NCBI GenBank assembly: GCA_029210625.1
Contig: JARGFU010000014.1
Location: forward strand, 50,956 to 114,955
Length of the DNA stretch: 64,000 bases
Origin: Deltaproteobacteria bacterium
Lineage (GTDB): Bacteria > Myxococcota > Myxococcia > SLRQ01
Reading direction: 5' to 3'
Made by a program: the position numbers and the translations under genes
Shown here: positions 1-64,000 of the stretch, one piece after another
How the letters are laid out: each line of letters opens with the position of its first letter
Position numbering within the stretch: the first letter of the stretch is position 1
Notes under the pieces: generated by a model
Databases searched by the model: none
What the model was told of the DNA's origin: nothing
The model's input: only the letters and a program-made list of their open reading frames with translations

Positions 1-3000
1 GGCATCGAGATCAACCTCTGGCAGACCAACGCCAAGGGGGCCTGGATCGACGTCGGCACCGTGACCTCTGGCGCCGCCGGCGCCTACACCTTCAACGGCC
101 TCTCCAACGGCGTCTACAAGGTGTCCGCCCGGGTGCCCAGCACCATCGGTGACACCGACACCCGCGCCCGGCGGATGGACAAGTGGTACGACGTGGCCGC
201 GCCGACCAACAACGGCTTCACGCTGTCGACGGCGGACGAGATCACCCTCACGCCGGCCTCTCCGAGCCGCTCCAGCGTCGTCATCCCGATGGCCAAGGGC
301 TGGGGCTTCGAGAGCGACATCGCCTTCGGCACCACCACCCTGGCCAACAAGTGGCTGCGGGCGGAGCTGCGCGGCGACTTCGAGCAGCACAACGAGACGG
401 TCTCGCGGAACAACGTGGGGGCGTTCGACACCGGCTGGCGCGGTGACTTCCACTTCCGCGGCCTCCAGCCGACCACGGCGAGCTTCGCCGCCGAGCACCG
501 GGTCATCACCTACGATCCGGCAGGCATCTACGAGCCGACCCTGGTCGTGACCCCGACCCTCGGCGGCTCCGCGAACTCCATCCTCGCCATCCCCCAGGTG
601 TCGGTGGCGCAGTTCTCCGCCGTCCCCGACCCGAACGAGCCCAACCAGGACCTCACCCTCGGCCAGTACACCGCGGTGAACGAGGCGACCATCCGGGCCG
701 GCAACGCCTGGACCAGCACCGGCGCCCTGATCATCCCGGGCGACGTCGACTGGTACTGCTGGTCGGCCCTGCCGGGCGAGCGCTACGTGATCACGACCTC
801 GACGGCGCAGTGGCTCGACCCGACCTCCGGCGCGTGCTGCACCGATCAGCTGGATGGCGAGCTGCGCTACAGCCCCTGGCTCGACCCGATGATCCGGCTC
901 TTCCGCAACGGCACCACGGTCGTGACCGAGGACGACGACTCCGCGGCGGCCGGCCCCCTCGACGCCATGATCGATACCGGTGAGATCGGCAGCAGCGCCG
1001 ACTACTGCATCATCGTCTCCACCTACGGCGACAGCACCTTCTCGGGCACGGGCCAGGGCACCTACGGGCGCTACGAGCTCGAGGTCGTGATGGGCAACCG
1101 CCGCCCCACGAGCAGCATCACCGACTCGATCGGCAACACCGTGAACGACGGCGACGGCCGCGCGGTCAACGAGGGTGGCACCTTCACCCTCAACATCCAG
1201 ACCACCGATCCCGACGGTGACACCCCGACCGTCGACGTGACCATCGTCGATGGCTCCGGCACCGACATGGGTGGCAGCTACAACCCCGCCAACGGCGCCT
1301 GGGTCTGGGTCGCCGGCCAGGGCGACGCCGGCTCCTACACGATCACCATCTCGGTGTGTGACGCCGAGGTCTGCACGACCACCGTCGTGAACCTCACCGT
1401 CAACGCGGTGAACATCATCCCCAGCACCCCGGTGCAGGTCGATCCGGCCGACGGCGCGATGGTCGCCACCGCGACCCCGACCCTGACCGTGGACAACGCG
1501 ATCGATCCCGACCCGGACACGATCACCTACGACTTCCAGCTCTACTACTACACCAATCCGGGCCCGACCCCGACGGTGACCCCCGATCAGGAGATCTCCG
1601 GCGTCACCGAGGGCGGCGGCGGGCAGACCAGCTGGGTCCCCGCGGGCATCCCCGAGAACACCCTCGTCTTCTGGCGGGTCCGGGCCTGGGACGGCTACGA
1701 CGCCAACAGCTACTCGCCCTGGTCGGGCTACTTCGACTTCTTCGTGAACGTCGTCAACGACCCGCCGGTCGCGCCGGTGCTCACCAAGCCCGCCGAGGGC
1801 GAGATCGTCGTCACCCGGTCCCCGACCATCGAGGTGAACAACACCACCGATCCCGAGGGTGATGCCATCGACATCTACTTCGAGGTCGCCACCGACGACA
1901 CCTTCGCGACCATCGTCCAGACCTCGCCGGCCGTGGCCCAGTCCGCCGTGGGCACCTTCACCGCCTGGGTGGACCCGGCCGTGCTCCTCGACTGGGGCAC
2001 CTCCTACGCCGCGCGGGCCTACGCGATGGACTCCAACGGTGCCCAGAGCGCCTACAGCAACACCAACCACTTCCGGTTGACCGACAACCAGCCTCCCTCG
2101 GCCGTCAGCCTCGAGTCGCCCTTCTCGGCGGCCGCCTGCGCCGACCTGGTGGTCGCGGTGACCCCGACCAGCATCACGGTGAGCAACTCGGTCGATCCCG
2201 AGGCCGAGGCCGTCACCCTCGATCTCGAGATCTACGACTTCGCCGCCACCCCGGGCGTCGATACCCCCGTGATCTCCGTGGTCGACTACCCGCAGGACGC
2301 CGCGGGCTCCGGCACGGTCATCCCGATCGACAGCACCCAGCTCGCCGAGGACTCCCACTATCGCGTCCGGGCGCGGGCCTCCGACGGCCTCGCGGACACC
2401 GCCTGGGCCGAGTGCGACATGTGGATCAACACCTCGAACAGCGCGCCGAGCGCCATCTCGATCCTGAGCCCGAGCTCCGGGACCTCCTTCCCGAGCGACA
2501 CCCAGTCGGTCACCGTCACCGTGCAGAACGCCAGCGACGCCGAGGGCGGGATGCCGGGCAGCAGCCTCTCCATCGTGCTCTGCGCCAGCGCCGACTCCGC
2601 CTTCGGTGACTGCGACAACTCCCCGACGAACTGGCAGGCCGAGCCCTCGATCGCCGATCCGGCCCAGACCACCGACATCTTGGTGACCCAGCTGGCCGAC
2701 GGCACCCTCCTCGGTCCGGACATGACCGTCTACGTCCAGGCCTGCGCCCTCGACGATCAGGACGAGTGCGGCCCCACCGACTCGACCGACTTCATCATCG
2801 AGGCGGGCATCGTCGACCTCTGCGCCAACGTGCAGTGCACCGCGCCGCAGACCTGTGACCCGGCGACCGGCAACTGCGTCAGCGGCGGCACCGACGGCGG
2901 CACCACCGACGGCGGCGGCACCGCCGACGGCGGCGGCACCGCCGACGGCGGCGGCGGCGGCGGTGAGGGCACCGGCTGCTGCGGTGGCGACACCGCTCAC

Positions 3001-3075
3001 GGCGGCCGCTCCGGCCTCGCCCTGGCGGCCATCTTCGGCCTGCTGGCCCTCTGGACCACGCGGCGCCGTAGCTAG
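1..3075 (+). CDS. Secreted multidomain surface protein with a C-terminal MYXO-CTERM tag; 5' end lies outside the window
   Basis: Frame 1 is open from nt 1 (GIEINLWQTNAKGAWIDVGT...) into the listed ORF 61..3075. It has a GDVDWYCW...YELEV module resembling a pre-peptidase C-terminal domain. It has four ~120-aa repeats, each with PT(L/I)xVxNxxDP(D/E). The tail is Gly/Thr/Asp-rich and ends in a sorting tag. Confidence 0.85.
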   Translation, partial: GIEINLWQTNAKGAWIDVGTVTSGAAGAYTFNGLSNGVYKVSARVPSTIGDTDTRARRMDKWYDVAAPTNNGFTLSTADEITLTPASPSRSSVVIPMAKGWGFESDIAFGTTTLANKWLRAELRGDFEQHNETVSRNNVGAFDTGWRGDFHFRGLQPTTASFAAEHRVITYDPAGIYEPTLVVTPTLGGSANSILAIPQVSVAQFSAVPDPNEPNQDLTLGQYTAVNEATIRAGNAWTSTGALIIPGDVDWYCWSALPGERYVITTSTAQWLDPTSGACCTDQLDGELRYSPWLDPMIRLFRNGTTVVTEDDDSAAAGPLDAMIDTGEIGSSADYCIIVSTYGDSTFSGTGQGTYGRYELEVVMGNRRPTSSITDSIGNTVNDGDGRAVNEGGTFTLNIQTTDPDGDTPTVDVTIVDGSGTDMGGSYNPANGAWVWVAGQGDAGSYTITISVCDAEVCTTTVVNLTVNAVNIIPSTPVQVDPADGAMVATATPTLTVDNAIDPDPDTITYDFQLYYYTNPGPTPTVTPDQEISGVTEGGGGQTSWVPAGIPENTLVFWRVRAWDGYDANSYSPWSGYFDFFVNVVNDPPVAPVLTKPAEGEIVVTRSPTIEVNNTTDPEGDAIDIYFEVATDDTFATIVQTSPAVAQSAVGTFTAWVDPAVLLDWGTSYAARAYAMDSNGAQSAYSNTNHFRLTDNQPPSAVSLESPFSAAACADLVVAVTPTSITVSNSVDPEAEAVTLDLEIYDFAATPGVDTPVISVVDYPQDAAGSGTVIPIDSTQLAEDSHYRVRARASDGLADTAWAECDMWINTSNSAPSAISILSPSSGTSFPSDTQSVTVTVQNASDAEGGMPGSSLSIVLCASADSAFGDCDNSPTNWQAEPSIADPAQTTDILVTQLADGTLLGPDMTVYVQACALDDQDECGPTDSTDFIIEAGIVDLCANVQCTAPQTCDPATGNCVSGGTDGGTTDGGGTADGGGTADGGGGGGEGTGCCGGDTAHGGRSGLALAAIFGLLALWTTRRRS
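2968..3072 (+). other. MYXO-CTERM-type C-terminal sorting signal
   Basis: GTGCCGGDTAHGGRSGLALAAIFGLLALWTTRRRS: a Gly/Cys motif, a hydrophobic helix and an Arg cluster at the extreme C-terminus. This matches my recollection of the MYXO-CTERM (TIGR03901) architecture. Confidence 0.7.
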
Positions 3076-3100
3076 TCGCTAGCTTCGAATAGCGCATCGA

Positions 3101-3142
3101 GCGCCGTGCTCACCGCGAGGTGGGCACGGCGTTCGTGTTTTT
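3101..3142 (+). terminator. Rho-independent terminator after the MYXO-CTERM gene
   Basis: A 13-bp stem (3102-3114 pairs with 3119-3131, one U.G pair) is closed by a GCGA (GNRA) tetraloop and followed by TTCGTGTTTTT. It starts 26 nt after the TAG at 3073-3075. Confidence 0.6.
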
Positions 3143-3180
3143 GGGGGAAAAAAAGCGCCGGAGGGCCTATAGATCACCGG

Positions 3181-4965
3181 GTGTCCCGGGCGCTCATCAA
3201 GGTCGGCTACGGCTGCAACGACCACTGCACCTTCTGCCACAGCCTCGAGGATCGCGGCCGGAACGACGACGGACGGCGGGTCGCAGCGAAGATCGACCGG
3301 GCCGCGGACCTGGGCCACTCCATGGCGGTCCTCTCCGGGGGTGAGCCCACCATCCGCCCGGAGCTGATGGCCTGGGCCCGCCACACCCGGAGGCGCGGCC
3401 TGGGCTTCGGGCTGGTCACCAACGGCCGGATGCTCGCCTACGGCGAGAAGGTCGAGGCCCTCCTGGCCGAGGGCCTGGGCTACGTCTACCTCTCCCTCCA
3501 CGGGGGGAGCGCCGCGATCCACGACGCCTGCGTCCGGGCCGAGGCCTTCGAGCAGAGCTACGGGGCCGCCCGGAACCTCGCCGGCCGGGGCCTGGACTTC
3601 ACCGTCAACTGCGTCGTCTGCAAGACCAACCTCGAGCACCTCGACGCCCTGGTCGACCTGCTCGCCCCCCTCGAGGGCGTCCGCCTCACCTTCTCCATGA
3701 CCGAGGCCAAGGGCGGCGCCGATCAGCTCTTCGACTCGGTGGTCCCCCGGGTGAGCGAGGTGGCCGCTGCGGTGGCCGCGGTCATCGCCAGGGGCCGGCA
3801 GGTCGCGCCAGGCCTGCCCCTCCTCCACGGGGGGATCCCCTTCTGTCTCCTCCCGGGGCTCGAGGATCGGCACAGCGACCTGCGCAGCCACGGCTTCGCC
3901 TCGATGTCCGAGGTCTGGGAGGACGACTTCTTCCCGGTGGACAACCGCAACACCGTCCAGCCGGCGCCCTGCCAGGGCTGCCGGCACCGGGGCGCCTGCC
4001 CGGGCCTCTACACCGCCTACCACCAGCGCCACGGAGACGGGGAGCTGCGGCCCGAGGAGGGGCCTCGCTCCAACGCCTTCCACTACGTGCCCCAGCGCGC
4101 CCTCGCCTGGCCTGAGGGGGCCCCCTGCCCGGTGCTGGAGGACGGCCCCTCCCCCTACGACCGGGGCCGGCACCTCCTGCTGCTGCGGGGGGAGTCGCTC
4201 ATCGCCCACCACACCCGCACCCGGGACTTCGCGGACCTCGAGCTCGAGGCGATCAAGGACGCCCTGGGGCAGGTCTACCTCGATCGCTCGACGAAGGACG
4301 CCCCCGACGACTTCGCGGCGGACCTCCAGGCCCTGGAGGAGCTGCCCGTCTGCGCCACCTGCCCGGTCACCGCGCGCTGCACCCACGCCTTCCGCGCCAT
4401 CGACGAGCCGGTCTTCGAGCGGGACGACGCGCGCCTGCGGGAGCGCCTGGGGTCACTGGAGGGCGAGATCCTCGACATCGGCTGCGGCGACGCCCGCTAC
4501 GGCGAGGTCTTCGCGAGCGGGGCCGCGGCCGGGCGCCTGCGCTACTGGGGGATCGATCCGGACGCCGCCCGGCTGGAGGAGCTCGCCCGCCGCTGGCCCT
4601 GGGCCACCCTCGAGGCGACCTCGGCCGAGGCCCTGGAGCTCGCCGAGGCCTCCCTCGATCACGTCCTGGTCCTGCGCGCCTTCAACCACCTGCGGGAACC
4701 CCGGGAGGTGCTCGCCCGCGCCGCCCGGGCCCTCAAGCCCGAGGGCTCCCTGCTGCTGGTCGACAACGTCGCCTTCGGGTTGGTACGCACCCACGAGCAG
4801 GCCGAGCGCGGCGAGCGCGGCGAGGCCGTCTTCGAGCACTATCGCAACGCGGACGATCGAGAGGCCCTCGCCCTCGCCGAGGGGCTCCCCCTCCAGCTCG
4901 TCCACCAGGAGTCCATCTCGCCCGGAACCAGCAACCAGTGGGTGCTGCACTTCCGGCGCACCTGA
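3181..4965 (+). CDS. Radical SAM enzyme fused to a C-terminal class I SAM-dependent methyltransferase domain (rSAM paralog A)
   Basis: GYGCNDHCTFCHS (CX3CX2C); SGGEPT; VTNGRML; C-terminal PCQGCRHRGACPGLYTAYHQRHG; then ILDIGCGDARYG (methyltransferase motif I) and LKPEGSLLLVDN. The track start at 3106 (GTG) lies inside the terminator stem. The next in-frame start is GTG 3181, with GGAGGG 15 nt upstream, so the start is uncertain. Confidence 0.8.
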   Translation: MSRALIKVGYGCNDHCTFCHSLEDRGRNDDGRRVAAKIDRAADLGHSMAVLSGGEPTIRPELMAWARHTRRRGLGFGLVTNGRMLAYGEKVEALLAEGLGYVYLSLHGGSAAIHDACVRAEAFEQSYGAARNLAGRGLDFTVNCVVCKTNLEHLDALVDLLAPLEGVRLTFSMTEAKGGADQLFDSVVPRVSEVAAAVAAVIARGRQVAPGLPLLHGGIPFCLLPGLEDRHSDLRSHGFASMSEVWEDDFFPVDNRNTVQPAPCQGCRHRGACPGLYTAYHQRHGDGELRPEEGPRSNAFHYVPQRALAWPEGAPCPVLEDGPSPYDRGRHLLLLRGESLIAHHTRTRDFADLELEAIKDALGQVYLDRSTKDAPDDFAADLQALEELPVCATCPVTARCTHAFRAIDEPVFERDDARLRERLGSLEGEILDIGCGDARYGEVFASGAAAGRLRYWGIDPDAARLEELARRWPWATLEATSAEALELAEASLDHVLVLRAFNHLREPREVLARAARALKPEGSLLLVDNVAFGLVRTHEQAERGERGEAVFEHYRNADDREALALAEGLPLQLVHQESISPGTSNQWVLHFRRT

Positions 4966-5006
4966 GAGGCGCCGGAGCGCGAGACGAGGAGAGGAAGAGG
5001 GACACG

Positions 5007-6668
5007 ATGCAGGAAAGTGACGCCATCCTCCCGGGAGGGGGGAGCGAGGCCGACAAGATCGCCGAGAAGGAGTCCGCCGCCCACGAGAAGCGCCAGTGGG
5101 TCCGGCTGACCAGCTACTGCAACAACCGCTGCACCTTCTGCCTCGACTCGGCTGCGCACAACGGGACCTTCGTCTCCCGCCGGGAGGTGAGAAGGCAGAT
5201 CATGGACGGCCGCTCTCAGGGGGCCACCCGCCTGATCCTCTCCGGCGGCGAGCCGACCATCCACCCGAACTTCGTCGAGTTCGTGAAGCTCGGGCGGCAG
5301 CTCGGCTACACCAAGGTCCAGACCGTCACCAACGGGCGGCTCTTCTCCTATCCCAAGTTCCTCGCGGCCTGCCTGGACGCCGGCCTCTCCGAGATCACCT
5401 TCTCGGTCCACGGGCACACCGCCAAGGTCCACGACGCCCTCGTCGGGGTGCAGGGCGCCTACGAGGAGGAGCTCGAGGGTCTGGTGGCCGCCCTATCCGA
5501 CGGCCGCCCGATCGTGAACGTGGACGTCTGCCTCAACCGGGGCAACATCAAGGGGCTCCCCACCCTCCTCGACGAGATGATGGAGAAGGGCGTGCGGGAG
5601 TTCGACCTCCTGCACATCATCCCCTTCGGCCGGGCCTTCGATGAGGGCAAGACCGGCCTCTTCTACGACATCGACGAGGCCATGCCCTCCATCCAGTACG
5701 CCCTGGAGCTCTCCAAGCGCCCGGACGTCCACATCTGGTTCAACCGCTTCCCGCCGCCCTATCTCGAGGGCCACGAGGAGCTGATCCAGGATCCCTACAA
5801 GCTCGGCGACGAGGTGCGGGGTCGCCGGGAGGAGTACGACCGCTGGATCGACCAGGGTATCCCGATCTCCTGCCGGGCGCCGGAGCGCTGCTCCCGCTGC
5901 TACCTCGTGCAGCTCTGCGGCAGCCTGGAGGCCCACCTCGCCTCGCGGCAGGCCGACGACTTCGAGGTGCTGCAGGTGCAGGTGGCCGCCGACGGCGCCT
6001 TCTCTCCCCCGGGGGAGAGTAAGGCCGCCGAGCTCTGGATCCGCGCCGCGGATCTCGGCAGCGCCCGGAAGGCCGCCCGGGGCCTGCCGGGGGAGCGCCT
6101 GACCCTGGAGCTCGAGAGCTTCGCGGGACTGGCCGAGGCCCTGGCACCCGACGGAACGCTGGATGGGAGGCCCCTGCGGGCGGCCTACGTGGCCTCCGCC
6201 GGGGAGCTGGACGCGCTCCTGGCCCTGCCGGGCGAGTTCGAGGTGGGCGCGATCCTGGGCGCCGAGCTGGCTGCCCACCTGATGGAGCGCTGGCCGGAGC
6301 CCCCCGCCCGCCTGGTGCTGGCCGCCCGGGGCCGGGAGCGCCTGACGACCGAGAAGGAGCAGGGCGCCGACCTGAAGGCCTTCTTCGAGGCCTACGCGCC
6401 CGACACGAAGGTGCCGGTTGAGGGGGTGCCCGCCTGCCTGGTCGGCGACCCCGAGCGGATCCGGCCCCGGCGCCGGACCCTGACCACCGCCAGCCTCGAC
6501 GGCGCGGGCCGGACCGACATCTTCGCCTTCACCGGCCAGTACATCCTCGACGACTACCTCACCAAGAGCCACCGCTGCTCGGAGTGTCGTCTGAACGACG
6601 AATGCCCCGGTGCGCACATCAACTACGTGCGCGCCCGGGGCTATTCGCAGCTACAGCCCTTGAAGTGA
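5007..6668 (+). CDS. Radical SAM enzyme (rSAM paralog B) with a long C-terminal extension
   Basis: TSYCNNRCTFCLDS; SGGEPTIHP; VTNGRLFSY; an internal CRAPERCSRCYLVQLC; terminal HRCSECRLNDECPGAHINYVRARG. ATG 5007 is preceded by GAGGAGAGGAAGAGGG. The track start at 4938 would overlap the upstream gene. Confidence 0.8.
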   Translation: MQESDAILPGGGSEADKIAEKESAAHEKRQWVRLTSYCNNRCTFCLDSAAHNGTFVSRREVRRQIMDGRSQGATRLILSGGEPTIHPNFVEFVKLGRQLGYTKVQTVTNGRLFSYPKFLAACLDAGLSEITFSVHGHTAKVHDALVGVQGAYEEELEGLVAALSDGRPIVNVDVCLNRGNIKGLPTLLDEMMEKGVREFDLLHIIPFGRAFDEGKTGLFYDIDEAMPSIQYALELSKRPDVHIWFNRFPPPYLEGHEELIQDPYKLGDEVRGRREEYDRWIDQGIPISCRAPERCSRCYLVQLCGSLEAHLASRQADDFEVLQVQVAADGAFSPPGESKAAELWIRAADLGSARKAARGLPGERLTLELESFAGLAEALAPDGTLDGRPLRAAYVASAGELDALLALPGEFEVGAILGAELAAHLMERWPEPPARLVLAARGRERLTTEKEQGADLKAFFEAYAPDTKVPVEGVPACLVGDPERIRPRRRTLTTASLDGAGRTDIFAFTGQYILDDYLTKSHRCSECRLNDECPGAHINYVRARGYSQLQPLK

Positions 6669-6711
6669 GGCGCGAGGGGGCACCCGCGAGGGCCCCCCTC
6701 GGCAACAGGCC

Positions 6712-7572
6712 TCAATCCACGCGGATGTAGTAGTTGACGACGACCGTCTTCGGCCGGGTCTCCGCCTGACCGAAGTCGCCGGTGGCGGCGTTCTGCACCT
6801 TCTGCGGCGAGGAGGTGTTCTGCACGGCCGGATCGACCGTGCCACCCACCGGGCCGGCGTAGGACGCGACCGAGTGCGAGTGGGTGCGGAGCTGATCCGA
6901 CTGGTAGCCGCCGAGCGCGGTGTTCTCCTGGTAGATGTCCACGGCCGAGTTGATCACGTCGGGCCGCGCCGGCGCGCCCTTGTGACCCCGGAGGAAGACA
7001 CCCCGGAGGTCCGGGACGTTGGTGCTGCCGGTGAGGGCCGCGTAGCGGGTGCCCGCCGCGCTCTGGCCGTCGGCCAGCATCCAGCCGCCGCCGTGGACCG
7101 TGTTGAAGTCGGTCTCGTCCAGCACGCTGGCCACGATGTCGCCGATGCCGAGGCCGCCGCTGTTGGTCCGCAGGGAGTAGACGCCCGCGGAGACCTTCTG
7201 GAAGCCCAGGTCCGAGATCGACGTGCCGAGGTCGCCGCCGCGGCCGGCCACCCGGATCCACACCGGCTGAACGGCCGTCGCCAGGCGGGTACGGCAGGTC
7301 GGATCCGTCACCTCGAAGGTGAACTTGCCGGCCACCACGTCCACCGACTGCGAGGTGTTCGACCCGCAGATGTTGGAGGGGTTGGTGTCGGAGGTGACGA
7401 ACTCGACCACGAGGTCGTAGGTGCCGTCGTCGAGCGGAGCTCCGTTGACCCAGATCTCACCCTGGTAGATCAGGGGGATACCGTCGGGCATCTGGGCGGA
7501 GACGGGGCCGGCGGTCAGCGCCGCCAGCAGGGTGGCCGTGAGAAGAAGGCCATGGCGCATGTCGAACTTCAT
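6712..7572 (-). CDS. Secreted phage-tail-collar-domain protein (MdpB-like)
   Basis: Signal peptide MKFDMRHGLLLTATLLAALTAGPVSAQ. C-terminal ...GWMLADGQ...VPDLRGVFLRG...HSHS...ETRPKTVVVNYYIRVD is typical of the tail collar fold. ATG 7572 is preceded by GGAGGG and overlaps the upstream stop (ATGA). Confidence 0.7.
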   Translation of the reverse strand: MKFDMRHGLLLTATLLAALTAGPVSAQMPDGIPLIYQGEIWVNGAPLDDGTYDLVVEFVTSDTNPSNICGSNTSQSVDVVAGKFTFEVTDPTCRTRLATAVQPVWIRVAGRGGDLGTSISDLGFQKVSAGVYSLRTNSGGLGIGDIVASVLDETDFNTVHGGGWMLADGQSAAGTRYAALTGSTNVPDLRGVFLRGHKGAPARPDVINSAVDIYQENTALGGYQSDQLRTHSHSVASYAGPVGGTVDPAVQNTSSPQKVQNAATGDFGQAETRPKTVVVNYYIRVD

Positions 7573-8099
7573 TGGGTGATCCCTCCACAAACCTGAATTC
7601 CACTGCCGGCCACGGGAGCGCAGCCCGCTCCGATCCGGCTTTCCATGATTCGCTTTTCCCTGATGCCCAGGGGCGCAGTCCGCTTCATGCCACCGAGGTG
7701 GCCCATGAGGCGGATGCAGAGACACTCGCCGCCCAGGGGATCGTCACCCCCCGCACGGCAGCGCACCGACTCCGAGTCCGCACAGCCGCAGGTGCCGTGC
7801 AGGGCGGTCATGTCGGTCTGGCCCGGGTCACAGGGAGTCAAGGTCACGCCGCCGTCGGTGCCGTCGGGCACGCAGTTCCCCGTGGCGGGCTCGCATGTCT
7901 CGCCCGGGTTGCAGGTGACGTTCTCGCAGGGGTCGGTGCCGCCGTCGATCACCCCCGCGACGCAGATCCCGGCCTCACAGTGCTGATCGGCCGGGCAGGC
8001 GTCGTTGGCCCCGCAGGGGCGGCCGGAGGGCTTCTCCGAGATCATCAGAGAGCACGCTCCGAGGAAGAGCGGAAGCAAGAGCAGACTCGCACGGCGCAT
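7569..8099 (-). CDS. Cys-rich lipoprotein
   Basis: MRRASLLLLPLFLGAC lipobox; 18 Cys; module CENVTCNPGETCEPATGNCVPDGTDGG. The start shares 1 nt with the upstream stop. Confidence 0.65.
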   Translation of the reverse strand: MRRASLLLLPLFLGACSLMISEKPSGRPCGANDACPADQHCEAGICVAGVIDGGTDPCENVTCNPGETCEPATGNCVPDGTDGGVTLTPCDPGQTDMTALHGTCGCADSESVRCRAGGDDPLGGECLCIRLMGHLGGMKRTAPLGIREKRIMESRIGAGCAPVAGSGIQVCGGITQ

Positions 8100-9544
8100 C
8101 AGAAGGTCCCTCGCAAGACGACCACGCCCCCGCCCGGGATCGGCGCGGCGGACATGGAGAAGGCGTCTCTCTCGGCTGGCTCGCCCCCTCCCGAGGAGCC
8201 GCCACCCATGTCTCTAAGGAAGAGCCAGGTCGCGACCCCGACCCCCGCGGCGCCAACCACGTAGAAGATGTCGGCGGCCAGGGCCTGGCTCCGGGCCTGC
8301 TTCATGGCAGCCTCGTAGCCCGCGGTGTCGATCTGGGGGGTGTCGTGGGCCAGCTTCTCCTTGGACTTGGCCGAGAGCCCGAAGGCGATCCCGCCGACGA
8401 TGCCGGCGGCGCCCGCCACGCCCGGATAGACCCCGACCGGGATCTTGGAGATGAAGCCCTTGTCGTCCTTCATCGTCTTGATCGGCTCACCCTTCGGCCC
8501 GCGCGGCCGGTTGGTGGCGTGCAGCTTGTCGAGGAGGGCCTCGATGCTGCGCCCGGCGCCCGGGGCGGTCGGCTTGAGGGCCGAGTCCTCGTGGGCGAAG
8601 TAGTGGCCGTCGGCGCCGAAGCGCGCGAGGGAGACCTTGGGCGGACCGGAGTCGGAGGGCTGCAGCACGATGATGGTCGCCTGCTCGGCGCCCGCCCACT
8701 GGGCCAGGGCCCCACCGGCGTCGGGGAACCCGCCGGCCCGGAAGGCGCCCCGGATGCGCTCGAGCTTACCGAGGAGCTCCTTGCCCTTCGGGGCCTCCTT
8801 GAGCTTGTAGCGGGCGATCTGCCCCGCCGCCGCCAGCTGCTTCTCCTGGGCGAAGGCGTAGCCGGTGGCGAACACCGAGACGATGTGGTTGCCCGGAGAG
8901 AGCTTCGGCACCTCGAGGGGCGTGACGCCCGCGTAGCGGCCATCGACGAAGACCCGCGCCGGCACCGGCGCCACCTGGACCTCGAGGGCCGTGGGCGGGG
9001 CCATCTCGGCGCTGCGGCGGGCGTCCTCGACGTGGCTCTCGATGTCCGGGGTCAGGCGGCTGGAGTCGAAGGCGTAGTCCGGCCGGAGCGTGTGCAGATC
9101 GATCAGCTGGTTGCGCGCCTCCGGCACCCTCCCCGCGTAGAAGAGCGCGAGCGCCCGCGCGGCGTAGGCGTCGAGGAGACCGTCGAGGTAGACGGTCAGA
9201 TCCGCCTGCTCGAAGAGCTCGATCGCGGCTGCGAGGCGTCCGAGGGAGGCCTCGTAGTCCATCGCATCGTAGGCGTCGAGGCCGGCCTTGTACTCGGCCA
9301 GGGCCTTCTCGCCCTTCTCCTTCCGCAGGGCCACCTGATCACCGCGGGCGAACGCAGCGGCGTCGATGTAGACCAGGCGCTGGCTCCCCTCGGCCCAGGC
9401 GGCCACGTAGGCCTCGAGTGCGGCGGCTTCCCCTTGCAGGGAGCGATCGAGCGCAACGATGCCGAAGGTCTCTTTCGGCTGAGCCTCCGCTCTCGCCGAC
9501 AGTCCAACCACCCCCAGCACCAAGATCGTCGTAAGTGCCCTCAT
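8099..9544 (-). CDS. PEGA-domain protein with signal peptide and C-terminal TM segments
   Basis: MRALTTILVLGVVGLSARAEA signal; PEGA-like VFVDGRYAGVTPLEVPKLSPGNHIVSVFATGY; TPR-like N-terminal half. Start moved to ATG 9544 (the track start is 9580). Confidence 0.65.
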   Translation of the reverse strand: MRALTTILVLGVVGLSARAEAQPKETFGIVALDRSLQGEAAALEAYVAAWAEGSQRLVYIDAAAFARGDQVALRKEKGEKALAEYKAGLDAYDAMDYEASLGRLAAAIELFEQADLTVYLDGLLDAYAARALALFYAGRVPEARNQLIDLHTLRPDYAFDSSRLTPDIESHVEDARRSAEMAPPTALEVQVAPVPARVFVDGRYAGVTPLEVPKLSPGNHIVSVFATGYAFAQEKQLAAAGQIARYKLKEAPKGKELLGKLERIRGAFRAGGFPDAGGALAQWAGAEQATIIVLQPSDSGPPKVSLARFGADGHYFAHEDSALKPTAPGAGRSIEALLDKLHATNRPRGPKGEPIKTMKDDKGFISKIPVGVYPGVAGAAGIVGGIAFGLSAKSKEKLAHDTPQIDTAGYEAAMKQARSQALAADIFYVVGAAGVGVATWLFLRDMGGGSSGGGEPAERDAFSMSAAPIPGGGVVVLRGTF

Positions 9545-9642
9545 GACCGGGCCACAATAGCAGAAAGCCGGGCGGCGCAAACCTTCGAACTCCGGGCGCT
9601 TTCACGCGCCGGGTGGATACCGGCCGCCCTGACCCCCCGAGA

Positions 9643-11685
9643 TCAGAACTTGATGATCTTCGGAGGGTTGGCGCCCTCCTTGATCGTCACCGCCTCGAAG
9701 CGCTCCAGCCCGCTCGGGGGGTTCACGACCTTGATGTTGTGCTTTCCGACCGAGAGCTCGATGTTGCGGGCGGGGCTGCGGCCATGGTCCGTGCCGTCCA
9801 CGTAGACCCGGCACCAGGGGATGCAGTTCACGCTGAGCAGGCCGGTGGCGCCGGAGGCGGCTGGCTTGGTGACGGTCTCCTTGGGCGGCCTCGGCCGCTT
9901 GGGGCGCTTCGGCCGCTTCGGGGGATCGTTCTCGGCCACCACCACCGGATCGGGCTCGGGCGGCGGCGGGGGGTCCTCGACCACCGGATCGGGCTCGGGG
10001 GGCGGCGGCGGGGGATCCTCGACCACCGGATCGGGCTCGGGCGGCGGGGGCGGCGGCTCGGCGACCACCGGATCGGGGTCGGGGGTGGGATCGGGGGCCG
10101 CGATCGGATCGGTGGGGGTGGGATCCGGTGCCTTCACGGGCTCGGGATCGGCCGGCTTCACCGGGTCCGAGGGTCGCACCAGGGGCTGGGGATCACGGGA
10201 ATCGTCCGGCGTCGGGTCCCCGGAGAGCGCGAAGTAGCCGCCGACCCCGGCGAGGATCGCCACCGCTGCCCCGATGCCGATGATCTTCCCCATGGGGGAG
10301 GAGCTCGCCACCGGCTCGTCGTCGTCGTCGCCGAAGAACGCATCCTCGACGATCGGCTCCACGTCCTCGTCGAGGGCCGAGGGACGGATCTCGGAGATGT
10401 CCTTGATCCGGGTCGCCCCCTCGTCGGCGACCGGCGCCGGAGGGACGATCTCCGAGATGTCCTTGATGCGGGTCGCCCCCTCGTCGGCGGCCGCGGGCAC
10501 CGCGGGGATCTCGGAGACCGAGGAGGGCGCGATCCGGGTGGACATGTCCTCCATCCCGGGATCGGCCGCGGGCGGAGGCGCCGCCTGCGGGGCGGGCGGC
10601 GGCGGGGCGGGCGCGGGGACCTCGGCCGCCGGGCCGGCCGCGGCGACCGCCGCAGGGGCGGGCGCGGGCGCGGGCGCAGGCGCCGAGGGCACGGGCGCCC
10701 CGGGGTTGCTGGCGAACTCGGCGGCCGCCTTCTTCGGGAAGGCGAGCTTCTCCTTGATGTGTTCCTCACCGAAGAGGTGGTTGAGGAACTGCTTGAGCTG
10801 GACGTGCGAGGGCGCGTAGGTCCGCTGCGCCAGGAAGTCGTCGATCGCCTCCCGCATCGCCTGGGCCGAGGGGAAGCGGGCGTCGACGTCGCGCTCGAGC
10901 GCGCGCAGGATGATCGCCTCGAGCTCCTCGGGGAGGCTCGGCTGCAGCTGCCGCGGAGGCTTGATCTCCTCCTCGGTGACGGCGAGGAGCATCGCGAGCT
11001 GGTTGTCGCGCTGGAAGACCCGCACGCCGGTGACCATCTCGTAGAGCAGCGCCCCGAGGGCGAAGACGTCGGAGCGGGCGTCCACCAGCTTTCCCCGGGC
11101 CTGCTCCGGGGACATGTACATGAACTTGCCCTTCACCATGCCCGCCTCGGTCTTCACGATCTTGCCGGCGGCCTTGGCGATGCCGAAATCGAGCACCTTC
11201 ACCGAGCCCTGGTAGGTGACCAGGATGTTCGAGGGAGAGATGTCCCGGTGGACGATCCCCAGGGGCTCTCCGGTCTCACCGGTGAGGGTGTGGGCGTAGT
11301 GCAGGCCCTCGCAGGAGAGCGACGCGATCACCGCAGCGATCTGGGGCGGCATGACGCGGCGCTTCTTCCGCAGCAGGCGGAGGATGGAGGAGAGGTCCTC
11401 TCCCCCCAGGTACTCCATCGCCAGGAAGTAGGTCCCCTGCTCCTCACCGAAGTCGAAGACCTGCACGACGTTCGGATGAGAGAGCTGCGCCGCGAGGCGC
11501 GCCTCGTCCAGGAACATGTGGATGAACTCGTCGTCCTGGGCCAGGTGACCTAGCACCCGCTTCACCACGACGGTCTTCCCGAAGCCAGCGGGTCCTTCCT
11601 GCCTGGCAAGGAAGATCTCCGCCATTCCCCCCTGGGCGAGGGGGGTCAGCAGCTTGTATCGCCCTACGGTGTCCGGACCTTCCAT
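9643..11685 (-). CDS. Eukaryotic-like Ser/Thr protein kinase with Pro-rich linker, TM helix and C-terminal PEGA-like domain
   Basis: GGMAEIFLA...VVVKRV (Gly loop and Lys), HRDISPSNILV, DFGIAKA, SPEQ. TM segment IIGIGAAVAILAGVGGYFAL. C-terminal VYVDGTDHGRSPARNIELSVGKHNIKV. Confidence 0.9.
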   Translation of the reverse strand: MEGPDTVGRYKLLTPLAQGGMAEIFLARQEGPAGFGKTVVVKRVLGHLAQDDEFIHMFLDEARLAAQLSHPNVVQVFDFGEEQGTYFLAMEYLGGEDLSSILRLLRKKRRVMPPQIAAVIASLSCEGLHYAHTLTGETGEPLGIVHRDISPSNILVTYQGSVKVLDFGIAKAAGKIVKTEAGMVKGKFMYMSPEQARGKLVDARSDVFALGALLYEMVTGVRVFQRDNQLAMLLAVTEEEIKPPRQLQPSLPEELEAIILRALERDVDARFPSAQAMREAIDDFLAQRTYAPSHVQLKQFLNHLFGEEHIKEKLAFPKKAAAEFASNPGAPVPSAPAPAPAPAPAAVAAAGPAAEVPAPAPPPPAPQAAPPPAADPGMEDMSTRIAPSSVSEIPAVPAAADEGATRIKDISEIVPPAPVADEGATRIKDISEIRPSALDEDVEPIVEDAFFGDDDDEPVASSSPMGKIIGIGAAVAILAGVGGYFALSGDPTPDDSRDPQPLVRPSDPVKPADPEPVKAPDPTPTDPIAAPDPTPDPDPVVAEPPPPPPEPDPVVEDPPPPPPEPDPVVEDPPPPPEPDPVVVAENDPPKRPKRPKRPRPPKETVTKPAASGATGLLSVNCIPWCRVYVDGTDHGRSPARNIELSVGKHNIKVVNPPSGLERFEAVTIKEGANPPKIIKF
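9943..10085. repeat. In-frame tandem repeat (39-42 bp, about 3.3 copies) inside the kinase gene
   Basis: CACCGGATCGGGCTCGGG...TCCTCGAC units on the + strand encode EPDPVVEDPPPPPP repeats in the kinase linker. Confidence 0.85.
10385..10500. repeat. Direct duplication (about 52 bp, 60-bp period) inside the kinase gene
   Basis: Two copies encode DEGATRIKDISEI. Confidence 0.8.
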
Positions 11686-11741
11686 TGCACCCGCCAGTCT
11701 ACAGATCGCACGGAAGGCGGGTCAAAGATCCCGGGTCAACT

Positions 11742-12761
11742 TCAGTGCAGGTCGCTCGCCGGAGGCACCGGGACGAACTCGCCCCAGCCATGGCGGGCAG
11801 CGTAGGATTCGTACACGCCCTGGCAGGTGGGCTCGTAGCGGCAGCCCCCGCAGGGCTCACCCTTGACCCGCCCCTGGGCGTCGATCCGGCCGGCCTCCAG
11901 GATCCGGAAGCGGCCGTCGGCCGAGGTCTTCCCGACGCTCCGGGCCAGGGGCGAGGGGGAGCCGTCCTCGACCTCGAAGGAGGTGTACTCGGCCAGCTTC
12001 CGGACGTGGTGCGGCTCGAACTCGACGGTGATGCAGGGGGGCAGATTGGCCAGCTCGAGCTCCGTGCCCGGCGCGAGCCCCTCGGCCAGGATCGCCCGGA
12101 TCTGCCCCTGGAGCTGCTCGTAGGAGGGAAAGAGCTCGTCCATCGCCAGCAGCACCCGCCCCCGCGCGGCCAGGCCGTCGAGGCGGACGGCGGAGACCCC
12201 CATCCCGGCCAGGAGGCCATAGAGCTCGCCCAGGCGATCGACGTTGGGGCGGACCACCACGGTGCTGGTGCAGATCCGGGTCTCGTCGTCGGCGCCGGCC
12301 AGCAGCGCCCGGAGCCCCGCCACGGTCTGGTCGAAGGCCCCCTCCCGGCCGACCAGGCGATCGTGCAGCTCGGCGTCGGGGCCATGGAGCCCCACCAGGA
12401 AGGCGTTGAAGCCGGCGTCCAGGAGGTCCCGGGCGTAGCCCGGCGACCCCAGCCGCCGGCCGTTGGTCATCAGCCCGATCCGCCCGTAGCCGAGCTCGCG
12501 GGCCTGCTGCCCCAGGGCGGGCAGCTCCTCGAGGAGCGTGGGCTCGCCGGAGGTGAAGTAGACCTCGGGCGTCCCCTGATGGGCCTCGAGGAGCTCCCGG
12601 GTGCGGGACTCGGTCATGGCGGCGTTGACCACGAAGCGGAGCTCCCGATCGTCCTCCACGCAGAAGACGCAGTCGTTGTTGCACAGGGGGCCCACGTGGA
12701 GGTGGATCCGCTCCGGGCGGGAGTTCTGGGGGGGGAGATCCTTCATGGCCTCGGAGCCCAT
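11742..12761 (-). CDS. Radical SAM enzyme (rSAM paralog C)
   Basis: GPLCNNDCVFCVED; TSGEPTLL; MTNGRRLG; LHGPDAELHDRLVGREGAFDQT; C-terminal EPCGGCRYEPTCQGVYESYAARHG. Only 56 nt upstream of the kinase gene on the same strand. Confidence 0.8.
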   Translation of the reverse strand: MGSEAMKDLPPQNSRPERIHLHVGPLCNNDCVFCVEDDRELRFVVNAAMTESRTRELLEAHQGTPEVYFTSGEPTLLEELPALGQQARELGYGRIGLMTNGRRLGSPGYARDLLDAGFNAFLVGLHGPDAELHDRLVGREGAFDQTVAGLRALLAGADDETRICTSTVVVRPNVDRLGELYGLLAGMGVSAVRLDGLAARGRVLLAMDELFPSYEQLQGQIRAILAEGLAPGTELELANLPPCITVEFEPHHVRKLAEYTSFEVEDGSPSPLARSVGKTSADGRFRILEAGRIDAQGRVKGEPCGGCRYEPTCQGVYESYAARHGWGEFVPVPPASDLH

Positions 12762-12913
12762 TGTAGACCGCCCGATCCGGGGAGCCAGCCGGAGGGGGCC
12801 GCCGGCCTCCTGTCCGAGAAGAGGAGGATCTGCCTTGAAAGTCGCGGGACCGGCGGGTTAGGATTGGGGCCCAGGGTGAGCTCCCTTCACCCGACCAAGT
12901 GGGAGGCAGCAAC

Positions 12914-13501
12914 ATGTCCAGGTACGACCGTCGATCCGTCCTGAAGCTGATTGGCCTTGGTGCCGTCGCCGCCGGTACCGGCGTCGCCGCGAAGTCCGCA
13001 GTGGCCAGCACCGTGACCCAATCTTCGAACCTGGATCTCGGGCTCGCGTCGGTTCCGACCGCGGCGCCGACCGCGGTCGCCGCCCAGGCGCCCGAGGCCG
13101 TGGCCGTGGACGAGAGCTCGCCCTGGTGGCTGATCGCCCCCTACGGCGTGAACAGCAAGGTGGCCCTCTCCGAGATCCGTCACCTCCAGCACTCCCAGAG
13201 CGGCGCGGTCTTCGCGTTCCTCGTGGCCAGTAACGGCAAGCCCTACCGGATCGACATCTGCCGTCACGACGCCTCGATCGACGCCCCGGCGCCGATCGCT
13301 CGGACCGCCGGCTACGACCTCTTCATCGCCAACGAGGGCGAGGGTCAGGCCCCGACCGATCGGGAGCAGGGCCTCGCCGTCCTCGCGCTCGCCGACGCCA
13401 TCCGCTCGGCCGAGCTCGGCGGGAAGCGCCTCTCGCTCCTGACGATGCGCGAGCGCTGGACCCGCTTCAGCAAGGTCGAGCTGGGGCCCTCCCTGGCCTA
13501 G
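12914..13501 (+). CDS. Tat-signal small secreted protein of unknown function
   Basis: MSRYDRRSVLKLIGLGAVAAGTGVAAKSAVA has a twin-arginine motif (RRSVLK). GGGAGG lies 8 nt upstream of ATG 12914. I recognise no family for the mature part. Confidence 0.6.
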   Translation: MSRYDRRSVLKLIGLGAVAAGTGVAAKSAVASTVTQSSNLDLGLASVPTAAPTAVAAQAPEAVAVDESSPWWLIAPYGVNSKVALSEIRHLQHSQSGAVFAFLVASNGKPYRIDICRHDASIDAPAPIARTAGYDLFIANEGEGQAPTDREQGLAVLALADAIRSAELGGKRLSLLTMRERWTRFSKVELGPSLA

Positions 13502-13543
13502 GCCCGAAGCGCGGCCATCGGATCCTTGACCGGAGGTGGGGCG

Positions 13544-14443
13544 ATGCCGAGGTGGTTCGCCCTCCTCCTCGGGTATCGGTGCAACAACCGCTGCCTGTTC
13601 TGTGGGCAGGCGGAGGTGCGAGAAGCCGACGCCCAGCCGGTAGCGGAGCCTGCGCTCCGCGCCGCCCTCGAGGCTGCCCGTGCTTCGGGATCGCCCGGCG
13701 TCTGGCTGGTCGGCGGTGAGCCGACCCTGAGGGAGGATCTCCCCCAGCTGATCGGTCTCGCCCGGGAGGTGGGCTTCTCGCGGGTCGGCCTGCAGACCAA
13801 CGGAAGACGCCTGGCCTACGGCGGCTACCGGCAGGATCTCCTGGCGGCCGGCCTGACCGATCTCGAGGTCTCCCTCCAGGGCAGCTCCGCCGACTGCCAT
13901 GATCACCTCACCCGGGTGCCCGGCGCCTTCGAGCAGACCCTCCGGGGCCTGCGGGGCCTGAGCGGGAGCGGGCTGCGGCTCGGCCTGGCCACGCTCCTCG
14001 ACCGCTCCAACTTCCGCCACCTGGGAGAGCTGCTCCGGCTCGCCCTCCGGCTCGAGGCTCAGCACCTGCGCTGGTCCTTCCCGCAGGACCGGGGTGAGGT
14101 CCGCCAGGATCCCCGCCGCGTCGGGCCCCGCCTCACCCTCCTGGCTCCCCGGCTGCGAGCAGTTGCCGACCAGCTCGCCGCCGCGGGCGGCGGCGCGCCC
14201 CGCCCGAGCCTCGCCGGGGTGCCGGACTGTCACCACCCCGAGGGCTTCCGGAGAGGTCCGGCCGACCTCTCGGAGGGCCTGCGCACCTTCGGGGAGGCCT
14301 GCGCGGCCTGCCCCTCCCGGGAGAGCTGTCCGGGCCTCGCCGCAGGCTACGCCCGGCACCACGGCACCGCGGAGCTGACTCCCCCGGCGACGGCCCGGGA
14401 GATCCTGCCGGACGACGAGGCCCCGGGCCTCTACCTCGCCTGA
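13544..14443 (+). CDS. Radical SAM enzyme (rSAM paralog D)
   Basis: GYRCNNRCLFCGQ; VGGEPTLRED; QTNGRRLAY; LQGSSADCHDHLTRVPGAFEQT; C-terminal EACAACPSRESCPGLAAGYARHHG. GGAGGT lies 8 nt upstream of ATG 13544 (the track TTG start is 13526). Confidence 0.8.
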   Translation: MPRWFALLLGYRCNNRCLFCGQAEVREADAQPVAEPALRAALEAARASGSPGVWLVGGEPTLREDLPQLIGLAREVGFSRVGLQTNGRRLAYGGYRQDLLAAGLTDLEVSLQGSSADCHDHLTRVPGAFEQTLRGLRGLSGSGLRLGLATLLDRSNFRHLGELLRLALRLEAQHLRWSFPQDRGEVRQDPRRVGPRLTLLAPRLRAVADQLAAAGGGAPRPSLAGVPDCHHPEGFRRGPADLSEGLRTFGEACAACPSRESCPGLAAGYARHHGTAELTPPATAREILPDDEAPGLYLA

Positions 14444-14493
14444 TCCCGGCGACGGAACGAGGACGGCCGCTCCCTACGGGACGGCCGTGTTCG

Positions 14494-14511
14494 CCGGCGC
14501 GATGGCGCCGG
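14494..14511. terminator. GC hairpin between convergent genes (weak terminator candidate)
   Basis: CCGGCGC-gatg-GCGCCGG: 7-bp stem, 4-nt loop, no clear U tract. A second hairpin, ACGGCCG...CGGCCGT, lies just upstream. Confidence 0.2.
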
Positions 14512-14556
14512 ACGCTTCACGCCCCTCCAGCCGGATGGCCGGGGGCGAGAAGGGGG

Positions 14557-14919
14557 CTACCAGGAGCCGTGCGAGCCGTGGCTGCCGTGCGAGCCGTGGC
14601 TGCCGTGCGAGCCATGGCTGCCGTGCGAGCCGTGGCTGCCGTGCGAACCGTGGCTGCCGTGCGAGCCGTGGCTGCCGTGCGAGCCGTGGCTGCCGTGCGA
14701 GCCGTGCGAGCCGTGGCTGCCGTGCGAGCCGTGGCTGCCGTGCGAACCGTGGCTGCCGTGCGAACCGTGTGAGCCGTGGGAGACGTGCTGGGCGAGCAGG
14801 CGGCCGTCGCCCTCGTCGCTCTCGATGCCAGCCGAGCGCCCGGCCTGATCGACAGCCTCACTCTCGACCTTGGAGAGCATTCCCCGTGCACGCTTCTTGA
14901 AAGTCGGAATCTTGGCCAT
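14557..14919 (-). CDS. Leader + HVS-(HGS)24-W repeat peptide; candidate His-Xaa-Ser-type ribosomal precursor (HxsA-like)
   Basis: MAKIPTFKKRARGMLSKVESEAVDQAGRSAGIESDEGDGRLLAQ, then HVS, 24 x HGS, and a terminal W. GAGGGGA lies 5-6 nt upstream of ATG 14919. All variation between repeat units is synonymous only in this frame. Same strand as, and directly downstream of, the two HxsD-like genes. Confidence 0.7.
   Translation of the reverse strand: MAKIPTFKKRARGMLSKVESEAVDQAGRSAGIESDEGDGRLLAQHVSHGSHGSHGSHGSHGSHGSHGSHGSHGSHGSHGSHGSHGSHGSHGSHGSHGSHGSHGSHGSHGSHGSHGSHGSW
14563..14787 (-). repeat. 25 tandem 9-bp units with an 18-bp higher-order period
   Basis: The + strand alternates CGAGCCGTG / GCTGCCGTG, with variants CGAGCCATG (x1), CGAACCGTG (x3), TGAGCCGTG, GGAGCCGTG and GGAGACGTG. 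On the minus strand these read CAC/CAT-GGC/GGT-TCG/AGC/TCA/TCC. Confidence 0.95.
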
Positions 14920-14949
14920 GGCTTCCCCTCGGTGAAAAAAGCTGTTCGG

Positions 14950-14979
14950 ATTCTAGCAGATGCCCCCGAGCCCTGTCCT
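14950..14979 (-). promoter_or_regulatory. Candidate sigma70-like promoter for the HGS-repeat gene
   Basis: On the minus strand: AGGACA (14979-14974), 18-nt spacer, TAGAAT (14955-14950). It lies about 30 nt upstream of the ATG, in the most AT-rich stretch of this locus. Confidence 0.25.
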
Positions 14980-14983
14980 GCGG

Positions 14984-15022
14984 AAAAACGACTGGGCTGG
15001 ATCCGGGAGCGAAACTCCAGCC
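14984..15022 (-). terminator. Weak terminator-like hairpin plus T run after the second HxsD-like gene
   Basis: On the minus strand: GGCTGGA-14 nt-TCCAGCC followed by CAGTCGTTTTT. The stem is short and the loop long. Confidence 0.2.
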
Positions 15023-15048
15023 AAAGGATTTCAGGCACTTAGGCCCAA

Positions 15049-15279
15049 TCAGTCAGGGTGCCCTGCCCTCTTCTCCTCGACGGTGAGGGCCAGGACGTAG
15101 TTGGCGAACTCGGCAGTGATCGCCTCGACGTCGTCTTCCTCGTCGATGGCGTCGATCTCGAGCCGGTAATAGGGCTCGACCTCGGAGAGGACGATCCGGG
15201 CCGCCTCGCCGAAGAGCTTGATCGCCTCGTCGGTCGCCGCGCGGGAGTAGAGGCCCTGGTGCAGCTGGAGGACGCTCAC
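15049..15279 (-). CDS. Small HxsD-like protein (paralog 2, 76 aa)
   Basis: LYSRAATDEAIKLFGEAARIVL...ITAEFANYVLALTVEEK is collinear with the upstream paralog (LY-x46/47-FAN-x-(L/V)L). The GTG start overlaps the upstream TGA (GTGA). Confidence 0.5.
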   Translation of the reverse strand: MSVLQLHQGLYSRAATDEAIKLFGEAARIVLSEVEPYYRLEIDAIDEEDDVEAITAEFANYVLALTVEEKRAGHPD

Positions 15280-15779
15280 TTCTCGCCCTCGGCCGGGGCC
15301 TCCGGCGGACTCGCCGGCTCGCCTTCCTTCGGAGCGTCGCCGGACTTGCCGTACTTCTCCTCCCAGGAGAGGGCGATCCCCAGCGGATCGTCGAAGGCGT
15401 CGTCCGAGAAGTCCATCTCGTCGAAGTCGTCGAGGAAGTCACCGCCGACCGCGCCGGAGAGCGCCGAGGCCGCGACGGCCTCGATGATCGGCCGGTTGTG
15501 CTCGGCGATCCGCCGTCGCCAGGCCTGCGCCAGCAGCTCGTTGGCGAAGTCGCCGGCGATCTGCTCCGGCACGCCCGACCCGTTCCGGGGGCGGAAGGTC
15601 ACCTGCACCCGGTTCTCGGCGGGCAGGTCGAGGTAGACGAAGCTACGATCGATGAAGGTGTAGGCGGCTCCGTAGATGTCGTCGAGGTCGTAGAGCTCGA
15701 GGGGGAAGGTCGCCTTGACCACACCCTCGCTCTCGCTCACCTCGATCTGCTCCCCGGCCGCGTTCTTCGAGTCACTCAT
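15276..15779 (-). CDS. HxsD-like protein (paralog 1, 167 aa) with an acidic C-terminal tail
   Basis: Only the last 504 nt of the 827-aa track ORF are used. MSDSKNAAGEQIEVSESEGVVKATFPLELYDLDDIYGAAYTFIDRSFVYLDL...GDFANELLAQAWRRRIAEHNRPII resembles the LLNDYxLRE-type C-terminal motif I recall for HxsD (TIGR03976). ATG 15779 is verified, with AAGGACAGG upstream. Confidence 0.55.
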   Translation of the reverse strand: MSDSKNAAGEQIEVSESEGVVKATFPLELYDLDDIYGAAYTFIDRSFVYLDLPAENRVQVTFRPRNGSGVPEQIAGDFANELLAQAWRRRIAEHNRPIIEAVAASALSGAVGGDFLDDFDEMDFSDDAFDDPLGIALSWEEKYGKSGDAPKEGEPASPPEAPAEGEK

Positions 15780-15827
15780 CCCTGTCCTTTCGATGGCGAG
15801 GCCGCTCCTTCGCCTCGCGGGCACCGT

Positions 15828-15856
15828 ATATTGGTGCACTCGCTGCGATCGATCAA
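15828..15856 (-). promoter_or_regulatory. Candidate promoter for the HxsD-like gene pair
   Basis: On the minus strand: TTGATC (15856-15851), 17-nt spacer, CAATAT (15833-15828). Confidence 0.2.
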
Positions 15857-15877
15857 CCGGCGAATGCTCCCGGGCGA

Positions 15878-15900
15878 GAGGGGGCCCTCCGGGGCCCCTC
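15878..15900 (-). terminator. GC-rich hairpin immediately after the MCP stop codon
   Basis: GAGGGGGCCC-tcc-GGGGCCCCTC: 9 of 10 positions pair, 3-nt loop, no U tract. Confidence 0.3.
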
Positions 15901-15901
15901 A

Positions 15902-18082
15902 TCAGGTCCGGAAGCGCTGGACCTCGGTGCGGAGCACCTCGGACTGCTCGGAGAGGGTGTCGATGGTCAGCTCCAGGTCCTTCACCGCCGTCCCCTGCCG
16001 ATCGGTGGCCTCCTTGATGTTGTCCACCGCCAGCATGACCTGCTCGGCCCCCTTGGTCTGCTCCTTCTGGGCCGCGTTGAGGCGCTGCACCATGTCGGAG
16101 ATCGACTCGATGGCCTGGGTGATCTGCTTGCTGCCCCGCGCCTGCTCCTGAGAGCTGCGCTCGACGTGCTTGGTGATGATCTTCATCCGCTCGGCCGAGC
16201 GCATGATCTGCTCGGAGCCCCGCGCCTGCTCGGCGGTCGCCCGGGCGATCTCCTGGACGGTCTCGGCGATGCGGCTGATGGCGCCGGTGACCTGCTTGCT
16301 GCCCCGGCTCTGCTCGACGGTGGCCCGGGCGATGGCCTTCACCATCTGGGTGGACTTGCTCGCCGAGTCGAGGATCTGGCGCAGGGCGAGATCGGCCTCG
16401 CCGGCGAGGCGGACGCCCTCGTCGACCCGCTTCACGCCGCGCTCCATGGCGGAGATGGCGTTGTGGGACTCGTCCTGGACCGAGGAGATCAGGTCGGCGA
16501 TCTCCTTGGTGGAGGAGCCGGTCCGCTCGGCGAGGTCCTTGATCTCCTCGGCGACGACCGCGAAGCCCTTGCCGTGCTCGCCCGCCTGGGCCGCGATGAT
16601 CGCGGCGTTGAGGGCGAGGAGGTTGGTCTGGTCGGCGACCTCGTCGATCACCTCGAGGATGCTGCCGATCTTGGCGATCTTGTCGCCGAGGGCCTCGATG
16701 ACGTCGGCCGCCACCCGGGAGGACTCCCGGATGTTGTCGATGCCCTCGATGGTGGCCCCGAGGGCCTCGCCCGCGCCCCGGGCGTCGGAGCTGACCTGCT
16801 CCGAGAGCCGGGCGGTCTCGTTGGCGTTCATCTCGACCTGGGAGATGGAGACGTCCATCTCGTTCATGGCCGAGGAGGTCTCCTCGGCGGTGGCCGAGAG
16901 GTCCTCGACGTTCCGGGCGACCTCCTTGATGGAGTAGGTCATCTGCTCGATGGCGGTGGTCGTCTCCTCCACGCTGGCCGCCAGGCTGCCGATGTTGGAG
17001 GTCACCTCGTCGTTGGTCGCCGCCATCTCCAGGATGCTCGAGGAGGACTCCTCGGCGCTCTGGGCGAGGGTCTCGACGTTCTCGCCGATGCCCTTGAGGC
17101 TCACCAGCATCTGGGACATCGAGGAGGAGGTCTGGTCCACGCTGGCCGCGGTGGAGGCCGAGCCCTGGGCGACCACCTGGCTGGTGCGGGAGACCCGCTC
17201 GGCCACGGTGCCCAGCGAGTCGGTCACGCCCTGCACCCGGCCGAGGACCCCGTGGAGGTTCTCGGCGATGCCGTTGAGGGCATCCGAGAGCTCCCCCAGC
17301 TCGTCGTCGGCCATCCGCTCCGTGCGGCCGGTGAGGTCGAACTCCGACATCCGGGTCGCCGCCCGCTTCATCACACCGATCGGCGCCATGATGAAGACGC
17401 GGGAGATCGCGAAGGCCGCCAGCAGATAGACGACGATGCCCGCGACCAGCAGTCCGAACATCAGCTTGCCGACCTTGGTGAGGCTGTCCTCCAGGCCGGA
17501 GCGAGACATCCCGAGCACCACGAAGCCGAGGCTCTCCTCGACCACGTCGCCGCCCGCCTTGGGCTCGGCGAGCTCGTCGATGAAGGAGTCGCCGAGGAGG
17601 AAGTCCTCCCCGGTGTTGTCGACGCCGTCGGCGGGGGCCGCGGCCAGCGAGTGGCTCTTCACCTCGACCCCGTAGTGCATGAAGTGATCGTCTTCGAAGT
17701 GCAGGCGCTGGAGGTTGCTGCGGCGGGCCACCAGGACGCTGGTGGCGTGGTCGCGCCACTCGTCCCGGAAGCGGGAGGCGAGCACCTTCTCGCCCTTCGG
17801 CCCGAGGAGGGCCACGTAGGCCACGTCGGGGTCCTCGAGGGTCTCGGTGACGATCGCGGCGGCCTCGTCCCGGTCCGCCTGCAGCAGCGCCAGCTCGGAG
17901 CGGTTCGCCAGCATCGCGAGGGTCGAGCGGGCGCGGCGGTCGAGCGAGTCGGTCAACGCGCTGGAGATCACCGTCCCGAGGGCCAGCCCCGTGGTGACGA
18001 AGAGGAGCACGAGGAGGCCGGAGAACCAGAGGATCAGGTTCGCCCGGAGCCCTCGACGACGGAATGAACTGGTGAGACTCAT
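15902..18082 (-). CDS. Methyl-accepting chemotaxis protein (two TM segments, HAMP, MCP signalling domain)
   Basis: [34 protein letters not shown] is the highly conserved hairpin-tip motif. A HAMP-like segment follows the second TM. Long heptad-rich repeats. Confidence 0.9.
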
Positions 18083-18107
18083 CGACTTCCTCCCGGCGAG
18101 AAGCGCG

Positions 18108-19055
18108 CTACTCGACGACGTTCATGCCCGGGACCGATGCGGGATCGATCTTCAGCCCGAGGCGCTCGGCGCTCCGCCGATTGACGAGGATGGTGCTGGG
18201 AGGATCCTGGACGGGGATGTCCGAGGGGTTCTCTCCCTTGAGGATGGACCGGACGAGGCGGCCGGTCGATTCACCCACGGCCCGATAGTCGGGCGCGACA
18301 CCCGCGAGGGCGCCGGCCTTGACGAAGGCCGCGGAGAAGACGAGGAGGGGCTTCCGCTCGCGAAGGCTCACGAGCAGCATGTGCTTGAAGGTCTGGGCGG
18401 TGACCACGGTGGCGTCCGGCACGAGCCAGACCGCGTCGACCTGGGAGATCAGCTCCTCGAAGGCGGCGGGGACCTCGGCCGTCCCGCCGACCTTCACCGC
18501 GTTGAGCTCGAGCTTCAGCTCCCGGGCGGCGCCTTCGGCGTCGGTGATGAGCTTCCGTGAGCGCTTCTCGTCGTAGATGACCCCGACCTTCTGGAGCTTG
18601 GGGATCACCTGCTGGTAGCGGCGGAACTGCTCGGAGGGGGGGATCTCGAGGCGCACCCCGGTCGTGTTCGAGTCGTTGAGGCCCCGCTTGGCGGGCGTGA
18701 GGACCATGGAGAAGACCAGGGGCTTCCCCGGGAACTGCTTGCGCAGCGCCGCGGCGGCCTTCGAGCCGATCCCGACGAGGCAGCCCGGATCCTGCTTCTC
18801 GATCTTCGCGATGACGTCGGCCGAGAGGTCACCGTTCTCGAGCAGATCGTAGACCGGCGGCTTGGGGCTGAGGCTCCCGAGGAGGCCCTCCAGGGCGACC
18901 TCGTACGCAGCGATGTCGGGGCTGCGCACCACCACCGCGCCATCTGCCCTCGCCCCGAGCGGGAGCGCCGCGGAGGCCAGCCCGAGGATCACCGCAGCGA
19001 GCGCCGTCCGCCGGGGAAGCGACACAGGAGGGTGGTGGGTGCGGTTTCTTCGCAT
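18108..19055 (-). CDS. Periplasmic ABC_sub_bind-family substrate-binding-like protein
   Basis: Signal peptide [55 protein letters not shown]...[13 protein letters not shown] is typical of the PF04392-type family that often partners with sensor proteins. Confidence 0.65.
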
Positions 19056-19271
19056 GCGCCTGTTGGGCTCGGCTCATCCGCACCGGTCGGGTGATTTCAG
19101 GGCCATGCTCCCGGAAACCGACCGCTCCCTGCACTCGTGAGCCGAGAGGATGATAGAGGAGCCCCCGTAGGGGGTCAATAAACTGCCGTGATAACAGCAT
19201 CTTGCGGGATGCCATCTTGGACGGCGGGCTCTCCTACATCTTCAACCGGGATCGCTCGTCCCCGGAGGGGA

Positions 19272-22109
19272 TCAGAGATCGGAGCCGCCGGCCATGGCTT
19301 CCTGGAAGCCGCCGTCCTCGGTCGTCAGCTCACCCTGCACCTCGGTGGGCTCGGAGCCCCGCAGGTAGGCCATCTCGATCTTCGGGCGCACGCCGGAGGG
19401 ATCGGCGAGCTTGCCGGTCTCGAGGTCGACGTCGCGCAGCACGATGTCCCCGACCAGGCTGGCCGGCACCGGGACGAAGTCCGGCTCCTCGCGCCCGGCG
19501 AGGGCGCGCTTCATGTACGAGAGCCAGATCGGCAGCGCGGCGCGGCCGCCGTTCTCGTAGCGCCCCATCGGGTGATCGTAGCGGTCGTAGCCGATCCAGA
19601 CCCCGGTCACGAGGTTGTGGGTGAAGCCCATGAACCAGGCGTCGAAGGAGTCGTTGGTGGTGCCGGTCTTGCCCGCTGCGGGCTGCCCGAGCGCGCGGGC
19701 GGCCACCGCCGTGCCGTGCTTGACCACCTGGTTCATCAGGTAGGTGGTCAGGTAGGCGATCGGGGGCGGGATCACCTGCTCCGGCTGCTCGTAGAGGCGC
19801 GCGTGGCCGGCCGCGATCCGATCGGTGAGGCTGGCGTAGGGATCGAAGTAGACGGTGCGATCCTCGAGGAGGTTGCCGTCGCGGTCCACCACCCGCCGCA
19901 CGAAGGTCGGCGTCATCCGCTTACCGTAGCGGTTGAAGAGCGCGTAGACGTTGGTGAGCTCCCAGAGGGTGACACAGGAGCTCCCCAGGGCGATGGAGAG
20001 GTCCTCGTTGATCTTGGTGGAGATCCCCAGCTGATGGGCCCAGGCGATGGCGTTCTTCACGCCCACCGCGTCGAGGGTCTTGATGGCCGGCACGTTCATC
20101 GAGTGGACCAGCGCGTTGCGCAGGGTGACCTCACCCTTGAAGTCCATGCCGTAGTTCTGGGGCTTCCAGCGCAGCTGGTTGTCGGGATCGTCCTCGACGA
20201 TGGGGGCGTCGATGATGATCGTCGAGGGGGTCCACTCCAGCTGGTGGAGGGCGGCGCTGTAGACGATGGGCTTGAAGGCGCTGCCCGGCTGGCGGCAGGC
20301 CTGGAAGGCCCGGTTGTACTCCGAGAGCTCGAAGTCGAGGCCGCCGATCATGGCCACGACGTAGGAGGAGTCCGGATCCATCGAGATCAGCGCGCCCTGG
20401 AGCTCGGGCTCCTGCTCGAGGGTGAAGAGGAGATCGGCGTCCTTGGGGATCCGGGTGCGGTAGGAGGCGTCCTCGTCCCAGGGGTAGCCGGTGCGCTTGA
20501 CCCGCTTGACCAGGATGGCGTCCCCGGGGTCGAGGGCCTTGCGGGCGTCGGAGATCAGAGCGCTGGGGTAGTAGAGCTCGGCGCTCGCCTTGTGGGCCCA
20601 GCGCATCCCCGCCAGGGGCAGGAGGCCCTCGTGGCGCCCGACCTTCACGGTCACCTCGTCGCTGGTGACCTTGGTGACCAGCCCCACGTAGTTCTCGCCG
20701 TACTCGAGGCTCTTACCCTGGAGGACCTTCTCGTCGTAGGTCTCGGCGAAGCGGCCCCAGTCCTTGCGCGGGATCTCGGCCAGGGGGCCGGTGTAGCCCT
20801 GCCGCTTGTCCACCTCGGAGAGCCCCTGGATCATCGAATCCTGGGCGTAGCGCTGCTTCTCGAGGTCGACCGAGGTGTAGACCTTCAGGCCGTCGCGCAG
20901 GAGGCGCTCGTTCGAGTAGCGGTCGACGATGTAGCGGCGGACGTGCTCGGTATAGAAGGGCGTGGTCTCCCGGAAGACGTCCTCGATGGGATAGGCGACG
21001 ACCTCCTCGGCGACGGCCTCGTCGCGCTCCGCCTCGGTGATCATGCCCTCGGCGGCCATCCGGGCCAGCACGTGGGCCCGCCGCTCCTTCGCCCGCTTGG
21101 GGTTCACGTAGGGCGAGTAGCGGGAGGGCGCCTGGGGCAGCCCGGCCAGGAGGGCCATCTCCCCGAGGGTGAGGTCCTCGACGTTCTTGCGGAAGTAGTT
21201 CTCGGAGGCCGACTGCACGCCGTAGCTGTGGTGCCCGAGGTAGACGTGGTTCAGGTAGATGCCGAGGATCTCTTCCTTCGTGAAGATCGACTCGAGACGC
21301 ATCGCCAGGATCATCTCGATGACCTTCCGGCGGATCGTCCGGGCGGAGGCGGCCTCGAAGCCCCACTCCGAGACCAGGATGGCCTTGGCGGTCTGCTGGG
21401 TGAGGGTCGAGCCGCCGCGCAGCTTGCCTCCGTGGAGGAGCTTCTCGATCACGGCCTTGGCCATGCCCATCGGATCGATGCCGATGTGCGCGAAGAAGCG
21501 GGAGTCCTCGACCGCCAGGAAGGCCTGCACCTGCCGCTTGGGGATCCGGCGGTAGGGCACCACGCGGCGCCGCTCCTGGTAGAACTCGCCGACCAGCTGA
21601 TCGTCCCCGGAGAAGACGTCGGTGACCATGGGCGGCCGGTAGTCCGCCAGGCCCGAGAAGGTCGGGATGGCCGGATCCTGGCCGTAGTACCAGAAGATCC
21701 CCAGCACGCCGCCGAGGCCGGCCAGCCCGAGGAGCACCACCGGCAGCAGCACGTAGAAGGCCAGCTTCTGCTTCCAGGTCTTCTTCTTGCGGGGCGTCTC
21801 GAGGATCAGCCCGTCACCGACCTGCTCCTCGTCCACCTCGGCGTCCGCCTCGGCCTCGGCCAGGGCCTCGTCCTCCTCGACCAGCTCTGGCACCGGCAAG
21901 GGGGCGGCCGCCGGCTCCGGCGCGGCCGCCGCCGGCTTGGGCTCCGGCTTCGAGGCCTCCGCCGGCGCCGCCATCCAATCCGGCGGGGGCGGCGGCGCCT
22001 TGCTCACCGGGGGTGTTCCTGGCGCCACGGAGGGCTCCGGCCCGGTCGAGCCGGATCCGGCCTCGTCCGGCGACCCCGCCTTGCTCGGTCTGTCTTCGCC
22101 GTTTGCCAT
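19272..22109 (-). CDS. mrcA: Class A penicillin-binding protein (PBP1A-type transglycosylase/transpeptidase)
   Basis: GT51 motifs EDSRFFAHIGID and RGGSTLTQQTAK. Transpeptidase motifs SAFKP, SMN and KTGTTND. Pro/Ala-rich N-terminal extension. Confidence 0.9.
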   Translation of the reverse strand: MANGEDRPSKAGSPDEAGSGSTGPEPSVAPGTPPVSKAPPPPPDWMAAPAEASKPEPKPAAAAPEPAAAPLPVPELVEEDEALAEAEADAEVDEEQVGDGLILETPRKKKTWKQKLAFYVLLPVVLLGLAGLGGVLGIFWYYGQDPAIPTFSGLADYRPPMVTDVFSGDDQLVGEFYQERRRVVPYRRIPKRQVQAFLAVEDSRFFAHIGIDPMGMAKAVIEKLLHGGKLRGGSTLTQQTAKAILVSEWGFEAASARTIRRKVIEMILAMRLESIFTKEEILGIYLNHVYLGHHSYGVQSASENYFRKNVEDLTLGEMALLAGLPQAPSRYSPYVNPKRAKERRAHVLARMAAEGMITEAERDEAVAEEVVAYPIEDVFRETTPFYTEHVRRYIVDRYSNERLLRDGLKVYTSVDLEKQRYAQDSMIQGLSEVDKRQGYTGPLAEIPRKDWGRFAETYDEKVLQGKSLEYGENYVGLVTKVTSDEVTVKVGRHEGLLPLAGMRWAHKASAELYYPSALISDARKALDPGDAILVKRVKRTGYPWDEDASYRTRIPKDADLLFTLEQEPELQGALISMDPDSSYVVAMIGGLDFELSEYNRAFQACRQPGSAFKPIVYSAALHQLEWTPSTIIIDAPIVEDDPDNQLRWKPQNYGMDFKGEVTLRNALVHSMNVPAIKTLDAVGVKNAIAWAHQLGISTKINEDLSIALGSSCVTLWELTNVYALFNRYGKRMTPTFVRRVVDRDGNLLEDRTVYFDPYASLTDRIAAGHARLYEQPEQVIPPPIAYLTTYLMNQVVKHGTAVAARALGQPAAGKTGTTNDSFDAWFMGFTHNLVTGVWIGYDRYDHPMGRYENGGRAALPIWLSYMKRALAGREEPDFVPVPASLVGDIVLRDVDLETGKLADPSGVRPKIEMAYLRGSEPTEVQGELTTEDGGFQEAMAGGSDL

Positions 22110-22269
22110 GCTTCGAGTGGTTGAAACCGCTTCCCGGGCCGTCTCTTCCCGTACGCCGACCGTGCGGGAGAGGCCCCCAAGAGAGAGTCATCTTGTAGGT
22201 CATCGACACCGGGGCGACAAGCCGCCCTTGACACCCCGGGTCGTGGAACCCAGGATCCTCGACGGTTCC

Positions 22270-22671
22270 ATGCTATCGCGCCAGGAAATGACCTCCACCG
22301 GGGGAAGGTTCGTCGGGCTCGCGGCTGCGCTGCTGGTCTCCCTGGCACCGCTGCAGACGGCCGAGCACCACTTGGAGGTCACCCACACCTGGTGTGACAC
22401 CCACGGTCACCTCATCGAGCTGGAGACCCGGCCCACCGGGGCCTCCCCGGCGCGCCCCCTCCCCTATTCGAGTCTCCGCGACCTCGCGGGCGAGCAGGAC
22501 GAGGTCGGCTGCACCTCCCTCTCCCACGAACGACGGTCCACCCTGGGGTTCGTCCGGGCCGCCGCCGAGCGGCCCCCCGTGGTCCGCTCCACCGGAGCGC
22601 CTCCCGCGCCGCTGCCGGCGCTGCTCCTCCTGGACCACGCCCCGAAGCGGGGCCCCCCCTCCCGGGTCTGA
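22270..22671 (+). CDS. Hypothetical small protein with a His/Cys motif
   Basis: MLSRQEMTSTGGRFVGLAAALLVSLAPLQTAEHHLEVTHTWCDTHGH... High GC3. Directly upstream of the metal-uptake genes. No family recognised. Confidence 0.35.
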   Translation: MLSRQEMTSTGGRFVGLAAALLVSLAPLQTAEHHLEVTHTWCDTHGHLIELETRPTGASPARPLPYSSLRDLAGEQDEVGCTSLSHERRSTLGFVRAAAERPPVVRSTGAPPAPLPALLLLDHAPKRGPPSRV

Positions 22672-22802
22672 AGCGAAGGCGGGCGCCAGCCCTCTGGCGC
22701 CCTCCCACCTTCTCTCGGCCTGATCGGCCCCTGCGCCTCTCCCGGGGCAGGGCCGGCAGGCCGCCCCGGGCCGAAGGCCCGGGATACGCCGGGAGTTCCA
22801 GG

Positions 22803-24143
22803 TTGCATCCCTCCACTTATCGTCGTTCCCTCCCCCTGCTGGCCGCCGCCAGCCTCCTCCTCACCCCTCCCCGGGCCAGCCTCGGCCAGGAGGCTCCGGA
22901 CGAGACCGGGGCCGAGGCCTCGGCGGCGGTCGAGCCCTCCGCCGAGGCAGCGCCCCCGGACGAGAGCGAGACCGCCGCCCTGCGAGAGCGGATCACCGCC
23001 CTCGAGGATCGCCTCGAGCTGATGGAGGCCCTCGCCGAGGACGCCCAGGCGCCCCCGCCGACGGCCCTGCCCACCTTCCTCAACGCCCTCAACCCGCGGA
23101 TCACGATCTTCGGCAACGCGGTGGCCCGGGCGGACACCCGGGAGGTCCACGCCGAGGGGCACGGCCACGGGGAGGAGCCCGCCGCCGGGGAGGAGCCCCT
23201 CCGCATCGACAACACCTTCTACCTGCGTGAGACCGAGATCGACTTCCGGGCCGCGGTCGATCCCTTCGTGGACGGGCTGATCACCCTCGCCATCGAGGGC
23301 CTGCCCGACGGCAGCTTCGAGCTGCACGTGGAGGAGGCCATCGTCACCCTGCGGCGCCTCCCCCTGCCGATCTTGAGTGATCCCCCCGGCGGGCTGGTGC
23401 TGCGCGCGGGCAAGATGCGGGCGGAGTTCGGCAAGCTCAACCTGATGCACACCCACGACCTGCCGCAGACCACCCGCCCCCTGGTGCACCGTACGCTGGT
23501 CGGGGAGGAGGGCGCCCTGGGCAGCGGCGTCTCGGGCAGCTTCTTCCTCCCCCTCGATCGCCTGGACGAGGCCTCGACCCTCCAGGCCACGATCCAGCTC
23601 CTGGGGCCGCAGCTCGCCGGCAGCGAGAACGGCACCCACCTCCTCGGCTCGCTGACCTGGTCCCGCGACCTGGGGGCCTCCCATCGCCTCGAGCTCGGCG
23701 GGATCGTGCACCACGGCTTCTCGCCTCGCTTCCCGGAGCTCGCCGACGACCTCACCTTCGGCGGCGAGCTGATCTACCTGTGGCGCCCGGCCGGCAAGTC
23801 CCTCCACCGCGGCCTGATCGTCGGCGGCCAGTACCTCCAGAGCGAGCGCCCCGACGAGGAGGTCGCCACCGCCCGCGGCTTCTACGGCTTCGTCCAGGGG
23901 CAGCTCTCCCGCGAGCTCTTCGCCGGGCTGCGCTACGACCAGAGCGAGGCCCACCACGAGGAGGGCTGGACCCGGGGCCTGATGCCCTACGTCTCCTGGT
24001 ACCCCTCCGAGTTCTTCCGGCTGCGCCTGGGCTACGAGCAGACCTTCTTCGGCCACGGTGAGCCCGAGCTCGGCACCCTCTGGTTCGAGCTCAACGTCGT
24101 CTTCGGCTCTCACCCTCCCCACCCCTACTGGGTGAACCGCTAG
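22803..24143 (+). CDS. Putative outer-membrane beta-barrel protein linked to metal uptake
   Basis: Signal-like N-terminus, coiled-coil TAALRERITALEDRLELMEALAE, His-rich HAEGHGHGEE, and an aromatic-rich C-terminal region ...LWFELNVVFG. TTG start. 9 nt upstream of the ZnuA-like gene. Confidence 0.45.
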   Translation: MHPSTYRRSLPLLAAASLLLTPPRASLGQEAPDETGAEASAAVEPSAEAAPPDESETAALRERITALEDRLELMEALAEDAQAPPPTALPTFLNALNPRITIFGNAVARADTREVHAEGHGHGEEPAAGEEPLRIDNTFYLRETEIDFRAAVDPFVDGLITLAIEGLPDGSFELHVEEAIVTLRRLPLPILSDPPGGLVLRAGKMRAEFGKLNLMHTHDLPQTTRPLVHRTLVGEEGALGSGVSGSFFLPLDRLDEASTLQATIQLLGPQLAGSENGTHLLGSLTWSRDLGASHRLELGGIVHHGFSPRFPELADDLTFGGELIYLWRPAGKSLHRGLIVGGQYLQSERPDEEVATARGFYGFVQGQLSRELFAGLRYDQSEAHHEEGWTRGLMPYVSWYPSEFFRLRLGYEQTFFGHGEPELGTLWFELNVVFGSHPPHPYWVNR

Positions 24144-24152
24144 GAGCCCGCC

Positions 24153-25214
24153 ATGCGAAGCACCCTCCCCTTCCTCCTCTCCCTCACCTTCGCCCTCCTC
24201 CCCGCCGTCGGCCACGCGGCGGACGAGGACGGGAAGCCCCAGATCCTCGCGACCCTCCCCACGGTGGGCGCCCTCCTTCGGGAGGTCGGCGGGGACGCCA
24301 TCGAGGTGAGCGTCCTCGCCCGCGGCGACGAGGATCCCCACTTCGTCCAGGCCACCCCGCGGCTGATGCGGCAGGCGCGCGACGCCGACGCCCTCTTCGA
24401 GGTGGGGATGCGCCTCGAGCTCTGGGTCGACAACGTCACCGGCGGCGCGGGCAACCCCAGGCTGCAGCGCGGCATGCCAGGCCGGGTGGTCCTCTCCGAT
24501 GGGGTGCCGCCCCTCGAGGTGCCGACCCGGATCGACGCCGCCCAGGGCGACATCCACCCCCAGGGCAACCCGCACATCTGGCTCGATCCGGTGCGGGCCA
24601 AGCTGATGGCGCGCAACGCGGCCGCCGGCCTGCAGAAGCTCTTCCCGGAGCAGGCCGCGCTCTTCGCGGCGAACCTCGCCGACTTCGAGGGGAGGCTCGA
24701 TCGCGCCTTCTACGGCGAGGCGCTGCTGAAGACCGTCGGCGCCCGCAAGCTCGACCGGGCGGTGCTCTCCGGGCGGCTGCACGACCTCCTCGATCGCGAG
24801 TTCAAGGGGAAGCCCCTGCGGGCCCTCGCGGGCGGCTGGCTGAAGCAGGCCGAGCCCCTGGCGGGCCGCGACCTCGTCGAGTTCCACAAGGTCTGGGCCT
24901 ACTTCGCCTCGGCCTTCGGCTTCACGCTGGTGGGCACCGTCGAGGCCTACCCGGGCATCCGGCCGGGGCCGGGCCACCTCGAGAAGGTGGTGGCCCTGAT
25001 GAAGGCGAAGTCGGTGCCGCTGATCCTGGTGGACAACTTCTACCTCGAGGATCTGCCCCGCCACGTGGCGGGCAAGGCGGGCGCGGGCTTCGTGATGCTC
25101 CCGGATCAGGTCGGCGGCGAGAAGGACCTGGAGACCTACTTCCAGCTCATCGACCGGATCCTCTCCCACATCCTCGGCGCCCTCGAGGCCGGGAAGGCGG
25201 CGAACACACCATGA
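24153..25214 (+). CDS. Metal ABC transporter substrate-binding protein (ZnuA/TroA family)
   Basis: DEDPHFVQATP, GDIHPQGNPHIWLDP, LFPEQAALFAANLADF. Confidence 0.8.
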   Translation: MRSTLPFLLSLTFALLPAVGHAADEDGKPQILATLPTVGALLREVGGDAIEVSVLARGDEDPHFVQATPRLMRQARDADALFEVGMRLELWVDNVTGGAGNPRLQRGMPGRVVLSDGVPPLEVPTRIDAAQGDIHPQGNPHIWLDPVRAKLMARNAAAGLQKLFPEQAALFAANLADFEGRLDRAFYGEALLKTVGARKLDRAVLSGRLHDLLDREFKGKPLRALAGGWLKQAEPLAGRDLVEFHKVWAYFASAFGFTLVGTVEAYPGIRPGPGHLEKVVALMKAKSVPLILVDNFYLEDLPRHVAGKAGAGFVMLPDQVGGEKDLETYFQLIDRILSHILGALEAGKAANTP

Positions 25215-26761
25215 GCGGGCTCTGGGGCCTGCTGGCGGTGATGCCCGCCGCGCTGGCGATGTGCTTCGTCCTGACCGGCGTGCACGGCTACCTCGGTCTG
25301 CACGTCCTGCGGCGGAAGGTGATCTTCGTCGATCTCGCCCTGGCTCAGATCGCCGCCCTGGGCGGCCTCACGGCGATGGCCCTGGGCTTCGATCCCGAGC
25401 ACGGCGACGGCGGCGAGGCCCACCTCCACCTCTTCGTGCTGCTGGGCTGGGACGTGCCGGCCCCCCCGGACGAGGTGATGGTCTACGCCCTCTCCCTCGC
25501 CTTCGCGCTGGGCGGGGCGGCGATCTTCGCCTTCACCCGGATGCGCGACGAGCGGGTCCCCCAGGAGGCCTTCATCGGCGTGACCTTCGCCACCGCCATC
25601 GCCGTGGCGCTGCTGATGCTCACCCGGGTGGGCGGCGGCGCCGAGCAGATCCGCAACATGCTGGCCCGGGACGCCCTCCTCTTCGCGACCTGGGGAGACG
25701 TGGCCAAGACCGGCCTGCTCTACGGCGCCATCGCGGCCTTCCACGGCGTCTACTGGCGCCGCTTCTTCGCCATCTCCGACGATCCGGAGAAGGCCCGCGC
25801 CGACGGCCTGAACCTGCGGCTCTGGGACTTCCTCTTCTACGCCTCCTTCGCCCTGGTCATCACCGAGTCCGTCCAGATCGCCGGGGTGCTCCTGGTCTTC
25901 TCCTACCTGGTCGTCCCCGGCGCGGTCGGCGTCCTCTTCGCCGAGCGGATCGGCTGGCAGGTGGTCCTGGCCTGGGCCTCGGGCCTGGGCATCAGCGCCC
26001 TGGGGCTCCTGCTCTGCGCCTGGGACAACCTCGAGCCCCCGGGCAGCTCGCCCGGCCCCTGGATCGTCGCCGGCCTCGCCGGCCTGCTCCTCCTGGTCGG
26101 CGTCGTCCGGGCCTACCGTGGCACCGCGAAGCGCGGCCGCTTCCTCGCCCGCGGCGCGGTGGTGCTGGTCCTGGTCCTCCTCGGCGCGGGCTTCCTGAAC
26201 CTGCTCTCGAAGGCCGAGGTGCATGACCACGCCCACGGGCAGGCCCACGCGCCGGGTGAGCAGGGCGAGCTGGAGGATCCGATCCTCGAGGCCCTCGCGG
26301 GTGGCCCGGCCGAGCAGCTGCGCGCCCTCGAGGCCATCGAGGCCGATCCGAAGGAAGGTCATGCCGCCGCCATCGCCCGGCTCCTGCAGACCGATCCTCC
26401 CCCGCAGGTCACCGAGCCGGCCCTGGAGCTCCTGGCCGCCATGGCCGATCCCGCCACCGCCGACGCCCTCGTCCACACCAGCGAACGCGAGCTGGATCCC
26501 GGCCTGAAGGTGACGACCGCCCGCGCCCTGGGGAAGCTGAAGGACCGGCGCGCGATCCCGATCCTGCTCTCGGCCCTCGAGGCCGGGCTGGCCCCCTTCG
26601 ACGCGATGGACGCCGGGGATCTCCTCGGAGAGCTGACCGGCAGGACCATCGACGCCGAGTGCTCCGAGTGTCTCGGAAAGCTGAGGGAGTGGTGGGAGAG
26701 TGAGGGGGAGACGGTCGAGTGGGATGAGGAGGCGGGTGCGTTCCGCGCTCCTTCACCCTGA
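25211..26761 (+). CDS. Metal ABC transporter permease (ABC-3/ZnuB family) fused to a His-rich loop and C-terminal HEAT-like repeats
   Basis: Multi-TM N-terminal part of about 330 aa, then AEVHDHAHGQAHAPGEQ, then ALGKLKDRRAIPILLSALEAG-type HEAT/PBS-lyase repeats. The start overlaps the upstream stop (ATGA). Confidence 0.7.
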   Translation: MSGLWGLLAVMPAALAMCFVLTGVHGYLGLHVLRRKVIFVDLALAQIAALGGLTAMALGFDPEHGDGGEAHLHLFVLLGWDVPAPPDEVMVYALSLAFALGGAAIFAFTRMRDERVPQEAFIGVTFATAIAVALLMLTRVGGGAEQIRNMLARDALLFATWGDVAKTGLLYGAIAAFHGVYWRRFFAISDDPEKARADGLNLRLWDFLFYASFALVITESVQIAGVLLVFSYLVVPGAVGVLFAERIGWQVVLAWASGLGISALGLLLCAWDNLEPPGSSPGPWIVAGLAGLLLLVGVVRAYRGTAKRGRFLARGAVVLVLVLLGAGFLNLLSKAEVHDHAHGQAHAPGEQGELEDPILEALAGGPAEQLRALEAIEADPKEGHAAAIARLLQTDPPPQVTEPALELLAAMADPATADALVHTSERELDPGLKVTTARALGKLKDRRAIPILLSALEAGLAPFDAMDAGDLLGELTGRTIDAECSECLGKLREWWESEGETVEWDEEAGAFRAPSP

Positions 26762-26783
26762 GGCCCCACCCCTGCAGGTAGCC

Positions 26784-26880
26784 GTACACGTACACGTACA
26801 CGGCCTTTCCCGAGGTCCCCGGTCTCCACCCCAGGCACAGAGGGGAACCCGTGGACGTGGACGTGGACGTGTACGTGGAC
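26784..26880. repeat. Inverted hexamer arrays in a convergent intergenic region
   Basis: (GTACAC)3 at 26784-26801, and (GTGGAC)3-GTGTAC-GTGGAC at 26851-26880. GTGTAC is the reverse complement of GTACAC. Confidence 0.9.
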
Positions 26881-26890
26881 GACGCGGGCT

Positions 26891-27892
26891 TCAGTCGATC
26901 ACGGCCGGATCGAAGGCGATCCCCAACGCCTCCAACACCCCCACAAAATCCTCCGGCAAGGGCGCCCGCAGATCCAGCTCCTCCCCGCTGATCGGATGCG
27001 CCAGCACCAGCCGGTGGGCGTGGAGCAGCTGCCGCTTCACGCCCAGCTTCACCTTCGCCTCCCGGTTGAAGGGGAAGTCGCCGTGCCGGCGGTCGCCGAC
27101 GATGGGGTGAGCGATGGCGGCCAGGTGGCGCCGCAGCTGGTGGGTCCTCCCCGTGCGAGGCTCGAGCAGGAGCAGGGTGTAGTCGCCCGCGGCGCCGAGG
27201 CGCCGCCACTCGGTGAGGGCGCGCTGGTAGTTCGTCCCCCGCGCGTCCTTCGAGCGCTTGGTCTGCTCGTGCTCCGCCAGGGGCAGATCGATCTTCCCGC
27301 GGTCCTGCGGCATCCGCCCCTTCACCAGCGCGAGGTAGGCCTTCTTCACCGTGCGCTCGGTGAAGGCCTCGGTGAGGGCGACCATGGCCTTGCGGGTGCG
27401 GGCCACGAGGACCAGCCCGCTGGTCTCTCGATCGAGGCGGTGGGCGGGCGAGGGCCGGAAGCCCACGCCCCCCTCCTCCTCCGGCGCCATGGGCCCGGCC
27501 TCGTCGGCGCCCTCGGCCTCGAAGTAGGCGCGCACCTGATCGACGAGGGTCGAGCCGGTGATGCCGGTGCCCGGGTGGATGGCCAGGCCCGCGGGCTTGG
27601 TGACCACCAGCAGATCGGGATCGGTGTGGAGGACCTCGAAGTCGCGGCGGGAGGTGGCCGCGCTGCCCCCCTCGGGCTCCGTCTGGAGGCGCTCGGGATC
27701 GCCCCGCACCACCAGCCGGTCACCCTCCTTCAGGCGGTCGGGCCCCTGGGCCCGCCGATCGTTGAGCCGGACCTTCCGCTTGCGCAGGAGCTTGTGGAGG
27801 TGCGAGAGGGGCACGGTCGGGAGCTCGCGGCGCAGGAACTTGTCGACGCGCAGGCCCTCGTCGTCGGAGCGGATGGTCCAGGAGATGGGCAT
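26891..27892 (-). CDS. RluA-family 23S rRNA pseudouridine synthase (RluC/D-like) with an S4 domain
   Basis: S4-like RVDKFLRRELP...KVRLNDRRA. Catalytic HRLDRETSGLVLVARTRKA. HQLRRHLAAIAHPIVGD. Confidence 0.85.
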   Translation of the reverse strand: MPISWTIRSDDEGLRVDKFLRRELPTVPLSHLHKLLRKRKVRLNDRRAQGPDRLKEGDRLVVRGDPERLQTEPEGGSAATSRRDFEVLHTDPDLLVVTKPAGLAIHPGTGITGSTLVDQVRAYFEAEGADEAGPMAPEEEGGVGFRPSPAHRLDRETSGLVLVARTRKAMVALTEAFTERTVKKAYLALVKGRMPQDRGKIDLPLAEHEQTKRSKDARGTNYQRALTEWRRLGAAGDYTLLLLEPRTGRTHQLRRHLAAIAHPIVGDRRHGDFPFNREAKVKLGVKRQLLHAHRLVLAHPISGEELDLRAPLPEDFVGVLEALGIAFDPAVID

Positions 27893-27909
27893 TCAGGACC
27901 GGACCCCTA

Positions 27910-29970
27910 TCACGCGGCCCGCCTCTGGGGATCCGTGGGGAGGCGCTCGAGGGTCTGCTCACCCCGGGCCTTCAGGCTGCGGGCGTCGGCCACGCTGAGC
28001 GGCGCGCCCCCGAAGCGGGTGGCCTCGTAGCGCGCGAGGAGCCCGCCGAGGGAGCGCAGGACCTCGGGCTCCCCGGGCCAGCGCTCCGCCGCCCGCGCGA
28101 GGAGATCCTCGGTGGTGTCGGAGGGCGCGACCTCGAGGCCCCGGCGGCGAAGGCCCCGCACCCAGCGGCGCAGGAGGGCCGCCGCCCGGCGCTCGGCGGC
28201 CGGGGGCGCCCCCTCCCGGGACGCCTGCGAGCGCAGGGCGTGGCGGAAGAAGAGCGCGAGGAGCACGGCCCCCAGGAGGACCAGCGCCCCGCCGAGGAGG
28301 CGGCCGAGGCCGGGCAGCGAGCCGTCGATCCGCTCGCTGAAGCGCCGGGCCGCCTGCATCATGTCGCGCACCATGCCGATCTGAGCCCGGATGTCGTAGT
28401 CGAGGACGAGGGTCGACCAGCGCTCCTGGGTGGCGTCCCAGAGATCGGCCAGGCGCTCCTGCCACCCCTGCCCGCGCTGGGTGCCGCGCCCCTCGGCCGG
28501 CGTCGGATCGTAGCGCACCCAGCCGGCGCCCTCGCGCCAGACCTCGACCCAGGCGTGGGCGTCGGCCTGCCGCAGGATCTGGTAGCCCCCGCTCTCGTTC
28601 CACGCGCCGCTGTAGAAGCCGGTGGCCAGCCGGGCCGGCACCCCGGAGAGGCGCAGCAGGACGGCCATGGCGGTGGCGAAGTACTCGCAGTGTCCCTCCT
28701 TCCGCTCGAGGAGGAAGTTGGCGAGGGAGGGATCGGCGCCGGGCAGCTCGAGGGTGTAGCCGAACTCGGAGGAGAGGTGCCCCTCGAGGTAGGCCGGGAG
28801 GCGCTCGGGGCTGCCCGCCTCGCGCAGGAGCCGGCGGGCCAGCTCCACCACCCGGGGATCCTGCTCGGGCAGCGCCAGCTCGGCCTCGGTGGGCGGGCGC
28901 CGGTCGATGGGCGCGGCGCTCTTCGGCAGGAGGACCGTGTAGCGCCAGGGCTCGGTGGGATCGCCGACCGTGCGCAGCTCGGCGGCCCGCACGCCGCGCA
29001 TCATCCCGAAGCGGCCCCGGCCGTCGCGGCCGTCGAGGCGCACCCAGGTCGCGGCGTCCGGCACCGGCAGGACGGTGGTCGGCAGATCCGAGACGACCTC
29101 CACGGCCAGCTCGCGCTCCGCCGAGAGCTGGGGCTCGGGGATGCGCAGCACGGCCCGGGTGGGATCGCCCAGCTCCTCCACCGGGCTCGCGCTCCAGCTC
29201 TCGCCGTCGTAGCGCTCCAGGGCGTGGGCGCGCCAGTAGAGGCCCTCCAACCGCTTGCGGGCGGCGTCCCCCACCGGCCGCACCCGCAGGACGACCCGAT
29301 CGTCGAGCTTGATCCGGCCGAAGCCGGCCAGCCGCACCCGATCCGAGAGCCCGGACCCCTGCGCGGCCGCCGGGCGGCGGAAGCCCAGGGAGATCGGCGT
29401 GCGGGGGAAGATCACGAAGAGGACCGTGGTGCCCAGCAGCGCCACCAGGGTCATGCCCACCACGCCGAGGACGAAGCGGCGCCCGACGATCTCCCGCACC
29501 GGCAGGGCGAGGGCCGCGTCCCCCGCCTCACGGCGAAGCTGGGCCAGCAGGAGGGCCCAGACCAGGGCGAAGACGAAGGGGATGAAGGTGAGGAGATAGG
29601 TCACGTCCGGCGAGAGGGCCGCGGCGCCGGCGAGCACGACCACCGAGAGGAGGTGCGCCTGGGCGTGATCCTCGACCGACTCCCGGGCCAGCACCCGCGC
29701 CGCCAGCAGCAGGCTGGAGAAGGTCCCGGCGACCACGACCAGGTCCATGCCGCGCAGGAAGCCCAGCAGGAGGAGCGGCAGGGCGGTGAGCGCGGTGGCC
29801 AGGACGAGTCGAGAGGGCAGGCGCCCCTCCGGCACGAAGTAGGCGGCCACCAGCACCGCGCCGATGAGGGCGACGAAGAGGGGGTGGAGGAAGCCGCCCA
29901 CCGCGACCGAGGCGAAGGCGAGGCCGCCGGTGAGCACGGTGGCCAGCCGCAGGGCCTTGCCCAGGCTCAC
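27910..29970 (-). CDS. Membrane transglutaminase-like protein (DUF3488 + TGase core)
   Basis: Multi-TM N-terminus. EGHCEYFATAMAVLLRLSGVPARLATGF...ADAHAWVEVW...YDPTP gives a Cys-His-Asp core. Confidence 0.85.
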   Translation of the reverse strand: MSLGKALRLATVLTGGLAFASVAVGGFLHPLFVALIGAVLVAAYFVPEGRLPSRLVLATALTALPLLLLGFLRGMDLVVVAGTFSSLLLAARVLARESVEDHAQAHLLSVVVLAGAAALSPDVTYLLTFIPFVFALVWALLLAQLRREAGDAALALPVREIVGRRFVLGVVGMTLVALLGTTVLFVIFPRTPISLGFRRPAAAQGSGLSDRVRLAGFGRIKLDDRVVLRVRPVGDAARKRLEGLYWRAHALERYDGESWSASPVEELGDPTRAVLRIPEPQLSAERELAVEVVSDLPTTVLPVPDAATWVRLDGRDGRGRFGMMRGVRAAELRTVGDPTEPWRYTVLLPKSAAPIDRRPPTEAELALPEQDPRVVELARRLLREAGSPERLPAYLEGHLSSEFGYTLELPGADPSLANFLLERKEGHCEYFATAMAVLLRLSGVPARLATGFYSGAWNESGGYQILRQADAHAWVEVWREGAGWVRYDPTPAEGRGTQRGQGWQERLADLWDATQERWSTLVLDYDIRAQIGMVRDMMQAARRFSERIDGSLPGLGRLLGGALVLLGAVLLALFFRHALRSQASREGAPPAAERRAAALLRRWVRGLRRRGLEVAPSDTTEDLLARAAERWPGEPEVLRSLGGLLARYEATRFGGAPLSVADARSLKARGEQTLERLPTDPQRRAA

Positions 29971-30968
29971 GCCGCCACCTCCCGGTCGCCCCCACCCCGC
30001 GGCGCCCCGGCCCGGGGCAGCAGGGCCAGCGTCGAGAGGAGCCGCCGCCGGTGGGCCCGCCCCTCTCCCGGCCCGAGGCTCGAGGAGGGGGTGTCCAGGG
30101 CGACCGCGTCCCCCTGCTGGAGGTGGGCCTCGAGGGTGGAGGCCGCGTCCCGGATGGCGGCCTCGTAGGCCGCGTCGTCTCCCTCGGGGCCCCGCAGGAC
30201 GAGGCGCACCTGCCCGCCGGTGGAGAGCTCCCGCTCCACGATGAGCAGGGTCCCCATCCGCAGGGAGCGGCGCCAGTGGATCTGGCGGGCCTCGTCGCCG
30301 AGGCGGTAGGGCCGCAGGGCGTGCAGCTCGTCACCGCTCCCGGCCCGCGGGCGGCTGGCGGCCAGCGCCCGGCTGCGGGCGACCGGCTCGAGGCGGGTGG
30401 CGCGGCCCCGCCCGGGCCAGACCAGGAGGGTGGTGCCCTCGCGCAGGTGGCGGGTCTTGGCGAAGATCCCGAAGGGGTAGCGGGTGGTGACCCGCAGCAC
30501 GCCCAGCTTCAGCTCCCCCCGCCGCTCGGCCTTGACCCGCAGGCGCAGGTTCCGGGAGGAGGAGGCGGGCAGGTGGAAGAGCGTGGCCTCCTCGACGGAG
30601 TAGCCCTCGCCGGGCTCGGCGGTGAAGCGCAGCCCGATGGAGGGGAAGAGGCGGTTGCCGTTGTGCACCTCCAGCCCGACCAGGGTGGGCTCGCCGGCGC
30701 GGATCTCGGGAGGCAGGCGCAGACGCAGGGAGATGCGCTTGAGCGCCGACTCGGAGAGCAGCCCCGAGAGGACGATCAGGGCCAGCAGCACGCCGAGGGC
30801 CAGGAAGAGGAGGTTGTTGCCGGTGTTCACCGCGGCGAAGCCGACCCCGAAGGTGAGGCCGATGTAGTAACGGCCCTCCCGGGTCACCTTCAGGGAGCGG
30901 GGCGGCCGCAGGAAGCGGCGCAAGGCCCTCCACCCGGTCCGCCAGCGGCTCTCGAGCACCCTGGACAC
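29967..30968 (-). CDS. DUF58 domain protein
   Basis: Two N-terminal TM segments. LRPYRLGDEARQIHWRRSLRMGTLLIVERE signature. Overlaps the TGase start by 4 nt. Confidence 0.8.
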   Translation of the reverse strand: MSRVLESRWRTGWRALRRFLRPPRSLKVTREGRYYIGLTFGVGFAAVNTGNNLLFLALGVLLALIVLSGLLSESALKRISLRLRLPPEIRAGEPTLVGLEVHNGNRLFPSIGLRFTAEPGEGYSVEEATLFHLPASSSRNLRLRVKAERRGELKLGVLRVTTRYPFGIFAKTRHLREGTTLLVWPGRGRATRLEPVARSRALAASRPRAGSGDELHALRPYRLGDEARQIHWRRSLRMGTLLIVERELSTGGQVRLVLRGPEGDDAAYEAAIRDAASTLEAHLQQGDAVALDTPSSSLGPGEGRAHRRRLLSTLALLPRAGAPRGGGDREVAA

Positions 30969-30975
30969 CTCGTCT

Positions 30976-31950
30976 CTAGGTGGGGACCGGCACCTCGGTC
31001 ACCAGGCTCTCCAGGAGGGCCTCGGACTGGGCGCGGGTGGGATCCTCGCCGGAGGCCAGCACCAGGCGGTGGGCCCAGCAGGGCCTCGCGAGGGCCTTCA
31101 CGTCGGCGGGGGTGACGTAGTTGCGGCCGCGCAGGAGCGCCCGTCCCCGGGCGAGGCGGGTGAGGGCCAGGGTCGCGCGGGTCGAGGCGCCCGCGGCGAT
31201 CTCGCCGCTCTGCCGGGTGGCCTCGGCGAGGTGCAGGACGTACTCGGCCACCGAGCGCTCGACCCGCACGTGATCGACCTCCTTGCGCAGGGCGAGGACC
31301 TCCTCGGCGGAGCTCACCGGCTCGAGCGCCGCGACCGGATCGCCGCCCTCCCGGGAGATGAGCAGCCGGCGCTCGTCCTCGGGCGAGGGGTAGCCCACCG
31401 AGAGGCGCAGCATGAAGCGATCGAGCTGGGACTCGGGCAGGGGGTAGGTGCCGTAGTGCTCCAGGGGGTTCTGGGTGGCGATGACCAGGAAGGGATCCGG
31501 CAGGGCGTGGGTCTTGCCGTCGACGGTGACCCGCCCGTCGCTCATCGCCTCGAGCAGGCTGGACTGGGTGCGGGGGCTGGTGCGGTTGAGCTCGTCGGCC
31601 AGCACCACGCTGGCGAAGACCGGCCCCGGCGCGAAGCGCAGCGTGCCGTCCATCTTCCCGGCCTCGGGCACCGCCGAGCCGACGATGTCGGCCGGGAGCA
31701 GATCCGAGGTGAACTGGATGCGGGAGAATGGGAGGCCCAGGCTGCGGGCGAGGGCGTGGGCCAGGGTGGTCTTGCCGACGCCGGGCACGTCCTCGAGCAG
31801 GACGTGGCCCCCGGCGAGGAGGGCCAGCAGACACAGCTCGACGGCCTCGGCCTTGCCGACCACCGCGCGGGCGACGCTCTCGCTGACCCGCTGGGCGAAC
31901 TGCTGCACCTCGAGGAGCTCTTTCTTCGCAGCGACTTGCACGGTCACCAC
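30976..31950 (-). CDS. MoxR-like AAA+ ATPase
   Basis: GHVLLEDVPGVGKTTLAHALARSLG (Walker A); VVLADELNRTSPRTQSSLLEAM (Walker B). GTG 31950 shares 1 nt with the upstream TAG. The track start at 32145 is rejected. Confidence 0.85.
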   Translation of the reverse strand: MVTVQVAAKKELLEVQQFAQRVSESVARAVVGKAEAVELCLLALLAGGHVLLEDVPGVGKTTLAHALARSLGLPFSRIQFTSDLLPADIVGSAVPEAGKMDGTLRFAPGPVFASVVLADELNRTSPRTQSSLLEAMSDGRVTVDGKTHALPDPFLVIATQNPLEHYGTYPLPESQLDRFMLRLSVGYPSPEDERRLLISREGGDPVAALEPVSSAEEVLALRKEVDHVRVERSVAEYVLHLAEATRQSGEIAAGASTRATLALTRLARGRALLRGRNYVTPADVKALARPCWAHRLVLASGEDPTRAQSEALLESLVTEVPVPT

Positions 31951-32891
31951 TATAGACCGTCGGGAGGGCCGCGCTCTTCCCGGAGGTCGAGGACGAAGGC
32001 GTCGATGGGCTCTCCCCGGGCGGGGCTCACCGCCACCCGGCGCGCGGCCGGCTGGAAGCCCGCCCCCAGGAAGAGGCCGCGGGAGGCCAGGTTGTCCCGG
32101 GCGATCTCGGCGTGGAGGCTCTCGAGCCCCTCCTCCCGGGCCCACTGGATCGCGGCCGCGAGGAGCGCCCGACCGAAGCCCCGCCCCCTTATCAGCGGTC
32201 GCAGCTGGATCTGGAGGAGCCCCCTCCCCTCTCGCCGCAGCAGGCGCAGCCCGCCCAGCGCGCGCCGGCCGCCGCCGCCCGCCTCGACCACCCAGAAGTG
32301 GCTCGCCTCGGCGGCGGGGGGCGCCTCCTCGCTGACCACCGCCTCACGCCAGAGGCCGAGGGCGGAGAGCCCCTGCAGGTCGGCGGGCTCGAGGCGCTCG
32401 AGGCGCCGCAGGTGCAGCCCGGCCGGCCGCGACGCCCGGGCCTCCAGGCCCTCCCGCAGCCGGCGCAGCGCGGGCAGCACCCGTGGGTGGGAGAGGGCCC
32501 CCGAGATCCGCTGCAGGGTTCGCCCCACCCCGGGGGAGAGGGCGAGCCGGGTGCGCAGGCGCCCACCCCCGCCGGCCGGGTCGGGCACCCAGACCCCCAC
32601 CACCCGCTCCAGGGGGATCCGCTCGATCCCGGCCCCGGGCCGGTCGGCGCGAAGCAAGAGGGCGCCCTCGGCGAGGCCGACCACCCGGTGGGCCAGCCAG
32701 CCCTCCTCGGTCTCGTAGACCGCGACCTCCCCGCGCCGCGGCGTCCGCGCCTCGACGCTCAGGGGCTGCCCCGGCACCAGCAGGGGCGCCATCGAGACCC
32801 CCGCGAGGTAGAGCCGGGCCCGCCCCTGCTCCCGCAGGCCGAGGCGCAGCGCCCGGTGGAGGCGACGGATCCGGGGGCGGCTCGAGCTCAT
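31950..32891 (-). CDS. Fusion of a SipW/Sec11-type (S26B-like) peptidase domain and a GNAT acetyltransferase domain
   Basis: N-terminal GVSMAPLLVPGQ...GEVAVYETEEGWLAHRVVG (Ser motif plus HRV His motif), with no TM segment. C-terminal IRGRGFGRALLAAAIQWAREEG...ARDNLASRGLFLGAGF (GNAT motif A). Confidence 0.6.
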   Translation of the reverse strand: MSSSRPRIRRLHRALRLGLREQGRARLYLAGVSMAPLLVPGQPLSVEARTPRRGEVAVYETEEGWLAHRVVGLAEGALLLRADRPGAGIERIPLERVVGVWVPDPAGGGGRLRTRLALSPGVGRTLQRISGALSHPRVLPALRRLREGLEARASRPAGLHLRRLERLEPADLQGLSALGLWREAVVSEEAPPAAEASHFWVVEAGGGGRRALGGLRLLRREGRGLLQIQLRPLIRGRGFGRALLAAAIQWAREEGLESLHAEIARDNLASRGLFLGAGFQPAARRVAVSPARGEPIDAFVLDLREERGPPDGL

Positions 32892-34856
32892 TCAGGGTCC
32901 GCAGGGGAGGCCATCGGGCGCGACGACCTCCCGCGCCTCCCGCAGGCAGCCCTGCACGTCCCGGGCGAGGGCCGGGGTCCCGGGATCGCCCCGGTCGTCC
33001 TGCACGCTCCAGGTCAGGGGGAGCTGCCAGGGGCGGTTCGGATCCGAGCTGACGCCGGCCCGCTGGGTGATGCCCAGGGAGACCTGGAGCCCGGTGGCCT
33101 CGTCCCGGAAGTAGGGCTCCCAGGCCAGCTCGGGGAAGCCGGTGCTCGAGAGCCACTGCTGCCAGAACCAGCCCAGGTCCGCCCCGGCCTCGGCCTCCGC
33201 CGCGGCGGTGAAGGCGTCGGTGCTGGTGTCGGCGAAGCGGGTGGCCGCGGCGTACGCCCCCAGCGCCCGATCGAAGGCCTCCCGTCCGAGGGCGGACTCG
33301 AGGTGGCGCAGCACCCAGGCCCCCTTCAGGTAGAAGACGTAGTCCTGCAGCTGGCCGGGATCCTGGGGCCGCACCGGCACGTCCCGCCCGGGCTGGCCGC
33401 CGTAGCCGTTGTCGACCAGCTCCAGCAGGAGGGTCAGATCCTCTCCGGCGTGCGCGCGGGCGGCGTCGGGGCCGGCGAGCAGCTCCAGGGCGCGGTGCGC
33501 GCAGTAGTCGGCCAGCCCCTCGATGAGCCAGGCGTCGCGCAGGTCGGCGACGAAGCTCGCGTGGGCCCACCATGCGTGGGAGAGCTCGTGGGCGAGGAGG
33601 AAGCGGGACCAGGTGCTCGGGGCCTGATCCCAGCGCACCGTCGGCAGGAGCACGAGCCCGGGACCCGAGTAGCCCACCCCGAAGGCGTCCGGCACCTGCA
33701 CCATCGCGATCTCACCCCCGGGGAGGGGGCCGAAGCGCTCGACGTAGAAGGCGAGCACCGTGGCGAGCTCGGCGGTGTGCTGGACCAGATCGGGGCCGCC
33801 GCTGGCGAGCGCCGCCAGGGTCAGGCCTCCCGGCCCGCCGGCCTCCTGGTAGGCGCCGGCGGCGAGGAGGGGCCAGGCTCGCAGGGGCTGGGAGAGCTCG
33901 CGGGTGGTGACGCTGCGCCCGGCGCCGGCGGCCACCCGATCGACCTCGCTGCCCCCGGTGTGCACCCGGAAGGCGTCCGGCGCCTCGACGGCGATGCTGA
34001 AGGTGATGGCGCCCGAGGGGAGGTCGGCGGGCCGGGGGAACCAATCCACGCCGTCGCCGGCGTAGACCAGCTCGGCGGTGGCGTCGGCCACGGTGCGCCC
34101 GCTGCGGCTCTGGGAGAAGCTGGCCACCCGCCAGTCGATCTCGAGGGTGACGGTCGAGCCGGCGGGGCGGCTGAAGGCGAGGTCCACCGTGACGCCGTCG
34201 GGGCCCGGCGCGAAGGTGAGCGGCGCGCCGCTGCCGTCGCGCACGGCCGAGACGGTGCCGAGCACCCCCAGCTCCAGCGCCGTGAGCGCGACCAGCGGCT
34301 CGAAGGTCAGCCTCGCGGTGCCCACCAGATCGTCCCCCGAGGGGTCGAGGAGGGAGAGGTCGAGCTGCACCGCGCGCATCTCCAGTTGCTGGGGCGGCCA
34401 GGCCGGATCGATGGTCCAGGTGAAGCCCGCCGGGGAGTCCAGGCCCTGGCTCTCGCTGCCGGTGCCGGCGGGCCAGTGGACCGGGCCGCGCAGCTCGCCG
34501 TTCACCGCGCGCACGCCGACCCGCTCGGTCTTCTTCGGCAGCTCGAGGCGCGTCTCGCCCTCGGCCAGGGGCGTCGTGAAGGTCTCGCCCTCCTTCACCA
34601 GGATCGCCTCCCAGCGCTCGGCGACGCTCTCGAGGGGCGGATCGAAGGTGAGCACCTCGCCGTCGCTCTCCACGGTCGGCGCCAGCAAGCCCGGCGCGGC
34701 GCCGAAGGGCACCCGGGCGTCCGGGTCGAGGCGCACCACCACGCCCTCGTAGAGCTCGCCGGCGGGCTCCAGCTCCAGCTTCGGGCCGCAGGCCGCGATC
34801 CCCAGGAGCACCGTCACGAGAAGAACGGTCTTCAGCTCATCCACGTCCCACCCCAT
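32892..34856 (-). CDS. M1-family zinc metallopeptidase lipoprotein
   Basis: LLGIAACG lipobox. HELSHAWW plus E exactly 18 residues later (WLIEGLADY), which is HEXXH-X18-E. No canonical GAMEN motif. Stop is adjacent to the next start (TGAATG). Confidence 0.8.
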   Translation of the reverse strand: MGWDVDELKTVLLVTVLLGIAACGPKLELEPAGELYEGVVVRLDPDARVPFGAAPGLLAPTVESDGEVLTFDPPLESVAERWEAILVKEGETFTTPLAEGETRLELPKKTERVGVRAVNGELRGPVHWPAGTGSESQGLDSPAGFTWTIDPAWPPQQLEMRAVQLDLSLLDPSGDDLVGTARLTFEPLVALTALELGVLGTVSAVRDGSGAPLTFAPGPDGVTVDLAFSRPAGSTVTLEIDWRVASFSQSRSGRTVADATAELVYAGDGVDWFPRPADLPSGAITFSIAVEAPDAFRVHTGGSEVDRVAAGAGRSVTTRELSQPLRAWPLLAAGAYQEAGGPGGLTLAALASGGPDLVQHTAELATVLAFYVERFGPLPGGEIAMVQVPDAFGVGYSGPGLVLLPTVRWDQAPSTWSRFLLAHELSHAWWAHASFVADLRDAWLIEGLADYCAHRALELLAGPDAARAHAGEDLTLLLELVDNGYGGQPGRDVPVRPQDPGQLQDYVFYLKGAWVLRHLESALGREAFDRALGAYAAATRFADTSTDAFTAAAEAEAGADLGWFWQQWLSSTGFPELAWEPYFRDEATGLQVSLGITQRAGVSSDPNRPWQLPLTWSVQDDRGDPGTPALARDVQGCLREAREVVAPDGLPCGP

Positions 34857-35871
34857 CCTCTCCCACCGAGGCGAAGGCCTCGTCGAAGTCTCGCTCGAAG
34901 GTCTCCCGGAAGATCATCTGGCTCGCGACCAGCCGCCGCTCCTGCTCCCGGCTCGAGAGCAGCGCGTCGAGGCGGCGGGTCGCCTCGGGATCCGATAGCA
35001 GCTCCACACAGGTCTTGCACACCGGCACCTCGCTCGAGGTCTCCCGCCCCAGGCAGGCGGCCAGCGCCCGCGGCCCCAGCGCGGCGACCCCGGCCAGGAC
35101 CCGATCGTGGCGGGCGGCCTGAAGCGCGGCGCCCGGATCGTCGCCGGCGGCGAGGTCCGCCAGCACGTAGGCGCTCTCGGGGCCGCAGTCGAGGGTCGGC
35201 CCGCAGCAGGCCCGGAGCACGCCCCGGTAGTCGAGGGAGAGGAAGCGCAGGTTGGAGCAGCCCCCCTCGGTCGCCGCCTCGCTCCCCCCGAAGAGCTCCG
35301 GGGGGAGCCGCTCCGCGCGCCCGAAGGGAGAGAGCTCGGCCCGGAAGAGATCGACCCCGGCGGCGCGCAGGCGGCGGGTGGCCTCGGCGACGGCGGGCTC
35401 CCCGGGGCGGCCGGTGAGCTGGACGATGACCGGCAGCCCCGCGGCCTGGCAGAGGCGCGCCGCCGAGATGACCAGCTCCAGCCCCCCGAAGGGGGCGTGG
35501 TGGGCGTCGTGGGAGAGGTTCACGAGCACCACCCCGGCCTCGCGGAACGCCGCCAGGGTGCGGGCCGCCTCCCCGGGCTCCCGGGCGAAGTCCCCGGCCG
35601 AGACGACGCTCACCGGCACCCGGCCGCCCACCTGCCGGGCCAGGGCGACCACCAGCTCGGGCTCGAGGAAGGGCTCACCCCCGGTGAGGCTCACCGCTCG
35701 CACGTGGGGGAGGATGGCCTCCAGGCCGGGCAGGGCCCAGGCGAGGTCCAGCCGCTCCTCCCGCTTCGGACCGGAGCGGGTGTAGCAGTGGGCGCAGGCG
35801 AAGGGGCAGCGGGCGGTCACCAGCACCGCGAGGCCGGTGAACTCCAGGAAGGGCGGCCGCTCAGCCGGCAT
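34837..35871 (-). CDS. Radical SAM enzyme with a Twitch/SPASM-like C-terminal Cys motif (rSAM E)
   Basis: TARCPFACAHCYT (CX3CX2C); TGGEPFLEPE; C-terminal CSNLRFLSLDYRGVLRAC (CX11GX4C) followed by C, then CKTC. ATG 35871 verified; it overlaps the upstream gene by 11 nt. Confidence 0.8.
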   Translation of the reverse strand: MPAERPPFLEFTGLAVLVTARCPFACAHCYTRSGPKREERLDLAWALPGLEAILPHVRAVSLTGGEPFLEPELVVALARQVGGRVPVSVVSAGDFAREPGEAARTLAAFREAGVVLVNLSHDAHHAPFGGLELVISAARLCQAAGLPVIVQLTGRPGEPAVAEATRRLRAAGVDLFRAELSPFGRAERLPPELFGGSEAATEGGCSNLRFLSLDYRGVLRACCGPTLDCGPESAYVLADLAAGDDPGAALQAARHDRVLAGVAALGPRALAACLGRETSSEVPVCKTCVELLSDPEATRRLDALLSSREQERRLVASQMIFRETFERDFDEAFASVGEDGVGRG

Positions 35872-36619
35872 AGACCGCGTCCCGGGTGAAGCGCAGGCGC
35901 CCGTGCTCGACCTCCGAGAGGAGGCGCAGGAGGGAGGGGACCTGCGCCGCGCGCAGCCGCGCTTCCTCCCCCTCTCCTCCCGCCTCACCCGGAGCGTAGA
36001 TCTGCCCGGCCAGGTGGGAGAGGACCTCCGAGGCCGGGCGGCGCTCGAAGCGGGTCTCGGCGGCCTGCTCGAGCCAGGCGATCCGCGTCAGGGGGTAGAC
36101 CTCGCTGCGGCCGGGGCGGCCGCCGTCGGACCACCAGGGGGTGCCGCAGAGGCGCCAGCCCTCGGGGGTGGGGAAGACGAGGGCGCTCTCCTCGGTGATC
36201 GCCCGCGCGCCGGCGTTGCCCGCCAGGGTGGTCTTGCCCACCTCGGGGGGGCCGAAGCAGAGGTGCGCCCCCTCCCCCACCTCGAGGGCGGCGGCGTGGA
36301 CCAGGAAGCCCCCGAGGGGAGCGATCGCCCGCACGAGGACGAAGCGCAGCGCGGCCCGCAGCTGCTCCATGCCCACCGGGCCGGCCGCCCGCACCACCCG
36401 CGGTCCGAGGGCCTCGATCCGCATCGCGCGCGCACCCTCGAGCTCGAGGCGGCGCGCGCGGTGGCTCACCGGCCCGTGCTCGAGGTGGTAGGCCTCCGCG
36501 CCGGGCGGGCCGGCCGGCGCCCCCGCCCCGAAGACCTCCTGCCAGACCCGATCGAGCCTGATCTCCACCGGCCCCAGCGAGAGCGGCGCGTGGGCCTCAG
36601 CCCTGGCCGGACGACTCAT
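35861..36619 (-). CDS. HprK-like P-loop kinase family protein
   Basis: GGFLVHAAALEVGEGAHLCFGPPEVGKTTLAGN resembles the HPr kinase C-terminal-like fold seen in peptide-modification cassettes. The start overlaps the precursor ORF by 23 nt. Confidence 0.6.
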   Translation of the reverse strand: MSRPARAEAHAPLSLGPVEIRLDRVWQEVFGAGAPAGPPGAEAYHLEHGPVSHRARRLELEGARAMRIEALGPRVVRAAGPVGMEQLRAALRFVLVRAIAPLGGFLVHAAALEVGEGAHLCFGPPEVGKTTLAGNAGARAITEESALVFPTPEGWRLCGTPWWSDGGRPGRSEVYPLTRIAWLEQAAETRFERRPASEVLSHLAGQIYAPGEAGGEGEEARLRAAQVPSLLRLLSEVEHGRLRFTRDAVYAG

Positions 36620-36767
36620 TCTCGTCCGGCGGCGCGTCCCGGAAGGGGCCCGAGAAGATCACGCCCCCGGTGCCACTGCCGCCCAGGGGCGTCACGAAGC
36701 GCAGGGTCTCGGTGATGATGGCGGGCGACTCGTAGGGCAGCCGCTCCTTCTTCTCGACTTCACTCAT
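36597..36767 (-). CDS. 56-aa candidate RiPP precursor peptide (Cys-free)
   Basis: MSEVEKKERLPYESPAIITETLRFVTPLGGSGTGGVIFSGPFRDAPPDENESSGQG. AGGAG lies 8 nt upstream of ATG 36767, one of the best RBS in the window. It has a YxxPxI leader-type motif and is translationally coupled to the kinase-like gene. Confidence 0.65.
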   Translation of the reverse strand: MSEVEKKERLPYESPAIITETLRFVTPLGGSGTGGVIFSGPFRDAPPDENESSGQG

Positions 36768-36804
36768 CTCATACTCCTGGTGGGTCCGCCCGGGGGCGGG
36801 ACCG

Positions 36805-39800
36805 TCAGTCATGATACACGATGATGGTCCCGTTGGTCGGGGTGGACACAAGATCGGCCACGAGCAGGTCGGGCCGTCCATCTCCATTGTAGTCCCCGAT
36901 GTCCACGGACAAACCCACGGCCGCCAGACTGGCCGAGAGCAGCTCGGTGTCGGGATAGAGGGGGTAGTGGGTCCCGGAGCCGGTGTTGAAGTAGATCCCG
37001 GCCCCGGAGGGGGTAGTGGCGTTGTTCGAGCCCACGGCCAGGTCCGGGCGGCCGTCGAGGTTCAGGTCCCCGACGGCGAGGTCGAAGCCCCAGTTCGCCA
37101 CGGCCTGCCCCACGGGCACCCGGAGGGTCGTCAGCAGGGCGCCGACGCCCGCGGCGGAGGTGGGGTAGATCCGCACCCGCCGGTGGTCCGCGTCCGCGAG
37201 GATGAGCTCGGGGGTGGCGGCGCCGGTGACGAAGGCGGAGACCGCCCGGTTGCCCAGGGCGTTGGCCTTCTGGCTCGCGGTGGTGCTGCCCGAGGTGGCG
37301 CCGGTGAGGGTGGTGAGGGTGCCGGTGGTCGCCGAGACCGTGCCCGAGGCCGCGCCGAGGCTCGCCCCGTCGTAGACGTAGGTGGTGGCGATGGTGGAGG
37401 CCGGCAGGGTGAGCTCCTCGGCGCCGTCGCCGTCGAGGTCTCCGAGGCCGGTGACGCCCCAGCGGTAGCCGAAGATGTCGTCCACCGCCCCACCCTCGAG
37501 GGTGAGCTCGGCCAAGGTCACGGGGACGTAGAAGGTGACCCCGCCGTCGTCGGTCGCGGTCTGGGCCACCTGCCAGGCGGCCTTGGTCCGGCCGGCGAAG
37601 ACGTAGGCCCGGCCCCGGGCGGAGGCGGCGCCCGGCGCGCCCACGATCAGCTCGGCGCGCCCGTCGGGCGTCGCGTCGGCCACCTGCCGGAAGTCGGCCG
37701 GCGCCCCGACCATCTTGCCGAACTCGCCGACGCCGGTGGCGCCGCGCAGCTCGACGAAGTCGGCGGCGTTCAGCCAGCAGAGGCTGAAGTCGGCGCTGCA
37801 GTCGGTGCCGCTGCGGTCCTGGCCGAAGTAGATCCGCACCCGGCCGCGGTTGGCGCCATAGCCGCTGGCGCCCACGATCAGATCGGGGATGCCGTCGCCG
37901 GACACGTCGCCGGAGGCGAGGTGCATGCCGAAGAGATCCCCCGCGAGGCCCGGCGAGAGGCGCTGGCGGCGGGCGTCCTGCGCGCTGTAGGCGGCGCCCC
38001 CGTAGTAGACGTAGGTGGCGCCGGCGGCGTTCGCGCCGGAGACCCGGAGGGTGACCGCCGAGGCGGCGAAGTCGGGGTGGCCGTCGTTGTTCACGTCACC
38101 GATGCCGGCCATCTGCCAGGGGAAGTTCCCGCCCTCCCCCATCAGGTTGGTCACCGTCCAGGGGTTGGCCTCGGTCACCACGTTGACCAGGGGCGAGCGG
38201 TTGCCCACCTCGTCCTCCGCCCGCAGGGCGATCCAGTAGGAGTTGATCGGCGGCAGGGGGGTGAGCGCGAGGCTCTGGCCGGTCCCCGGCGCGCCGGGCG
38301 CGAAGCCGACGGTGAAGGGGTGCGCCCCGTCGAAGTCGGTCTCGTTGGCGATCGCCGCGTGCTCCCAGCTCAGGCTGTAGGCCGCCGCCGTGCCGCTGTT
38401 GCCGTCGTCGCCGGTGTCGGTCCAGGTGAGCTCGACGGTGGCCGCCCGGTTGTCCGTGAGGCTCGAGCTGACGGCCGGCGCGGCCGGCGCCTGCACGTCG
38501 ACGGTGATCGGCACGATGTCCTCGATCGTGTTGCCCGCCGCGTCGGTCACGCGGGCGGTCAGATCCCCGACGCTGTCCTGGGCGATGACGACGTCCACCA
38601 GGCTCACGGTCTGCGGGGAGCTGGTGATGCTCACCGCGCTCACGAGGTCCGCGCCACCGAAGAGCAGGCGCAGGGTGCCGCCGATGGCGCCGGTGACCTC
38701 GAAGGTGAAGTCCGCCTCGAGGTTGCCGCCGGCGATCCCGTCCTGCACGACGGTGGTGCCCATCCAGGTGCCCGCGGCGAGGTAGCGGTTGGTCGCCGAC
38801 ACGAAGGTGAAGGCCGCGCCCACCGGGGCGGTGCGCGTGAGCCCGGGCGCCGTCACGTCCACCGAGGCGTCGAAGGTGGAGGTGGTGACGTTGCTGGCCG
38901 CGTCGACGATCCGCGCCATCACCGGCACCCCGGTGGCGCCGTCGGCCAGCCCCAGGAGGAAGGAGGCGTTGCCCGTGCCCGCGTCGCTGGCGACGGTGGT
39001 GACGAGGCTGCCCGAGACCCAGAGCTCGATGTCCCGACCGGCGCAGTCCGAGGTGGAGGCGGTGACGGTCGTCTGCAGGCCGGCGGTGCCCGGCTGCTCG
39101 TCGTCGCTCACCACGAAGGTGACGTTGGCGCTGGCGGGATCCAGCCAGCGGATGCTGCAGCCGAGGGTGTCGACGGTGATCTGCACCGGGCTGGAGACGC
39201 CGACGTTCCCGGCGGTGTCGGTGACCTCGGCCCGGACGTCGTAGGTGGCGTCCGAGAGGCTCACGGCCTCGGTCTGGGGCTGGCTGGCGGCGACGGTGCG
39301 GTTGGCCAGGGTGCCGCCGGTCCCCTGATCGACGAGGATCAGGGGGTTGCCGGTGGCGGCGCCCGCGACCTGGATCTGGAAGTCGACGCTGCCCACGTTG
39401 AGGGTCGTCCCGCCGGCCGGCGAGAGGATCGACACGGTGGGCGGCAGGGTGTCGACGGTGACGGCGCGCTCGGTGTTGGCCGGGTTGCCCACGGCGTCCT
39501 GGACCTGCACCCGCAGCTGGTGGCTGCCCTGGGTCAGGCTCTGCCCGGCGAGGCTCGCGGCGCCGCCGGAGAGGGTGGCGGTGCCGACCGTGCTCCCGTC
39601 CACCAGGAAGGTGACGGTCTGGCCGTCCTCTGCGTTGGAGACCACGGCGTAGGTGAAGTCGTAGTCGGCGGTGGCGGGGATGGCGTCGCCCGCCGCGTTC
39701 AGGTTGCTGCCCGCCGGGCCCGAGATGGCGATCGTCGGCGCGACCGTGTCCACGATCAGCGGCAGCTGCGCTTGGGGATCGGAGAGCGGCGGGTTCACCG

Positions 39801-42800
39801 AACGGTTGGGGTTGCCGGCCGCGTCGTAGACGGTGGCGACGAGGGCGTGTCCGCCCTGGGCCAGGGTCCCGCAGATCGTCGCGGTGCCGCCGGAGACGGT
39901 CGCGGTGCCGACCAGGGTGCCGGCCGCCGGGTTGTTGGTCTCGATCCGGGCCACCTGGCCATCGGCGTCCACCGCCGTGAGGGTGAGGCAGACCTGCCCC
40001 CCGCTCCCGGCGAGCTCGAGGGCGTTGATCGAGCCGGAGGGCGCCATGGTGTCGGTGTCCGCCACGAAGGTCAGCACGTCCGGAGGCGTGGTGTCGGCGC
40101 AGAGGGCCAGGGGCGCGGAGGAGCTGTAGTTCCCGGCCCGGTCGCGCACCTCGGCCTGCAGGGTCTGCACGCCATCGGCCAGGGTCGCCGGCAGGAAGAC
40201 CGCGACGTTGCCCGAGACCGTCGACTCGTCGATCACGAAGGCCGAGGGGTTGCCCTGGCAGCTGCCGAGGCCGCTGCCCGGATCCACGCTCGTGCAGAGG
40301 GAGAGGGGCAGGCCGTCCTCGACCCCCACGGTGCTCACGTCCACCTGCAGCTGCAGCCCGGCGAGGGTGCCGTTCAGGTCGTCGAAGACGTTGAAGCAGG
40401 GAGGGAGGCTCGTGGGATCCGGGCGGGTGATGGAGACCACCGGGGCGCCCCGATCCACGGTCACCGTGACGCTGGACTCGGTGATGTTGCCGGCCGGGTC
40501 GGTGGCCACGGCCACCAGGCTGACCGTGTCGGTGTCACCGAGGGTCAGGGTCGTCCCGTTGAAGATGTGATCGACGGCGGCGGCGGCGGGAGAGATCGGT
40601 GATCCCTCGGCCGGCTTGCGGCTCCAGCCGGTGGCCCCGGTGTCGCCGAAGGTGTTGGTGACCAGCAGGGCCACGCTCCCGGCCGTCCCGACCCCGGAGA
40701 AGCTCACCCGCACGTTGCGCTGGAAGCCAGCGGTGCCGGAGGTGTCGTCGCCGTCGTTGAAGATCCGCCCGGTCAGGATGCCGGGGAAGGCGACGGTCGG
40801 GGCCAGGCGATCGACGCTCACGCTCACCGTGGCCGGGGTGCTGACGTTCCCGGCCTGATCGGTCGCGGTGAAGGTGAGGGTGCAGGTGGTCTGATCGTCG
40901 AGGGTCGGCCGCACGCGAGCCTCGATCTGCGTCCCGAAGACCCCGAAGGTCACCGGCAGGACGGTGGGCGCGGCGCCGCCGCAGCTCACCTCGAGCGAAC
41001 CCGCGGAGCCGGCCTTCACCGAGCTGCCGGTGGAGGGATCACTGGCCGTCCCGACGAAGGCGATCTGGAAGCCCGCGGCGGCGCTGGCATCGGCGTCGGT
41101 GAGGTTGAAGGTCTTGCCGTCGGCGGGGGAGGAGATCACGGCCACCGGCGCCTCGAGGTCCACCTCGACGGTGGTGCTCAGGGCCGGCGCCTCGTCCACG
41201 CCGCCCACGTCGCAGGTCGCCTCGAGGAGGTTCGTGCCGTGGTTGCCGGCGGCGTCGGTGGAGAAGGTGACGCCGGAGAAGACCAACTCGCCGCCCGAGG
41301 CGGTGCCGGTGGACGTGGTGGTGGCGCCGGAGGGATCGGTCAGGGAGAGCTCGACGGTCGCGCCGTCGGCCGCGGAGGTGCGCACCCGCACGTCCGCCTG
41401 CACCCCGTCCGAGAGATCGGCGTTCTGGTCCGCCGGGGCGCCCAGAGAGGCTCCGTCGATGGGCTGGACCAGGTTGCAGGTCACCACGCCGGTGCTCACC
41501 GTCACGTTGATGGAGCGCTCGCCGGTGAGGCCGGAGACCGAGGTGGCGACTGCCCGCAGCCGGTGCGGACCCTGGGGCAGGTCCACGGCCGGGAAGATCG
41601 CCCGGAGGGAGGCGTTGGTGGCCACGGGCCCGATGGGCGCCCGGTAGACGAAGGTGCCGCCGTCGTCGTAGCCGATCTGGAGCACCACGGAGGCGCCCGC
41701 CGGCTTGTTGGGCACCTGGACGGTCACGTCGTACTGGAATCCCGGGGCGGCGGCCACGTCGTCGGCGAGGGTCAGGAAGAGGCCATCGCTGGGCTGGACG
41801 AAGACCACCTGGGGCGGGTTCGCGTCGATGGTCACGCTGACCGGGCTGCTGCTGACCGCGTTGCCCGCGACGTCGGCGGCGCTGGCGGTCAGGACGTGGG
41901 CGCCCGAGGGGAGGTTCAGGGCCAAGAGCGTGCCATCGGAGGCGACGCTGCCGCTGCCGGAGAGCCCGGTGTCGGTGCTCACGCTGACGATCTGCCCGTC
42001 CTCGAGGCAGGTGGTGACCACCTCGACGGCGACCGAGGTGTCGTAGAGGGTCGCGCCGTCCTGCGGGAGGGCGATGGTGATCGCGGGCGGAGAGATGTCG
42101 ACGGTGAAGCTCACCGGCGCGCTGTCGAGGCCGGTGCCGCCCACGTCGATGGTGGCGGTGCAGGTGGCGAGGGCGCCCTCGCAGGGGAGGGAGGCGAAGG
42201 TGACCTCCACCCGGGCCGTCCCGGCGGCGCCGAGGCTGCCGGCGCCGGTCCCCGACGCGCCGGTGCAGACCACGCTCACCGCCGAGCCGGCCGGGAGGCC
42301 GGGCGCCGAGACGTCCACCGGCACGGTGGTGTCGGTGACGCCGGAGGATGCGCGGTTCACCAGCGCGCCCGCGGCGGGCGCGGCGATGGTGACCTGCTCG
42401 CTGCCGGTGGAGAGGACGAACTCCACCGGGCCGTCGGTGCCGACGTTGCCGGCGGGATCACCGATCGCGACCTCGGTGGACCAGGCGCCGTCGGCGTCGA
42501 GGGTGACCTCGAGGAGGTAGCGGTTGGCGTTGGTGGGATCGACGCAGCCGTCCACCCCCACGACGCAGGAGGCGGTGGCGGTGGCCCCGGTGTCCAGGTT
42601 GGTGAGGAGCAGGTCGATCTCGGCCGAGCGCTCGGGCTGCTGGGGGTCGGGGGTGACCTCCAGGCCGGGCGCCTCGACGGTGACGTCGATCTGGATGCCG
42701 TTGGTGGCGTCGCCGTCCTTGTCCGACGCGAGCCCGAGGAGGATGCCCGAGGTCGGGAAGAGCATCACCGGCGCGGGGCGCAGGGAGTCGACGTGGTAGT

Positions 42801-43839
42801 CCACCGGGGCGGAGAGGCCCGAGGGGCTGCCGGCCCCGGCCGGGCGCACCTCGACCTGCACCCGCACGGCCTCACCGTCGGGCAGGGTCACGGCGCCGAA
42901 GTCCACCGAGGTCGTGGTCACGTCCACCGTCGCGAGGTCCGCACCCTCGACCATCAGCACGGCCTGGCCGCCCTGGCAGTCGGGGGTGGTGGCCCCGAGG
43001 AGGGCCTGGATGCCGTTCGCTGCGTTCCCGTCCTCGTCGGGCACCGCGGTGCGGCCCGGCAGCCGGGGGGTGTCACCGTCGAGGTTGAAGACCACCGCGC
43101 CCTCGGGGCTGAGCCGCACCTCGCAGGAGGGGGTGTCGACGATCACCCGCACCTGATCGCTCCAGGAGCCCGCCGCCGCGGTCACGGTGGCGACCAGGAG
43201 GTTCGCGCCCTCGCTGAAGGTGACGGAGGGGAAGGTGGTGGTCGGGCCGGCGAAGACCACCGAGGGCAGCCCCCGGCCGTCGATGGTGAGGTTGGCGGGG
43301 GTGCCCGTGAGATCCTCGCTGCACTGCACGACCACGTCGTGCTGGAAGCCGCGGGTGCCGGGATCGGCGTCGTCCGCCTCGCCGAGGGTGGAGTCGGCGA
43401 CCGGCTGGACGAAGGCGCAGTCGAGGGTGACCGGGCGCTCCACCGCCACGGTGACGGTGTCGTTGGCCGCCAGCTCGCTCTCGCGGTCCCGCACCGAGAC
43501 CGTGATCCGGGCCAGCCCGTCCGCGGGATCGCCGACCACGGTGACCGCCGGGAAGGAGATGGTCGTCCCCACCACGAAGCCCGGCACGGCGAGGTTGGCG
43601 TCCTCGTTGACGATCACCGAGGCGCCGGAGCCGTCCTCGACGTTCTCGACGGTGGCTTCGACCGGGATCTGGATCCCCACCCGGCTGGGGTCGACGTCGT
43701 CGTCCAGGGTGATCACCTGCGCCTCGGTGGGGCTGGTGATGTTGATGACCGGCTCCTTGCCGCCCTTGCCGCACTTGCAGCCGGTCAGCGGCAGCAGGAC
43801 GACCAGCAGGAACATGAACGCCGAACTCAGGTGACGCAT
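36805..43839 (-). CDS. Giant surface lipoprotein: about 17 Ig-like repeats plus C-terminal FG-GAP/VCBS (integrin-alpha-like) repeats
   Basis: MRHLSSAFMFLLVVLLPLTGC lipobox; GAGGGAG upstream of ATG 43839. Recurrent ...P(P/T)V.I..P..G... Ig-type modules. FG-GAP motifs GDVNNDGHPDF, GDVSGDGIPDLIVGA, GDLDGDGAEEL, GDLNLDGRPDLAVGS and GDYNGDGRPDLLVAD. Confidence 0.85.
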   Translation of the reverse strand: MRHLSSAFMFLLVVLLPLTGCKCGKGGKEPVINITSPTEAQVITLDDDVDPSRVGIQIPVEATVENVEDGSGASVIVNEDANLAVPGFVVGTTISFPAVTVVGDPADGLARITVSVRDRESELAANDTVTVAVERPVTLDCAFVQPVADSTLGEADDADPGTRGFQHDVVVQCSEDLTGTPANLTIDGRGLPSVVFAGPTTTFPSVTFSEGANLLVATVTAAAGSWSDQVRVIVDTPSCEVRLSPEGAVVFNLDGDTPRLPGRTAVPDEDGNAANGIQALLGATTPDCQGGQAVLMVEGADLATVDVTTTSVDFGAVTLPDGEAVRVQVEVRPAGAGSPSGLSAPVDYHVDSLRPAPVMLFPTSGILLGLASDKDGDATNGIQIDVTVEAPGLEVTPDPQQPERSAEIDLLLTNLDTGATATASCVVGVDGCVDPTNANRYLLEVTLDADGAWSTEVAIGDPAGNVGTDGPVEFVLSTGSEQVTIAAPAAGALVNRASSGVTDTTVPVDVSAPGLPAGSAVSVVCTGASGTGAGSLGAAGTARVEVTFASLPCEGALATCTATIDVGGTGLDSAPVSFTVDISPPAITIALPQDGATLYDTSVAVEVVTTCLEDGQIVSVSTDTGLSGSGSVASDGTLLALNLPSGAHVLTASAADVAGNAVSSSPVSVTIDANPPQVVFVQPSDGLFLTLADDVAAAPGFQYDVTVQVPNKPAGASVVLQIGYDDGGTFVYRAPIGPVATNASLRAIFPAVDLPQGPHRLRAVATSVSGLTGERSINVTVSTGVVTCNLVQPIDGASLGAPADQNADLSDGVQADVRVRTSAADGATVELSLTDPSGATTTSTGTASGGELVFSGVTFSTDAAGNHGTNLLEATCDVGGVDEAPALSTTVEVDLEAPVAVISSPADGKTFNLTDADASAAAGFQIAFVGTASDPSTGSSVKAGSAGSLEVSCGGAAPTVLPVTFGVFGTQIEARVRPTLDDQTTCTLTFTATDQAGNVSTPATVSVSVDRLAPTVAFPGILTGRIFNDGDDTSGTAGFQRNVRVSFSGVGTAGSVALLVTNTFGDTGATGWSRKPAEGSPISPAAAAVDHIFNGTTLTLGDTDTVSLVAVATDPAGNITESSVTVTVDRGAPVVSITRPDPTSLPPCFNVFDDLNGTLAGLQLQVDVSTVGVEDGLPLSLCTSVDPGSGLGSCQGNPSAFVIDESTVSGNVAVFLPATLADGVQTLQAEVRDRAGNYSSSAPLALCADTTPPDVLTFVADTDTMAPSGSINALELAGSGGQVCLTLTAVDADGQVARIETNNPAAGTLVGTATVSGGTATICGTLAQGGHALVATVYDAAGNPNRSVNPPLSDPQAQLPLIVDTVAPTIAISGPAGSNLNAAGDAIPATADYDFTYAVVSNAEDGQTVTFLVDGSTVGTATLSGGAASLAGQSLTQGSHQLRVQVQDAVGNPANTERAVTVDTLPPTVSILSPAGGTTLNVGSVDFQIQVAGAATGNPLILVDQGTGGTLANRTVAASQPQTEAVSLSDATYDVRAEVTDTAGNVGVSSPVQITVDTLGCSIRWLDPASANVTFVVSDDEQPGTAGLQTTVTASTSDCAGRDIELWVSGSLVTTVASDAGTGNASFLLGLADGATGVPVMARIVDAASNVTTSTFDASVDVTAPGLTRTAPVGAAFTFVSATNRYLAAGTWMGTTVVQDGIAGGNLEADFTFEVTGAIGGTLRLLFGGADLVSAVSITSSPQTVSLVDVVIAQDSVGDLTARVTDAAGNTIEDIVPITVDVQAPAAPAVSSSLTDNRAATVELTWTDTGDDGNSGTAAAYSLSWEHAAIANETDFDGAHPFTVGFAPGAPGTGQSLALTPLPPINSYWIALRAEDEVGNRSPLVNVVTEANPWTVTNLMGEGGNFPWQMAGIGDVNNDGHPDFAASAVTLRVSGANAAGATYVYYGGAAYSAQDARRQRLSPGLAGDLFGMHLASGDVSGDGIPDLIVGASGYGANRGRVRIYFGQDRSGTDCSADFSLCWLNAADFVELRGATGVGEFGKMVGAPADFRQVADATPDGRAELIVGAPGAASARGRAYVFAGRTKAAWQVAQTATDDGGVTFYVPVTLAELTLEGGAVDDIFGYRWGVTGLGDLDGDGAEELTLPASTIATTYVYDGASLGAASGTVSATTGTLTTLTGATSGSTTASQKANALGNRAVSAFVTGAATPELILADADHRRVRIYPTSAAGVGALLTTLRVPVGQAVANWGFDLAVGDLNLDGRPDLAVGSNNATTPSGAGIYFNTGSGTHYPLYPDTELLSASLAAVGLSVDIGDYNGDGRPDLLVADLVSTPTNGTIIVYHD

Positions 43840-44022
43840 GAGCACAACTCCCTCGAGATTGGAGACAGCGGCGCTCGATCAGGATGTAGCGCGCGTACCT
43901 CTTTCCCTCCCGCGCGCCCGATCCTCTGGACCAGCGCCAATCAGAGGGATCCTAGCGGATATCGGTCGCTCTTGTCCCGATTCGGGGGGAGGGGCGCGCC
44001 GAGGGGCGCCCGCCCCCTGGCT

Positions 44023-44331
44023 TCAGCCCCGAGCGGCCAGGACCAGGAGCCCGCTCTCGATCAGCTTGCGGGCGAAGACCAGGACGTCGTCCCGGGCCTC
44101 GGGGAGCTCGACCTCGTAGCGCTCGCAGAGGGCCTGCGCGAGCTGCTCGAGGGAGGTGGAGCCGTCCATGCGCTCCCAGAGGAAGGGGCCGACGCCGGTC
44201 AGGGCGTGCATGACCCCCTCCGCGGGCTCGACCACGATGGTCTCGCCCTCGTACTGCTCGAACGCCAGCCCCTCCCGGGGCCTCGGGCAGGCCCCGAGAG
44301 ACAGGCTGGCTTTCGTCCCCCGTCCGGCCAA
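44023..44331 (-). CDS. PqqD-family protein (RiPP recognition element-like)
   Basis: [68 protein letters not shown] matches the PqqD pattern (LN..g..iW.l.dG..t..el...l...y.v......D...fl..L...gl). The only upstream in-frame start is TTG 44331, 3 nt after the etfA stop. Confidence 0.65.
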
Positions 44332-44334
44332 GGC

Positions 44335-45291
<957 letters not shown>

Positions 45292-45327
45292 GATGTTTCT
45301 TCCTTTGTTCCGATTCTGTGGGGAGCG

Positions 45328-46119
45328 CTAGAGGACCTTCGCCTCGCTCTTGAGCTTGGCGACGAGGGTCGGCACGTCGGGGACGATCTCGCCACCGGCC
45401 CGCTCCGGGGGCGGCTTGAGGCCGAGGACCTTCACCGGCTCGTCCAACGCGACGCCCAGACCACCGGCGTCGATCTCCTTCAGCTCCTTCTTCTTCGCCT
45501 TCATGATCCCGGGGAGGGAGGCGTACCGCGGCTGGTTGAGCCGCAAGTCGCAGGTGACCACCGCCGGGAGGGAGAGGGAGAGATCCTCGAGGCCGCCGTC
45601 GACCTCGCGGGTGACCTTCAGGGCGCTCCCGTCGAACTCGAGGCCGGGCTTCTTCGCCTTCTCCTCATCGGACTCGAGCGAGGCCCGCTTGCTGGCCTGG
45701 GTCGCCAGGGCCCAGCCGAGGCGCTCGGCCAGCCGCTGCCCGGCCTGACCCTGATCGTCGTCCACCGCCTGCTTGCCCATCAGGACGAGGTCGGGAGACT
45801 CCTCCTCGACCACCTTCTGGATGAGGCGGGAGGCCACGTCGGCGCCGACGATGCCCGCGGTCTTCACGAGCACACCGCGATCGCCGCCCATCGCGAGGGC
45901 GGAGCGGATCTCGGCCGTGGTCTCGGAGCCACCCACCGAGAGGACGACCACCTCGCCGCCGTGGGCATCCTTTAGTCGCAGCGCCTCTTCCACCGCGATC
46001 TCGTCGAAGGGATTGACCTTGTAGTTGATGCCGTCGGTCACGATGCCGGAGCCATCCGGCTTGACCTTGATCTTGGACTCGGGGTCCTCGACACGCTTGA
46101 CGGTGACCAGGATCTTCAC
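45328..46119 (-). CDS. etfB: Electron transfer flavoprotein beta subunit
   Basis: MKILVTVKRVEDPESKIKVKPDGSGI...NPFDEIAVEEALRLK. GTG start with GAGG upstream. Confidence 0.9.
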   Translation of the reverse strand: MKILVTVKRVEDPESKIKVKPDGSGIVTDGINYKVNPFDEIAVEEALRLKDAHGGEVVVLSVGGSETTAEIRSALAMGGDRGVLVKTAGIVGADVASRLIQKVVEEESPDLVLMGKQAVDDDQGQAGQRLAERLGWALATQASKRASLESDEEKAKKPGLEFDGSALKVTREVDGGLEDLSLSLPAVVTCDLRLNQPRYASLPGIMKAKKKELKEIDAGGLGVALDEPVKVLGLKPPPERAGGEIVPDVPTLVAKLKSEAKVL

Positions 46120-46374
46120 GATGAACCTCGCTGGTTGATTTCTCTAGTAATATTGAGAGCTTGTATGCCCGGATCGATCGATCCGCGCTGGCACCCTAGA
46201 CCGCCCGTTCGGAGGGGTCAAGACACCCTGCCGCGGCGCGTCAGGTCCCCCCCACCCCGCGGTCTGCCCGGCCGTGGCGGTCGCTTGACAGGGATCGAGC
46301 GTGCACCGGACACTGAGCCCTCAAGATCGGCCGTACCCACGTCGAGGAGGGAAGGGAGGCCGGAGCGAGCGCGC

Positions 46375-46441
46375 GGGCTCCGTTTCGTGACGGAGCCGGC
46401 CCGGTGATGCTCCGTTCGGCCCGGAGCCTCCGATCACCGGG
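46375..46441 (+). promoter_or_regulatory. Structured 5' leader: two related hairpins, one nested in a longer stem
   Basis: GGCTCCGT-ttcgtg-ACGGAGCC (46376-46397). CCCGGTGAT (46400-46408) pairs with ATCACCGGG (46433-46441), enclosing GCTCCG-ttcggcc-CGGAGC. Ends 7 nt before ATG 46449. Confidence 0.3.
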
Positions 46442-46448
46442 AGTGCAA

Positions 46449-49400
46449 ATGAACAGGCTCGCAGCCCCCCTTCTCGCCACCACCTTCCTCACCGCCCTCG
46501 TGGCCCTCACCGGCTGCCCGGGGGGCGGAGGGGGCGACACCCCGACCATCACGGTGACGGCGGCCCCCCTGACGGTGCTCGCGGACGGCGTCAACACGGT
46601 CACGATCAACGTCTCGGCGGCGATGGAGAACGGTGACCCGGCCACGGGCCTCCTGGTCCTCACCACCGACCGGGGCAGCCTCGATGGGGGCGGCAAGAGC
46701 CTGACGGCCACCCTCGCGAACGGCACCATCCCGCCGGTGGTCCTCACCACCTGCAACAGCTTCACCGACGCGAGCTGCGCCGGGACGGCGCGGGTGCGCG
46801 CGGCCATCGGCCCAGTCTCGAGCACCGCCTCGATCGTCTTCGAGGAGTGGCGCCGGGAGGTGAACTGCGAGGACACGATCGACGACGACGAGGACGGCCT
46901 CACCGACTGCGCCGACACCGACGACTGCGCCGACGGCCTGGCGCTCACCAACGGCATGGTCTGCAGCGGCGGCGCGAACGTCTGCCAGCCCACCGACGCC
47001 GGCGGCAACGTCGTGGCGGCCGAGACCACCGAGGCCACCTGCGGCGACGGCGTGGACAACGACTGCGACGGGGTCGCGGACTGCGACGACTCCGACTGCG
47101 AGGCCCGGGCCTGCTCGGCCAACGACGAGATCTGCACCGCCGGCTCCTGCGCCTGCTCCAACAGCGGGGTCGAGGCCTCCACGGTGGGTGACTGCTACGA
47201 CGGCATCGACAACGACTGCGACGGCCTCGTCGACGGCCAGGATCCGGACTGCCTCGGCCGCGCCTGCAGCGTCAGCGGTCAGCGCTGGGGCGATCCCGCG
47301 GGCACCGGCACCGTCACCTGCGACTGCTATCAGGATCAGGACCCCGAGGCCGCCTGCCAGGACGGCTTCGACAACGACTGCGACGGCGTCGCCGACTGCG
47401 CCGACTCGGACTGCGACATGGCGGCCTGCGACGATGCCGCCCAGGCCCCGAACGACGTGGGCCTGACCTGCGGCTTCGCGGTGGCGGACTGCGTCTGCGC
47501 CACCGACCCGCTGGGCACCGGCATCGAGGCCGCCTGCAACGACGGCGTGGACAACGACTGCGACGGCCTCACCGACTGCGAGGACGCGGTGAACTGCACC
47601 GGCCAGGCCTGCGCCGCCAACGGCATGGTCTGCGACACCTCCTCCCCTTCCGTCTGCGCCTGCCCGGGCGGGACCGTCGAGGCCAACTGCGGGGACAGCG
47701 CCGACAACGACTGCGACGGCCTCTACGACTGCGAGGACCCCGACTGCCAGCCCAAGACGAGCCCGGTCACCCCCGGTCAGGTCTGCGGCGCGAACGGCCT
47801 CACCTGCAACGCGCTGGGCGCGTGCGCCTGCCCCGGCGGTGAGATCTCCGAGACCACCTGCAACGACAACAACGACAACGACTGCGACGGCCTGCGCGAC
47901 TGCGCCGACCCGAACTGCGACATCCTCACCTGCGCCGGCTGCGGAGCCCCCGGCGGCTGCATCTGCGACGCCGCCACCACGGCCTGCGTGGCCGACCCCG
48001 GCCTGAACCGCCTGACCTTCACGGCCAACAAGAACCGGGTCATCGCGGCCTACGCCGGTGCCACCCCTGCCGTCGAGGTGACCCTCACCGCCATCGTCGA
48101 GGACAACGGCGGCCCCGTCTCCGGCTACAGCGTCGACTTCAGCGTGCCCCAGGGCACCCTCTTCGAGTCGGGCACCTCCCTCTACACCGGCACCACCGAC
48201 GCCAACGGGCAGGTGATCGTCCACTGGCGCCCCGAGAACCAGGTCGGCAAGCTGGTCGCCGCCGAGGCCACCATCGTCACCGATCCCGGCACCGGCTCGA
48301 CCACCACCAAGCAGGTGCTGGTCGACGTCATCGGCCTCGACAACGTCCTGGTGGAGGACGTGCAGTTCACCACCATGGGCGCCCGGGACTCCGGCTGGCA
48401 GGAGACCAACGACATCTCCTTCCGGGTGCTGGGCACCAACGGCACGGACACCGGGCTGACCATCCCCGACGGGGTGCCCGTGAACTTCACCCTCTCCAAC
48501 ACCGGCGCGGGCGGCCTCACCCTGACCCAGTTCACCGGCTCGACCGTCTCCGGCCTGGTCAACACCACCGCCATCTCGGGGACCCAGGCCGTGCCCTTCA
48601 CGGTGACCGCCACCGTGAGCATCGTCGGGAACACCGACACCGCCACCACCGGGACGATCAACATCGTCGGCGCCAAGCCGAACTATCAGGGCTTCACCTT
48701 CTCCTGCGCCAAGAAGAACGTGAACGGCCTGGGCGACTTCCCCAACGACTCGAACTTCTCCTCCACCAACGTCACGGTCTCGGTGGCCTGCTCGGTGAAC
48801 GTCTCCGACCGCTGGAACAACCCGGTGGCCGCGGCGGCGGGCGTCTCGGTCCTCTTCACCACCGAGGCGGGCACCATCGAGACCAACAAGGCGGTGACCA
48901 ACGGCACGGCCTCCACGTCCTTCCGGACCACGGGCGGCCTCCCCTTCGACACCAGCCCCATCGCCAACGAGCCGAACTGGAGCCACACCTTCAACTCGGT
49001 CACCAAGGTCCGCAACCCGCGGGACGGCTTCTACACCCTCATCGCCTACGTGACCGGTGAGGAGGCCTTCACCGACGCCAACGGCAACGCCGTCTACGAC
49101 GCCGGCGAGCAGTGGATCGACCTCGGCGAGCCCTTCGTCGACCGGGACGACAGCGGCGCCTGGGAGACGGGCGAGTTCTTCTTCGACAGCAACACCAACG
49201 GCAGCTACGACGGCCCGAACGGAACCTGGGACGCCCAGACCACCATCTGGGACGAGACCCGGATCGTGGTCAGCGGCTGCTGCGGCGACGAGGGCGTGCC
49301 CGGCCTCGGCTTCCAGAGCAACTTCGGGGACATCGCCGACGGCGGGAACTCCACCTCCCTGCTGCGGGTCTCCGACATCAACATGAACCCGATGGCGGGC

Positions 49401-49811
49401 GGCACCGCCCTCACCGTGGGTCCGGTCACCCCGAGCCCCCTCTCCCGCGCCGAGTTCCCCGACGGCGCCGTGAACCGCTCCATCCCCGACGTCTGGGGCA
49501 TGGCCTGGGTCGAGAGCACCGACTGCAGCGCCGCACCCCAGTGCGTCCACGCCACCTCGATCTCCTTCCCGCCCTCGTCGGGCTACGGCTACGAGGTGAA
49601 CGTCACTGCCCGGGACGGCACGGCCAACAACGGCAACTGCAAGCCGATCACCGCCCCCACCTGCACCCAGGCGGGCGCGGTCTGCGTCGACACCGGCACC
49701 GTCGGGGACGACATCGGCGAGTGCCAGGTGCAGCAGGCCTTCACCGTCCGGGCCCAGGCCGGCCCCTGCAGCCCCCTCTCGATCTACACGGCGACCGGCA
49801 CCGTCGACTGA
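46449..49811 (+). CDS. Large lipoprotein with seven Cys-rich DNDCDG modules and Ig-like (Big) domains
   Basis: [23 protein letters not shown] lipobox. Repeats of the CxDGxDNDCDGxxDCxDxDC type. Downstream, invasin/Big-like segments. Confidence 0.8.
46865..47935 (+). repeat. Seven tandem coding modules (about 150 bp each) of the Cys-rich DNDCDG type
   Basis: [21 protein letters not shown]; [20 protein letters not shown]; [20 protein letters not shown]; [20 protein letters not shown]; [21 protein letters not shown]; [20 protein letters not shown]; [20 protein letters not shown]. Confidence 0.85.
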
Positions 49812-49857
49812 CGACGGGCCGGCCGCGGCCGCCCTCCCCCGCGTCGCCTCGCGAGCC

Positions 49858-50502
49858 CTACCGCTGCGAGGCGGCGTGGTCAGCCAGGAACTTCTCCAGG
49901 CCGCTCACGGTGAGGGGGTGGTGCGCCAGCTGCTGGATCACCTTGTAGGGGATCGTCGAGACGTCGGCGCCCATCCGGGCCGCCTCGAGGACGTGGACCG
50001 GGTGGCGCACGCTGGCCACCAGCACCTCGGTCTCGAAGGCGTAGTTCTGGAAGATCGTCACGATGTCGGCGATGAGCGCCATGCCGTCGGTGGAGATGTC
50101 GTCGAGGCGGCCGACGAAGGGCGAGACGTAGGTCGCGCCGGCCTTGGCGGCGAGCAGGGCCTGCACCGGGTGGAAGCAGAGGGTGACGTTGGTCTTGATG
50201 CCCTCGTCGGTCAGGGTGCGGGTCGCGGTGAGGCCGTCGACGGTCAGGGGGAGCTTCACCACCACGTTGGGAGCCAGGGCCGCGACCTTGCGGGCCTCCT
50301 CGATCATCTCCGGCGCCGTGGTCGAGAGGCACTCGGCCGAGACCGGCCCGGGGACGGTCTCGCAGATCTCCTTGATGACCTCCTCGAAGGAGCGGCCGGT
50401 CTTGGCGATCAGGCTCGGGTTGGTGGTCACACCGTCGAGGAGCCCCATGGCGGCGGCGCTGCGGATCTCGTCGATGTCGGCGGTATCGATGAAGAGCTTC
50501 AT
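49858..50502 (-). CDS. fsa: Fructose-6-phosphate aldolase / transaldolase (TalC-FSA family)
   Basis: [14 protein letters not shown]...GVTTNPSL...VVVKLPLT...[12 protein letters not shown] 50502 verified; the track start at 50619 is rejected. Confidence 0.85.
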
Positions 50503-50627
50503 GGGGGTCCTCTCTCGCGGGGGTCGGGGGGTGGGTCTTCGGGCGCGCAATGTGATGGCAGCCGCGCCATCGGTCAACCTCGACGTCCGGGTGGCCCTTT
50601 CGGCCCCCATGAGCGACATTCTGACCC

Positions 50628-51632
50628 ATGAGTTCCGACCCCGAGCGCGTCTCTCCGGATCCCGGTGATCGGGTGCGCTACGCCGAGCAGGTGCTGCGCA
50701 CCGAGTCCGAGGTGATCGGCGCGGTCATCGGCGAGCTCGACGAGAGCTTCGACGCGGTGGTGGACGTCATCCTGGCCTGCGAGGGCCGGGTGGTGGTCGC
50801 CGGGATGGGCAAGCCGGGCTTCGTGGCCCAGAAGCTCTCGGCCACCCTGGCCTCCACCGGCACCCCCTCGCTCTACCTCCACCCCGCCGAGGCCCTCCAC
50901 GGGGACCTCGGGCGGGTGGTGCCCGCCGACGTCCTGCTGATCCTCTCCCACTCCGGCGAGACCGACGAGGCGCTGCAGCTCCTGCGGGCGGTGCGCCGGG
51001 TGGGCATCGTCGCGGTGGTCGCCCTCACCGGCGAGCGGAGCTCGACGCTGGCCCGCGGCGCCGATCACGTCCTCTCCATCGGCCGGGTCTCGGAGGCCTG
51101 CCCCCTGGGCCTGGCCCCCACCGCCTCGTCGATCGCCCTGCTCGCGCTGGCGGACGCCCTCGCGATGACGGTGCTCGAGGCGCGGGGCTTCGATCGCGAG
51201 GCCTACGCTCGCCTCCACCCGGGCGGCAGCCTCGGCCGCAAGCTGATGAAGGTCGAGGAGATCATGCGGCAGGGAGAGGCCCTGCCCCTGGTCGACGCGA
51301 GCGCCCCCCTCTCCGCCGCCCTCGGGGTGATGACCCGCACCCCGGGCCGCCCGGGCGCCGCCCTGATCGTCGGCGAGGACGGACGCCTCGCGGGGATCTT
51401 CACCGACGGCGATCTGCGCCGCCTGGTCGAGGCCGGCGAGGTCGACTTCGAGCGGCCGGTGGCCGCGGTGATGGGGGCCCACCCCCGCTGCACCAGCCCC
51501 GGGGCGCCGGTGGAGGAGGCCGCGGCCCTCCTCTCGGAGGCGAGGGTGGATCAGCTGCCGGTCACCGACGCCGAGGGGAGGCCGGTCGGCCTCCTCGACG
51601 TGCAGGATCTCCTCGCGGCCCGGATCCTCTGA
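50628..51632 (+). CDS. kdsD: KpsF/GutQ-family arabinose-5-phosphate isomerase (SIS + 2 CBS domains)
   Basis: [43 protein letters not shown]; C-terminal CBS pair. Confidence 0.8.
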
Positions 51633-51652
51633 GGCGCCGGGCCGGCGGGCCG

Positions 51653-52921
51653 CTACTTCCCGCCCGCGAGCCGCTCGAGGCGCGCGTCGACGCCCGCCGC
51701 CGTGGCGTAGGCCGGGTCCGCCTTCTGCGCCTCCCGGTAATGGTTCCCGGCGGCCTCCAGGTCACCGCGCCGCTCGTGGAGGGTGCCGAGGACCTGCTGA
51801 GCCCGGGCGTTCGGGCCGAGGTCGAGGGCCGCCGCGGCCAGCTCCATCGCCTCCTTCGCGCGCGCCTCGTCGCCGGCGAGGGCCTGGGCCTTCAGCGACA
51901 TCGCGGCGCCGTGCGCGGGCGCCATCGCGAGGAACTGGTCACAGATGGCGATCGCGTCGGCGGGCCGCCCCTTCATCAGCAGCTTCACCACCTCGACCAG
52001 GGCCGGCGGGAGACCGGCGACGAGGGCGGGGGCGGGCTCGGCGCTGCCCTGCGGCGCGCCCCCGGGGACCTTGCCTCCCTGGCGGGCCGCGGCGGCGGCG
52101 GCGGCGTCCATCGGCGGGTGCCCCGCCGGCAGGCCGCTCAGGTTCATCATCGAGTCGAGCGCGCCGCGGACCTGCGCCGCGCGGGGGTGATCCGGCGCGA
52201 GCTCCAGGAAGTGCTGCCAGGCCTTCACCGCCTTCTCGCCGACGCTCTTGCCCGGGCCGCCCTGGCGGTTGTTGAAGACCACCGCGCCGTAGAGGAAGTT
52301 GGCCTCGGCCATGTCGGGGGCGATCTGCAGGGCTCGGTCGATGTCGGCCAGGCCCCGCTCGACCTGCTCCAGCACGGCCCAGCTGCTGCCGCGGCGGGCG
52401 TAGGCCGCGGCCACCGGCTGGAGCGCCGCCCGGTAGCAGGCCAGCGCCCGCTCCGGGGGACCCTCACGCCTCAGACCCTCGGCGACGTTCACCGAGCGCT
52501 CGAAGCCCTTGGCCTCCGCGCGGGAGGCGCAGATGCCCGGGAGCTCCCCGGCGTAGGGCTCGCGATCACCGACCTCGCCGGCGAGGGCGTCGAAGGCCTC
52601 GAGGGCCGGCGCGGCCTTCTCGATGGCCTGCCGGTACCAGTCGATCGCCTCGGGGTAGCGGCCGTTCTCGTAGTAGAGGGAGCCGAGGGAGGCGAGGATG
52701 CCCACCGGGTTCTCCAGCCCCTCGAGCTCGGCCTTGCGCTCCTCGACCTGCTTGAGCTGCTCGGCCCGCGGACCACCGGCGGCGACGCCGCCCCCCTGCA
52801 CCAGGGCGGGCTCCCGGGGCACGACCTCCGGCGCCTCGCAGCCGGCCAGCAGGGCGAGGAAGAGGATCGACGAGACGACTCGAGCGGTGTTCGGTGCGAT
52901 CACGGTCTGGCTTCCTATCAT
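51653..52921 (-). CDS. TPR-repeat lipoprotein
   Basis: LFLALLAGC lipobox. Multiple TPR-like units (LGSLYYENGRYPEAIDWYRQAIE, etc.). Confidence 0.7.
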   Translation of the reverse strand: MIGSQTVIAPNTARVVSSILFLALLAGCEAPEVVPREPALVQGGGVAAGGPRAEQLKQVEERKAELEGLENPVGILASLGSLYYENGRYPEAIDWYRQAIEKAAPALEAFDALAGEVGDREPYAGELPGICASRAEAKGFERSVNVAEGLRREGPPERALACYRAALQPVAAAYARRGSSWAVLEQVERGLADIDRALQIAPDMAEANFLYGAVVFNNRQGGPGKSVGEKAVKAWQHFLELAPDHPRAAQVRGALDSMMNLSGLPAGHPPMDAAAAAAARQGGKVPGGAPQGSAEPAPALVAGLPPALVEVVKLLMKGRPADAIAICDQFLAMAPAHGAAMSLKAQALAGDEARAKEAMELAAAALDLGPNARAQQVLGTLHERRGDLEAAGNHYREAQKADPAYATAAGVDARLERLAGGK

Positions 52922-52938
52922 CGGCGGGGGCGGGCTCG

Positions 52939-53847
52939 CTACTCACCACCCGCCGGAGCCGGGCGGGCGGCGCCCTGGTGGGCCACGGCGACGCCGGAGA
53001 GGACGATGGCGGCGCCCGCGATCTGCGACCAGCCGATGGGCTCGGCCAGGAGCAGGGCGCCCCAGAGGATGGAGAGGACCGGCTGCAGCAGGAGGGTGAC
53101 CGAGGTCAGCGCCGCCGGGATGCGGTGGATGGAGGAGGCCAGGAGCAGCCAGCCCCCGACGTGGGAGCCCAGGGCCAGGCAGAGGAGCCAGAGGTTCGCC
53201 TCGAGGCCCTCCGGCACCGCGGCGACGCCGTCGACCACCGCCCCGATGCCGGTGACCAGCGCGGCCCCGAAGGTCAGCGAGGCGACCACGGCGAGGGTCG
53301 AGAGGGCCGGCCGGCGCAGACGGGCCCACCGCAGGGTCAGGAGGTAGGCGGTGTAGAAGAGCGCGGTGACCACGCCGAGGAGGACGCCGAGGGGGACCGA
53401 GGCGCCCTGCGCCACCGGGCGCCCCACCACCCCCAGCAGCCAGACCCCGGCGAAGACCACCGGCACGCCGAGCCAGAAGAGGAGGCGCGGCCGCTCGCGG
53501 AAGACGAAGATGCCCAGGATCCCCACGCCGACCAGCTGCAGGTTGGGCAGCACGGTGGCCAGGCCGGCGCCGATGCGGACGATGGAGCCGTGCCAGGCCA
53601 GGAAGTCCGCGCCCAGGAGCATCCCCGCGACGAGGGTGCCCGGGAAGAAGAGATCGGCGAGCCGCTCGCGGCGCGCGAGCGCCACGATCGCGAGGAAGAT
53701 CGCCGCGTAGCCGGTGCGCCAGAAGGCGGACTGCACCGCCGGGACCTCCGAGAGGCGCACGAAGATCGCCGAGAAGGAGATGCAGAGCACGCCGGTCCAG
53801 GCGCGCAGGAGGACGCCCCGCAGCTCACCCGCAGCCAGGGGGCTCAT
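52939..53847 (-). CDS. EamA/DMT-family transporter
   Basis: Ten predicted hydrophobic segments. Only the last 909 nt of the 575-aa track ORF are used. ATG 53847 overlaps the folK stop (ATGA). Confidence 0.7.
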   Translation of the reverse strand: MSPLAAGELRGVLLRAWTGVLCISFSAIFVRLSEVPAVQSAFWRTGYAAIFLAIVALARRERLADLFFPGTLVAGMLLGADFLAWHGSIVRIGAGLATVLPNLQLVGVGILGIFVFRERPRLLFWLGVPVVFAGVWLLGVVGRPVAQGASVPLGVLLGVVTALFYTAYLLTLRWARLRRPALSTLAVVASLTFGAALVTGIGAVVDGVAAVPEGLEANLWLLCLALGSHVGGWLLLASSIHRIPAALTSVTLLLQPVLSILWGALLLAEPIGWSQIAGAAIVLSGVAVAHQGAARPAPAGGE

Positions 53848-54257
53848 CCCTCCTCCAGGGCGTCGAGGAGGGGGCGCAGGTAGCCCCGCCCGAGGCCGGG
53901 GTGGGGCAGCCGCAGGTGCGCGTCCAGGTGCCGCCGCTCGTCGTAGGCGAGGAGATCGAGATCGAGGATCCGGGGCCCCCAGCGCCGGTGGTGTGCGCGG
54001 CGGCCGAGGCGCCGCTCGATGGCCTGGAGCAGGGCCAGCAGGGTCGGCGCCGGGAGCGAGGTGCGCAGGCGCAGGAGCTGGTTGGCGAAGACCGGCTGGG
54101 TGGGGCCGAGGGCCGCGCTGCGCTCGACCGGGGACGCGGCCAGGAGGGTGACGCCGGGCTCCCGCGCGAGGGCCTGCCGGGCGGCCTCGAAGATCCGCTC
54201 GGCCGGGCCGAGGTTCGAGCCCAGGGAGAGCAGGGCCGTCCGCTCGACCCCCGTCAT
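53844..54257 (-). CDS. folK: 2-amino-4-hydroxy-6-hydroxymethyldihydropteridine diphosphokinase
   Basis: LSLGSNLG...QPVFANQLLRL...IERRLGR...WGPRILDLDLL. Confidence 0.8.
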   Translation of the reverse strand: MTGVERTALLSLGSNLGPAERIFEAARQALAREPGVTLLAASPVERSAALGPTQPVFANQLLRLRTSLPAPTLLALLQAIERRLGRRAHHRRWGPRILDLDLLAYDERRHLDAHLRLPHPGLGRGYLRPLLDALEEG

Positions 54258-55043
54258 CTAGCGGGCCCGGTCGACGACCGGGTTCTCCAGCACCCCGACC
54301 CCCTCGACCTCGACCTCGACCCGGTCGCCGGCGACGATCGGCCCGACGCCGGGCGGCGTGCCGGTGAGGAGGAGGTCGCCGGGCTCGAGGGTCATCACCT
54401 GGGCCACGAAGTGGAGGAGGTGACGCACGTCGAAGATCAGCTGGCCGGTGTGCCCCTCCTGGCGCAGCTCGCCGTTCACCCGGCAACGCACGGCCCGCCG
54501 GGCCAGCGGATCCTCTCCGGTGACCAGCTCGGGTCCCAGGGCACAGAAGGTGTCGAAGCCCTTGGCCCGGGTGAACTTCCCCTCCCGCTTCTGCAGGGCG
54601 CGGGCGGTCACGTCGTTGGCGGCGCAGAGGGCGAAGGCCGCCTCGAGCGCCTCCGCGGGCGTGCACCCCGGCCCCAGCCGCCGCCCGACGACCACCGCCA
54701 GCTCGCTCTCGTGGTGCACCTCACCCACGCCGGGGGGCAGCTCGATGGCGCCGCCGGGGCCCACCACGCTGCTCGGGGGCTTGAGGAAGAGGAGGGGCTC
54801 CGCGGGGACCTCGTTGCCCAGCTCGGCGGCGTGGGCGGCGTAGTTGCGGCCCACGCAGACGATCTTGGTGGGGGTGGCGGGCGCCAGCAGCGCGAGCCCG
54901 GCGCGGTCGCGGGGCTCGCCCGCCGGGGCGCCTCCGGCCCAGGGGGCGGCGTCGAGGGGCTGCACCCTCCCCTCCTCCAGCCGCCCCCAGCGCGGCGCGT
55001 CCCCGTCCAGGAAGCGGAGGTAGCGGGCGCTCGAGGTGCTCAT
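54258..55043 (-). CDS. Fumarylacetoacetate hydrolase (FAH) family protein
   Basis: KIVCVGRNYAAHAAELGNEVPAEPLLFLKP...HHESELAVVVG...TGTPPGVG. ATG 55043 verified. Confidence 0.8.
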   Translation of the reverse strand: MSTSSARYLRFLDGDAPRWGRLEEGRVQPLDAAPWAGGAPAGEPRDRAGLALLAPATPTKIVCVGRNYAAHAAELGNEVPAEPLLFLKPPSSVVGPGGAIELPPGVGEVHHESELAVVVGRRLGPGCTPAEALEAAFALCAANDVTARALQKREGKFTRAKGFDTFCALGPELVTGEDPLARRAVRCRVNGELRQEGHTGQLIFDVRHLLHFVAQVMTLEPGDLLLTGTPPGVGPIVAGDRVEVEVEGVGVLENPVVDRAR

Positions 55044-55045
55044 GA

Positions 55046-55870
55046 TCAGCTCCCGAAGCCGAGGACCTCGGCCATCCCGTAGAGCCCGGCCGGCTGCTCG
55101 GCCACCCAACGGGCCGCGCGCACCGCGCCCCGGGCGAAGGTGTCCCGGGAGCCCGCCCGGTGGGTGATCTCCAGGCGGTCACCGTCCCCGAAGTAGTAGA
55201 CGGTGTGCTCGCCCACCACGTCGCTGCCGCGCAGGGCGTGGACCCCGATCTCGCGGCGCGGGCGCTCGCCCACGTTCCCCCGCCGGCCGAAGACGCCGAC
55301 CTGGCCGAACTCGCGGCCGAGGGCCTTCGCCACCACCTCGCCCAGGCGCAGGGCGGTGCCCGAGGGCGCGTCCTTCTTGCCCCGGTGGTGGGCCTCGAGG
55401 ATCTCGACGTCGTACTCGTCGCCGAGGACCTCGGCGGCGATCCGCGAGAGCGCGATCATCAGGTTCACGCTGGTGCTCATGTTGGGCGCCATCACCACCG
55501 GCACCTTCGTCGCGGCGGCCTCGACCGCCGCGCGGGTGGCGTCGTCGAAGCCGGTGGAGCCGACGACCAGGCCCAGGCCCCGCTCGGCGGCCACCGCGGC
55601 GTGCACCGCCGAGGCCTCGGCGGTGGTGAAGTCGATGATCACCCGCGCCCTCTCGCCGGCCGCGTCGAGGGCGTCGGTGAGGACGTCGTGGACCGGGATC
55701 TCGACCGCGCCGATGCCGGCGGCGAGGCCGGCGTCGAGGCCGACGTGGCTCGAGCCGGGGCGGTCGGTGGCCGCCACCAGGGCCACGCCCTCGATGTCGT
55801 GGAGGTGATGGATGATCCGGCCGCCCATCCGGCCGGTGGCGCCGGTGACGACCACGCCCAGCGTGCTCAT
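55046..55870 (-). CDS. dapB: 4-hydroxy-tetrahydrodipicolinate reductase
   Basis: VVVTGATGRMGG...EILEAHHRGKKDAPSGTAL. Confidence 0.9.
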   Translation of the reverse strand: MSTLGVVVTGATGRMGGRIIHHLHDIEGVALVAATDRPGSSHVGLDAGLAAGIGAVEIPVHDVLTDALDAAGERARVIIDFTTAEASAVHAAVAAERGLGLVVGSTGFDDATRAAVEAAATKVPVVMAPNMSTSVNLMIALSRIAAEVLGDEYDVEILEAHHRGKKDAPSGTALRLGEVVAKALGREFGQVGVFGRRGNVGERPRREIGVHALRGSDVVGEHTVYYFGDGDRLEITHRAGSRDTFARGAVRAARWVAEQPAGLYGMAEVLGFGS

Positions 55871-56748
55871 GCGGTCTCCTCCAGTGCGTCGTACGCCGCC
55901 CGCGCCGCGGCCAGGGTCTTCGCCGAGGCCGGCGCGAGGGGCGCCCGCAGGGTCGGGCCCATCCGGCCGAGCTCGGCCAGCAGCCCCTTCACCGGGATGG
56001 GGTTGGCCTCGAGGAAGAGGGTGCCGATCAGGGGCAGGAGCGCGGTCTGCAGCCGGCGGGCCTGCTCGAGCTCGCCGGCCTGGAAGGCCTTCACCAGGGC
56101 CACGGTCTGGCGCGGCGCCACGTTCGCGATCACCGAGATCACGCCGTCGCCGCCGCAGGCCAGGAAGGGCAGGATGGTGAAGTCGTCCCCCGAGAGGAGG
56201 GAGAAGTCGGGGCCGAGCTGATCCCGCAGCTCCATGGCCTTCTCCATGCTCCGGGAGGCGTCCTTGATGGCCACGACCCCCTCGAGGGCCGCCAGGCGGA
56301 CGATAACCTCCCGGCTCATGTCGGTGCCGGTGCGGCCGGGGACGTTGTAGAGCACCACCGGCAGGCCCACCTCGGCCACCGCCCGGTAGTGGAGCTCGAG
56401 GCCGTCGGCGTTGGGCTTGTTGTAGTAGGGGGTGACCACCAGGGCCGCCTCCACCCCCAGCGCCGCCACCTTCTCGGTGAGCTGCACGCTGCGGCGGGTG
56501 TCGTTCGAGCCGGTGCCGACGATCACCGGGACCCGGCCGTCGGCGGCGGCGGTCACCGTGCGCGTGATGGCGAGGGTCTCCTCCTCGTCCATCGTCGCGC
56601 CCTCGCCGGTGGTCCCGCAGGCCACCAGCCCGGTCACCCCCTCGTCGATCATCCAGCCACAGAACGTGGCGAGGGCGTCGTGATCGACGCTCCCGTCCCT
56701 TGCGAGGGGGGTGACGATGGCGGGCCAGACTCCTTCGAGCTTCTTCAT
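55867..56748 (-). CDS. dapA: 4-hydroxy-tetrahydrodipicolinate synthase
   Basis: VACGTTGEGATMDEEE...GSNDT...TPYYNKP...AIKDAS. Confidence 0.9.
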   Translation of the reverse strand: MKKLEGVWPAIVTPLARDGSVDHDALATFCGWMIDEGVTGLVACGTTGEGATMDEEETLAITRTVTAAADGRVPVIVGTGSNDTRRSVQLTEKVAALGVEAALVVTPYYNKPNADGLELHYRAVAEVGLPVVLYNVPGRTGTDMSREVIVRLAALEGVVAIKDASRSMEKAMELRDQLGPDFSLLSGDDFTILPFLACGGDGVISVIANVAPRQTVALVKAFQAGELEQARRLQTALLPLIGTLFLEANPIPVKGLLAELGRMGPTLRAPLAPASAKTLAAARAAYDALEETA

Positions 56749-56785
56749 CGCAGCGGACCTCTTCGTTCCTTCGGGGGCCCTGGTT

Positions 56786-58042
56786 TCAGCGCGGCAGGCG
56801 GCGCTCGCCCCGGATCAGATCACCGGTCGTCTCTCGAACCCGGGCCAGGTGGACGCTCTTCCCGTCGACCAGCAGCTCGGCCGCGCGGGGCCGCCCATTG
56901 TAGTTGCTGGACATCGTGAAGCCATAGGCGCCCGCCGACATCACGGCCAGCAGCTCGCCCGCCTTCACCGGCGGCAGCGTGCGGTTCTGGGCCAGGAAGT
57001 CGCCGGACTCGCAGATGGGGCCGACCACGTCCACGACCTCCGTGGCGTCGCTCGTGGGGGCCTTCACCGGGAGGATGCTGTGGTGAGCGCCGTAGAGGGC
57101 GGGCCGGGCCAGGTCGTTCATGCCCGCGTCCACGATGACGAAGCGCCGCTCGCCCTGCTGCTTCACGTGGAGGACCCGGGTCAGGAGGATGCCGGCGTTG
57201 CCCGCGATCACCCTCCCCGGCTCCACCAGCACCTCGAGCCCGGGCAGATCCGCGAGCACCTCGCCCACCGCCCGGCCCCACTCCCGGGGGTGCGGTGGCA
57301 CCTCCGCGTCGTAGGTGATGCCCAGGCCGCCGCCGAGATCGATGTGCTCGATGGCGTGCCCCTCGGCGCGCAGCTCGAGCACCAGGGTCTTCACCTCCTC
57401 GAGGGCGTCCACGAAGGGGGAGAGCTCGGTGAGCTGGGAGCCGATGTGGCAGTCGATGCCGCAGATGCGGATCCCCCGCATCCGGCGGGCGCGGGCGTAG
57501 AGGCGCCGCGCCTCCTCGAGGGGGATGCCGAACTTGTGGGTCCGCAGCCCGGTGGAGATGTAGGGGTGGGTCTTGGGATCGACGTCGGGGTTCACGCGCA
57601 GGGAGACGGGCGCGACCTTGCCCGCGCGGCGCGCCACCCGGGCGAGGAGCTCGAGCTCGCTCTCGCTCTCGACGTTGAAGACCTTGATCCCCACCTCGAG
57701 GCCCAGGGCCAGCTCGTCCTCCCGCTTGCCGACCCCGGAGAAGACGATCTTCGAGGCCTTCCCGCCGGCCTTGCGCACCCGCAGGATCTCTCCGCCCGAG
57801 ACGACGTCGAAGCCCGCGCCCTTGCGGGCGAGGACGTCGAGCACGGCGAGGTTCGAGTTCGCCTTCACCGAGTAGCAGACCAGGTGGCGCTGCCCGGCGA
57901 GGGCCTCGTCCATGGCCTCGTAGTGCCGCTCGAGGGTCGCCCGGCTGTAGACGTAGCTCGGGGTGCCGTGCTCGCGGGCGAGCTGGGTGAGGGAGACGCC
58001 CTCCGCGTGGAGGCGCCCACGGCGGTAGCTGAAGTGGTGCAT
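56786..58042 (-). CDS. lysA: Diaminopimelate decarboxylase
   Basis: GTPSYVYS...CYSVKANSNLAVL...HIGSQ...GGGLGI...CESGD. Confidence 0.9.
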   Translation of the reverse strand: MHHFSYRRGRLHAEGVSLTQLAREHGTPSYVYSRATLERHYEAMDEALAGQRHLVCYSVKANSNLAVLDVLARKGAGFDVVSGGEILRVRKAGGKASKIVFSGVGKREDELALGLEVGIKVFNVESESELELLARVARRAGKVAPVSLRVNPDVDPKTHPYISTGLRTHKFGIPLEEARRLYARARRMRGIRICGIDCHIGSQLTELSPFVDALEEVKTLVLELRAEGHAIEHIDLGGGLGITYDAEVPPHPREWGRAVGEVLADLPGLEVLVEPGRVIAGNAGILLTRVLHVKQQGERRFVIVDAGMNDLARPALYGAHHSILPVKAPTSDATEVVDVVGPICESGDFLAQNRTLPPVKAGELLAVMSAGAYGFTMSSNYNGRPRAAELLVDGKSVHLARVRETTGDLIRGERRLPR

Positions 58043-58044
58043 GG

Positions 58045-58229
58045 CTACTCGGCCTCGGCCTCGCCGCCGGCGTCCGCTCCGGGCTCCTCCTCGTCGGCCG
58101 CGTCGGCCTCGGGGGCCGGCGGCGCCTCGCGCTCCTCGGCCGACGGCTGCTCGACAGGCGGGCGGGGCGGAGCCTTGATGCCGCAGGCGCCCAGGGTGAG
58201 GAGGAGGACCGCGAGGAGGAGGCGGCGCA

Positions 58230-58230
<1 letters not shown>
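58045..58230 (-). CDS. Small acidic lipoprotein (LptM/YifL-like position between argH and lysA)
   Basis: VRRLLLAVLLLTLGACGIKAPPRPP lipobox followed by a G-x-K-x-P motif. The GTG start shares 1 nt with the argH TAG. Confidence 0.5.
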
Positions 58231-59642
<1,412 letters not shown>

Positions 59643-59655
59643 GTCGGCCGTGCCC

Positions 59656-61542
59656 CTAGAACTGGACGAAGAACGCGCCCTGGACGGTCTGCGCGATCTC
59701 CGGCGAATTCTCGGCCGAGAGGCCGTTCATCGGGATCAGGATGCCGTACTGCAGCTGGGCCCCGAAGCCGTCGCTGGCCATGTAGCGCACGGTGCCGTCG
59801 AGCTCGACGCCGAGGTCGTTCACGCCGCCCGGCGCGGAGGCCGCGTAGATGGTGCGGCTGTAGATGGCCGCGATGTCGAAGCCCAGGCTCTGGGTGATCT
59901 CGTAGGAGAGGCTCGGCCTGAAGTAGAGGGCGTCGGTGATCTGGCCCATGATCTCGCGCCAGAGGATCAGGTCGACGTGGTAGTCGCGGTCGAACTTGAA
60001 GTTGCCGATGACCTGATCGGCATCGTAGTTCGGATCGTCGATGTTGAACTGCTTGCCGTCCTTCGCACCCGGAGATGGAAGGTCCGCGATGTTGCCTCCC
60101 GGAGTGGCGACGATGCCCATGCCTGGCATCGAATCGCCGGAGGCGAGGCCGACATCGAAGCCGACCTTCAGCTTGTCCCGCAGGAACTTGTAATCGCTCT
60201 GCAGCACGGCACCCCACTGCCGAATATCGAGGTGACCGTCAGTGAACGCGGCAGGATCCGGCTCACTGAGGAGATTCCCGTTGTCGATCTTGCCGAGGAG
60301 GGCGACCGCCTCGAGCTCGATCCGCAGCTTGCCCACCTGGAAGCGGACCCAGATGTCGGGGATGTAGGCCTTGGCGCCCCGAGTGATGAAGGAGGAGGGG
60401 GAGAGCTCTCCGCCAATGTTCGCGTGGTTGCCGATGACCGCCGCGTCGATGTTCTGCACCCGCAGCACGTTGTACATGCCGTAGTTCAGCACCCAGCGGC
60501 CGTCCTGGAGGAGCTTCTCGGCGTCCTCGGCCGAGTCTCGGCGGGCGACGGCAATGATGTACTGCTGCACGTCGTCGCGCTGCTCGAGGTCGAAGGCCTG
60601 GCCCTGGTAGGTGTCCTCGGGCTGGAAGATGCGACCCGAGGACGGCATGTCGATGGCCGGGATGATGTAGTGATCGGCGATCTTCGTGACGAACATCAGG
60701 CGGTCGACGTTGTCGCCGGCGTCCTGATCGAGCTCGTTGCCCGAGTTCGCCAGGAGGCCGAGGCCCCACTGGCTGCCCATCCGGCCGAAGCGCAGCTGAC
60801 CGACCGGGGTCATCACCTCGGCCCAGACCCGCTTCACCGAGATCGAGTTGCGGATCGAGTTCTGGCCGGCGATCGGCTCCACCAACGTGCCGGTGAACGC
60901 GATCATCGGCGAGGATTGCGTGCCCAGGTTCAGCGGATAGGCGTCCGGGGTCGAGCCCCAGACCAGGTTGTCGAGCACGTCGATGGTCGCCCGCACCTTC
61001 ACGTCCTCGGAGACGTTGATCGTGGGGTCGAGGCGCAGGCGCTGGTTGGCGCCGCCCAGGGTGTCCGACTCGTCGGGGCGGTAGCCCGGCCGCGGAAAGA
61101 GCGGTCGACCATCGGCGTCGAGGCCCGCGTTGAGGTCGAAGTTGTTGAAGACGTCCCCGCGGACCCGGAAGTAGCCGTCGAGCTCGAAGAGCTCGAGCTT
61201 CTCCTCCTCGCTCTCCCAGGTCTCCGGCTGCCACTCCTGGGAGGCGATCGAGGCGGCCAGGGCGGCCCGCATCTCGGCGCGCATGTCCTCGCGCTCGCTC
61301 GCCAGGGCCTCGGCCAGGCGGCGCTCCACCTCGGTCTTGATCGCGGCGTCGAGGTCGACGACGGGGGCGCTGCCCTTCGGCGCGACGGCCTCTTCGGTCT
61401 CGGTCTCGGTGGCCTCGGTGGCCTCGGCCGACGCGGCGTCGGCGGCCTCGGTCTCGGTCGGCGGGGTCTGCGCCATCGCCGGCTGGGCGAGGCAGAGCAC
61501 CGGAATGGCGGCGAGGGTGAGGCTAGCGGTCAGGCGTCGCAT
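59656..61542 (-). CDS. Putative outer-membrane beta-barrel protein
   Basis: MRRLTASLTLAAIPVLCLAQPAMAQ signal, a charged coiled N-terminal region, and a C-terminal ...GAFFVQF terminal Phe. ATG 61542 verified. Confidence 0.55.
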   Translation of the reverse strand: MRRLTASLTLAAIPVLCLAQPAMAQTPPTETEAADAASAEATEATETETEEAVAPKGSAPVVDLDAAIKTEVERRLAEALASEREDMRAEMRAALAASIASQEWQPETWESEEEKLELFELDGYFRVRGDVFNNFDLNAGLDADGRPLFPRPGYRPDESDTLGGANQRLRLDPTINVSEDVKVRATIDVLDNLVWGSTPDAYPLNLGTQSSPMIAFTGTLVEPIAGQNSIRNSISVKRVWAEVMTPVGQLRFGRMGSQWGLGLLANSGNELDQDAGDNVDRLMFVTKIADHYIIPAIDMPSSGRIFQPEDTYQGQAFDLEQRDDVQQYIIAVARRDSAEDAEKLLQDGRWVLNYGMYNVLRVQNIDAAVIGNHANIGGELSPSSFITRGAKAYIPDIWVRFQVGKLRIELEAVALLGKIDNGNLLSEPDPAAFTDGHLDIRQWGAVLQSDYKFLRDKLKVGFDVGLASGDSMPGMGIVATPGGNIADLPSPGAKDGKQFNIDDPNYDADQVIGNFKFDRDYHVDLILWREIMGQITDALYFRPSLSYEITQSLGFDIAAIYSRTIYAASAPGGVNDLGVELDGTVRYMASDGFGAQLQYGILIPMNGLSAENSPEIAQTVQGAFFVQF

Positions 61543-61679
61543 GTTCGTCTCCCTGGATCTCTCGGCACTTAGGGCCTTTTTCGGGTCGCGCACTTGTACC
61601 CGTGCCCGCGGGGAGGGTCAATCGAGGGGCGCAGGCCCACCTCCCCTTCCCCGGGCGCCGATCGGGGTACAATCGCCGG

Positions 61680-64000
61680 ATGCAATGCCGCGCCCTGCCG
61701 ATCACCCTCGCCGTGGTCGCCGTGCTCGGAGGGGGATGCCGTACCGAGCCCGTCCGTACGGTGATCATCGCGGAGGTGGGCTCCCGGGTCGCCGTCGACT
61801 GCATGGTGCTCACCGCCACGGGGCCGGGCGGCGAGGCCCTCGACGAGACCCTCGTCCGCCCCACCCTGGTCGCCGACTTCCGGGACGCCACCCTGGAGGT
61901 GGCCATCTACCCCGGGGACGTCCTGCACGGGACGATCACCCTGCAGGCCGTGGGCCGCAGGAGCGGCAAGGCCGAGGCCTGCGACGGCCCGACCCTCGGC
62001 GAGTCGGAGGCGGTGGACGCCACCTTCTCCGAGGGGGAGACCGTGCGCGCCCCCCTGATCCTCGCCCCCCTCTTCCCCGATCTCGACGGCGACGGCTGGG
62101 AGGAGGGGGTCGACTGCGACGACGCCGACCCCCTCACCTACCCCGGCGCGCCGGAGATCTGCGGCGACGCCCTCGACCAGGCCTGCGGAGGCTCCCCCGA
62201 CCAGGGCTGCGACTGTGCCCCCGACGGCCTCTCCCGCTCCTGCTACCCCCGCGGGATGGACTCGCCCCAGCTCACCCTCCCCGGCAGCCGGTGCCGGAAC
62301 GGCGTCCAGCGCTGCGAGCAGGGGGCCTGGGGTCTCTGCGAGGGGGCCATCCTCCCCACCGAGGACGTCTGCGACGGCCAGGACACCGACTGCGACGGCG
62401 AGCCCGACCCCGCGGGCTGCCCCTGCCTCGACAACCAGACCCGCCCCTGCTTCACCTTCGAGCCGCCGGAGGCCGGGGGCGTCGGGGAGTGTGCGATGGG
62501 GGTCTCCACCTGCAGCGCCGGGGTCTGGGGCGACTGCTTCGGTGACGTCGGTCCGGCGCCGGAGATCTGCAACGGCCGCGACGACGACTGCGACGGGGTC
62601 TTCGACGATCCCGACGAGATCCCGCGGGAGCTCTGCGAGCGGACCGACGGTGTCTGCGGCCTGGCCCGGAAGGCCTGCGGCAGCAGCGGCACCCTCCCCT
62701 GCACCGACACCGAGTACGCCCAGGCCTCGGGCGGCACCTACGAGCTCGACGAGACCCTCTGCGACGGCCTCGACAACGACTGCGACGGCCTGGTGGACGA
62801 GGTCTGCGACTGCGACCCGATCACCGAGCCCTCCCGCCCCTGCTTCCCCTTCGGCCGGGGCATGAGCGACGCCGCGCTCGGGCAGGGGGCCTGCGTGGCC
62901 GGCACCCAGACCTGCCTCTCCTCCACCAGCCGCTGGGGCGCCTGCGAGAACGCGGTGACCCCGGTGGCCGAGCGCTGCAACGGCGTCGACCTCGACTGCA
63001 ACGGGGTGGTCGACGACGTGATCTGGATCGGCCAGCCCTGCACGGCCGCCGCCGTGGGCCTCTGCGAGCAGGGCAACCTGGCCTGCAACCCCGCGGTGGC
63101 CCCCGACGGCCGCGAGTGCGTGCCCGGCGCGCCGGTGAGCCCCGACCCCGCCTGCGACGGCTTCGACGCCGACTGCGACTCGACCAACCTGCCCCCCGAC
63201 GACGACCGGGACGCCACCTGCAGCACGGGCCGCCTCTGCTGCTCGGGCGCCTGCGTCGACATCCAGAACGACCTCGACAACTGCGGGGACTGCTACGCCC
63301 CCTGCCCCGACGACGGGCGGCCCTGCCACGACCCGGCCTGCGTCGCCGGCGGCTGCACCTACGAGAACTGGCAGGAGGGCACCCCCTGCCCCGACGACGG
63401 CACGGCCTGCACCACCGACGCCTGCAGCGCCGGCCTGTGCCTGCACCCGGCGGTCGCCGACGGCACCCTCTGCGCCGAGGGCACGGGGACCGTCTGCGTC
63501 GCCGGCGTCTGCGAGCGCGACTGCTACATCGGCGGCACGATCTACGCCGCCAACGCCCGCAACCCGGCCAACGAGTGCCAGTCCTGCCGGCCCGGCGGCG
63601 ATCCCTTCGCCTGGGGCAACGTCACCCCGGGCACCGCCTGCTCCGAGGACGGCAACGCCTGCACCGACGACTTCTGCAGCGGCGGCACCTGCCAGCACCC
63701 CCCGCGGGGGGACGGCACCACCTGCGGCAGCGGACAGGTCTGCGTGGGCACGTCCTGCCAGAGCGGCTGCTACATCGGTGGGACCTTCTACGCCCCGAGC
63801 ACCCTCAACCCGGCCAACGACTGCCAGAGCTGCCAGCCCTCGGCGAGCACCACGGGCTGGACCAACCTCGGCAGCAGCGCCTCCTGCGCCAGCGACGGCA
63901 ACTACTGCACGGTGAACGACCACTGCGACGGCGGCGGCACCTGCGTCGGCGGCGGCGCCCGGGACTGCTCGGCCTTCAGCGACGCCTGCAACCTCGGCGT
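61680..64000 (+). CDS. Cys-rich repeat lipoprotein (MopE-like putative metal-binding motifs plus myxobacterial Cys-rich repeats); 3' end lies outside the window
   Basis: Not in the ORF track because no stop falls in the window. I translated manually from ATG 61680: MQCRALPITLAVVAVLGGGC (lipobox) ... [64 protein letters not shown] ... The hand translation covers 61680 to about 63420 and the last ~100 nt. The stretch between was not read codon by codon. Confidence 0.75.
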   Translation, partial: MQCRALPITLAVVAVLGGGCRTEPVRTVIIAEVGSRVAVDCMVLTATGPGGEALDETLVRPTLVADFRDATLEVAIYPGDVLHGTITLQAVGRRSGKAEACDGPTLGESEAVDATFSEGETVRAPLILAPLFPDLDGDGWEEGVDCDDADPLTYPGAPEICGDALDQACGGSPDQGCDCAPDGLSRSCYPRGMDSPQLTLPGSRCRNGVQRCEQGAWGLCEGAILPTEDVCDGQDTDCDGEPDPAGCPCLDNQTRPCFTFEPPEAGGVGECAMGVSTCSAGVWGDCFGDVGPAPEICNGRDDDCDGVFDDPDEIPRELCERTDGVCGLARKACGSSGTLPCTDTEYAQASGGTYELDETLCDGLDNDCDGLVDEVCDCDPITEPSRPCFPFGRGMSDAALGQGACVAGTQTCLSSTSRWGACENAVTPVAERCNGVDLDCNGVVDDVIWIGQPCTAAAVGLCEQGNLACNPAVAPDGRECVPGAPVSPDPACDGFDADCDSTNLPPDDDRDATCSTGRLCCSGACVDIQNDLDNCGDCYAPCPDDGRPCHDPACVAGGCTYENWQEGTPCPDDGTACTTDACSAGLCLHPAVADGTLCAEGTGTVCVAGVCERDCYIGGTIYAANARNPANECQSCRPGGDPFAWGNVTPGTACSEDGNACTDDFCSGGTCQHPPRGDGTTCGSGQVCVGTSCQSGCYIGGTFYAPSTLNPANDCQSCQPSASTTGWTNLGSSASCASDGNYCTVNDHCDGGGTCVGGGARDCSAFSDACNLG

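Follow-up and report, generated by a model that had tools for sequence, protein, structure and literature searches.

[quoted passage not shown] Its function, reported in 2026, is to block the entry of phage DNA (PMC13128918). In E. coli, HxsB is essential, HxsC binds HxsD, and mutation of the CxxC motif in the second cluster of HxsC impairs the processing of HxsA and abolishes defense (PMC13128918). The chemistry amounts to a gain of 8 Da on one HxS unit; the mechanism is unsolved, and reconstitution in vitro has failed (PMC13128918).

Relatives of some of these components are already catalogued in NCBIfam, namely the precursor HxsA4 (NF038313), the radical-SAM enzyme HxsC4 (NF038332, "rSAM_rare_HxsC4") and HxsD_rel (NF038315). 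A search of the literature for HxsA4, HxsC4 and HGS-repeat strings turned up only the 2026 HXS paper and incidental mentions, and an architecture with multiple paralogs is undescribed there. Here we analyze a locus within a 64-kb window, that is, the whole stretch of DNA under study, and compare it with loci in other genomes, which are labeled L001, L002 and so on. The locus belongs to a widespread, undescribed myxobacterial variant of the HXS system, in which four radical-SAM genes, denoted A to D, accompany a gene for a repeat peptide.

The repeat peptide and the HxsD genes

The HxsA4 precursor gene (14557..14919, minus strand) encodes 120 aa: a hydrophilic leader of 45 aa, then 25 HxS units (one HVS and 24 HGS; repeat DNA at 14563-14787) and a C-terminal Trp. 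Reading of the sequence bears out the repeat-peptide gene with 25 units that the earlier note had described, and the peptide scores 129 bits against NF038313, for which the cut-off is 55. In the leader, the family motif (I/L)PxFKK-x5-LS-x2-E is present, and the leader-repeat junction reads AQH(V)S. No signal peptide was detected in HxsA4, the maximum 17-aa Kyte-Doolittle mean of the leader being -0.31, and neither a peptidoglycan-binding domain nor any further domain was matched. The repeat DNA has an 18-nt period according to TRF; alternation of Ser codons was considered as a general trait of such repeat DNA and rejected, with a switch frequency of 0.416 against 0.414 expected.

HxsA4 follows two other genes in a minus-strand operon that starts with HxsD (15276..15779, 167 aa) and continues with an HxsD-like gene (15049..15279, 76 aa), the GTG start of which overlaps the HxsD stop codon (GTGA). 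The HxsD-like protein passes NF038315 (59.3 bits, cut-off 41) and HxsD is borderline for TIGR03976 (50.0 bits, cut-off 50); in over 20 loci, an HxsD ortholog with 100-140 bits adjoins an HGS peptide.

An HxS-repeat precursor with an aromatic C-terminus and the small HxsD protein are common to this locus and the canonical system. Compared with the five HxS units of the canonical effector, the peptide contains 25 uniform HGS units, and it lacks both the signal peptide and the peptidoglycan-binding domain of that effector. Instead of D-B-C-A, the order is HxsD, HxsD-like, HxsA4, with the enzymes dispersed, and three components are additional: the HxsD-like protein, the fusion of A to a methyltransferase, and the protein with a Tat signal. 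Unlike canonical HXS, the locus is chromosomal and belongs to Myxococcota, and the genes around it are housekeeping genes rather than a defense island.

Four HxsC-type radical-SAM paralogs

All four radical-SAM genes were found and are intact: A (3181..4965, 594 aa), B (5007..6668, 553 aa) and D (13544..14443, 299 aa) on the plus strand, and C (11742..12761, 339 aa) on the minus strand, with alternative GTG starts at 3106 for A and 4938 for B. Their GC3 of 0.88-0.94 is of the coding type. Each matches Pfam Radical_SAM (PF04055; E 3.5e-21 to 1.5e-17) and contains the CX3CX2C and GGE motifs of the superfamily, and the AF2 model of C (pLDDT 93) matches radical-SAM structures.

The motifs previously proposed to unite the four were for the most part recovered. 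Regular expressions for CN[ND]xC[TVL]FC, [SG]GEPT and TNGR[RML] match every paralog, as does the C-terminal CxxC-x5-C-[PQ]G-x3/4-Y-x3-[HR]G, located in B at the extreme C-terminus (aa 524-545). The spacing between (H/Q)G and HD, claimed to be x4, is x5, and GAF(E/D)Q holds strictly for C and D only, the corresponding residues being AEAFEQ in A and GAYEE in B. The N-terminal CNxxCxxC, described in the earlier note as typical of peptide-modifying enzymes, is the universal CX3CX2C radical-SAM motif and hence not diagnostic. The canonical HxsC of a Novosphingobium plasmid has CNNYCLMC, GGEPT, SNGRR, HD..GAFDE and CATCEVRNDC, so that CX3CX2C, GGEPT, NGRR, HD..AF(D/E) and the C-terminal CxxCx5C second-cluster motif are common to canonical HxsC and A-D; this agrees with an Hxs-type, peptide-modifying reading. 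The N-terminal extension of canonical HxsC, of ~100 aa, is missing from all four.

The top NCBIfam match of each paralog is HxsC4 (NF038332), at 251 bits over the full length of C, 115 for D, 114 for A and 98 for B, all below the cut-off of 500. HxsC (TIGR03977) ranks second for B (82 bits) and C (75), third for D (80) and eleventh for A (52), again below the equivalog cut-off of 267.9, and no curated family cut-off is passed by any of the four. The proposal of one subfamily with four paralogs within 11 kb is upheld by the common motifs and by the shared best match, and the 64-kb window holds no further member. By sequence, A-D are classified as the type of HxsC, which acts as second maturase in the His-Xaa-Ser system, and no HxsB-like enzyme is among them. 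Identity to A is 26% for B, 30% for C and 38% for D.

The window thus differs from canonical HXS, which has one HxsC, in having four HxsC-type enzymes and no HxsB: no open reading frame in the 64 kb matches canonical HxsB at E<1e-3, and a profile of myxobacterial HxsB has no match there at E<=10.

The paralogs differ in architecture. A joins the HxsC-type radical-SAM part to a pair of conserved four-Cys modules and, at the C-terminus, a class I SAM methyltransferase; in its 619-aa form, Pfam Radical_SAM covers aa 32-186 and Methyltransf_11/12/25 aa 455-550. Over 41 orthologs of A, C12/C16/C19, C222/C264/C267/C273, C316/C391/C394/C400 and the methyltransferase motif I LDxGCG are invariant. At least 827 homologs of A were retrieved at E<=1e-20, and the best 120 of these are ~600-aa fusions of the same architecture. 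B has an insertion or extension of ~220 aa and two conserved four-Cys modules, with C38/42/45, C289/295/298/304 and C477/524/527/533 kept in all eight orthologs examined.

C and D have one Cys module each. C heads a minus-strand run that includes a Ser/Thr kinase gene. It belongs, as a divergent full-length protein, to the clade named HxsC4 by NCBI: it clusters with the homologs so named, to which it is 37-39% identical, despite its 251 bits. C31, C34, C243, C304, C307 and C313 do not vary over 41 sequences of the C group, and C27 hardly varies. The sequence of C has three weak matches only among PDB chains (E 5.7e-8 to 2.3e-7). Foldseek with the C model ranks the peptide maturase SkfB first, with BlsE, DesII, viperin and MoaA among the other matches, all with TM-scores of about 0.5, a level that reflects the generic radical-SAM barrel only. 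D, which is convergent with the peptide gene, is the closest of the four to canonical HxsC (77 bits with phmmer), and its orthologs in L038 and L126 hold the same convergent position.

The paralogs resemble the SPASM/Twitch maturases SkfB, SuiB, PqqE and anSME in that a Cys-rich region with CxxCx5C lies C-terminal to the radical-SAM barrel. Unlike in SPASM, the fourth Cys of CX2CX5CX3C is missing from all four and the module is duplicated in A and B; Pfam SPASM (PF13186) has no match in A-D.

Orthogroups and linkage to the repeat peptide

In quartet analysis, each paralog groups with its own orthologs and not with its siblings in the window (bootstrap 59-60/60 for all six pairs). A neighbor-joining tree contains four separate clades for A, B, C and D, and the bit scores of orthologs are 3-8 times those of paralogs. 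Within each orthogroup the Cys modules are kept, two four-Cys modules in A and B and one in C and D. This grouping, together with the occurrence of the orthologs beside HxsA4 or HxsD elsewhere, indicates four old, non-redundant orthogroups, and A-D are, as judged from these comparisons, real and ancient HxsC paralogs. Neither a family model nor a name exists for the A, B and D orthogroups, whose members appear in public records only as "radical SAM protein".

Species genomes were scanned for HGS repeats, and the 8-kb block that contains each match was inspected. A C-terminal HGS-repeat peptide is encoded in 85 loci, mostly of Myxococcota; one cultured carrier is Nannocystis exedens DSM 71 (L017). 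Of these loci, 51 have an HxsB- or HxsC-like gene in the block, compared with two of the 35 other HGS matches that served as controls (Fisher p = 1.2e-8). True HxsB lies beside the peptide in 38/85 loci (~45%), and the HxsB proteins of L126 and L127 pass TIGR03978 (487 and 548 bits, cut-off 370).

Orthologs of each of A-D adjoin an HGS peptide or HxsD in unrelated genomes. L048 and L064 contain a compact operon with the order A, HxsD, HxsB, HxsA4, C; in L044 the order is Tat200, D ... HxsD, HxsD-like, HxsA4, A, B, and in L126 it is Tat200, HxsD, HxsD-like, HxsA4, D, HxsB, A. In L002, HxsA4 is followed by six radical-SAM genes that include B, C and A in that order. A stands beside HxsD in L048, L053, L064 and L004, and B adjoins the peptide cluster in L079. 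The C orthologs can be unlinked from the peptide: in L001 the two lie on different contigs of one genome, and in L003 no peptide is present within 10 kb of C.

Directly upstream of D lies the gene for a conserved protein with a twin-arginine signal (12914..13501, plus strand; N-terminus MSRYDRRSVLKLIGLGAVAAG), referred to above as Tat200. It matched no family in Pfam, NCBIfam or PADLOC, a word-based search returned four close homologs only, and its AF2 model has a pLDDT of 39. Tat200 homologs adjoin D orthologs or HxsD in L044, L087, L038, L126 and L125, and lie inside HGS-peptide blocks in L055, L079, L108 and L111.

A and B are 8-11 kb away from the peptide gene, with tail-collar-like, PEGA and kinase genes in between. 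The Ser/Thr kinase, PEGA and tail-collar genes were considered as parts of the system and rejected, their homologs being found near HGS peptides only in the syntenic L125 and in one peptide subfamily.

The HxsC type of all four enzymes, the lack of HxsB here, the second Cys module of A and B and the Tat protein paired with D go beyond what the earlier note had recorded.

A probable multi-enzyme type 4 system and its alternatives

The reading that we consider probable is that A-D are four non-redundant HxsC-type maturases of one multi-enzyme "type 4" His-Xaa-Ser system with HxsA4, composed of leader, (His-Gly-Ser)x24-25 and terminal Trp, as their common substrate. The HxsC motifs, the HxsA4 score, the adjacent HxsD genes and the linkage of orthologs support the proposal of the earlier note that Hxs-type, peptide-modifying paralogs serve the HGS peptide. 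That note left open iterative chemistry or several substrates; since the four are separate conserved orthogroups, the data favor several distinct steps on one substrate. The distance of A and B from the peptide, the unlinked C orthologs, the scores below cut-offs and the absence of HxsB from the 64 kb speak against this reading.

The best surviving alternative, in our estimate an improbable one, divides the substrates: only D, and perhaps C, would mature HxsA4, and A and B would form a separate module acting on another target, such as a substrate encoded elsewhere or the large secreted protein encoded at 61-3075, just upstream of A. The large-protein gene, A and B form a co-directional, tightly spaced run, and the whole layout, from the large secreted protein through A, B and the intervening genes to the peptide, is kept in the relative L125. 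The second Cys module, and in A also the methyltransferase domain, sets A and B apart from C and D. Nevertheless, in loci of unrelated genomes (L044, L048, L053, L064, L004, L079, L002), A or B orthologs stand immediately beside the peptide or HxsD, and no homolog of the large protein was found in those loci.

That the paralogs are MoaA/PqqE-like enzymes of cofactor or small-molecule metabolism is very unlikely. Several homologs are named by JGI as, for example, "cyclic pyranopterin phosphate synthase", weak matches to MoaA, AhbD, NirJ and BlsE exist, and the structural matches to BlsE, DesII, viperin and MoaA point the same way. However, with cut-offs of 231-650, the MoaA, PqqE and heme-pathway families reach only 35-81 bits, the structural match ranked first is a peptide maturase, the TM-scores of all matches reflect just the barrel, and the linkage to the repeat peptide and HxsD is strong. 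The two findings that the earlier note had named as fatal, membership in a known non-peptide family and occurrence independent of a repeat peptide or HxsD, were both looked for: such families lie far below their cut-offs, and the paralogs travel with the peptide. Least credible of all are recent local duplicates with overlapping or partly lost function, an idea invited by four subfamily members inside 11 kb and opposed by identities to A of just 26-38%, by orthologs of each copy in other genomes and by catalytic and Cys motifs that are all intact and conserved.

Under the multi-enzyme type 4 reading, HxsD and the HxsD-like protein would bind the leader through LPxFKK...LS..E and present the repeats, as modeled on the HxsC-HxsD complex of E. 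coli. Each enzyme could then use the [4Fe-4S]/SAM site at CX3CX2C for hydrogen abstraction, with a different target position in the repeat unit for each, assisted by putative auxiliary clusters on the C...CxxCx5C modules, of which A and B have two each and C and D a single one, and the methyltransferase domain of A might add a methyl group. The product would be processed and would probably leave the cytoplasm, the D-paired Tat-signal protein being a candidate periplasmic partner or carrier.

In the biosynthesis of polytheonamide, a proteusin, several radical-SAM enzymes, together with methylation, act repeatedly on one ribosomal peptide (PoyB, PoyC, PoyD). Those enzymes belong to unrelated families, A-D have no B12 domains, and the substrate here is a perfect tripeptide repeat.

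By analogy with the E. coli system, defense against phages is one possible cellular role, among others; the analogy is weak because HxsA4 has neither the signal peptide nor the peptidoglycan-binding domain and the neighborhood is of the housekeeping type. PADLOC, run on all proteins of the system, returned generic viperin-level radical-SAM matches only, plus a weak mad2 match to the methyltransferase part of A. A bolder and rather doubtful extension is that type 4 Hxs is a distinct pathway able to run without HxsB, in which four to seven specialized HxsC-type enzymes, including one methyltransferase fusion and two members with three Fe-S sites, rewrite every repeat of the 25-unit peptide into a new modified polymer. 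This polymer would be exported via the dedicated Tat-signal partner and would have a conserved role in the cell envelope of Myxococcota, either to capture nucleic acids or metals or to keep phages from entering, as opposed to that of a mobile defense island.

Outside Pseudomonadota, HxS-repeat systems are common: they occur in Myxococcota, Binatia, Elusimicrobia and candidate-phyla bacteria. Three large unnamed enzyme orthogroups (A, B and D) are now defined. The variant could help to solve the radical chemistry of HXS: its substrate is short and soluble-looking, with 24-25 identical target units, the chemistry is naturally split over at least four conserved HxsC-type enzymes, and loci with and without HxsB both exist.

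Four HxsC-type radical-SAM genes

Because the G+C content of the window is about 71%, open reading frames were chosen by third-position GC. The four radical-SAM genes proposed in the earlier note are real and in place: A (3181-4965, plus strand; GTG at 3106 is another possible start), B (5007-6668, plus), C (11742-12761, minus) and D (13544-14443, plus) all match Pfam Radical_SAM, and no further member of their subfamily was found in the 64 kb. B, C and D are 26%, 30% and 38% identical to A, respectively. Searched with regular expressions, every one of the four proteins contains the described motifs CN[ND]xC[TVL]FC, [SG]GEPT and TNGR[RML], as well as the C-terminal element CxxC-x5-C-[PQ]G...Y...[HR]G. 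The remaining motif needs correction: the spacing from (H/Q)G to HD is x5 instead of x4, and GAF(E/D)Q, thought to be common to all, is exact in C and D but inexact in A and B. In B, the full C-terminal motif lies at the extreme end (aa 524-545), and a second CxxCx5C is found at aa 295; in A, the second copy is at aa 391.

The top NCBIfam match of all four proteins is HxsC4 (NF038332, cut-off 500), with 251 bits over the full length for C, 115 for D, 114 for A and 98 for B. HxsC (TIGR03977, cut-off 267.9) scores 52-82 bits and is the second-best family for B and C, the third for D and the eleventh for A. Membership in a cofactor family is disfavoured by the weaker matches to MoaA, PqqE, AhbD and similar families, all far under their cut-offs. 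The hxsB-hxsC pair of a Novosphingobium plasmid served as the canonical reference for the His-Xaa-Ser (HXS) system. Its HxsC carries the same motifs (CNNYCLMC, GGEPT, SNGRR, HD..GAFDE and CATCEVRNDC...Y...RG), whereas HxsB, the other maturase, is a different, SPASM-like enzyme, so A, B, C and D are all of the HxsC type. Unlike canonical HxsC, they lack an N-terminal extension of about 100 aa; their cluster motif starts at aa 12-38, that of Novosphingobium HxsC at aa 116 and that of E. coli HxsC at C105.

Conserved cysteines point to one auxiliary cluster each in C and D and two each in A and B. In the C orthogroup, C31, C34, C243, C304, C307 and C313 are invariant and C27 nearly so. Among 41 sequences of the A orthogroup, the radical-SAM triad, methyltransferase motif I (LDxGCG) and two four-Cys sets (C222/264/267/273 and C316/391/394/400) are invariant. 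The triad and both sets of B (C289/295/298/304 and C477/524/527/533) are kept in 8 of 8 orthologues. In D, the triad is kept in 6 of 6 orthologues and the single Cys module in 4, the other two being possibly ORFs shortened by stop-to-stop extraction. None of the four contains the SPASM motif CX2CX5CX3C or matches Pfam SPASM. The confident AF2 model of C (pLDDT 93) finds SkfB, BlsE, GDGT-MAS, DesII, viperin, SuiB and MoaA as best PDB matches, all with TM of about 0.5, which reflects the generic barrel; C has no close structural relative among them.

Age of the paralogues

A neighbor-joining tree built from 91 HxsC-like domains separates the paralogues into four clades, one each for A, B, C and D, and every one of these also includes orthologues found in other genomes; the window has no member in at least four additional HxsC-like clades, and canonical HxsC lies outside, near the root. 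Quartets pairing two window proteins with their respective orthologues were recovered in 59-60 of 60 bootstrap replicates with every one of the six pairs and each of three orthologue choices. The four genes thus represent ancient, separately conserved orthogroups rather than local duplicates. A public name exists for the C clade alone (HxsC4). At E<=1e-20, the large A family counts at least 827 proteins; the top 120 are all radical-SAM-methyltransferase fusions of about 600 aa, named merely "radical SAM protein" in public records.

The HGS-repeat peptide and its neighborhood

The precursor peptide HxsA4 (14557-14919, minus; 120 aa; NCBIfam HxsA4 129 against a cut-off of 55) has the sequence MAKIPTFKKRARGMLSKVESEAVDQAGRSAGIESDEGDGRLLAQ-HVS-(HGS)24-W, and its gene is convergent with D. 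Two small partner proteins are encoded nearby on the minus strand: HxsD (15276-15779; TIGR03976 50.0, cut-off 50) and an HxsD-like protein (15049-15279; NF038315 59, cut-off 41), the start of which overlaps the HxsD stop. D is directly preceded by the gene of Tat200 (12914-13501, plus; 195 aa), a twin-arginine-signal protein for which database searches yielded no family assignment. It may serve as a partner in the periplasm or as a Tat "hitch-hiking" carrier for the peptide, which lacks its own signal.

Homologues of Tat200 (L044 1714-2310, L126 5409-6050, L125 21046-21627, L055 3111-3839 and L108 527-1156) form a fast-evolving family with a twin-arginine signal, a single conserved Cys and the motifs G+xF+VDxC+xD and NxGxGxxPTxExxGxA, and repeatedly adjoin D orthologues or HxsD.

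On the minus strand, C is followed by genes for a Ser/Thr kinase, whose linker is Pro-rich and whose C-terminal end is PEGA-like, for a PEGA protein and for a secreted tail-collar-like protein, all located between B and C (6712-11685). This block also occurs in the syntenic relative L125 (13394-18555) and in none of the other Hxs loci.

Recurrence of the paralogues with HGS peptides

One genome per species was scanned for six consecutive His-Gly plus Ser-type codons, yielding 120 eight-kb blocks, 85 of which encode a short protein ending in a repeat array. These are chiefly from Myxococcota, with others from Binatia, Elusimicrobia, candidate-phyla bacteria, Omnitrophota and one archaeal bin. 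The peptides have 5-64 repeats, usually a W end, a common leader motif LPxFKK-x5-LS-x2-E and an AQHCS junction. An HxsB- or HxsC-like gene is present in 51 of the 85 peptide blocks, a lower bound because the blocks are arbitrary tiles, versus 2 of the 35 blocks with other pattern matches (Fisher p = 1.2e-8).

Orthologues of each window gene recur in these blocks (A 250-615 bits, B 270-570, C 150-246, D 120-186, HxsD 100-140), as do HxsD-like and Tat200 homologues, so the paralogues do travel with the repeat peptide. Compact operons show this association directly. The gene order is A, HxsD, HxsB, HxsA4, C in L048 and L064 (Nannocystaceae/Myxococcales); Tat200, D ... HxsD, HxsDrel (HxsD-like), HxsA4, A, B in L044; and Tat200, HxsD, HxsDrel, HxsA4, D (reverse strand), HxsB, A in L126. 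In L002, six radical-SAM genes come after HxsA4, among them B, C and A, and in L127 HxsD and the peptide are surrounded by seven. Three A orthologues, picked solely for long contigs, all lie within such clusters; one of these loci, L125, shows complete synteny with the window that extends to the kinase block.

The C clade is not always linked to the peptide: in the Polyangiaceae assembly GCA_046351325.1 (L001 and L072), an NCBI-named HxsC4 protein, adjoining an M48 peptidase and a Castor/TrkA-type protein, is on a different contig than the HGS peptide, HxsD and HxsDrel. HGS peptides with an AEHCS junction (L028, L086, L089, L113, L118 and L121) form their own subfamily, with no radical-SAM gene or HxsD within the 8-kb block; their conserved neighbors are an L,D-transpeptidase (which in L118 bears a peptidoglycan-binding domain), a Ser/Thr kinase with a PEGA domain, and a sigma factor. 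Outside Myxococcota, in candidate-phyla/Elusimicrobia bins (L009, L022, L025 and L099), the leader motif is followed by a transmembrane-like segment, and peptides from such bins often end in ...RGGWC or Y. L095, from a Nanoanaerosalina archaeon bin, is an HxS-repeat locus with HxsC-like genes.

Proposed roles and the absence of HxsB

The best-supported reading is that A-D are distinct maturases of one HGS-repeat peptide, their presumed common substrate. HxsD-type adaptors would present the peptide to the enzymes, the methyltransferase of A would account for a methylation, and the product would undergo processing and, probably, export; the specific chemistry, the role of Tat200 and the biological function of the system are likewise putative. 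The main rival holds that A and B act on another substrate, such as the secreted repeat protein of 1004 aa (61-3075, plus) encoded directly upstream of A, as it also is in L125 (6850-9984). This rival is disfavoured by orthologues of A and B that directly adjoin HxsA4 or HxsD in unrelated genomes. With orthologues recurring beside HxsA4 and HxsD, the earlier note's view of four peptide-modifying enzymes for the HGS peptide is essentially right. The large secreted protein has Asp/Thr/Gly-rich repeats and a C-terminus (...GCCGGD...(hydrophobic helix)...RRRS) that we take to resemble a MYXO-CTERM sorting signal.

HxsB-like genes (290-336 bits to canonical HxsB) adjoin the peptide in 40 of the 120 blocks, including 38 of the 85 peptide-encoding loci (about 45%); they are also found in L126 and L127, where HxsB passes the TIGR03978 cut-off of 370 (487 and 548, respectively). 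No window ORF matched canonical HxsB at E<1e-3, and a myxobacterial HxsB profile gave no match at E<=10 in either the window or L125; in L002 and L001 it yielded no more than trivial matches to HxsC-like ORFs (E ~4e-6 to 1e-3). L044 and L036 have HxsD, HxsDrel and HxsA4 and no HxsB within their blocks. The locus therefore represents a recurrent HxsB-less arrangement, and the absence of HxsB from the whole window, L125, L002, L044 and L036 suggests an HxsB-independent sub-type.

Three parts of the system are already catalogued by NCBIfam; our literature search found no paper on HxsA4, HxsC4 or HGS repeats. In the literature that can be searched, there is no description of the multi-HxsC architecture, of orthogroups A, B and D, of the Tat-signal partner or of the HxsB-less form.

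Comparison with the canonical system

The E. coli HxsD-HxsB-HxsC-HxsA system is an anti-phage system that blocks DNA entry (2026; PMC13128918). One HxS unit carries a +8 Da modification, which the authors ascribed to HxsB/HxsC but were unable to test in the mutants; HxsC binds HxsD, and mutation of its second-cluster CxxC impairs processing and abolishes defence (PMC13128918). Canonical systems are 99.7% in Pseudomonadota and nearly always consist of those four genes (PMC13128918). For the window locus, the anti-phage analogy is weak, because the peptide has neither a signal peptide nor a peptidoglycan-binding domain, synteny is retained between relatives that share just 58% identity in A, and the remaining window genes are housekeeping ones (PBP1A, ZnuA, pseudouridine synthase, decarboxylase and others).

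In the HGS repeat DNA (14563-14787, minus), successive Ser codons switch between TCG and AGC at 20 of the 23 steps, which gives a DNA period of 18 nt against a peptide period of 3 aa. The L044 repeat alternates too; no general trend emerges from the full set of loci (0.416 observed vs 0.414 expected). An opposite-strand ORF (14487-14900, plus) with ASRGCR repeats was rejected as a gene, its weak HxsA4/collagen-like matches being a repeat artefact. The gene for a ZnuA-type periplasmic zinc-binding protein (24144-25214, plus) lies about 9 kb away from that of the His-rich peptide; this may be a coincidence, and the neighbor would be of interest if the mature peptide proves metal-binding.

Follow-up and report, generated by a model that had tools for sequence, protein, structure and literature searches.

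A rearranged myxobacterial relative of the HXS anti-phage system without HxsB and with a Tat-signal protein

What kind of system is encoded by a His-Xaa-Ser repeat peptide gene that sits among two HxsD-like genes, several radical SAM (rSAM) genes and a gene for a Tat-signal protein in a Myxococcota genome? We analysed a 64-kb stretch of DNA (the window) carrying such genes, which an earlier note had described as a non-canonical His-Xaa-Ser-like maturation locus. All the listed genes were found, intact and coding-like, with a strong third-position GC signal: rSAM C, the Tat-signal protein (Tat200), rSAM D, the peptide and both HxsD-like genes are intact open reading frames with GC3 values of 0.88-0.96, in a window of 71% GC. 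The rSAM C gene (minus strand) is divergent from those for Tat200 and rSAM D (plus strand), which converge on the HxsD, HxsD_rel and HxsA4 genes (minus strand). The description itself was borne out, as three of the parts pass or touch curated Hxs cutoffs. We compared the locus with 160 related loci, with some counts taken over 80 genome loci or 48 full-length loci (individual loci are cited by L numbers). The gene set proved to be syntenic in related genomes, which removes the objection that it might lack synteny. Because the same parts are found together in many genomes, their arrangement is not due to chance; the locus is a real, recurrent Myxococcota gene cluster. The statement that it fits no known cassette survived only in part: this type of cassette is already curated (NCBIfam HxsA4, HxsC4 and HxsD_rel), whereas the present example is HxsB-less and rearranged. 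We consider it probable that the locus is an HxsB-less, rearranged Myxococcota 'type 4' (HxsA4) maturation system with a separable module for a Tat-exported protein.

The precursor gene (14557..14919, minus strand) encodes 120 aa and matched the HxsA4 model NF038313 at 129.3 bits (cutoff 55). Its 44-aa leader begins MAKIPTFKKRARGMLSKVE and is followed by HVS, (HGS)24 and a final W, giving 25 His-Xaa-Ser units (14563..14787, minus strand; TRF reported a period of 18 and 12.8 copies over 14566-14787) in which the Ser codons alternate between AGC and TCG. This array is the longest among the compared loci, the others having 6-20 units. About 30 loci share the leader motif, IPxFKK...L...E, and the ...HGSW end; in myxobacterial HxsA4, nearly every repeat has Gly at X, a position that is variable in other HxsA types. 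At the junction, the peptide reads QHVSHGS instead of the usual QHCSHGS. The leader motif also occurs in non-myxobacterial HxsA-type precursors, which have a hydrophobic helix; no such helix was found in myxobacterial HxsA4 leaders, with the exception of L079, which has a Tat signal. Relatives in other phyla carry an export signal in cis, but we found none in the peptide of the window.

Two readings of the product follow its composition. With Gly at X, the core could be viewed as a collagen-like Gly-X-Y repeat, (Gly-Ser-His)n, forming a triple-helical rod in the envelope, and the Pfam Collagen model indeed scored 43.4 bits (cutoff 27.2). Such a match is weak evidence because it is expected for any repeat with Gly every third residue; prolines, charge pairs and a trimerisation domain are all lacking and the curated assignment is HxsA4, making a collagen-like rod very improbable. 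The 25 histidines of the core, one per three residues, could instead belong to a metal-binding peptide (a metallochaperone, a metallophore or a Zn/Ni/Cu buffer) rather than a defence effector, and a gene for a ZnuA-like zinc-binding protein lies 9 kb away (24153-25214). However, the ZnuA-like gene and all other flanking genes had counterparts in none of the 80 related loci, no metal transporter or regulator was ever recurrent in unbiased clustering, and up to eight radical SAM enzymes would seem needless for a plain His-rich peptide. We regard this reading as unlikely.

Upstream of the peptide gene lie two HxsD-family genes that overlap by 4 bp. The long form (15276..15779, minus strand; 167 aa; GC3 of 0.93) matched TIGR03976 HxsD at 50.0 bits (cutoff 50), and is 45-52% identical to HxsD from 16 other loci; after its HxsD domain comes an acidic C-terminal tail, in which the motif DPLGIxxSWExKYGK is conserved. 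The short paralog, HxsD_rel (15049..15279, minus strand; 76 aa), matched NF038315 at 59.3 bits (cutoff 41) and is homologous to the N-terminal domain of HxsD (hhalign probability 92%, E 6.6e-7); the pair is a duplication. The two occur as a pair in 16 loci. The standard Myxococcota order is HxsD, HxsD_rel, HxsB, HxsA4, HxsC4; in other loci, a true HxsB (574 bits, cutoff 370) is encoded between HxsD_rel and HxsA4. Here the gap between HxsD_rel and the peptide gene is only 130 bp, with HxsB missing between them, and HxsB is absent from the whole window. HxsB was present in 10 out of 11 HxsD-bearing full-length loci; L009 also lacks it. In Escherichia coli, HxsB is essential to HXS and is needed for HxsA processing (PMC13128918). 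Its absence, which the earlier note overlooked, is the most unusual point of the locus.

The window encodes four rSAM paralogs only, with mutual identities of 28-35%. All are HxsC-like, with HxsC4 or HxsC as the best match, far under every NCBIfam cutoff (HxsC scores of 74-82 bits against a cutoff of 268), and each combines a CxxxCxxC SAM cluster with an auxiliary C...CxxCx5C site. Two of them, the further paralogs that had been reported outside the core, were confirmed. The first, at 3106..4965 (plus strand; 619 aa; PF04055 plus Methyltransf_11/12/25), is an HxsC-like rSAM with two CxxCx5C motifs fused to a class I SAM methyltransferase domain; in about 12 loci, its orthologs (520-600 bits) adjoin Tat200 or an Hxs core. 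The second, rSAM-576 (4938..6668, plus strand; 576 aa; PF04055), shares 28 bp with the fusion gene and has a C-terminal Cys module in duplicate. Its orthologs (430-558 bits) occur in about 10 loci; the order of fusion then rSAM-576 is conserved in L009, L012, L044 and L003. Together with the Tat200/rSAM D pair, both accompany Hxs cores elsewhere too, and L009, L035, L045, L054 and L080 each carry HxsA4, HxsD, HxsD_rel, Tat200 and the methyltransferase fusion. The features earlier listed as oddities (Tat protein, methyltransferase fusion and several rSAMs) are therefore recurrent modules and not specific to this genome.

In the core, rSAM D (13526..14443, plus strand; 305 aa; PF04055) is convergent on the peptide gene and scored 115 bits for HxsC4 and 80 bits for HxsC, both under cutoff. 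It has the SAM motif CNNRCLFC together with C235 and C259/262/268, and its best matches are the same-position rSAMs in L082 (42%) and L009 (43%). The other, rSAM C (11742..12761, minus strand; 339 aa, with a probable start at 12746), carries CNNDCVFC and is a divergent HxsC4-like protein: it scored 251 bits on NF038332 (cutoff 500), compared with 597-629 bits for the true HxsC4 proteins encoded next to the peptide gene in other loci, and forms a long isolated branch in a neighbour-joining tree. In 30 out of 80 loci the gene immediately downstream of HxsA4 is HxsC4; here the inverted Tat200-rSAM D pair separates the peptide gene from the HxsC4-like gene. Further, rSAM C may not be a partner of the peptide but part of a kinase-linked 'orphan HxsC4' arrangement.

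The missing HxsB, the low rSAM C score and the altered junction could together mark a decaying remnant of an HxsD, HxsD_rel, HxsB, HxsA4, HxsC4 cluster in which HxsB was deleted, an insertion or inversion occurred and the product was lost. In line with this, the system genes are only 64-69% identical to those of the close relative L081, compared with 94% for the flanking kinase. However, dN/dS values against L081 of 0.26 (rSAM D) to 0.33 (rSAM C) indicate purifying selection on three system genes, every reading frame is intact with high GC3, and the repeat array shows no erosion. Catalytic and auxiliary cysteines are retained, including all the family-invariant cysteines of rSAM C (C31, C34, C243, C304, C307 and C313). 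L081 preserves the order rSAM D, Tat200, rSAM C, kinase; L082 has the same convergent core layout (Tat200 and rSAM D converging on HxsA4, HxsD_rel and HxsD) with HxsB retained; L009 is likewise HxsB-less; and the junction Cys is also missing in the HxsB-bearing loci L072, L080 and L082. Decay thus seems improbable.

The Tat200 gene (12899..13501, plus strand) encodes DRRSVLK followed by a hydrophobic stretch; translation probably begins at the ATG at 12914, matching homologs. Grouped at 50% identity, the family forms 887 clusters, and neither Pfam nor NCBIfam has a model that matches it. The twin arginine was invariant among the family members first aligned and is found in 132 out of 138 full-length representatives. 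Its mature domain of about 120 aa is modelled by AF2 with pLDDT mostly above 90 over residues 72-190; a search against the PDB gave a best match of E 0.18, with no recognisable fold or cofactor site. Tat200 occurs in 18 loci. In 14 of the 48 full-length loci it is no more than 10 kb from a homolog of HxsC4, and it adjoins HxsA4 in at least 10 loci, which by our estimate far exceeds chance for a genome of about 10 Mb. About half of the HxsA4 loci have no Tat200 within 10 kb, seven full-length loci have Tat200 and several rSAMs with no HxsA4 within 10 kb, and in GCA_030429545.1 a module of rSAM-methyltransferase, Tat200, rSAM and an aKG-HExxH hydroxylase (TIGR04267, 79.7 bits) is separated from the Hxs core by about 1.05 Mb. 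A carrier role for Tat200 is therefore not required.

This separability raises the possibility, which we rate well below our preferred reading, of two independent adjacent systems: Tat200 would itself be the substrate, acted on in the cytoplasm by rSAM D together with the rSAM-methyltransferase (plus, in other genomes, the aKG-HExxH hydroxylase) before export in folded form by Tat, with HxsD, HxsD_rel and HxsA4 as a separate unit. The pair of Tat200 then an rSAM gene recurs in L035, L054, L063, L078, L081, L082 and L162, L039 has a weak in-frame Tat200-like/rSAM fusion, and a conserved loop of Tat200, NxGxGxxxT, modelled with lower confidence, could be a modification site. The proximity to HxsC4 and HxsA4 argues against it, the module enzymes are all HxsC-like, and a folded domain of about 120 aa differs from the known substrates of rSAM and aKG-HExxH enzymes, which are usually short peptides.

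Of the flanking genes that the earlier note had also counted as misfits, the chemoreceptor had a counterpart in none of the 80 genome loci and is unrelated to the system. A Ser/Thr kinase with a C-terminal PEGA-like segment (9643..11685, minus strand) lies directly downstream of rSAM C in the window, in its closest relative (L081) and in eight HxsC4 loci, but its dN/dS of 0.05 differs greatly from the value of about 0.3 for system genes, and it has a promoter-like site of its own; the link is weak and its membership uncertain. Three sigma-70-like sites, all intergenic and correctly oriented, were found in 4.6 kb, compared with 0.1 expected, each a consensus match only: at 11696-11725 for the kinase, at 12835..12864 (plus strand) upstream of Tat200 in the divergent intergenic region, and at 14950..14979 (minus strand), 31 nt upstream of the peptide start codon.

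Among known systems, HXS of Enterobacteria (HxsD-HxsB-HxsC-HxsA; TIGR03976-03979) is an anti-phage system (Li et al., Nat Commun 2026; PMC13128918, where the original in silico definition is credited to Haft & Basu 2011, ref. 22); 99.7% of HXS systems are in Pseudomonadota, whereas the present host belongs to Myxococcota. Both have a His-Xaa-Ser repeat substrate, a small HxsD-family protein and HxsC-like radical SAM enzymes with a second Fe-S site, and in both, maturation of the substrate probably takes place in the cytoplasm, prior to its exit. The window differs in lacking HxsB, in having four HxsC-like paralogs instead of one and a duplicated HxsD, in adding the Tat-signal protein and methyltransferase fusion, and in its substrate, which has no signal peptide or peptidoglycan-binding domain and is 120 aa with 25 HGS units, compared with about 214 aa and 5 repeats in canonical HxsA. 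With standard Myxococcota HxsA4 clusters (NF038313, NF038332, NF038315, TIGR03976 and TIGR03978; for example, L034, L035, L045, L054, L060, L071 and L074), it shares the leader motif, the ...HGSW end, the HxsD and HxsD_rel pair and an HxsC4-like rSAM, and there too Tat200, the methyltransferase fusion and rSAM-576 often accompany the core. Unlike them, it has lost HxsB, carries the inverted Tat200/rSAM D pair between the peptide and HxsC4-like genes, an outlying rSAM C and Val at the junction, and is without an aKG-HExxH hydroxylase, a Cys-rich secreted protein and a 'GYPPCC' protein. Precursors of the poly-cyclopropylglycine type reportedly consist of a leader and many copies of a motif of 3-4 residues, each a potential rSAM site. 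The likeness to such tandem-motif radical-SAM RiPPs is that each copy after the leader could undergo the same radical SAM chemistry; the enzyme families differ, and rSAM paralogs are far more numerous here. PMC9062424 describes the poly-cyclopropylglycine peptide as a radical-SAM RiPP with a short tandem-motif precursor.

Returning to the HxsB-less type 4 system, we propose that the HxsD/HxsD_rel pair would bind the conserved leader and present the (HGS)25 core to the HxsC-type enzymes, which, by analogy, may install covalent changes on His and/or Ser of the repeats; the methyltransferase domain of the fusion may contribute methylations. The E. coli HxsB/HxsC/HxsD machinery modifies an SHRSS motif, with a shift of +8 Da (PMC13128918). 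No core gene matched a protease or transporter family in model searches, in agreement with the earlier note. Since the peptide has no signal, its relatives in other phyla carry one in cis and the L079 peptide has its own Tat signal, the matured product is probably delivered in trans to the cell envelope; the simplest route would be binding to the Tat-signal protein. Tat is known to export signal-less 'hitch-hiker' partners, as with the small and large subunits of hydrogenase. The likeness is a twin-arginine protein gene beside a signal-less partner whose relatives suggest extracytoplasmic work; in contrast to that precedent, neither a cofactor site nor a known fold is recognisable in Tat200, and its pairing with HxsA4 is conjectural. 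By analogy with HXS, the product may be an envelope-level effector, possibly anti-phage, although PADLOC gave only generic viperin-like rSAM matches and the family was not found on viral contigs, both of which count against the proposal. For Myxococcota, the locus represents a rearranged relative of the HXS anti-phage system that does without one essential enzyme and adds a Tat-exported protein; its peptide of 25 His-Gly-Ser repeats is probably the target of several radical-SAM enzymes.

Because the window has a GC content of about 71%, its lists of open reading frames (ORFs) are full of shadows, and we picked the real genes using a third-position GC filter together with family searches. The earlier note had described six genes and two upstream radical-SAM (rSAM) genes, and this description was accurate. 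The minus strand carries rSAM C (11742-12761; 339 aa, with a CNNDCVFC motif), the HxsA4 precursor peptide (14557-14919; 120 aa), HxsD_rel (15049-15279; 76 aa) and HxsD (15276-15779; 167 aa), the last two genes overlapping by 4 bp. On the plus strand are Tat200 (12899-13501), which has an N-terminal twin-arginine motif and a likely start at 12914 because its homologs begin MSRYDRR, and rSAM D (13526-14443; 305 aa). The order is HxsD, HxsD_rel, HxsA4, the convergent pair of rSAM D and Tat200, and then rSAM C. Upstream, family searches identified a fusion of an rSAM to a class I methyltransferase (MT fusion; 3106-4965, plus strand; 619 aa), whose gene overlaps that of rSAM-576 (4938-6668, plus strand; 576 aa) by 28 bp. 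By consensus match, we found three promoter-like sites, before the peptide, Tat200 and the kinase gene next to rSAM C, against 0.1 expected. Two antisense ORFs (14487-14900 and 15058-15636, plus strand) are shadows of the HGS repeat and HxsD genes and not genes; one of them is a 'RASRGC' repeat, and both get through a naive GC3 filter and even group with ORFs from other loci when clustered. The window contained no tRNAs, and its 28000-36000 region has a GC fraction of 0.74-0.77, clearly above the rest.

NCBIfam already contains "type 4" His-Xaa-Ser models, and three proteins of the window scored at or above their cutoffs: the peptide against HxsA4 (NF038313; 129.3 bits, cutoff 55), the 76-aa protein against HxsD_rel (NF038315; 59.3 bits, cutoff 41) and the 167-aa protein against HxsD (TIGR03976; 50.0 bits, exactly at the cutoff of 50). 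The system-level call of a non-canonical His-Xaa-Ser-like maturation locus at 11742-15779 was therefore correct. The accompanying statement that the locus fits no known cassette did not hold: the locus is not categorically new, since its kind is already curated (HxsA4, HxsC4, HxsD_rel) and its canonical cousin has been characterized.

The peptide consists of a 44-aa leader, one HVS, 24 HGS repeats and a terminal Trp; the repeat array spans 14566-14787 at the DNA level, with Ser codons alternating between AGC and TCG. Its leader and C terminus could be aligned with those of about 28 family members, and its array is the longest among the loci compared. The peptide gave no match to canonical HxsA (TIGR03979) and weak matches to HxsA2 and HxsA3, and its sole Pfam match was Collagen. 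The 167-aa and 76-aa proteins are homologous (hhalign probability 92%) and, judged by their sequences, are a duplicated HxsD pair. An acidic tail, DPLGIxxSWExKYGK, is invariant in the long copy. Relative to the HxsD reference motifs LYW and LLNDYxLRE (PMC13128918), its motifs are degenerate (LELYDL and FANELLAQAWR); those of HxsD_rel read LYS and FANYVLALT.

The 64 kb contain only four rSAM paralogs, with mutual identities of 28-35%. HxsC4 (NF038332) was the top model for all of them, with scores far under its cutoff of 500 bits: 251 bits for rSAM C and 98-115 bits for rSAM D, the MT fusion and rSAM-576. The canonical HxsC model (TIGR03977, cutoff 267.9 bits) also matched far under its cutoff, at 74.5, 80.3, 51.8 and 82.0 bits for rSAM C, rSAM D, the MT fusion and rSAM-576, respectively. 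Every one of the four proteins combines a CxxxCxxC motif with one upstream Cys and CxxCx5C, the last of these occurring twice in the MT fusion and rSAM-576; within the rSAM C family, none of these auxiliary and SAM-cluster cysteines varies. Their arrangement fits a predicted second Fe-S site like that of E. coli HxsB and HxsC, in which mutagenesis showed that the site matters (PMC13128918). No Pfam match to SPASM was found in the rSAMs of the window. In searches for solved structures, the rSAM C family matched generic rSAM cores only and HxsD matched nothing. A neighbor-joining tree placed rSAM C outside the HxsC4 clade on a long isolated branch.

We found about 49 protein-cluster relatives of rSAM C, of which the ones with about 39% identity carry the name HxsC4 and come from Myxococcales/Polyangiaceae metagenome-assembled genomes. 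Scanning one genome per GTDB species with a profile yielded 462 relatives, and we mapped the window proteins onto the best 80 of these loci, almost all from Myxococcota (Polyangium, Nannocystis, Chondromyces, Minicystis, Sandaracinaceae and Kofleriaceae). In 30 of the 80, an HxsA4 gene lies directly upstream of the rSAM gene on the same strand, and its product ends ...QHCSHGS(HGS)nW, with n = 6-20. In loci with HxsD and HxsD_rel, the peptide-adjacent rSAM is a true HxsC4 (629 bits in L054 and 597 bits in L033, two of these loci), and HxsD_rel is separated from the peptide by a 1.7-kb gene for a true HxsB (574 bits to TIGR03978, cutoff 370), found at this position in 16-17 of the 80 loci. Thus, the standard layout is HxsD, HxsD_rel, HxsB, HxsA4, HxsC4. 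By contrast, in the window the peptide is 1.8 kb from rSAM C, with Tat200 and rSAM D on the opposite strand between them; HxsB is missing, and the HxsC4-like gene is an isolated branch.

The gene set was syntenic in related genomes, including L009, L081 and L082, so the refuting condition of the earlier note did not hold. All eight parts lie within 8 kb in L009. Orthologs of the MT fusion (520-600 bits) and rSAM-576 (430-558 bits) each occurred in 10-12 loci, with the order MT fusion then rSAM-576 kept in L009, L012, L044 and L003. The core geometry of the window is repeated in L082, a 58-kb metagenome contig in which Tat200, rSAM D and another rSAM converge on HxsA4, HxsB, HxsD_rel and HxsD, although HxsB is kept there. 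The closest relative, L081 (GCA_030590875.1; 3.1 kb), keeps the order rSAM D, Tat200, rSAM C, kinase. Amino acid identity to L081 was 64-66% for rSAM D (dN/dS 0.26), 69-70% for Tat200 (0.30) and 66% for rSAM C (0.33), compared with 94% for the kinase (0.05). At similar dS, this pattern indicates that the system genes are functional, under purifying selection and evolving much faster than the flank. A metagenome scan with rSAM D for closer relatives of the window layout gave a best identity of 42%.

Unbiased clustering of all coding-like ORFs returned the rSAMs, HxsB, HxsD, Tat200 and the Ser/Thr kinase as recurrent families, along with a Cys-rich secreted protein (17 loci), a "GYPPCC" protein (11 loci) and an aKG-HExxH hydroxylase, these last three being absent from the window. 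The Cys-rich protein (about 525 aa; L025:18139-19713, minus strand, and 16 other loci) and the GYPPCC-motif protein (about 430 aa; L015:8856-10157, minus strand, and ten other loci) are encoded beside HxsC4 and gave no NCBIfam match. The MT fusion, the Tat protein and the multiple rSAMs had been listed as misfits; they recur with Hxs cores and so are not oddities of this genome.

To search for HxsB, we ran tblastn with the true HxsB against the whole window. HxsB was not found in the 64 kb (best E 0.009, on the generic rSAM core), nor was it among the top 25 families of any rSAM of the window. Where other loci have HxsB, just 130 bp separate HxsD_rel from the peptide in the window. L009 is the one other full-length locus with HxsD that lacks HxsB. 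We rejected shared ancestry of these two HxsB-less loci: the HxsD and Tat200 of the window each have a nearer relative than that of L009, so the two losses look independent. We also considered whether HxsB loss is tied to loss of the junction Cys as a putative thioether site (QHCSHGS to QHVSHGS), and rejected this: HxsB is kept in three loci whose junction reads QHASHGS or QHGSHGS (L072, L080 and L082), and for several peptides that do contain the Cys, HxsB is missing within 10 kb.

The N terminus of Tat200, MSRYDRRSVLKLIGLGAVAAGTGVAAKSAVAS, has the features of a Tat signal (an S/T-R-R-x-F-L-K-like motif, an h-region and an AxA-type c-region), and Tat200 is by motif a predicted Tat substrate. 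The RR pair is invariant in the alignment of homologs, RR-x-hydrophobic-hydrophobic occurs near the N terminus of 132 of 138 full-length representatives, and two relatives gave weak Pfam TAT_signal matches. Tat200 itself had no Pfam, NCBIfam or PADLOC match, and none of ten sampled family members had a Pfam domain. Word-indexed searches had suggested a tiny family (4 and 14 clusters); an exhaustive profile search overturned this, returning 887 clusters at 50% identity, with E <= 1e-10 for 689. AlphaFold2 modeled a confident mature domain (residues 72-190 mostly at pLDDT > 90) with a predicted fold of four strands against a long helix, confidence falling at the conserved loop N145-x-G-x-G-xxx-T153. 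A Foldseek search against the PDB for a known fold identified no relative (best E 0.18).

Of the 80 loci, 18 encode a Tat200-like protein, frequently with an rSAM D-like gene behind it (L035, L054, L063, L078). In GCA_030429545.1, a stand-alone module (L162:8033-12774; JAUIFF010000001.1, ~1.2 Mb) encodes an rSAM-methyltransferase, Tat200, an rSAM and an aKG-HExxH peptide beta-hydroxylase (TIGR04267, 79.7 bits). Some 1.05 Mb separate it from the HxsD-HxsB-HxsA4-HxsC4 core of the same genome (L060), so the Tat200 module is separable. In L054, too, Tat200 and an rSAM are followed by an aKG-HExxH hydroxylase, an enzyme also encoded in L026, L055 and L009; the window has none. In L039 (18643-20310, minus strand), a weak Tat200-like domain (27 bits) is in frame with an HxsC-like rSAM with no intervening stop and may be a fusion.

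The window peptide has no hydrophobic segment (maximum Kyte-Doolittle value over 15 residues, -0.17). HxsA-type precursors from other phyla, found in metagenome loci, have the leader motif [IL]PxIKKxLKxFL.SEEGK in common with the IPTFKKRARGMLSKVE of the window; in them a hydrophobic helix follows the motif, which myxobacterial HxsA4 leaders lack except in one locus, L079. There, the HxsA4 precursor (L079:1191-1661, minus strand) has a textbook Tat signal (ARRDFLTASTTLVLVGAATLLTGRSALA) of its own, placed after the leader and before the HGS core, making it the sole myxobacterial HxsA4 that we found with an export signal. The leader helices elsewhere, their lack in myxobacteria and the Tat signal of L079 suggest that Hxs products act beyond the cytoplasm and that HxsA4 depends on a helper in trans for its export, for which Tat200 is the obvious candidate. 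However, Tat200 is missing within 10 kb of about half of the HxsA4 loci, and HxsA4 is missing from seven Tat200 loci. These gaps lend some weight to the rival reading, to us rather unlikely, that Tat200 is itself a substrate of the neighboring enzymes. Ten non-myxobacterial, lower-GC loci with HxsD, HxsD_rel and HxsB (L083, L095, L108, L116, L118, L130, L139, L145, L147 and L152) encode peptides with mixed H[GASV]S repeats ending CCCG... or GGWC; all ten have a hydrophobic helix after the common leader motif and are probably HxsA2 and HxsA3 types.

Upstream of HxsD lie unrelated envelope and sensing genes (15902-22109, minus strand): a methyl-accepting chemotaxis protein directly upstream (15902-18082), an ABC substrate-binding protein (18108-19055) and a PBP1A-family penicillin-binding protein (19272-22109). 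We rejected the flanking genes as system parts. The chemoreceptor, which the earlier note had mentioned as a flanking gene, the ABC binding protein, ZnuA, a 1004-aa protein, unk337 and PEGA493 had no tblastn match in any of the 80 loci, and the sole match of PBP1A was in L031, which has none of the Hxs core parts. PEGA493 as a counterpart of the protein that follows the kinase in Polyangium was also rejected, as the two had no BLASTP similarity. The gene for the ZnuA-like periplasmic zinc-binding protein (24153-25214, plus strand) lies 9 kb from the His-rich peptide gene, a proximity that is probably coincidental because it is not conserved near any related locus.

The kinase gene (9643-11685, minus strand), also mentioned in the earlier note as flanking, is a mixed case. 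Its position directly downstream of an HxsC4 homolog recurs in eight loci and L081 as well as the window. Against its membership, the gene has its own promoter-like site and a dN/dS of 0.05. The kinase-linked HxsC4 loci are mostly "orphan", that is, without HxsA4 within 10 kb; eight (L012, L019, L022, L024, L025, L031, L043 and L051, at ~10000-14800 in each) pair an orphan HxsC4 with a same-strand Ser/Thr kinase. Membership of the kinase in the system is unproven, given this orphan context, the promoter-like site and the very different constraint. In Polyangium, the order HxsC4, histidine kinase, Ser/Thr kinase, membrane protein resembles rSAM C followed by the kinase in the window. Between the kinase, 94% identical to L081:2204-3118, and the adjoining system genes, at 64-69% and similar dS, the evolutionary rate shifts sharply.

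A 2026 study showed that canonical HXS (HxsD-HxsB-HxsC-HxsA) keeps phage DNA from entering, with a +8 Da modification located on an SHRSS motif, HxsC-HxsD binding and a periplasmic mature HxsA; Pseudomonadota hold 99.7% of the systems, and 99.6% have that gene order (PMC13128918). That paper makes no mention of Myxococcota or of the A2-A4 variants, and our literature search found no other treatment of either. Canonical HxsA has a signal peptide, a peptidoglycan-binding domain and about five HxS repeats, unlike the window peptide. The window further differs in its gene order, in having no HxsB and in having no rSAM that reaches the HxsC models; its HxsD does reach the HxsD model, at cutoff. Screening for a defense-island signature, PADLOC gave only weak, generic viperin-like rSAM matches, and no relatives of the family were found on viral contigs.

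By extension from the canonical system, HxsD-type proteins would partner HxsC-type enzymes, the repeats would be the modification target and maturation would precede export (PMC13128918). Retention of HxsD and HxsD_rel despite the loss of HxsB supports an HxsD-HxsC partnership. A division of labor among the rSAMs, methylation by the MT fusion, Tat hitch-hiking and, by analogy, an anti-phage role are speculative.

The window is thus a distinct variant: HxsB-less and rearranged, with an outlier HxsC4-like enzyme, the longest array and three accessory families. It is a natural HxsB knockout, and because HxsD, HxsD_rel and HxsC-like enzymes are kept under purifying selection, the contributions of HxsB and HxsC become separable. 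With 25 identical target motifs, the modification should be far easier to detect and to determine by MS or NMR than at the single SHRSS site. Three families without a curated model, Tat200 (887 clusters), the rSAM-methyltransferase fusion and rSAM-576, accompany Hxs cores, joined in other genomes by the aKG-HExxH hydroxylase; if Tat200 is an export carrier, it bears on how signal-poor Hxs products leave the cytoplasm. We consider it improbable that type 4 is a distinct pathway and not a mere divergent HXS, one in which a battery of HxsC-like rSAMs (one methyltransferase-fused), with no HxsB, would turn poly(His-Gly-Ser) into a heavily modified polymer that reaches the periplasm via a dedicated Tat-signal carrier of new fold. 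If this reading is true, no earlier RiPP-like product would have used Tat hitch-hiking for its export, and these predatory bacteria might have in it a new effector against phages or predation that acts at the envelope.

Follow-up and report, generated by a model that had tools for sequence, protein, structure and literature searches.

The stretch of DNA analysed here (64,000 nucleotides; hereafter the window) carries on its minus strand an open reading frame of 120 codons and a stop (14557..14919), whose product contains 25 consecutive His-Xaa-Ser triplets. From its sequence and gene neighbourhood, this frame, which we designate hxsA4, is probably a genuine and expressed precursor gene of the HxsA4 class, belonging to a variant HXS-type maturation system. 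The HxsA4 variant, whose members are expected substrates of radical-SAM enzymes, is already catalogued, and NCBI curates models for HxsA4, HxsC4 and the HxsD-like protein. Unusual within this known family, as read from the sequence, are the 25-unit repeat, a 64-kb neighbourhood devoid of HxsB, and a TAT200/radical-SAM gene pair that appears to be restricted to one subclass.

The hxsA4 reading frame and its coding status

Translation of 14557..14919 confirmed the predicted layout of the product. A 44-aa leader, MAKIPTFKKRARGMLSKVESEAVDQAGRSAGIESDEGDGRLLAQ (14788..14919, minus strand; alignments A1 and A4), is followed by the core (14560..14787, minus strand), which comprises one HVS and 24 HGS units (14563..14787) and a terminal Trp encoded by the last codon (14560..14562) before the stop. 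The gene also has its own ribosome-binding site, as predicted, in the form of a Shine-Dalgarno-like GAGGGGA (14924..14930, minus strand) located 4 nt before the ATG. A promoter-like site, AGGACA-18-(TG)TAGAAT (14950..14979, minus strand), which is a pattern match only, lies in the 129 bp that separate hxsA4 from the HxsD-like gene, where a consensus scan found one such site versus 0.0 expected in shuffled sequences. On the 3' side, the intergenic region shared with a convergent radical-SAM gene (14444..14556) contains three GC-rich hairpins with no U tract (minimum free energy −65.3 kcal/mol, z = −2.3); no canonical terminator was found in it, and a search of positions 11000-16500 against Rfam returned no RNA family.

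The core is also an 18-bp tandem repeat at the DNA level (TRF, period 18), a period that arises from the alternation of TCG and AGC Ser codons, and the other reading frames across the repeat are likewise open. The null hypothesis that we considered realistic was a non-coding 18-bp tandem repeat, rather than chance. It was excluded on four grounds: homology of the leader across phyla, the Ser codon families, in-frame variation of the repeat, and a third-position GC content of 0.85, typical for genes of the window. The two unrelated Ser codon families, TCG and AGC, are both used in the window and in a related locus, L001, and only TCN codons are used in L003, while the peptide is HGS in all three. 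This divergence in codon family under a constant peptide points to selection at the protein level. Comparison of the first 27 codons of the leader with those of contig L087 gave six synonymous and three non-synonymous codon differences.

The HxsA4 family and a subclass without a hydrophobic leader

The translated protein matched the NCBIfam model NF038313, "His-Xaa-Ser repeat protein HxsA4", with 129.3 bits (E = 7.5e-38; cutoff 55), residues 3-89 aligning to positions 1-92 of the 93-position profile. The original prediction of a His-Xaa-Ser repeat precursor is supported by this match together with the adjacent HxsD and HxsD-like genes and the HxsC-like genes nearby. The profile named at the time for checking it, TIGR03979 (HxsA), gave no match at E ≤ 0.01; the HxsA4 model matches instead. 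No existing database record was found for the window protein itself, and 156 homologues were collected.

The leader has a basic N-terminus bearing the family motif (K)IPTFKKRARGMLSKVE, followed by an acidic linker and a conserved junction, LLAQ|H. In its general form, LPxFxKxxxxxLSxxE, the motif is common to relatives in Myxococcota, Omnitrophota, Elusimicrobia and CPR, and alignments A1 and A4 show conservation of P5, L15, E19, A43 and Q44. The C-terminal Trp is nearly invariant in A1. In most members of the wider family the last residue is aromatic, with Trp predominating; the common endings are W, QW, GGWC or Y. Within the repeats, His and Ser define every unit, while the middle position is Gly in 53%, Ser in 19% and Ala in 16% of units family-wide. 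The number of units ranges from 3 to 29 (25, 21, 19, 16 and 4 in the window and the compared relatives) and varies in frame, as expected of a coding repeat under the check proposed earlier. One apparent frame break, in P0002 (contig L087), was rejected as an out-of-frame orthologue and taken as an assembly artefact: the contig is 706 bp long with 0.9x coverage, and although the leader is conserved, all sequence beyond the third repeat, downstream flank included, is unrelated. The closest relative is in L001, with 77% identity in A1 and an intact 21-unit gene.

These family data bear on the extremely improbable possibility that the ORF is spurious, spanning a tandem repeat without coding function, or else that its product is a collagen-like Gly-X-Y protein. 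The 18-bp repeat, the open alternative frames and a Pfam Collagen match (PF01391; 43 bits, cutoff 27) speak for it, and Gly does occupy every third residue over 24 window units, as in the bacterial collagen-like proteins Scl1/Scl2 and Lcl. The spurious ORF was ruled out by the cross-phylum homology of the leader and by a family model that matches from residue 3, and there is no Rfam family at the locus. The collagen-like protein was ruled out because the Gly, present in 24 of 25 window units, is not conserved in the family; the Collagen match, the only one in Pfam, is driven by composition, and HxsA4 has no Pro-rich triplets, no trimerisation or anchor domain, and scores of about 40 bits against Scl and Lcl cutoffs of 325-500.

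Unlike most family members, whose maximal hydropathy over 17 residues exceeds 1.3, the window leader has no hydrophobic segment (maximum −0.31). It shares this property with a subclass of about 25-30 cluster representatives, whose members mostly contain 3-5 HxS units, against 25 in the window, and in most cases consist of about 50 aa followed by HCSHGSHGSHGSW. Judged by its sequence, this is a genuine HxsA4-class gene, unusual in the length and uniformity of its repeat and in the partners that accompany it.

HxsD genes and genomic surroundings

As predicted, hxsA4 lies on the same strand as, and directly downstream of, two HxsD-like genes. The first encodes a 167-aa HxsD (15276..15779, minus strand) with a borderline match to TIGR03976 (50.1 bits, cutoff 50). 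It contains the motifs LELYDLDDIYGAAYTFIDR, FANELLAQAWR and, at the C-terminus, DPLGIALSWEEK (alignment A6), with LYxxD and NELLxQxxR both present; its start codon and an AAGGA ribosome-binding site were read from the sequence. The second encodes a 76-aa HxsD-like protein (15049..15279, minus strand; NF038315, 59.3 bits, cutoff 41), whose GTG start overlaps the HxsD stop (GTGA) and whose homologues occupy the same position in L001, L003, L081 and L083. A PDB profile search with the HxsD profile returned nothing meaningful. All four loci that were found via HxsA4 and include upstream sequence (L080-L083) have adjacent HxsD and radical-SAM genes, and HxsA4 loci found via a radical-SAM gene have HxsD too wherever upstream sequence is present. 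The co-occurrence proposed earlier as a check was thus found in every related locus with enough flanking sequence.

The claim that the frame is flanked by radical-SAM genes holds for one side only. All radical-SAM genes of the window are on the downstream side of hxsA4, and upstream of the two HxsD genes are a chemoreceptor and an ABC substrate-binding protein. The neighbourhood consists of housekeeping genes (PBP1A, Znu transporter, argininosuccinate lyase) and contains no defence island. PADLOC, in its 2023 release, which is older than the HXS paper, gave only weak generic viperin-type matches for the radical-SAM enzymes and none for the other scanned proteins. A ZnuA/ZnuB-like transporter is encoded 9-12 kb from hxsA4. 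In L085 a CutA1 gene adjoins HxsA4, and in L082 another is located about 8 kb away.

The transporter and the CutA1 genes would suit an unmodified His-rich peptide for metal binding or storage, comparable to Hpn or the His-rich tails of nickel chaperones, as would the 25 His among the 120 residues, and the proximity of radical-SAM genes would then be coincidental. We regard this reading as highly improbable, since it leaves unexplained the conserved leader motif, the invariant third Ser, the terminal Trp and the strict linkage with HxsD and radical-SAM genes seen in different phyla. The plain metal-binding alternative raised in the original prediction may hold for the final product, but does not explain the leader or the HxsD/radical-SAM link.

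Radical-SAM enzymes and the absence of HxsB

Four radical-SAM enzymes are encoded in the window. The nearest to hxsA4, and convergent with it, is an HxsC-like protein of 305 aa (13526..14443, plus strand; PF04055) with the motif CNNRCLFC and a C-terminal CAACPSRESC. It scored 80 bits against TIGR03977 (cutoff 268) and 115 bits against NF038332 (cutoff 500), and a search of genome contigs found no relative of more than 44% identity. In L001, L003 and L083 the gene after TAT200 is an orthologue, and in L086 a truncated gene occupies this place. The second enzyme, of 339 aa (334 aa according to the gene caller; 11742..12761, minus strand), has the motifs CNNDCVFC and, at the C-terminus, CGGCRYEPTC. 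Its 251 bits against NF038332 are the best of the window proteins and half of the cutoff of 500, and it is placed in the HxsC4 clade, its nearest named relatives being annotated "radical SAM protein HxsC4" in Myxococcales and Polyangiaceae (38-39% identity). The third, a long HxsC-like protein of 576 aa (4938..6668, plus strand; the true start may be an ATG near 5007), belongs to the radical-SAM type that is conserved most widely among HxsA4 loci, with orthologues at 270-510 bits in L003, L024, L026, L047 and L077 and at 355 bits in L081. The fourth, of 619 aa (3106..4965, plus strand), is a fusion of a radical-SAM domain (PF04055) to a class-I SAM methyltransferase (Methyltransf_11/12/25), with 114 bits against NF038332 and related genes in L003 at 224-245 bits.

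Against TIGR03977 (cutoff 267.9) the four enzymes scored 52-82 bits, as homologues and not equivalogs, and in profile searches none reached the curated HxsC or HxsC4 cutoff. Several of the HxsC-like enzymes have an auxiliary CxxCx5C motif. HxsA4 loci contain 3-9 radical-SAM paralogues. A kinase/PEGA operon (6712..11685) lying between the radical-SAM genes was rejected as part of the system; only L086 and L001, both close relatives, have an orthologous kinase in the vicinity of the cluster.

No HxsB was found in any frame of the 64 kb with HxsB queries from L080, L081 and L082. Most HxsA4 loci have HxsB, a radical-SAM/SPASM maturase encoded between the HxsD-like gene and HxsA4 (TIGR03978, 498 bits in L081); in the window this site is a gap of only 129 bp. 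The absence of HxsB and the sub-cutoff scores of the radical-SAM genes against HxsC and HxsC4 bear out the prediction of an enzyme complement unlike the canonical one. L001 likewise lacks HxsB, and it has HxsD, HxsD-like, TAT200 and radical-SAM genes, with 39% identity in the radical-SAM enzyme. Since L001 has the same layout, an HxsA4-type system would appear to work without HxsB in more than one lineage. An HxsC4 gene named as such by NCBI in a Polyangiaceae MAG (L088) has neither HxsA4 nor HxsD within 10 kb; radical-SAM paralogues can therefore be dispersed, and HxsB may lie elsewhere in the source genome.

The missing genes could also be taken as signs of decay, that is, of an HXS-type remnant that has lost HxsB and one radical-SAM type and whose repeat has grown by replication slippage in a dead gene. 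L001 and L003 have a radical-SAM gene of the "381-aa type" that is missing from the window, as is HxsB, and the high uniformity of the 18-bp repeat suggests recent slippage. We consider decay very unlikely: the ORF is intact and its frame unbroken, with start, ribosome-binding site, junction and terminal Trp kept; neither HxsD nor the HxsD-like gene is damaged, and the two are translationally coupled; the distant L001 combines the same HxsB-less layout with an intact gene; and the leader differences from L087 are mostly synonymous.

The TAT200 partner

Directly upstream of the 305-aa radical-SAM gene is a gene for a 195-aa protein, TAT200 (12914..13501, plus strand). Its N-terminus has a twin-arginine-like signal (SRYDRRSVLKLIGLGAVAAGTGVAAKSAVA), in which the RR is invariant in eight homologues (alignment A2) and is followed by a hydrophobic stretch and AVA. 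The match of residues 5-26 to TIGR01409 (14.4 bits) is below the cutoff of 16.7. Profile searches found no Pfam, NCBIfam or PDB relative, and an AlphaFold2 model from four sequences was unusable (mean pLDDT 41). TAT200 was seen only in loci of the subclass with a non-hydrophobic leader, namely the window, L001, L003, L081, L083 and L086. The TAT200/radical-SAM pair is present in all five loci of this subclass with enough flank, versus none of eight loci with a hydrophobic HxsA4 leader.

Discussion

Like typical HxsA4 systems (NF038313, TIGR03976, NF038315, NF038332; curated in silico only), the window combines HxsD and HxsD-like neighbours with a protein that has the family leader motif, tandem HxS units and a C-terminal Trp. 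It differs in lacking both the hydrophobic signal-like segment before the repeats and the HxsB gene, in an HxsC4-clade enzyme at 251 against a cutoff of 500 bits, and in TAT200, which is confined to a small subclass. The better-studied relative is the canonical HXS of E. coli (HxsD-HxsB-HxsC-HxsA; Haft and Basu's TIGR03976-03979), an antiphage system that blocks phage DNA entry (Li et al. 2026, PMC13128918). It likewise combines an HxS-repeat protein with HxsD and an HxsC-related radical-SAM enzyme, and both systems probably mature the repeat protein before exporting it. However, the 214-aa HxsA of E. coli combines five basic HxS units with a signal peptide and a peptidoglycan-binding domain, whereas the window protein has 120 aa, neither of the latter two features, and 25 units. 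The window also differs in its four HxsC-like paralogues and chromosomal housekeeping context, and in gene order, with HxsD, HxsD-like and HxsA4 in succession and the radical-SAM genes convergent or several kb away.

In E. coli, HxsB is essential, and the peptidoglycan-binding domain of HxsA is needed for defence (PMC13128918). Several observations weigh against our preferred reading of hxsA4 as an expressed HxsA4-class precursor gene in a variant HXS-type system: no radical-SAM enzyme is at the HxsC or HxsC4 cutoff, HxsB is missing from the 64 kb, the TAT200 signal is below the Tat model cutoff and its structural model is poor, the context is one of housekeeping genes, and HxsA4 lacks a peptidoglycan-binding domain.

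The original prediction stated that the chemistry of His-Xaa-Ser systems had never been determined. This is no longer fully accurate, as N-terminal cleavage of E. coli HxsA, a +8 Da modification on its SHRSS motif and its periplasmic action have since been reported; the reaction on the HxS motif was not reconstituted, and the structure of the modification is still unsolved (PMC13128918). Another chemistry is offered by the triceptides, three-residue cyclophane peptides made by radical-SAM/SPASM enzymes such as HaaB, HtkB and YhhB; in HAA, HNR and HTK motifs, radical-SAM enzymes are known to join His-C2 to the third residue's C-beta (PMC11499958). Their aromatic-X-X repeats place His first, as do the 25 H-x-S units of the window. 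It is possible, if unlikely, that hxsA4 encodes the precursor of a secreted RiPP, rather than a protein effector, in which each H-x-S is closed into a three-residue ring from His to Ser(C-beta) in the same manner; the product could be a rigid poly-macrocyclic peptide or many proteolysed small units, possibly a metal chelator. Besides the known crosslink, this reading finds support in most members of the non-hydrophobic-leader subclass, which resemble classic precursors with a leader and a short core, in the number of radical-SAM paralogues per locus, reminiscent of a biosynthetic cluster, and in the CutA1 genes of L085 and L082. On the other hand, neither a dedicated protease nor an ABC exporter is encoded in the HxsA4 loci, and in L083 the genes form a compact operon with ribosomal protein genes after it. 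Triceptides depend on a radical-SAM/SPASM synthase and a different leader, and Ser as the third residue, as in the H-G-S of the window, is not reported in PMC11499958. The window contains no SPASM-type cyclophane synthase; the GrrM/OscB, YhhB and AmcB models are not among the best NCBIfam matches of its radical-SAM enzymes, and match only the HxsB of other loci, weakly (about 41-43 bits). Finally, a simple crosslink would shift the mass by −2 Da, which does not fit the +8 Da of the one HxS modification that has been measured.

Radical-SAM chemistry on His-Xaa-Ser motifs remains unsolved, the 2026 E. coli study having measured only +8 Da on one motif (PMC13128918). The 25 near-identical units of the window protein (24 of them HGS) and its short soluble leader should multiply the per-unit mass or NMR signal. 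Given this long, uniform substrate and the reduced, HxsB-free enzyme set, the system could therefore serve as a practical model for solving HxS chemistry.

Returning to the HxsA4-class precursor, we propose a pathway in analogy to E. coli HXS, where the modifying core was taken, from modelling, to be a complex of HxsC with HxsD (PMC13128918). HxsD and the HxsD-like protein would present the leader to at least one HxsC-like radical-SAM enzyme. The HxsC-like enzymes would then covalently modify His and Ser side chains, unit by unit, over the 25 HxS units, after which the leader would be cut off at AQ|H. The finished His-rich product, already modified, may reach the periplasm together with TAT200 via the Tat pathway. 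This speculative co-export is proposed because the subclass leader has no hydrophobic segment or signal, yet TAT200 and its radical-SAM partner are always present. In the periplasm, the product might form a polyvalent, pH-dependent cationic or metal-binding array, which is again speculative. The sole precedent for such a periplasmic role is the blocking of phage DNA entry.

A further proposal, which we judge distinctly unlikely, sets the non-hydrophobic-leader subclass apart from HXS defence: its HxsB-free HxsC-like enzymes would make 25 identical crosslinked or carbon-bridged units, and the polymer, bound to TAT200 and exported with it via Tat, would serve in the periplasm in metal buffering or in a cofactor-like role, rather than in phage exclusion. 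More generally, 99.7% of the systems in the published HXS survey are in Pseudomonadota (PMC13128918). The loci described here suggest that HXS-type systems exist outside this phylum in very different forms, with numerous radical-SAM paralogues, a partner bearing a Tat-like signal and no peptidoglycan-binding domain, and phage defence as the role of all HXS-type systems is therefore in question. One family member, P0100, has an RR-type signal on HxsA4 itself.

The HxsA4 gene encodes a leader and a perfect His-Xaa-Ser array

Translation of the minus strand at 14557..14919 confirmed the predicted repeat gene, here named hxsA4 (120 aa), which encodes MAKIPTFKKRARGMLSKVESEAVDQAGRSAGIESDEGDGRLLAQ, followed by HVS, 24 HGS triplets, a terminal Trp and the stop codon. 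The ribosome-binding-like sequence GAGGGGA proposed for it is present 4 nt ahead of the ATG. A scan of the 129-bp gap upstream revealed a sigma-70-like pattern match, AGGACA-18-(TG)TAGAAT (14979..14950, minus strand), with one promoter-like site observed compared to 0.0 expected in shuffles. Folding of the 113-bp gap on the 3' side gave three GC-rich hairpins (z = -2.3) and showed that a U tract is lacking. The G+C content of the whole window is 72%, and the GC3 of hxsA4 (0.85) is high, as usual for its genes.

Since the array has an 18-bp DNA period, a non-coding tandem repeat is a real alternative to a coding sequence, and was excluded by the family score, leader homology, Ser codon usage and in-frame repeat variation. 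On the NCBIfam model NF038313, "His-Xaa-Ser repeat protein HxsA4", the protein reached 129.3 bits (cutoff 55) in an alignment that begins at residue 3, so the non-repetitive leader is part of the match. Among 5.8 billion proteins searched, 156 relatives were retrieved, mostly of 60-200 aa and encoded in Omnitrophota, Elusimicrobia, CPR-group and Myxococcota MAGs, sharing an N-terminal motif of approximately LPxFxKxxxxxLSxxE followed by His-Xaa-Ser (HxS) units and usually ending in W, QW, GGWC or Y. The Ser codons alternate between TCG and AGC in the window and the related locus L001, and are TCN alone in locus L003, with the peptide HGS in all of them. The original prediction had named out-of-frame repeat changes in orthologous loci as evidence against it; the repeat number instead varies in frame, with 25 units in the window, 21 in L001, 19 in L003, 16 in L081 and 4 in L083. 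An apparent counter-example, the homologue P0002 (L087, a 706-bp contig with 0.9x coverage), has a conserved leader, in which 27 codons show 6 synonymous and 3 non-synonymous changes; its sequence, including the downstream flank, is unrelated after the third repeat, and it was therefore treated as a misassembly.

A spurious or collagen-like ORF is a further, very unlikely alternative. The collagen-like reading was rejected, the match to Pfam Collagen (43 bits) being a composition effect; family-wide, the middle residue is Gly in only 53% of units, and every unit is defined by its His and Ser.

HxsA4 is linked to HxsD and radical-SAM genes

As predicted, two HxsD-like genes lie directly upstream of hxsA4 on the same strand, both scoring above cutoff: HxsD (15276..15779, minus strand; TIGR03976, 50.1 bits, cutoff 50) and a 76-aa HxsD-like gene (15049..15279, minus strand; NF038315, 59.3 bits, cutoff 41) with a GTG start codon that overlaps the stop codon of HxsD. 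Further upstream are a chemoreceptor and an ABC substrate-binding protein, neither conserved in related loci. An operon convergent with hxsA4 encodes TAT200, our name for a 195-aa protein bearing a twin-arginine-like signal (12899/12914..13501, plus strand), and a 305-aa radical-SAM enzyme (13526..14443, plus strand). The other three of the four nearby radical-SAM genes encode an enzyme of the HxsC4 clade (11742..12761, minus strand; 251 bits, cutoff 500), another radical-SAM enzyme (4938..6668, plus strand), and a 619-aa protein combining radical-SAM and class-I SAM methyltransferase domains (3106..4965, plus strand). All four contain CxxxCxxC and a C-terminal CxxCx5C motif, and have HxsC4 and HxsC as their best or near-best NCBIfam matches, always below cutoff. 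The fusion gene shares 28 bp with the start of the radical-SAM gene that follows, and two relatives of the fusion gene occur in L003.

Between the radical-SAM genes lies a Ser/Thr kinase and PEGA-domain operon (6712..11685), including a kinase with a proline-rich linker and PEGA-like C-terminus (9643..11685, minus strand), then a PEGA-domain protein (8099..9580, minus strand). Kinase orthologues near the Hxs cluster were found only in the close relatives L086 (626 bits) and L001 (545 bits), and the operon was therefore not assigned to the system; the proximity may reflect plain synteny or a regulatory link.

A scan with the 305-aa radical-SAM enzyme, using one genome per species, yielded 79 loci, none above 44% identity, of which 10 contain an HxS-repeat ORF; five further loci were obtained via HxsA4 homologues themselves. 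The predicted co-occurrence was found wherever upstream sequence exists: HxsA4 is accompanied by HxsD, often by the HxsD-like gene too, and by 3-9 radical-SAM paralogues. We assign the protein to the HxsA4 family, linked to HxsD and radical-SAM genes, with high confidence; the NF038313 score and this linkage support its interpretation as a His-Xaa-Ser precursor. An unlikely rival explanation is that HxsA4 is a plain metal-binding peptide.

Most HxsA4 loci also have an enzyme of about 500 aa between the HxsD-like gene and HxsA4, which is a bona fide HxsB (TIGR03978, 498 bits in L081, cutoff 370). HxsB was not detectable in any frame of the 64-kb window, nor in the L001 locus, which holds the most similar HxsA4. 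The closer relative L086 (a 3.1-kb contig), whose proteins are 66-72% identical, repeats the window's arrangement of kinase, HxsC4-like enzyme, TAT200 and radical-SAM enzyme. A decaying remnant is an unlikely rival explanation for the locus.

The HxsA4 loci L012, L024, L026, L041 and L082 (CPR, Omnitrophota, Elusimicrobia) have 6-9 consecutive radical-SAM paralogues, some of them B12-binding, an unusually large investment for one small peptide in small-genome or uncultivated lineages.

A subclass with a signal-less leader is paired with TAT200

In most family members, a hydrophobic, signal-like segment separates the leader motif from the repeats (maximum 17-residue hydropathy >1.3). No such segment (hydropathy <=0.42) occurs in the window protein, those of L001 and L003, P0018 (L081), P0021, P0088, P0120 (L083) and P0032, which share in its place an acidic linker ending in AQ|H, the leader/core junction. 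Searching 1.84 billion cluster representatives with a profile of this subclass gave about 25-30 short relatives, many other matches being composition-driven. Most consist of a leader of about 50 aa and AQ-HCS-HGS-HGS-HGS-W, with 3-5 units. The 25 units of the window are the largest array found in the subclass, and family-wide only P0001 (29) has more.

Each of the five subclass loci with sufficient flanking sequence contains the TAT200/radical-SAM pair, which is absent from all eight loci in which the HxsA4 leader includes the hydrophobic segment. The RR of TAT200 is invariant and precedes a hydrophobic stretch; the protein scored 14.4 bits on the Tat-signal model, below the 16.7 cutoff. Family-model and PDB profile searches placed it in no known family and identified no relative of solved structure, and the AlphaFold2 model obtained for it proved unusable. 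The gene call P0121 (162 aa) begins only after the twin-arginine-like signal; this annotated start is probably wrong, because three homologues keep the longer N-terminus MSRYDRRSVLKLIGLGAVAAG at 69-72% identity. The HxsA4 homologue P0100 (L080 3669..4064) has an apparent twin-arginine signal of its own, FCRRDFIARSSVAALVAAVGG, replacing the usual leader, and is followed by a Peptidase_M54 metallopeptidase-like gene.

Proposed model for HxsA4 maturation

The His-Xaa-Ser system was defined in silico as HxsA-D (TIGR03976-03979), and 99.7% of surveyed systems are in Pseudomonadota (PMC13128918). In E. coli, the HxsD-HxsB-HxsC-HxsA system protects broadly against phages by blocking the entry of DNA (Li et al. 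2026, PMC13128918). There, HxsC binds HxsD, N-terminal cleavage requires HxsB, HxsC and HxsD, and HxsA, which acts in the periplasm, has a +8 Da change on an SHRSS motif; the reaction could not be reconstituted (PMC13128918). The earlier claim that the chemistry was never determined thus holds insofar as it is still unsolved, although the E. coli function and mass change are now published. Radical-SAM "triceptide" synthases connect His-C2 with the C-beta of residue three in HAA, HNR and HTK motifs (PMC11499958), a precedent that makes H-x-S a chemically plausible crosslinking unit, whereas the window contains no enzyme of this type. The papers of the searchable library do not mention HxsA4.

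In our proposed model, HxsD and the HxsD-like protein would bind the conserved leader and present it to the HxsC-like radical-SAM enzymes, which would modify every unit on its His and Ser side chains, with the leader then cut off at AQ|H. More speculatively, since the subclass has no export signal of its own but a constant partner with a Tat-like signal, and P0100 has an RR-type signal, the finished product may exit the cytoplasm with TAT200 via the Tat pathway and act in the envelope, where it might block phage DNA, bind metals or have another role. A secreted RiPP is a less likely rival explanation for the product.

Databases already curate the HxsA4 family, and a function has been published for the canonical system; new here are the signal-less leader, the subclass's largest regular array, the absence of HxsB from the 64-kb window and the partnership with TAT200. 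The main value of the window HxsA4 is as a favourable substrate for solving HxS modification chemistry.

Other features of the window and related loci

The window is neither a mobile nor a defence island; PADLOC returned nothing for the proteins scanned except weak generic viperin-type matches to the radical-SAM enzymes. The remainder is ordinary chromosome, including PBP1A, a ZnuA/ZnuB-like transporter, argininosuccinate lyase, a pyridoxal-dependent decarboxylase (Orn/DAP/Arg family) and large surface proteins. One of these, truncated by the window edge (1..3075, plus strand), has Ig-like repeats and, at its end, a Cys/Gly-rich stretch, then a hydrophobic helix and RRRS; we take this end to resemble the MYXO-CTERM sorting signal of Myxococcota. 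A 2,357-aa protein has FG-GAP and Ig-like domains (36805..43878, minus strand). An unannotated 446-aa protein, a ZnuA-like binding protein and an ABC-3 permease/HEAT-repeat fusion (22803..26761, plus strand) form a probable metal-uptake operon, whose location 8-12 kb from the gene for a His-rich peptide may be a coincidence. A protein with MopE-type putative copper-binding motifs (61527..64000, plus strand) extends past the window end. Elsewhere, a gene for CutA1 (divalent-cation tolerance) adjoins HxsA4 in L085 (381..716). In L082, a CutA1 gene (1810..2112) is found about 8 kb away from HxsA4, beside DsbD, thioredoxin-like and Cu-oxidase_4 genes. These placements hint weakly at a link to metals or redox.
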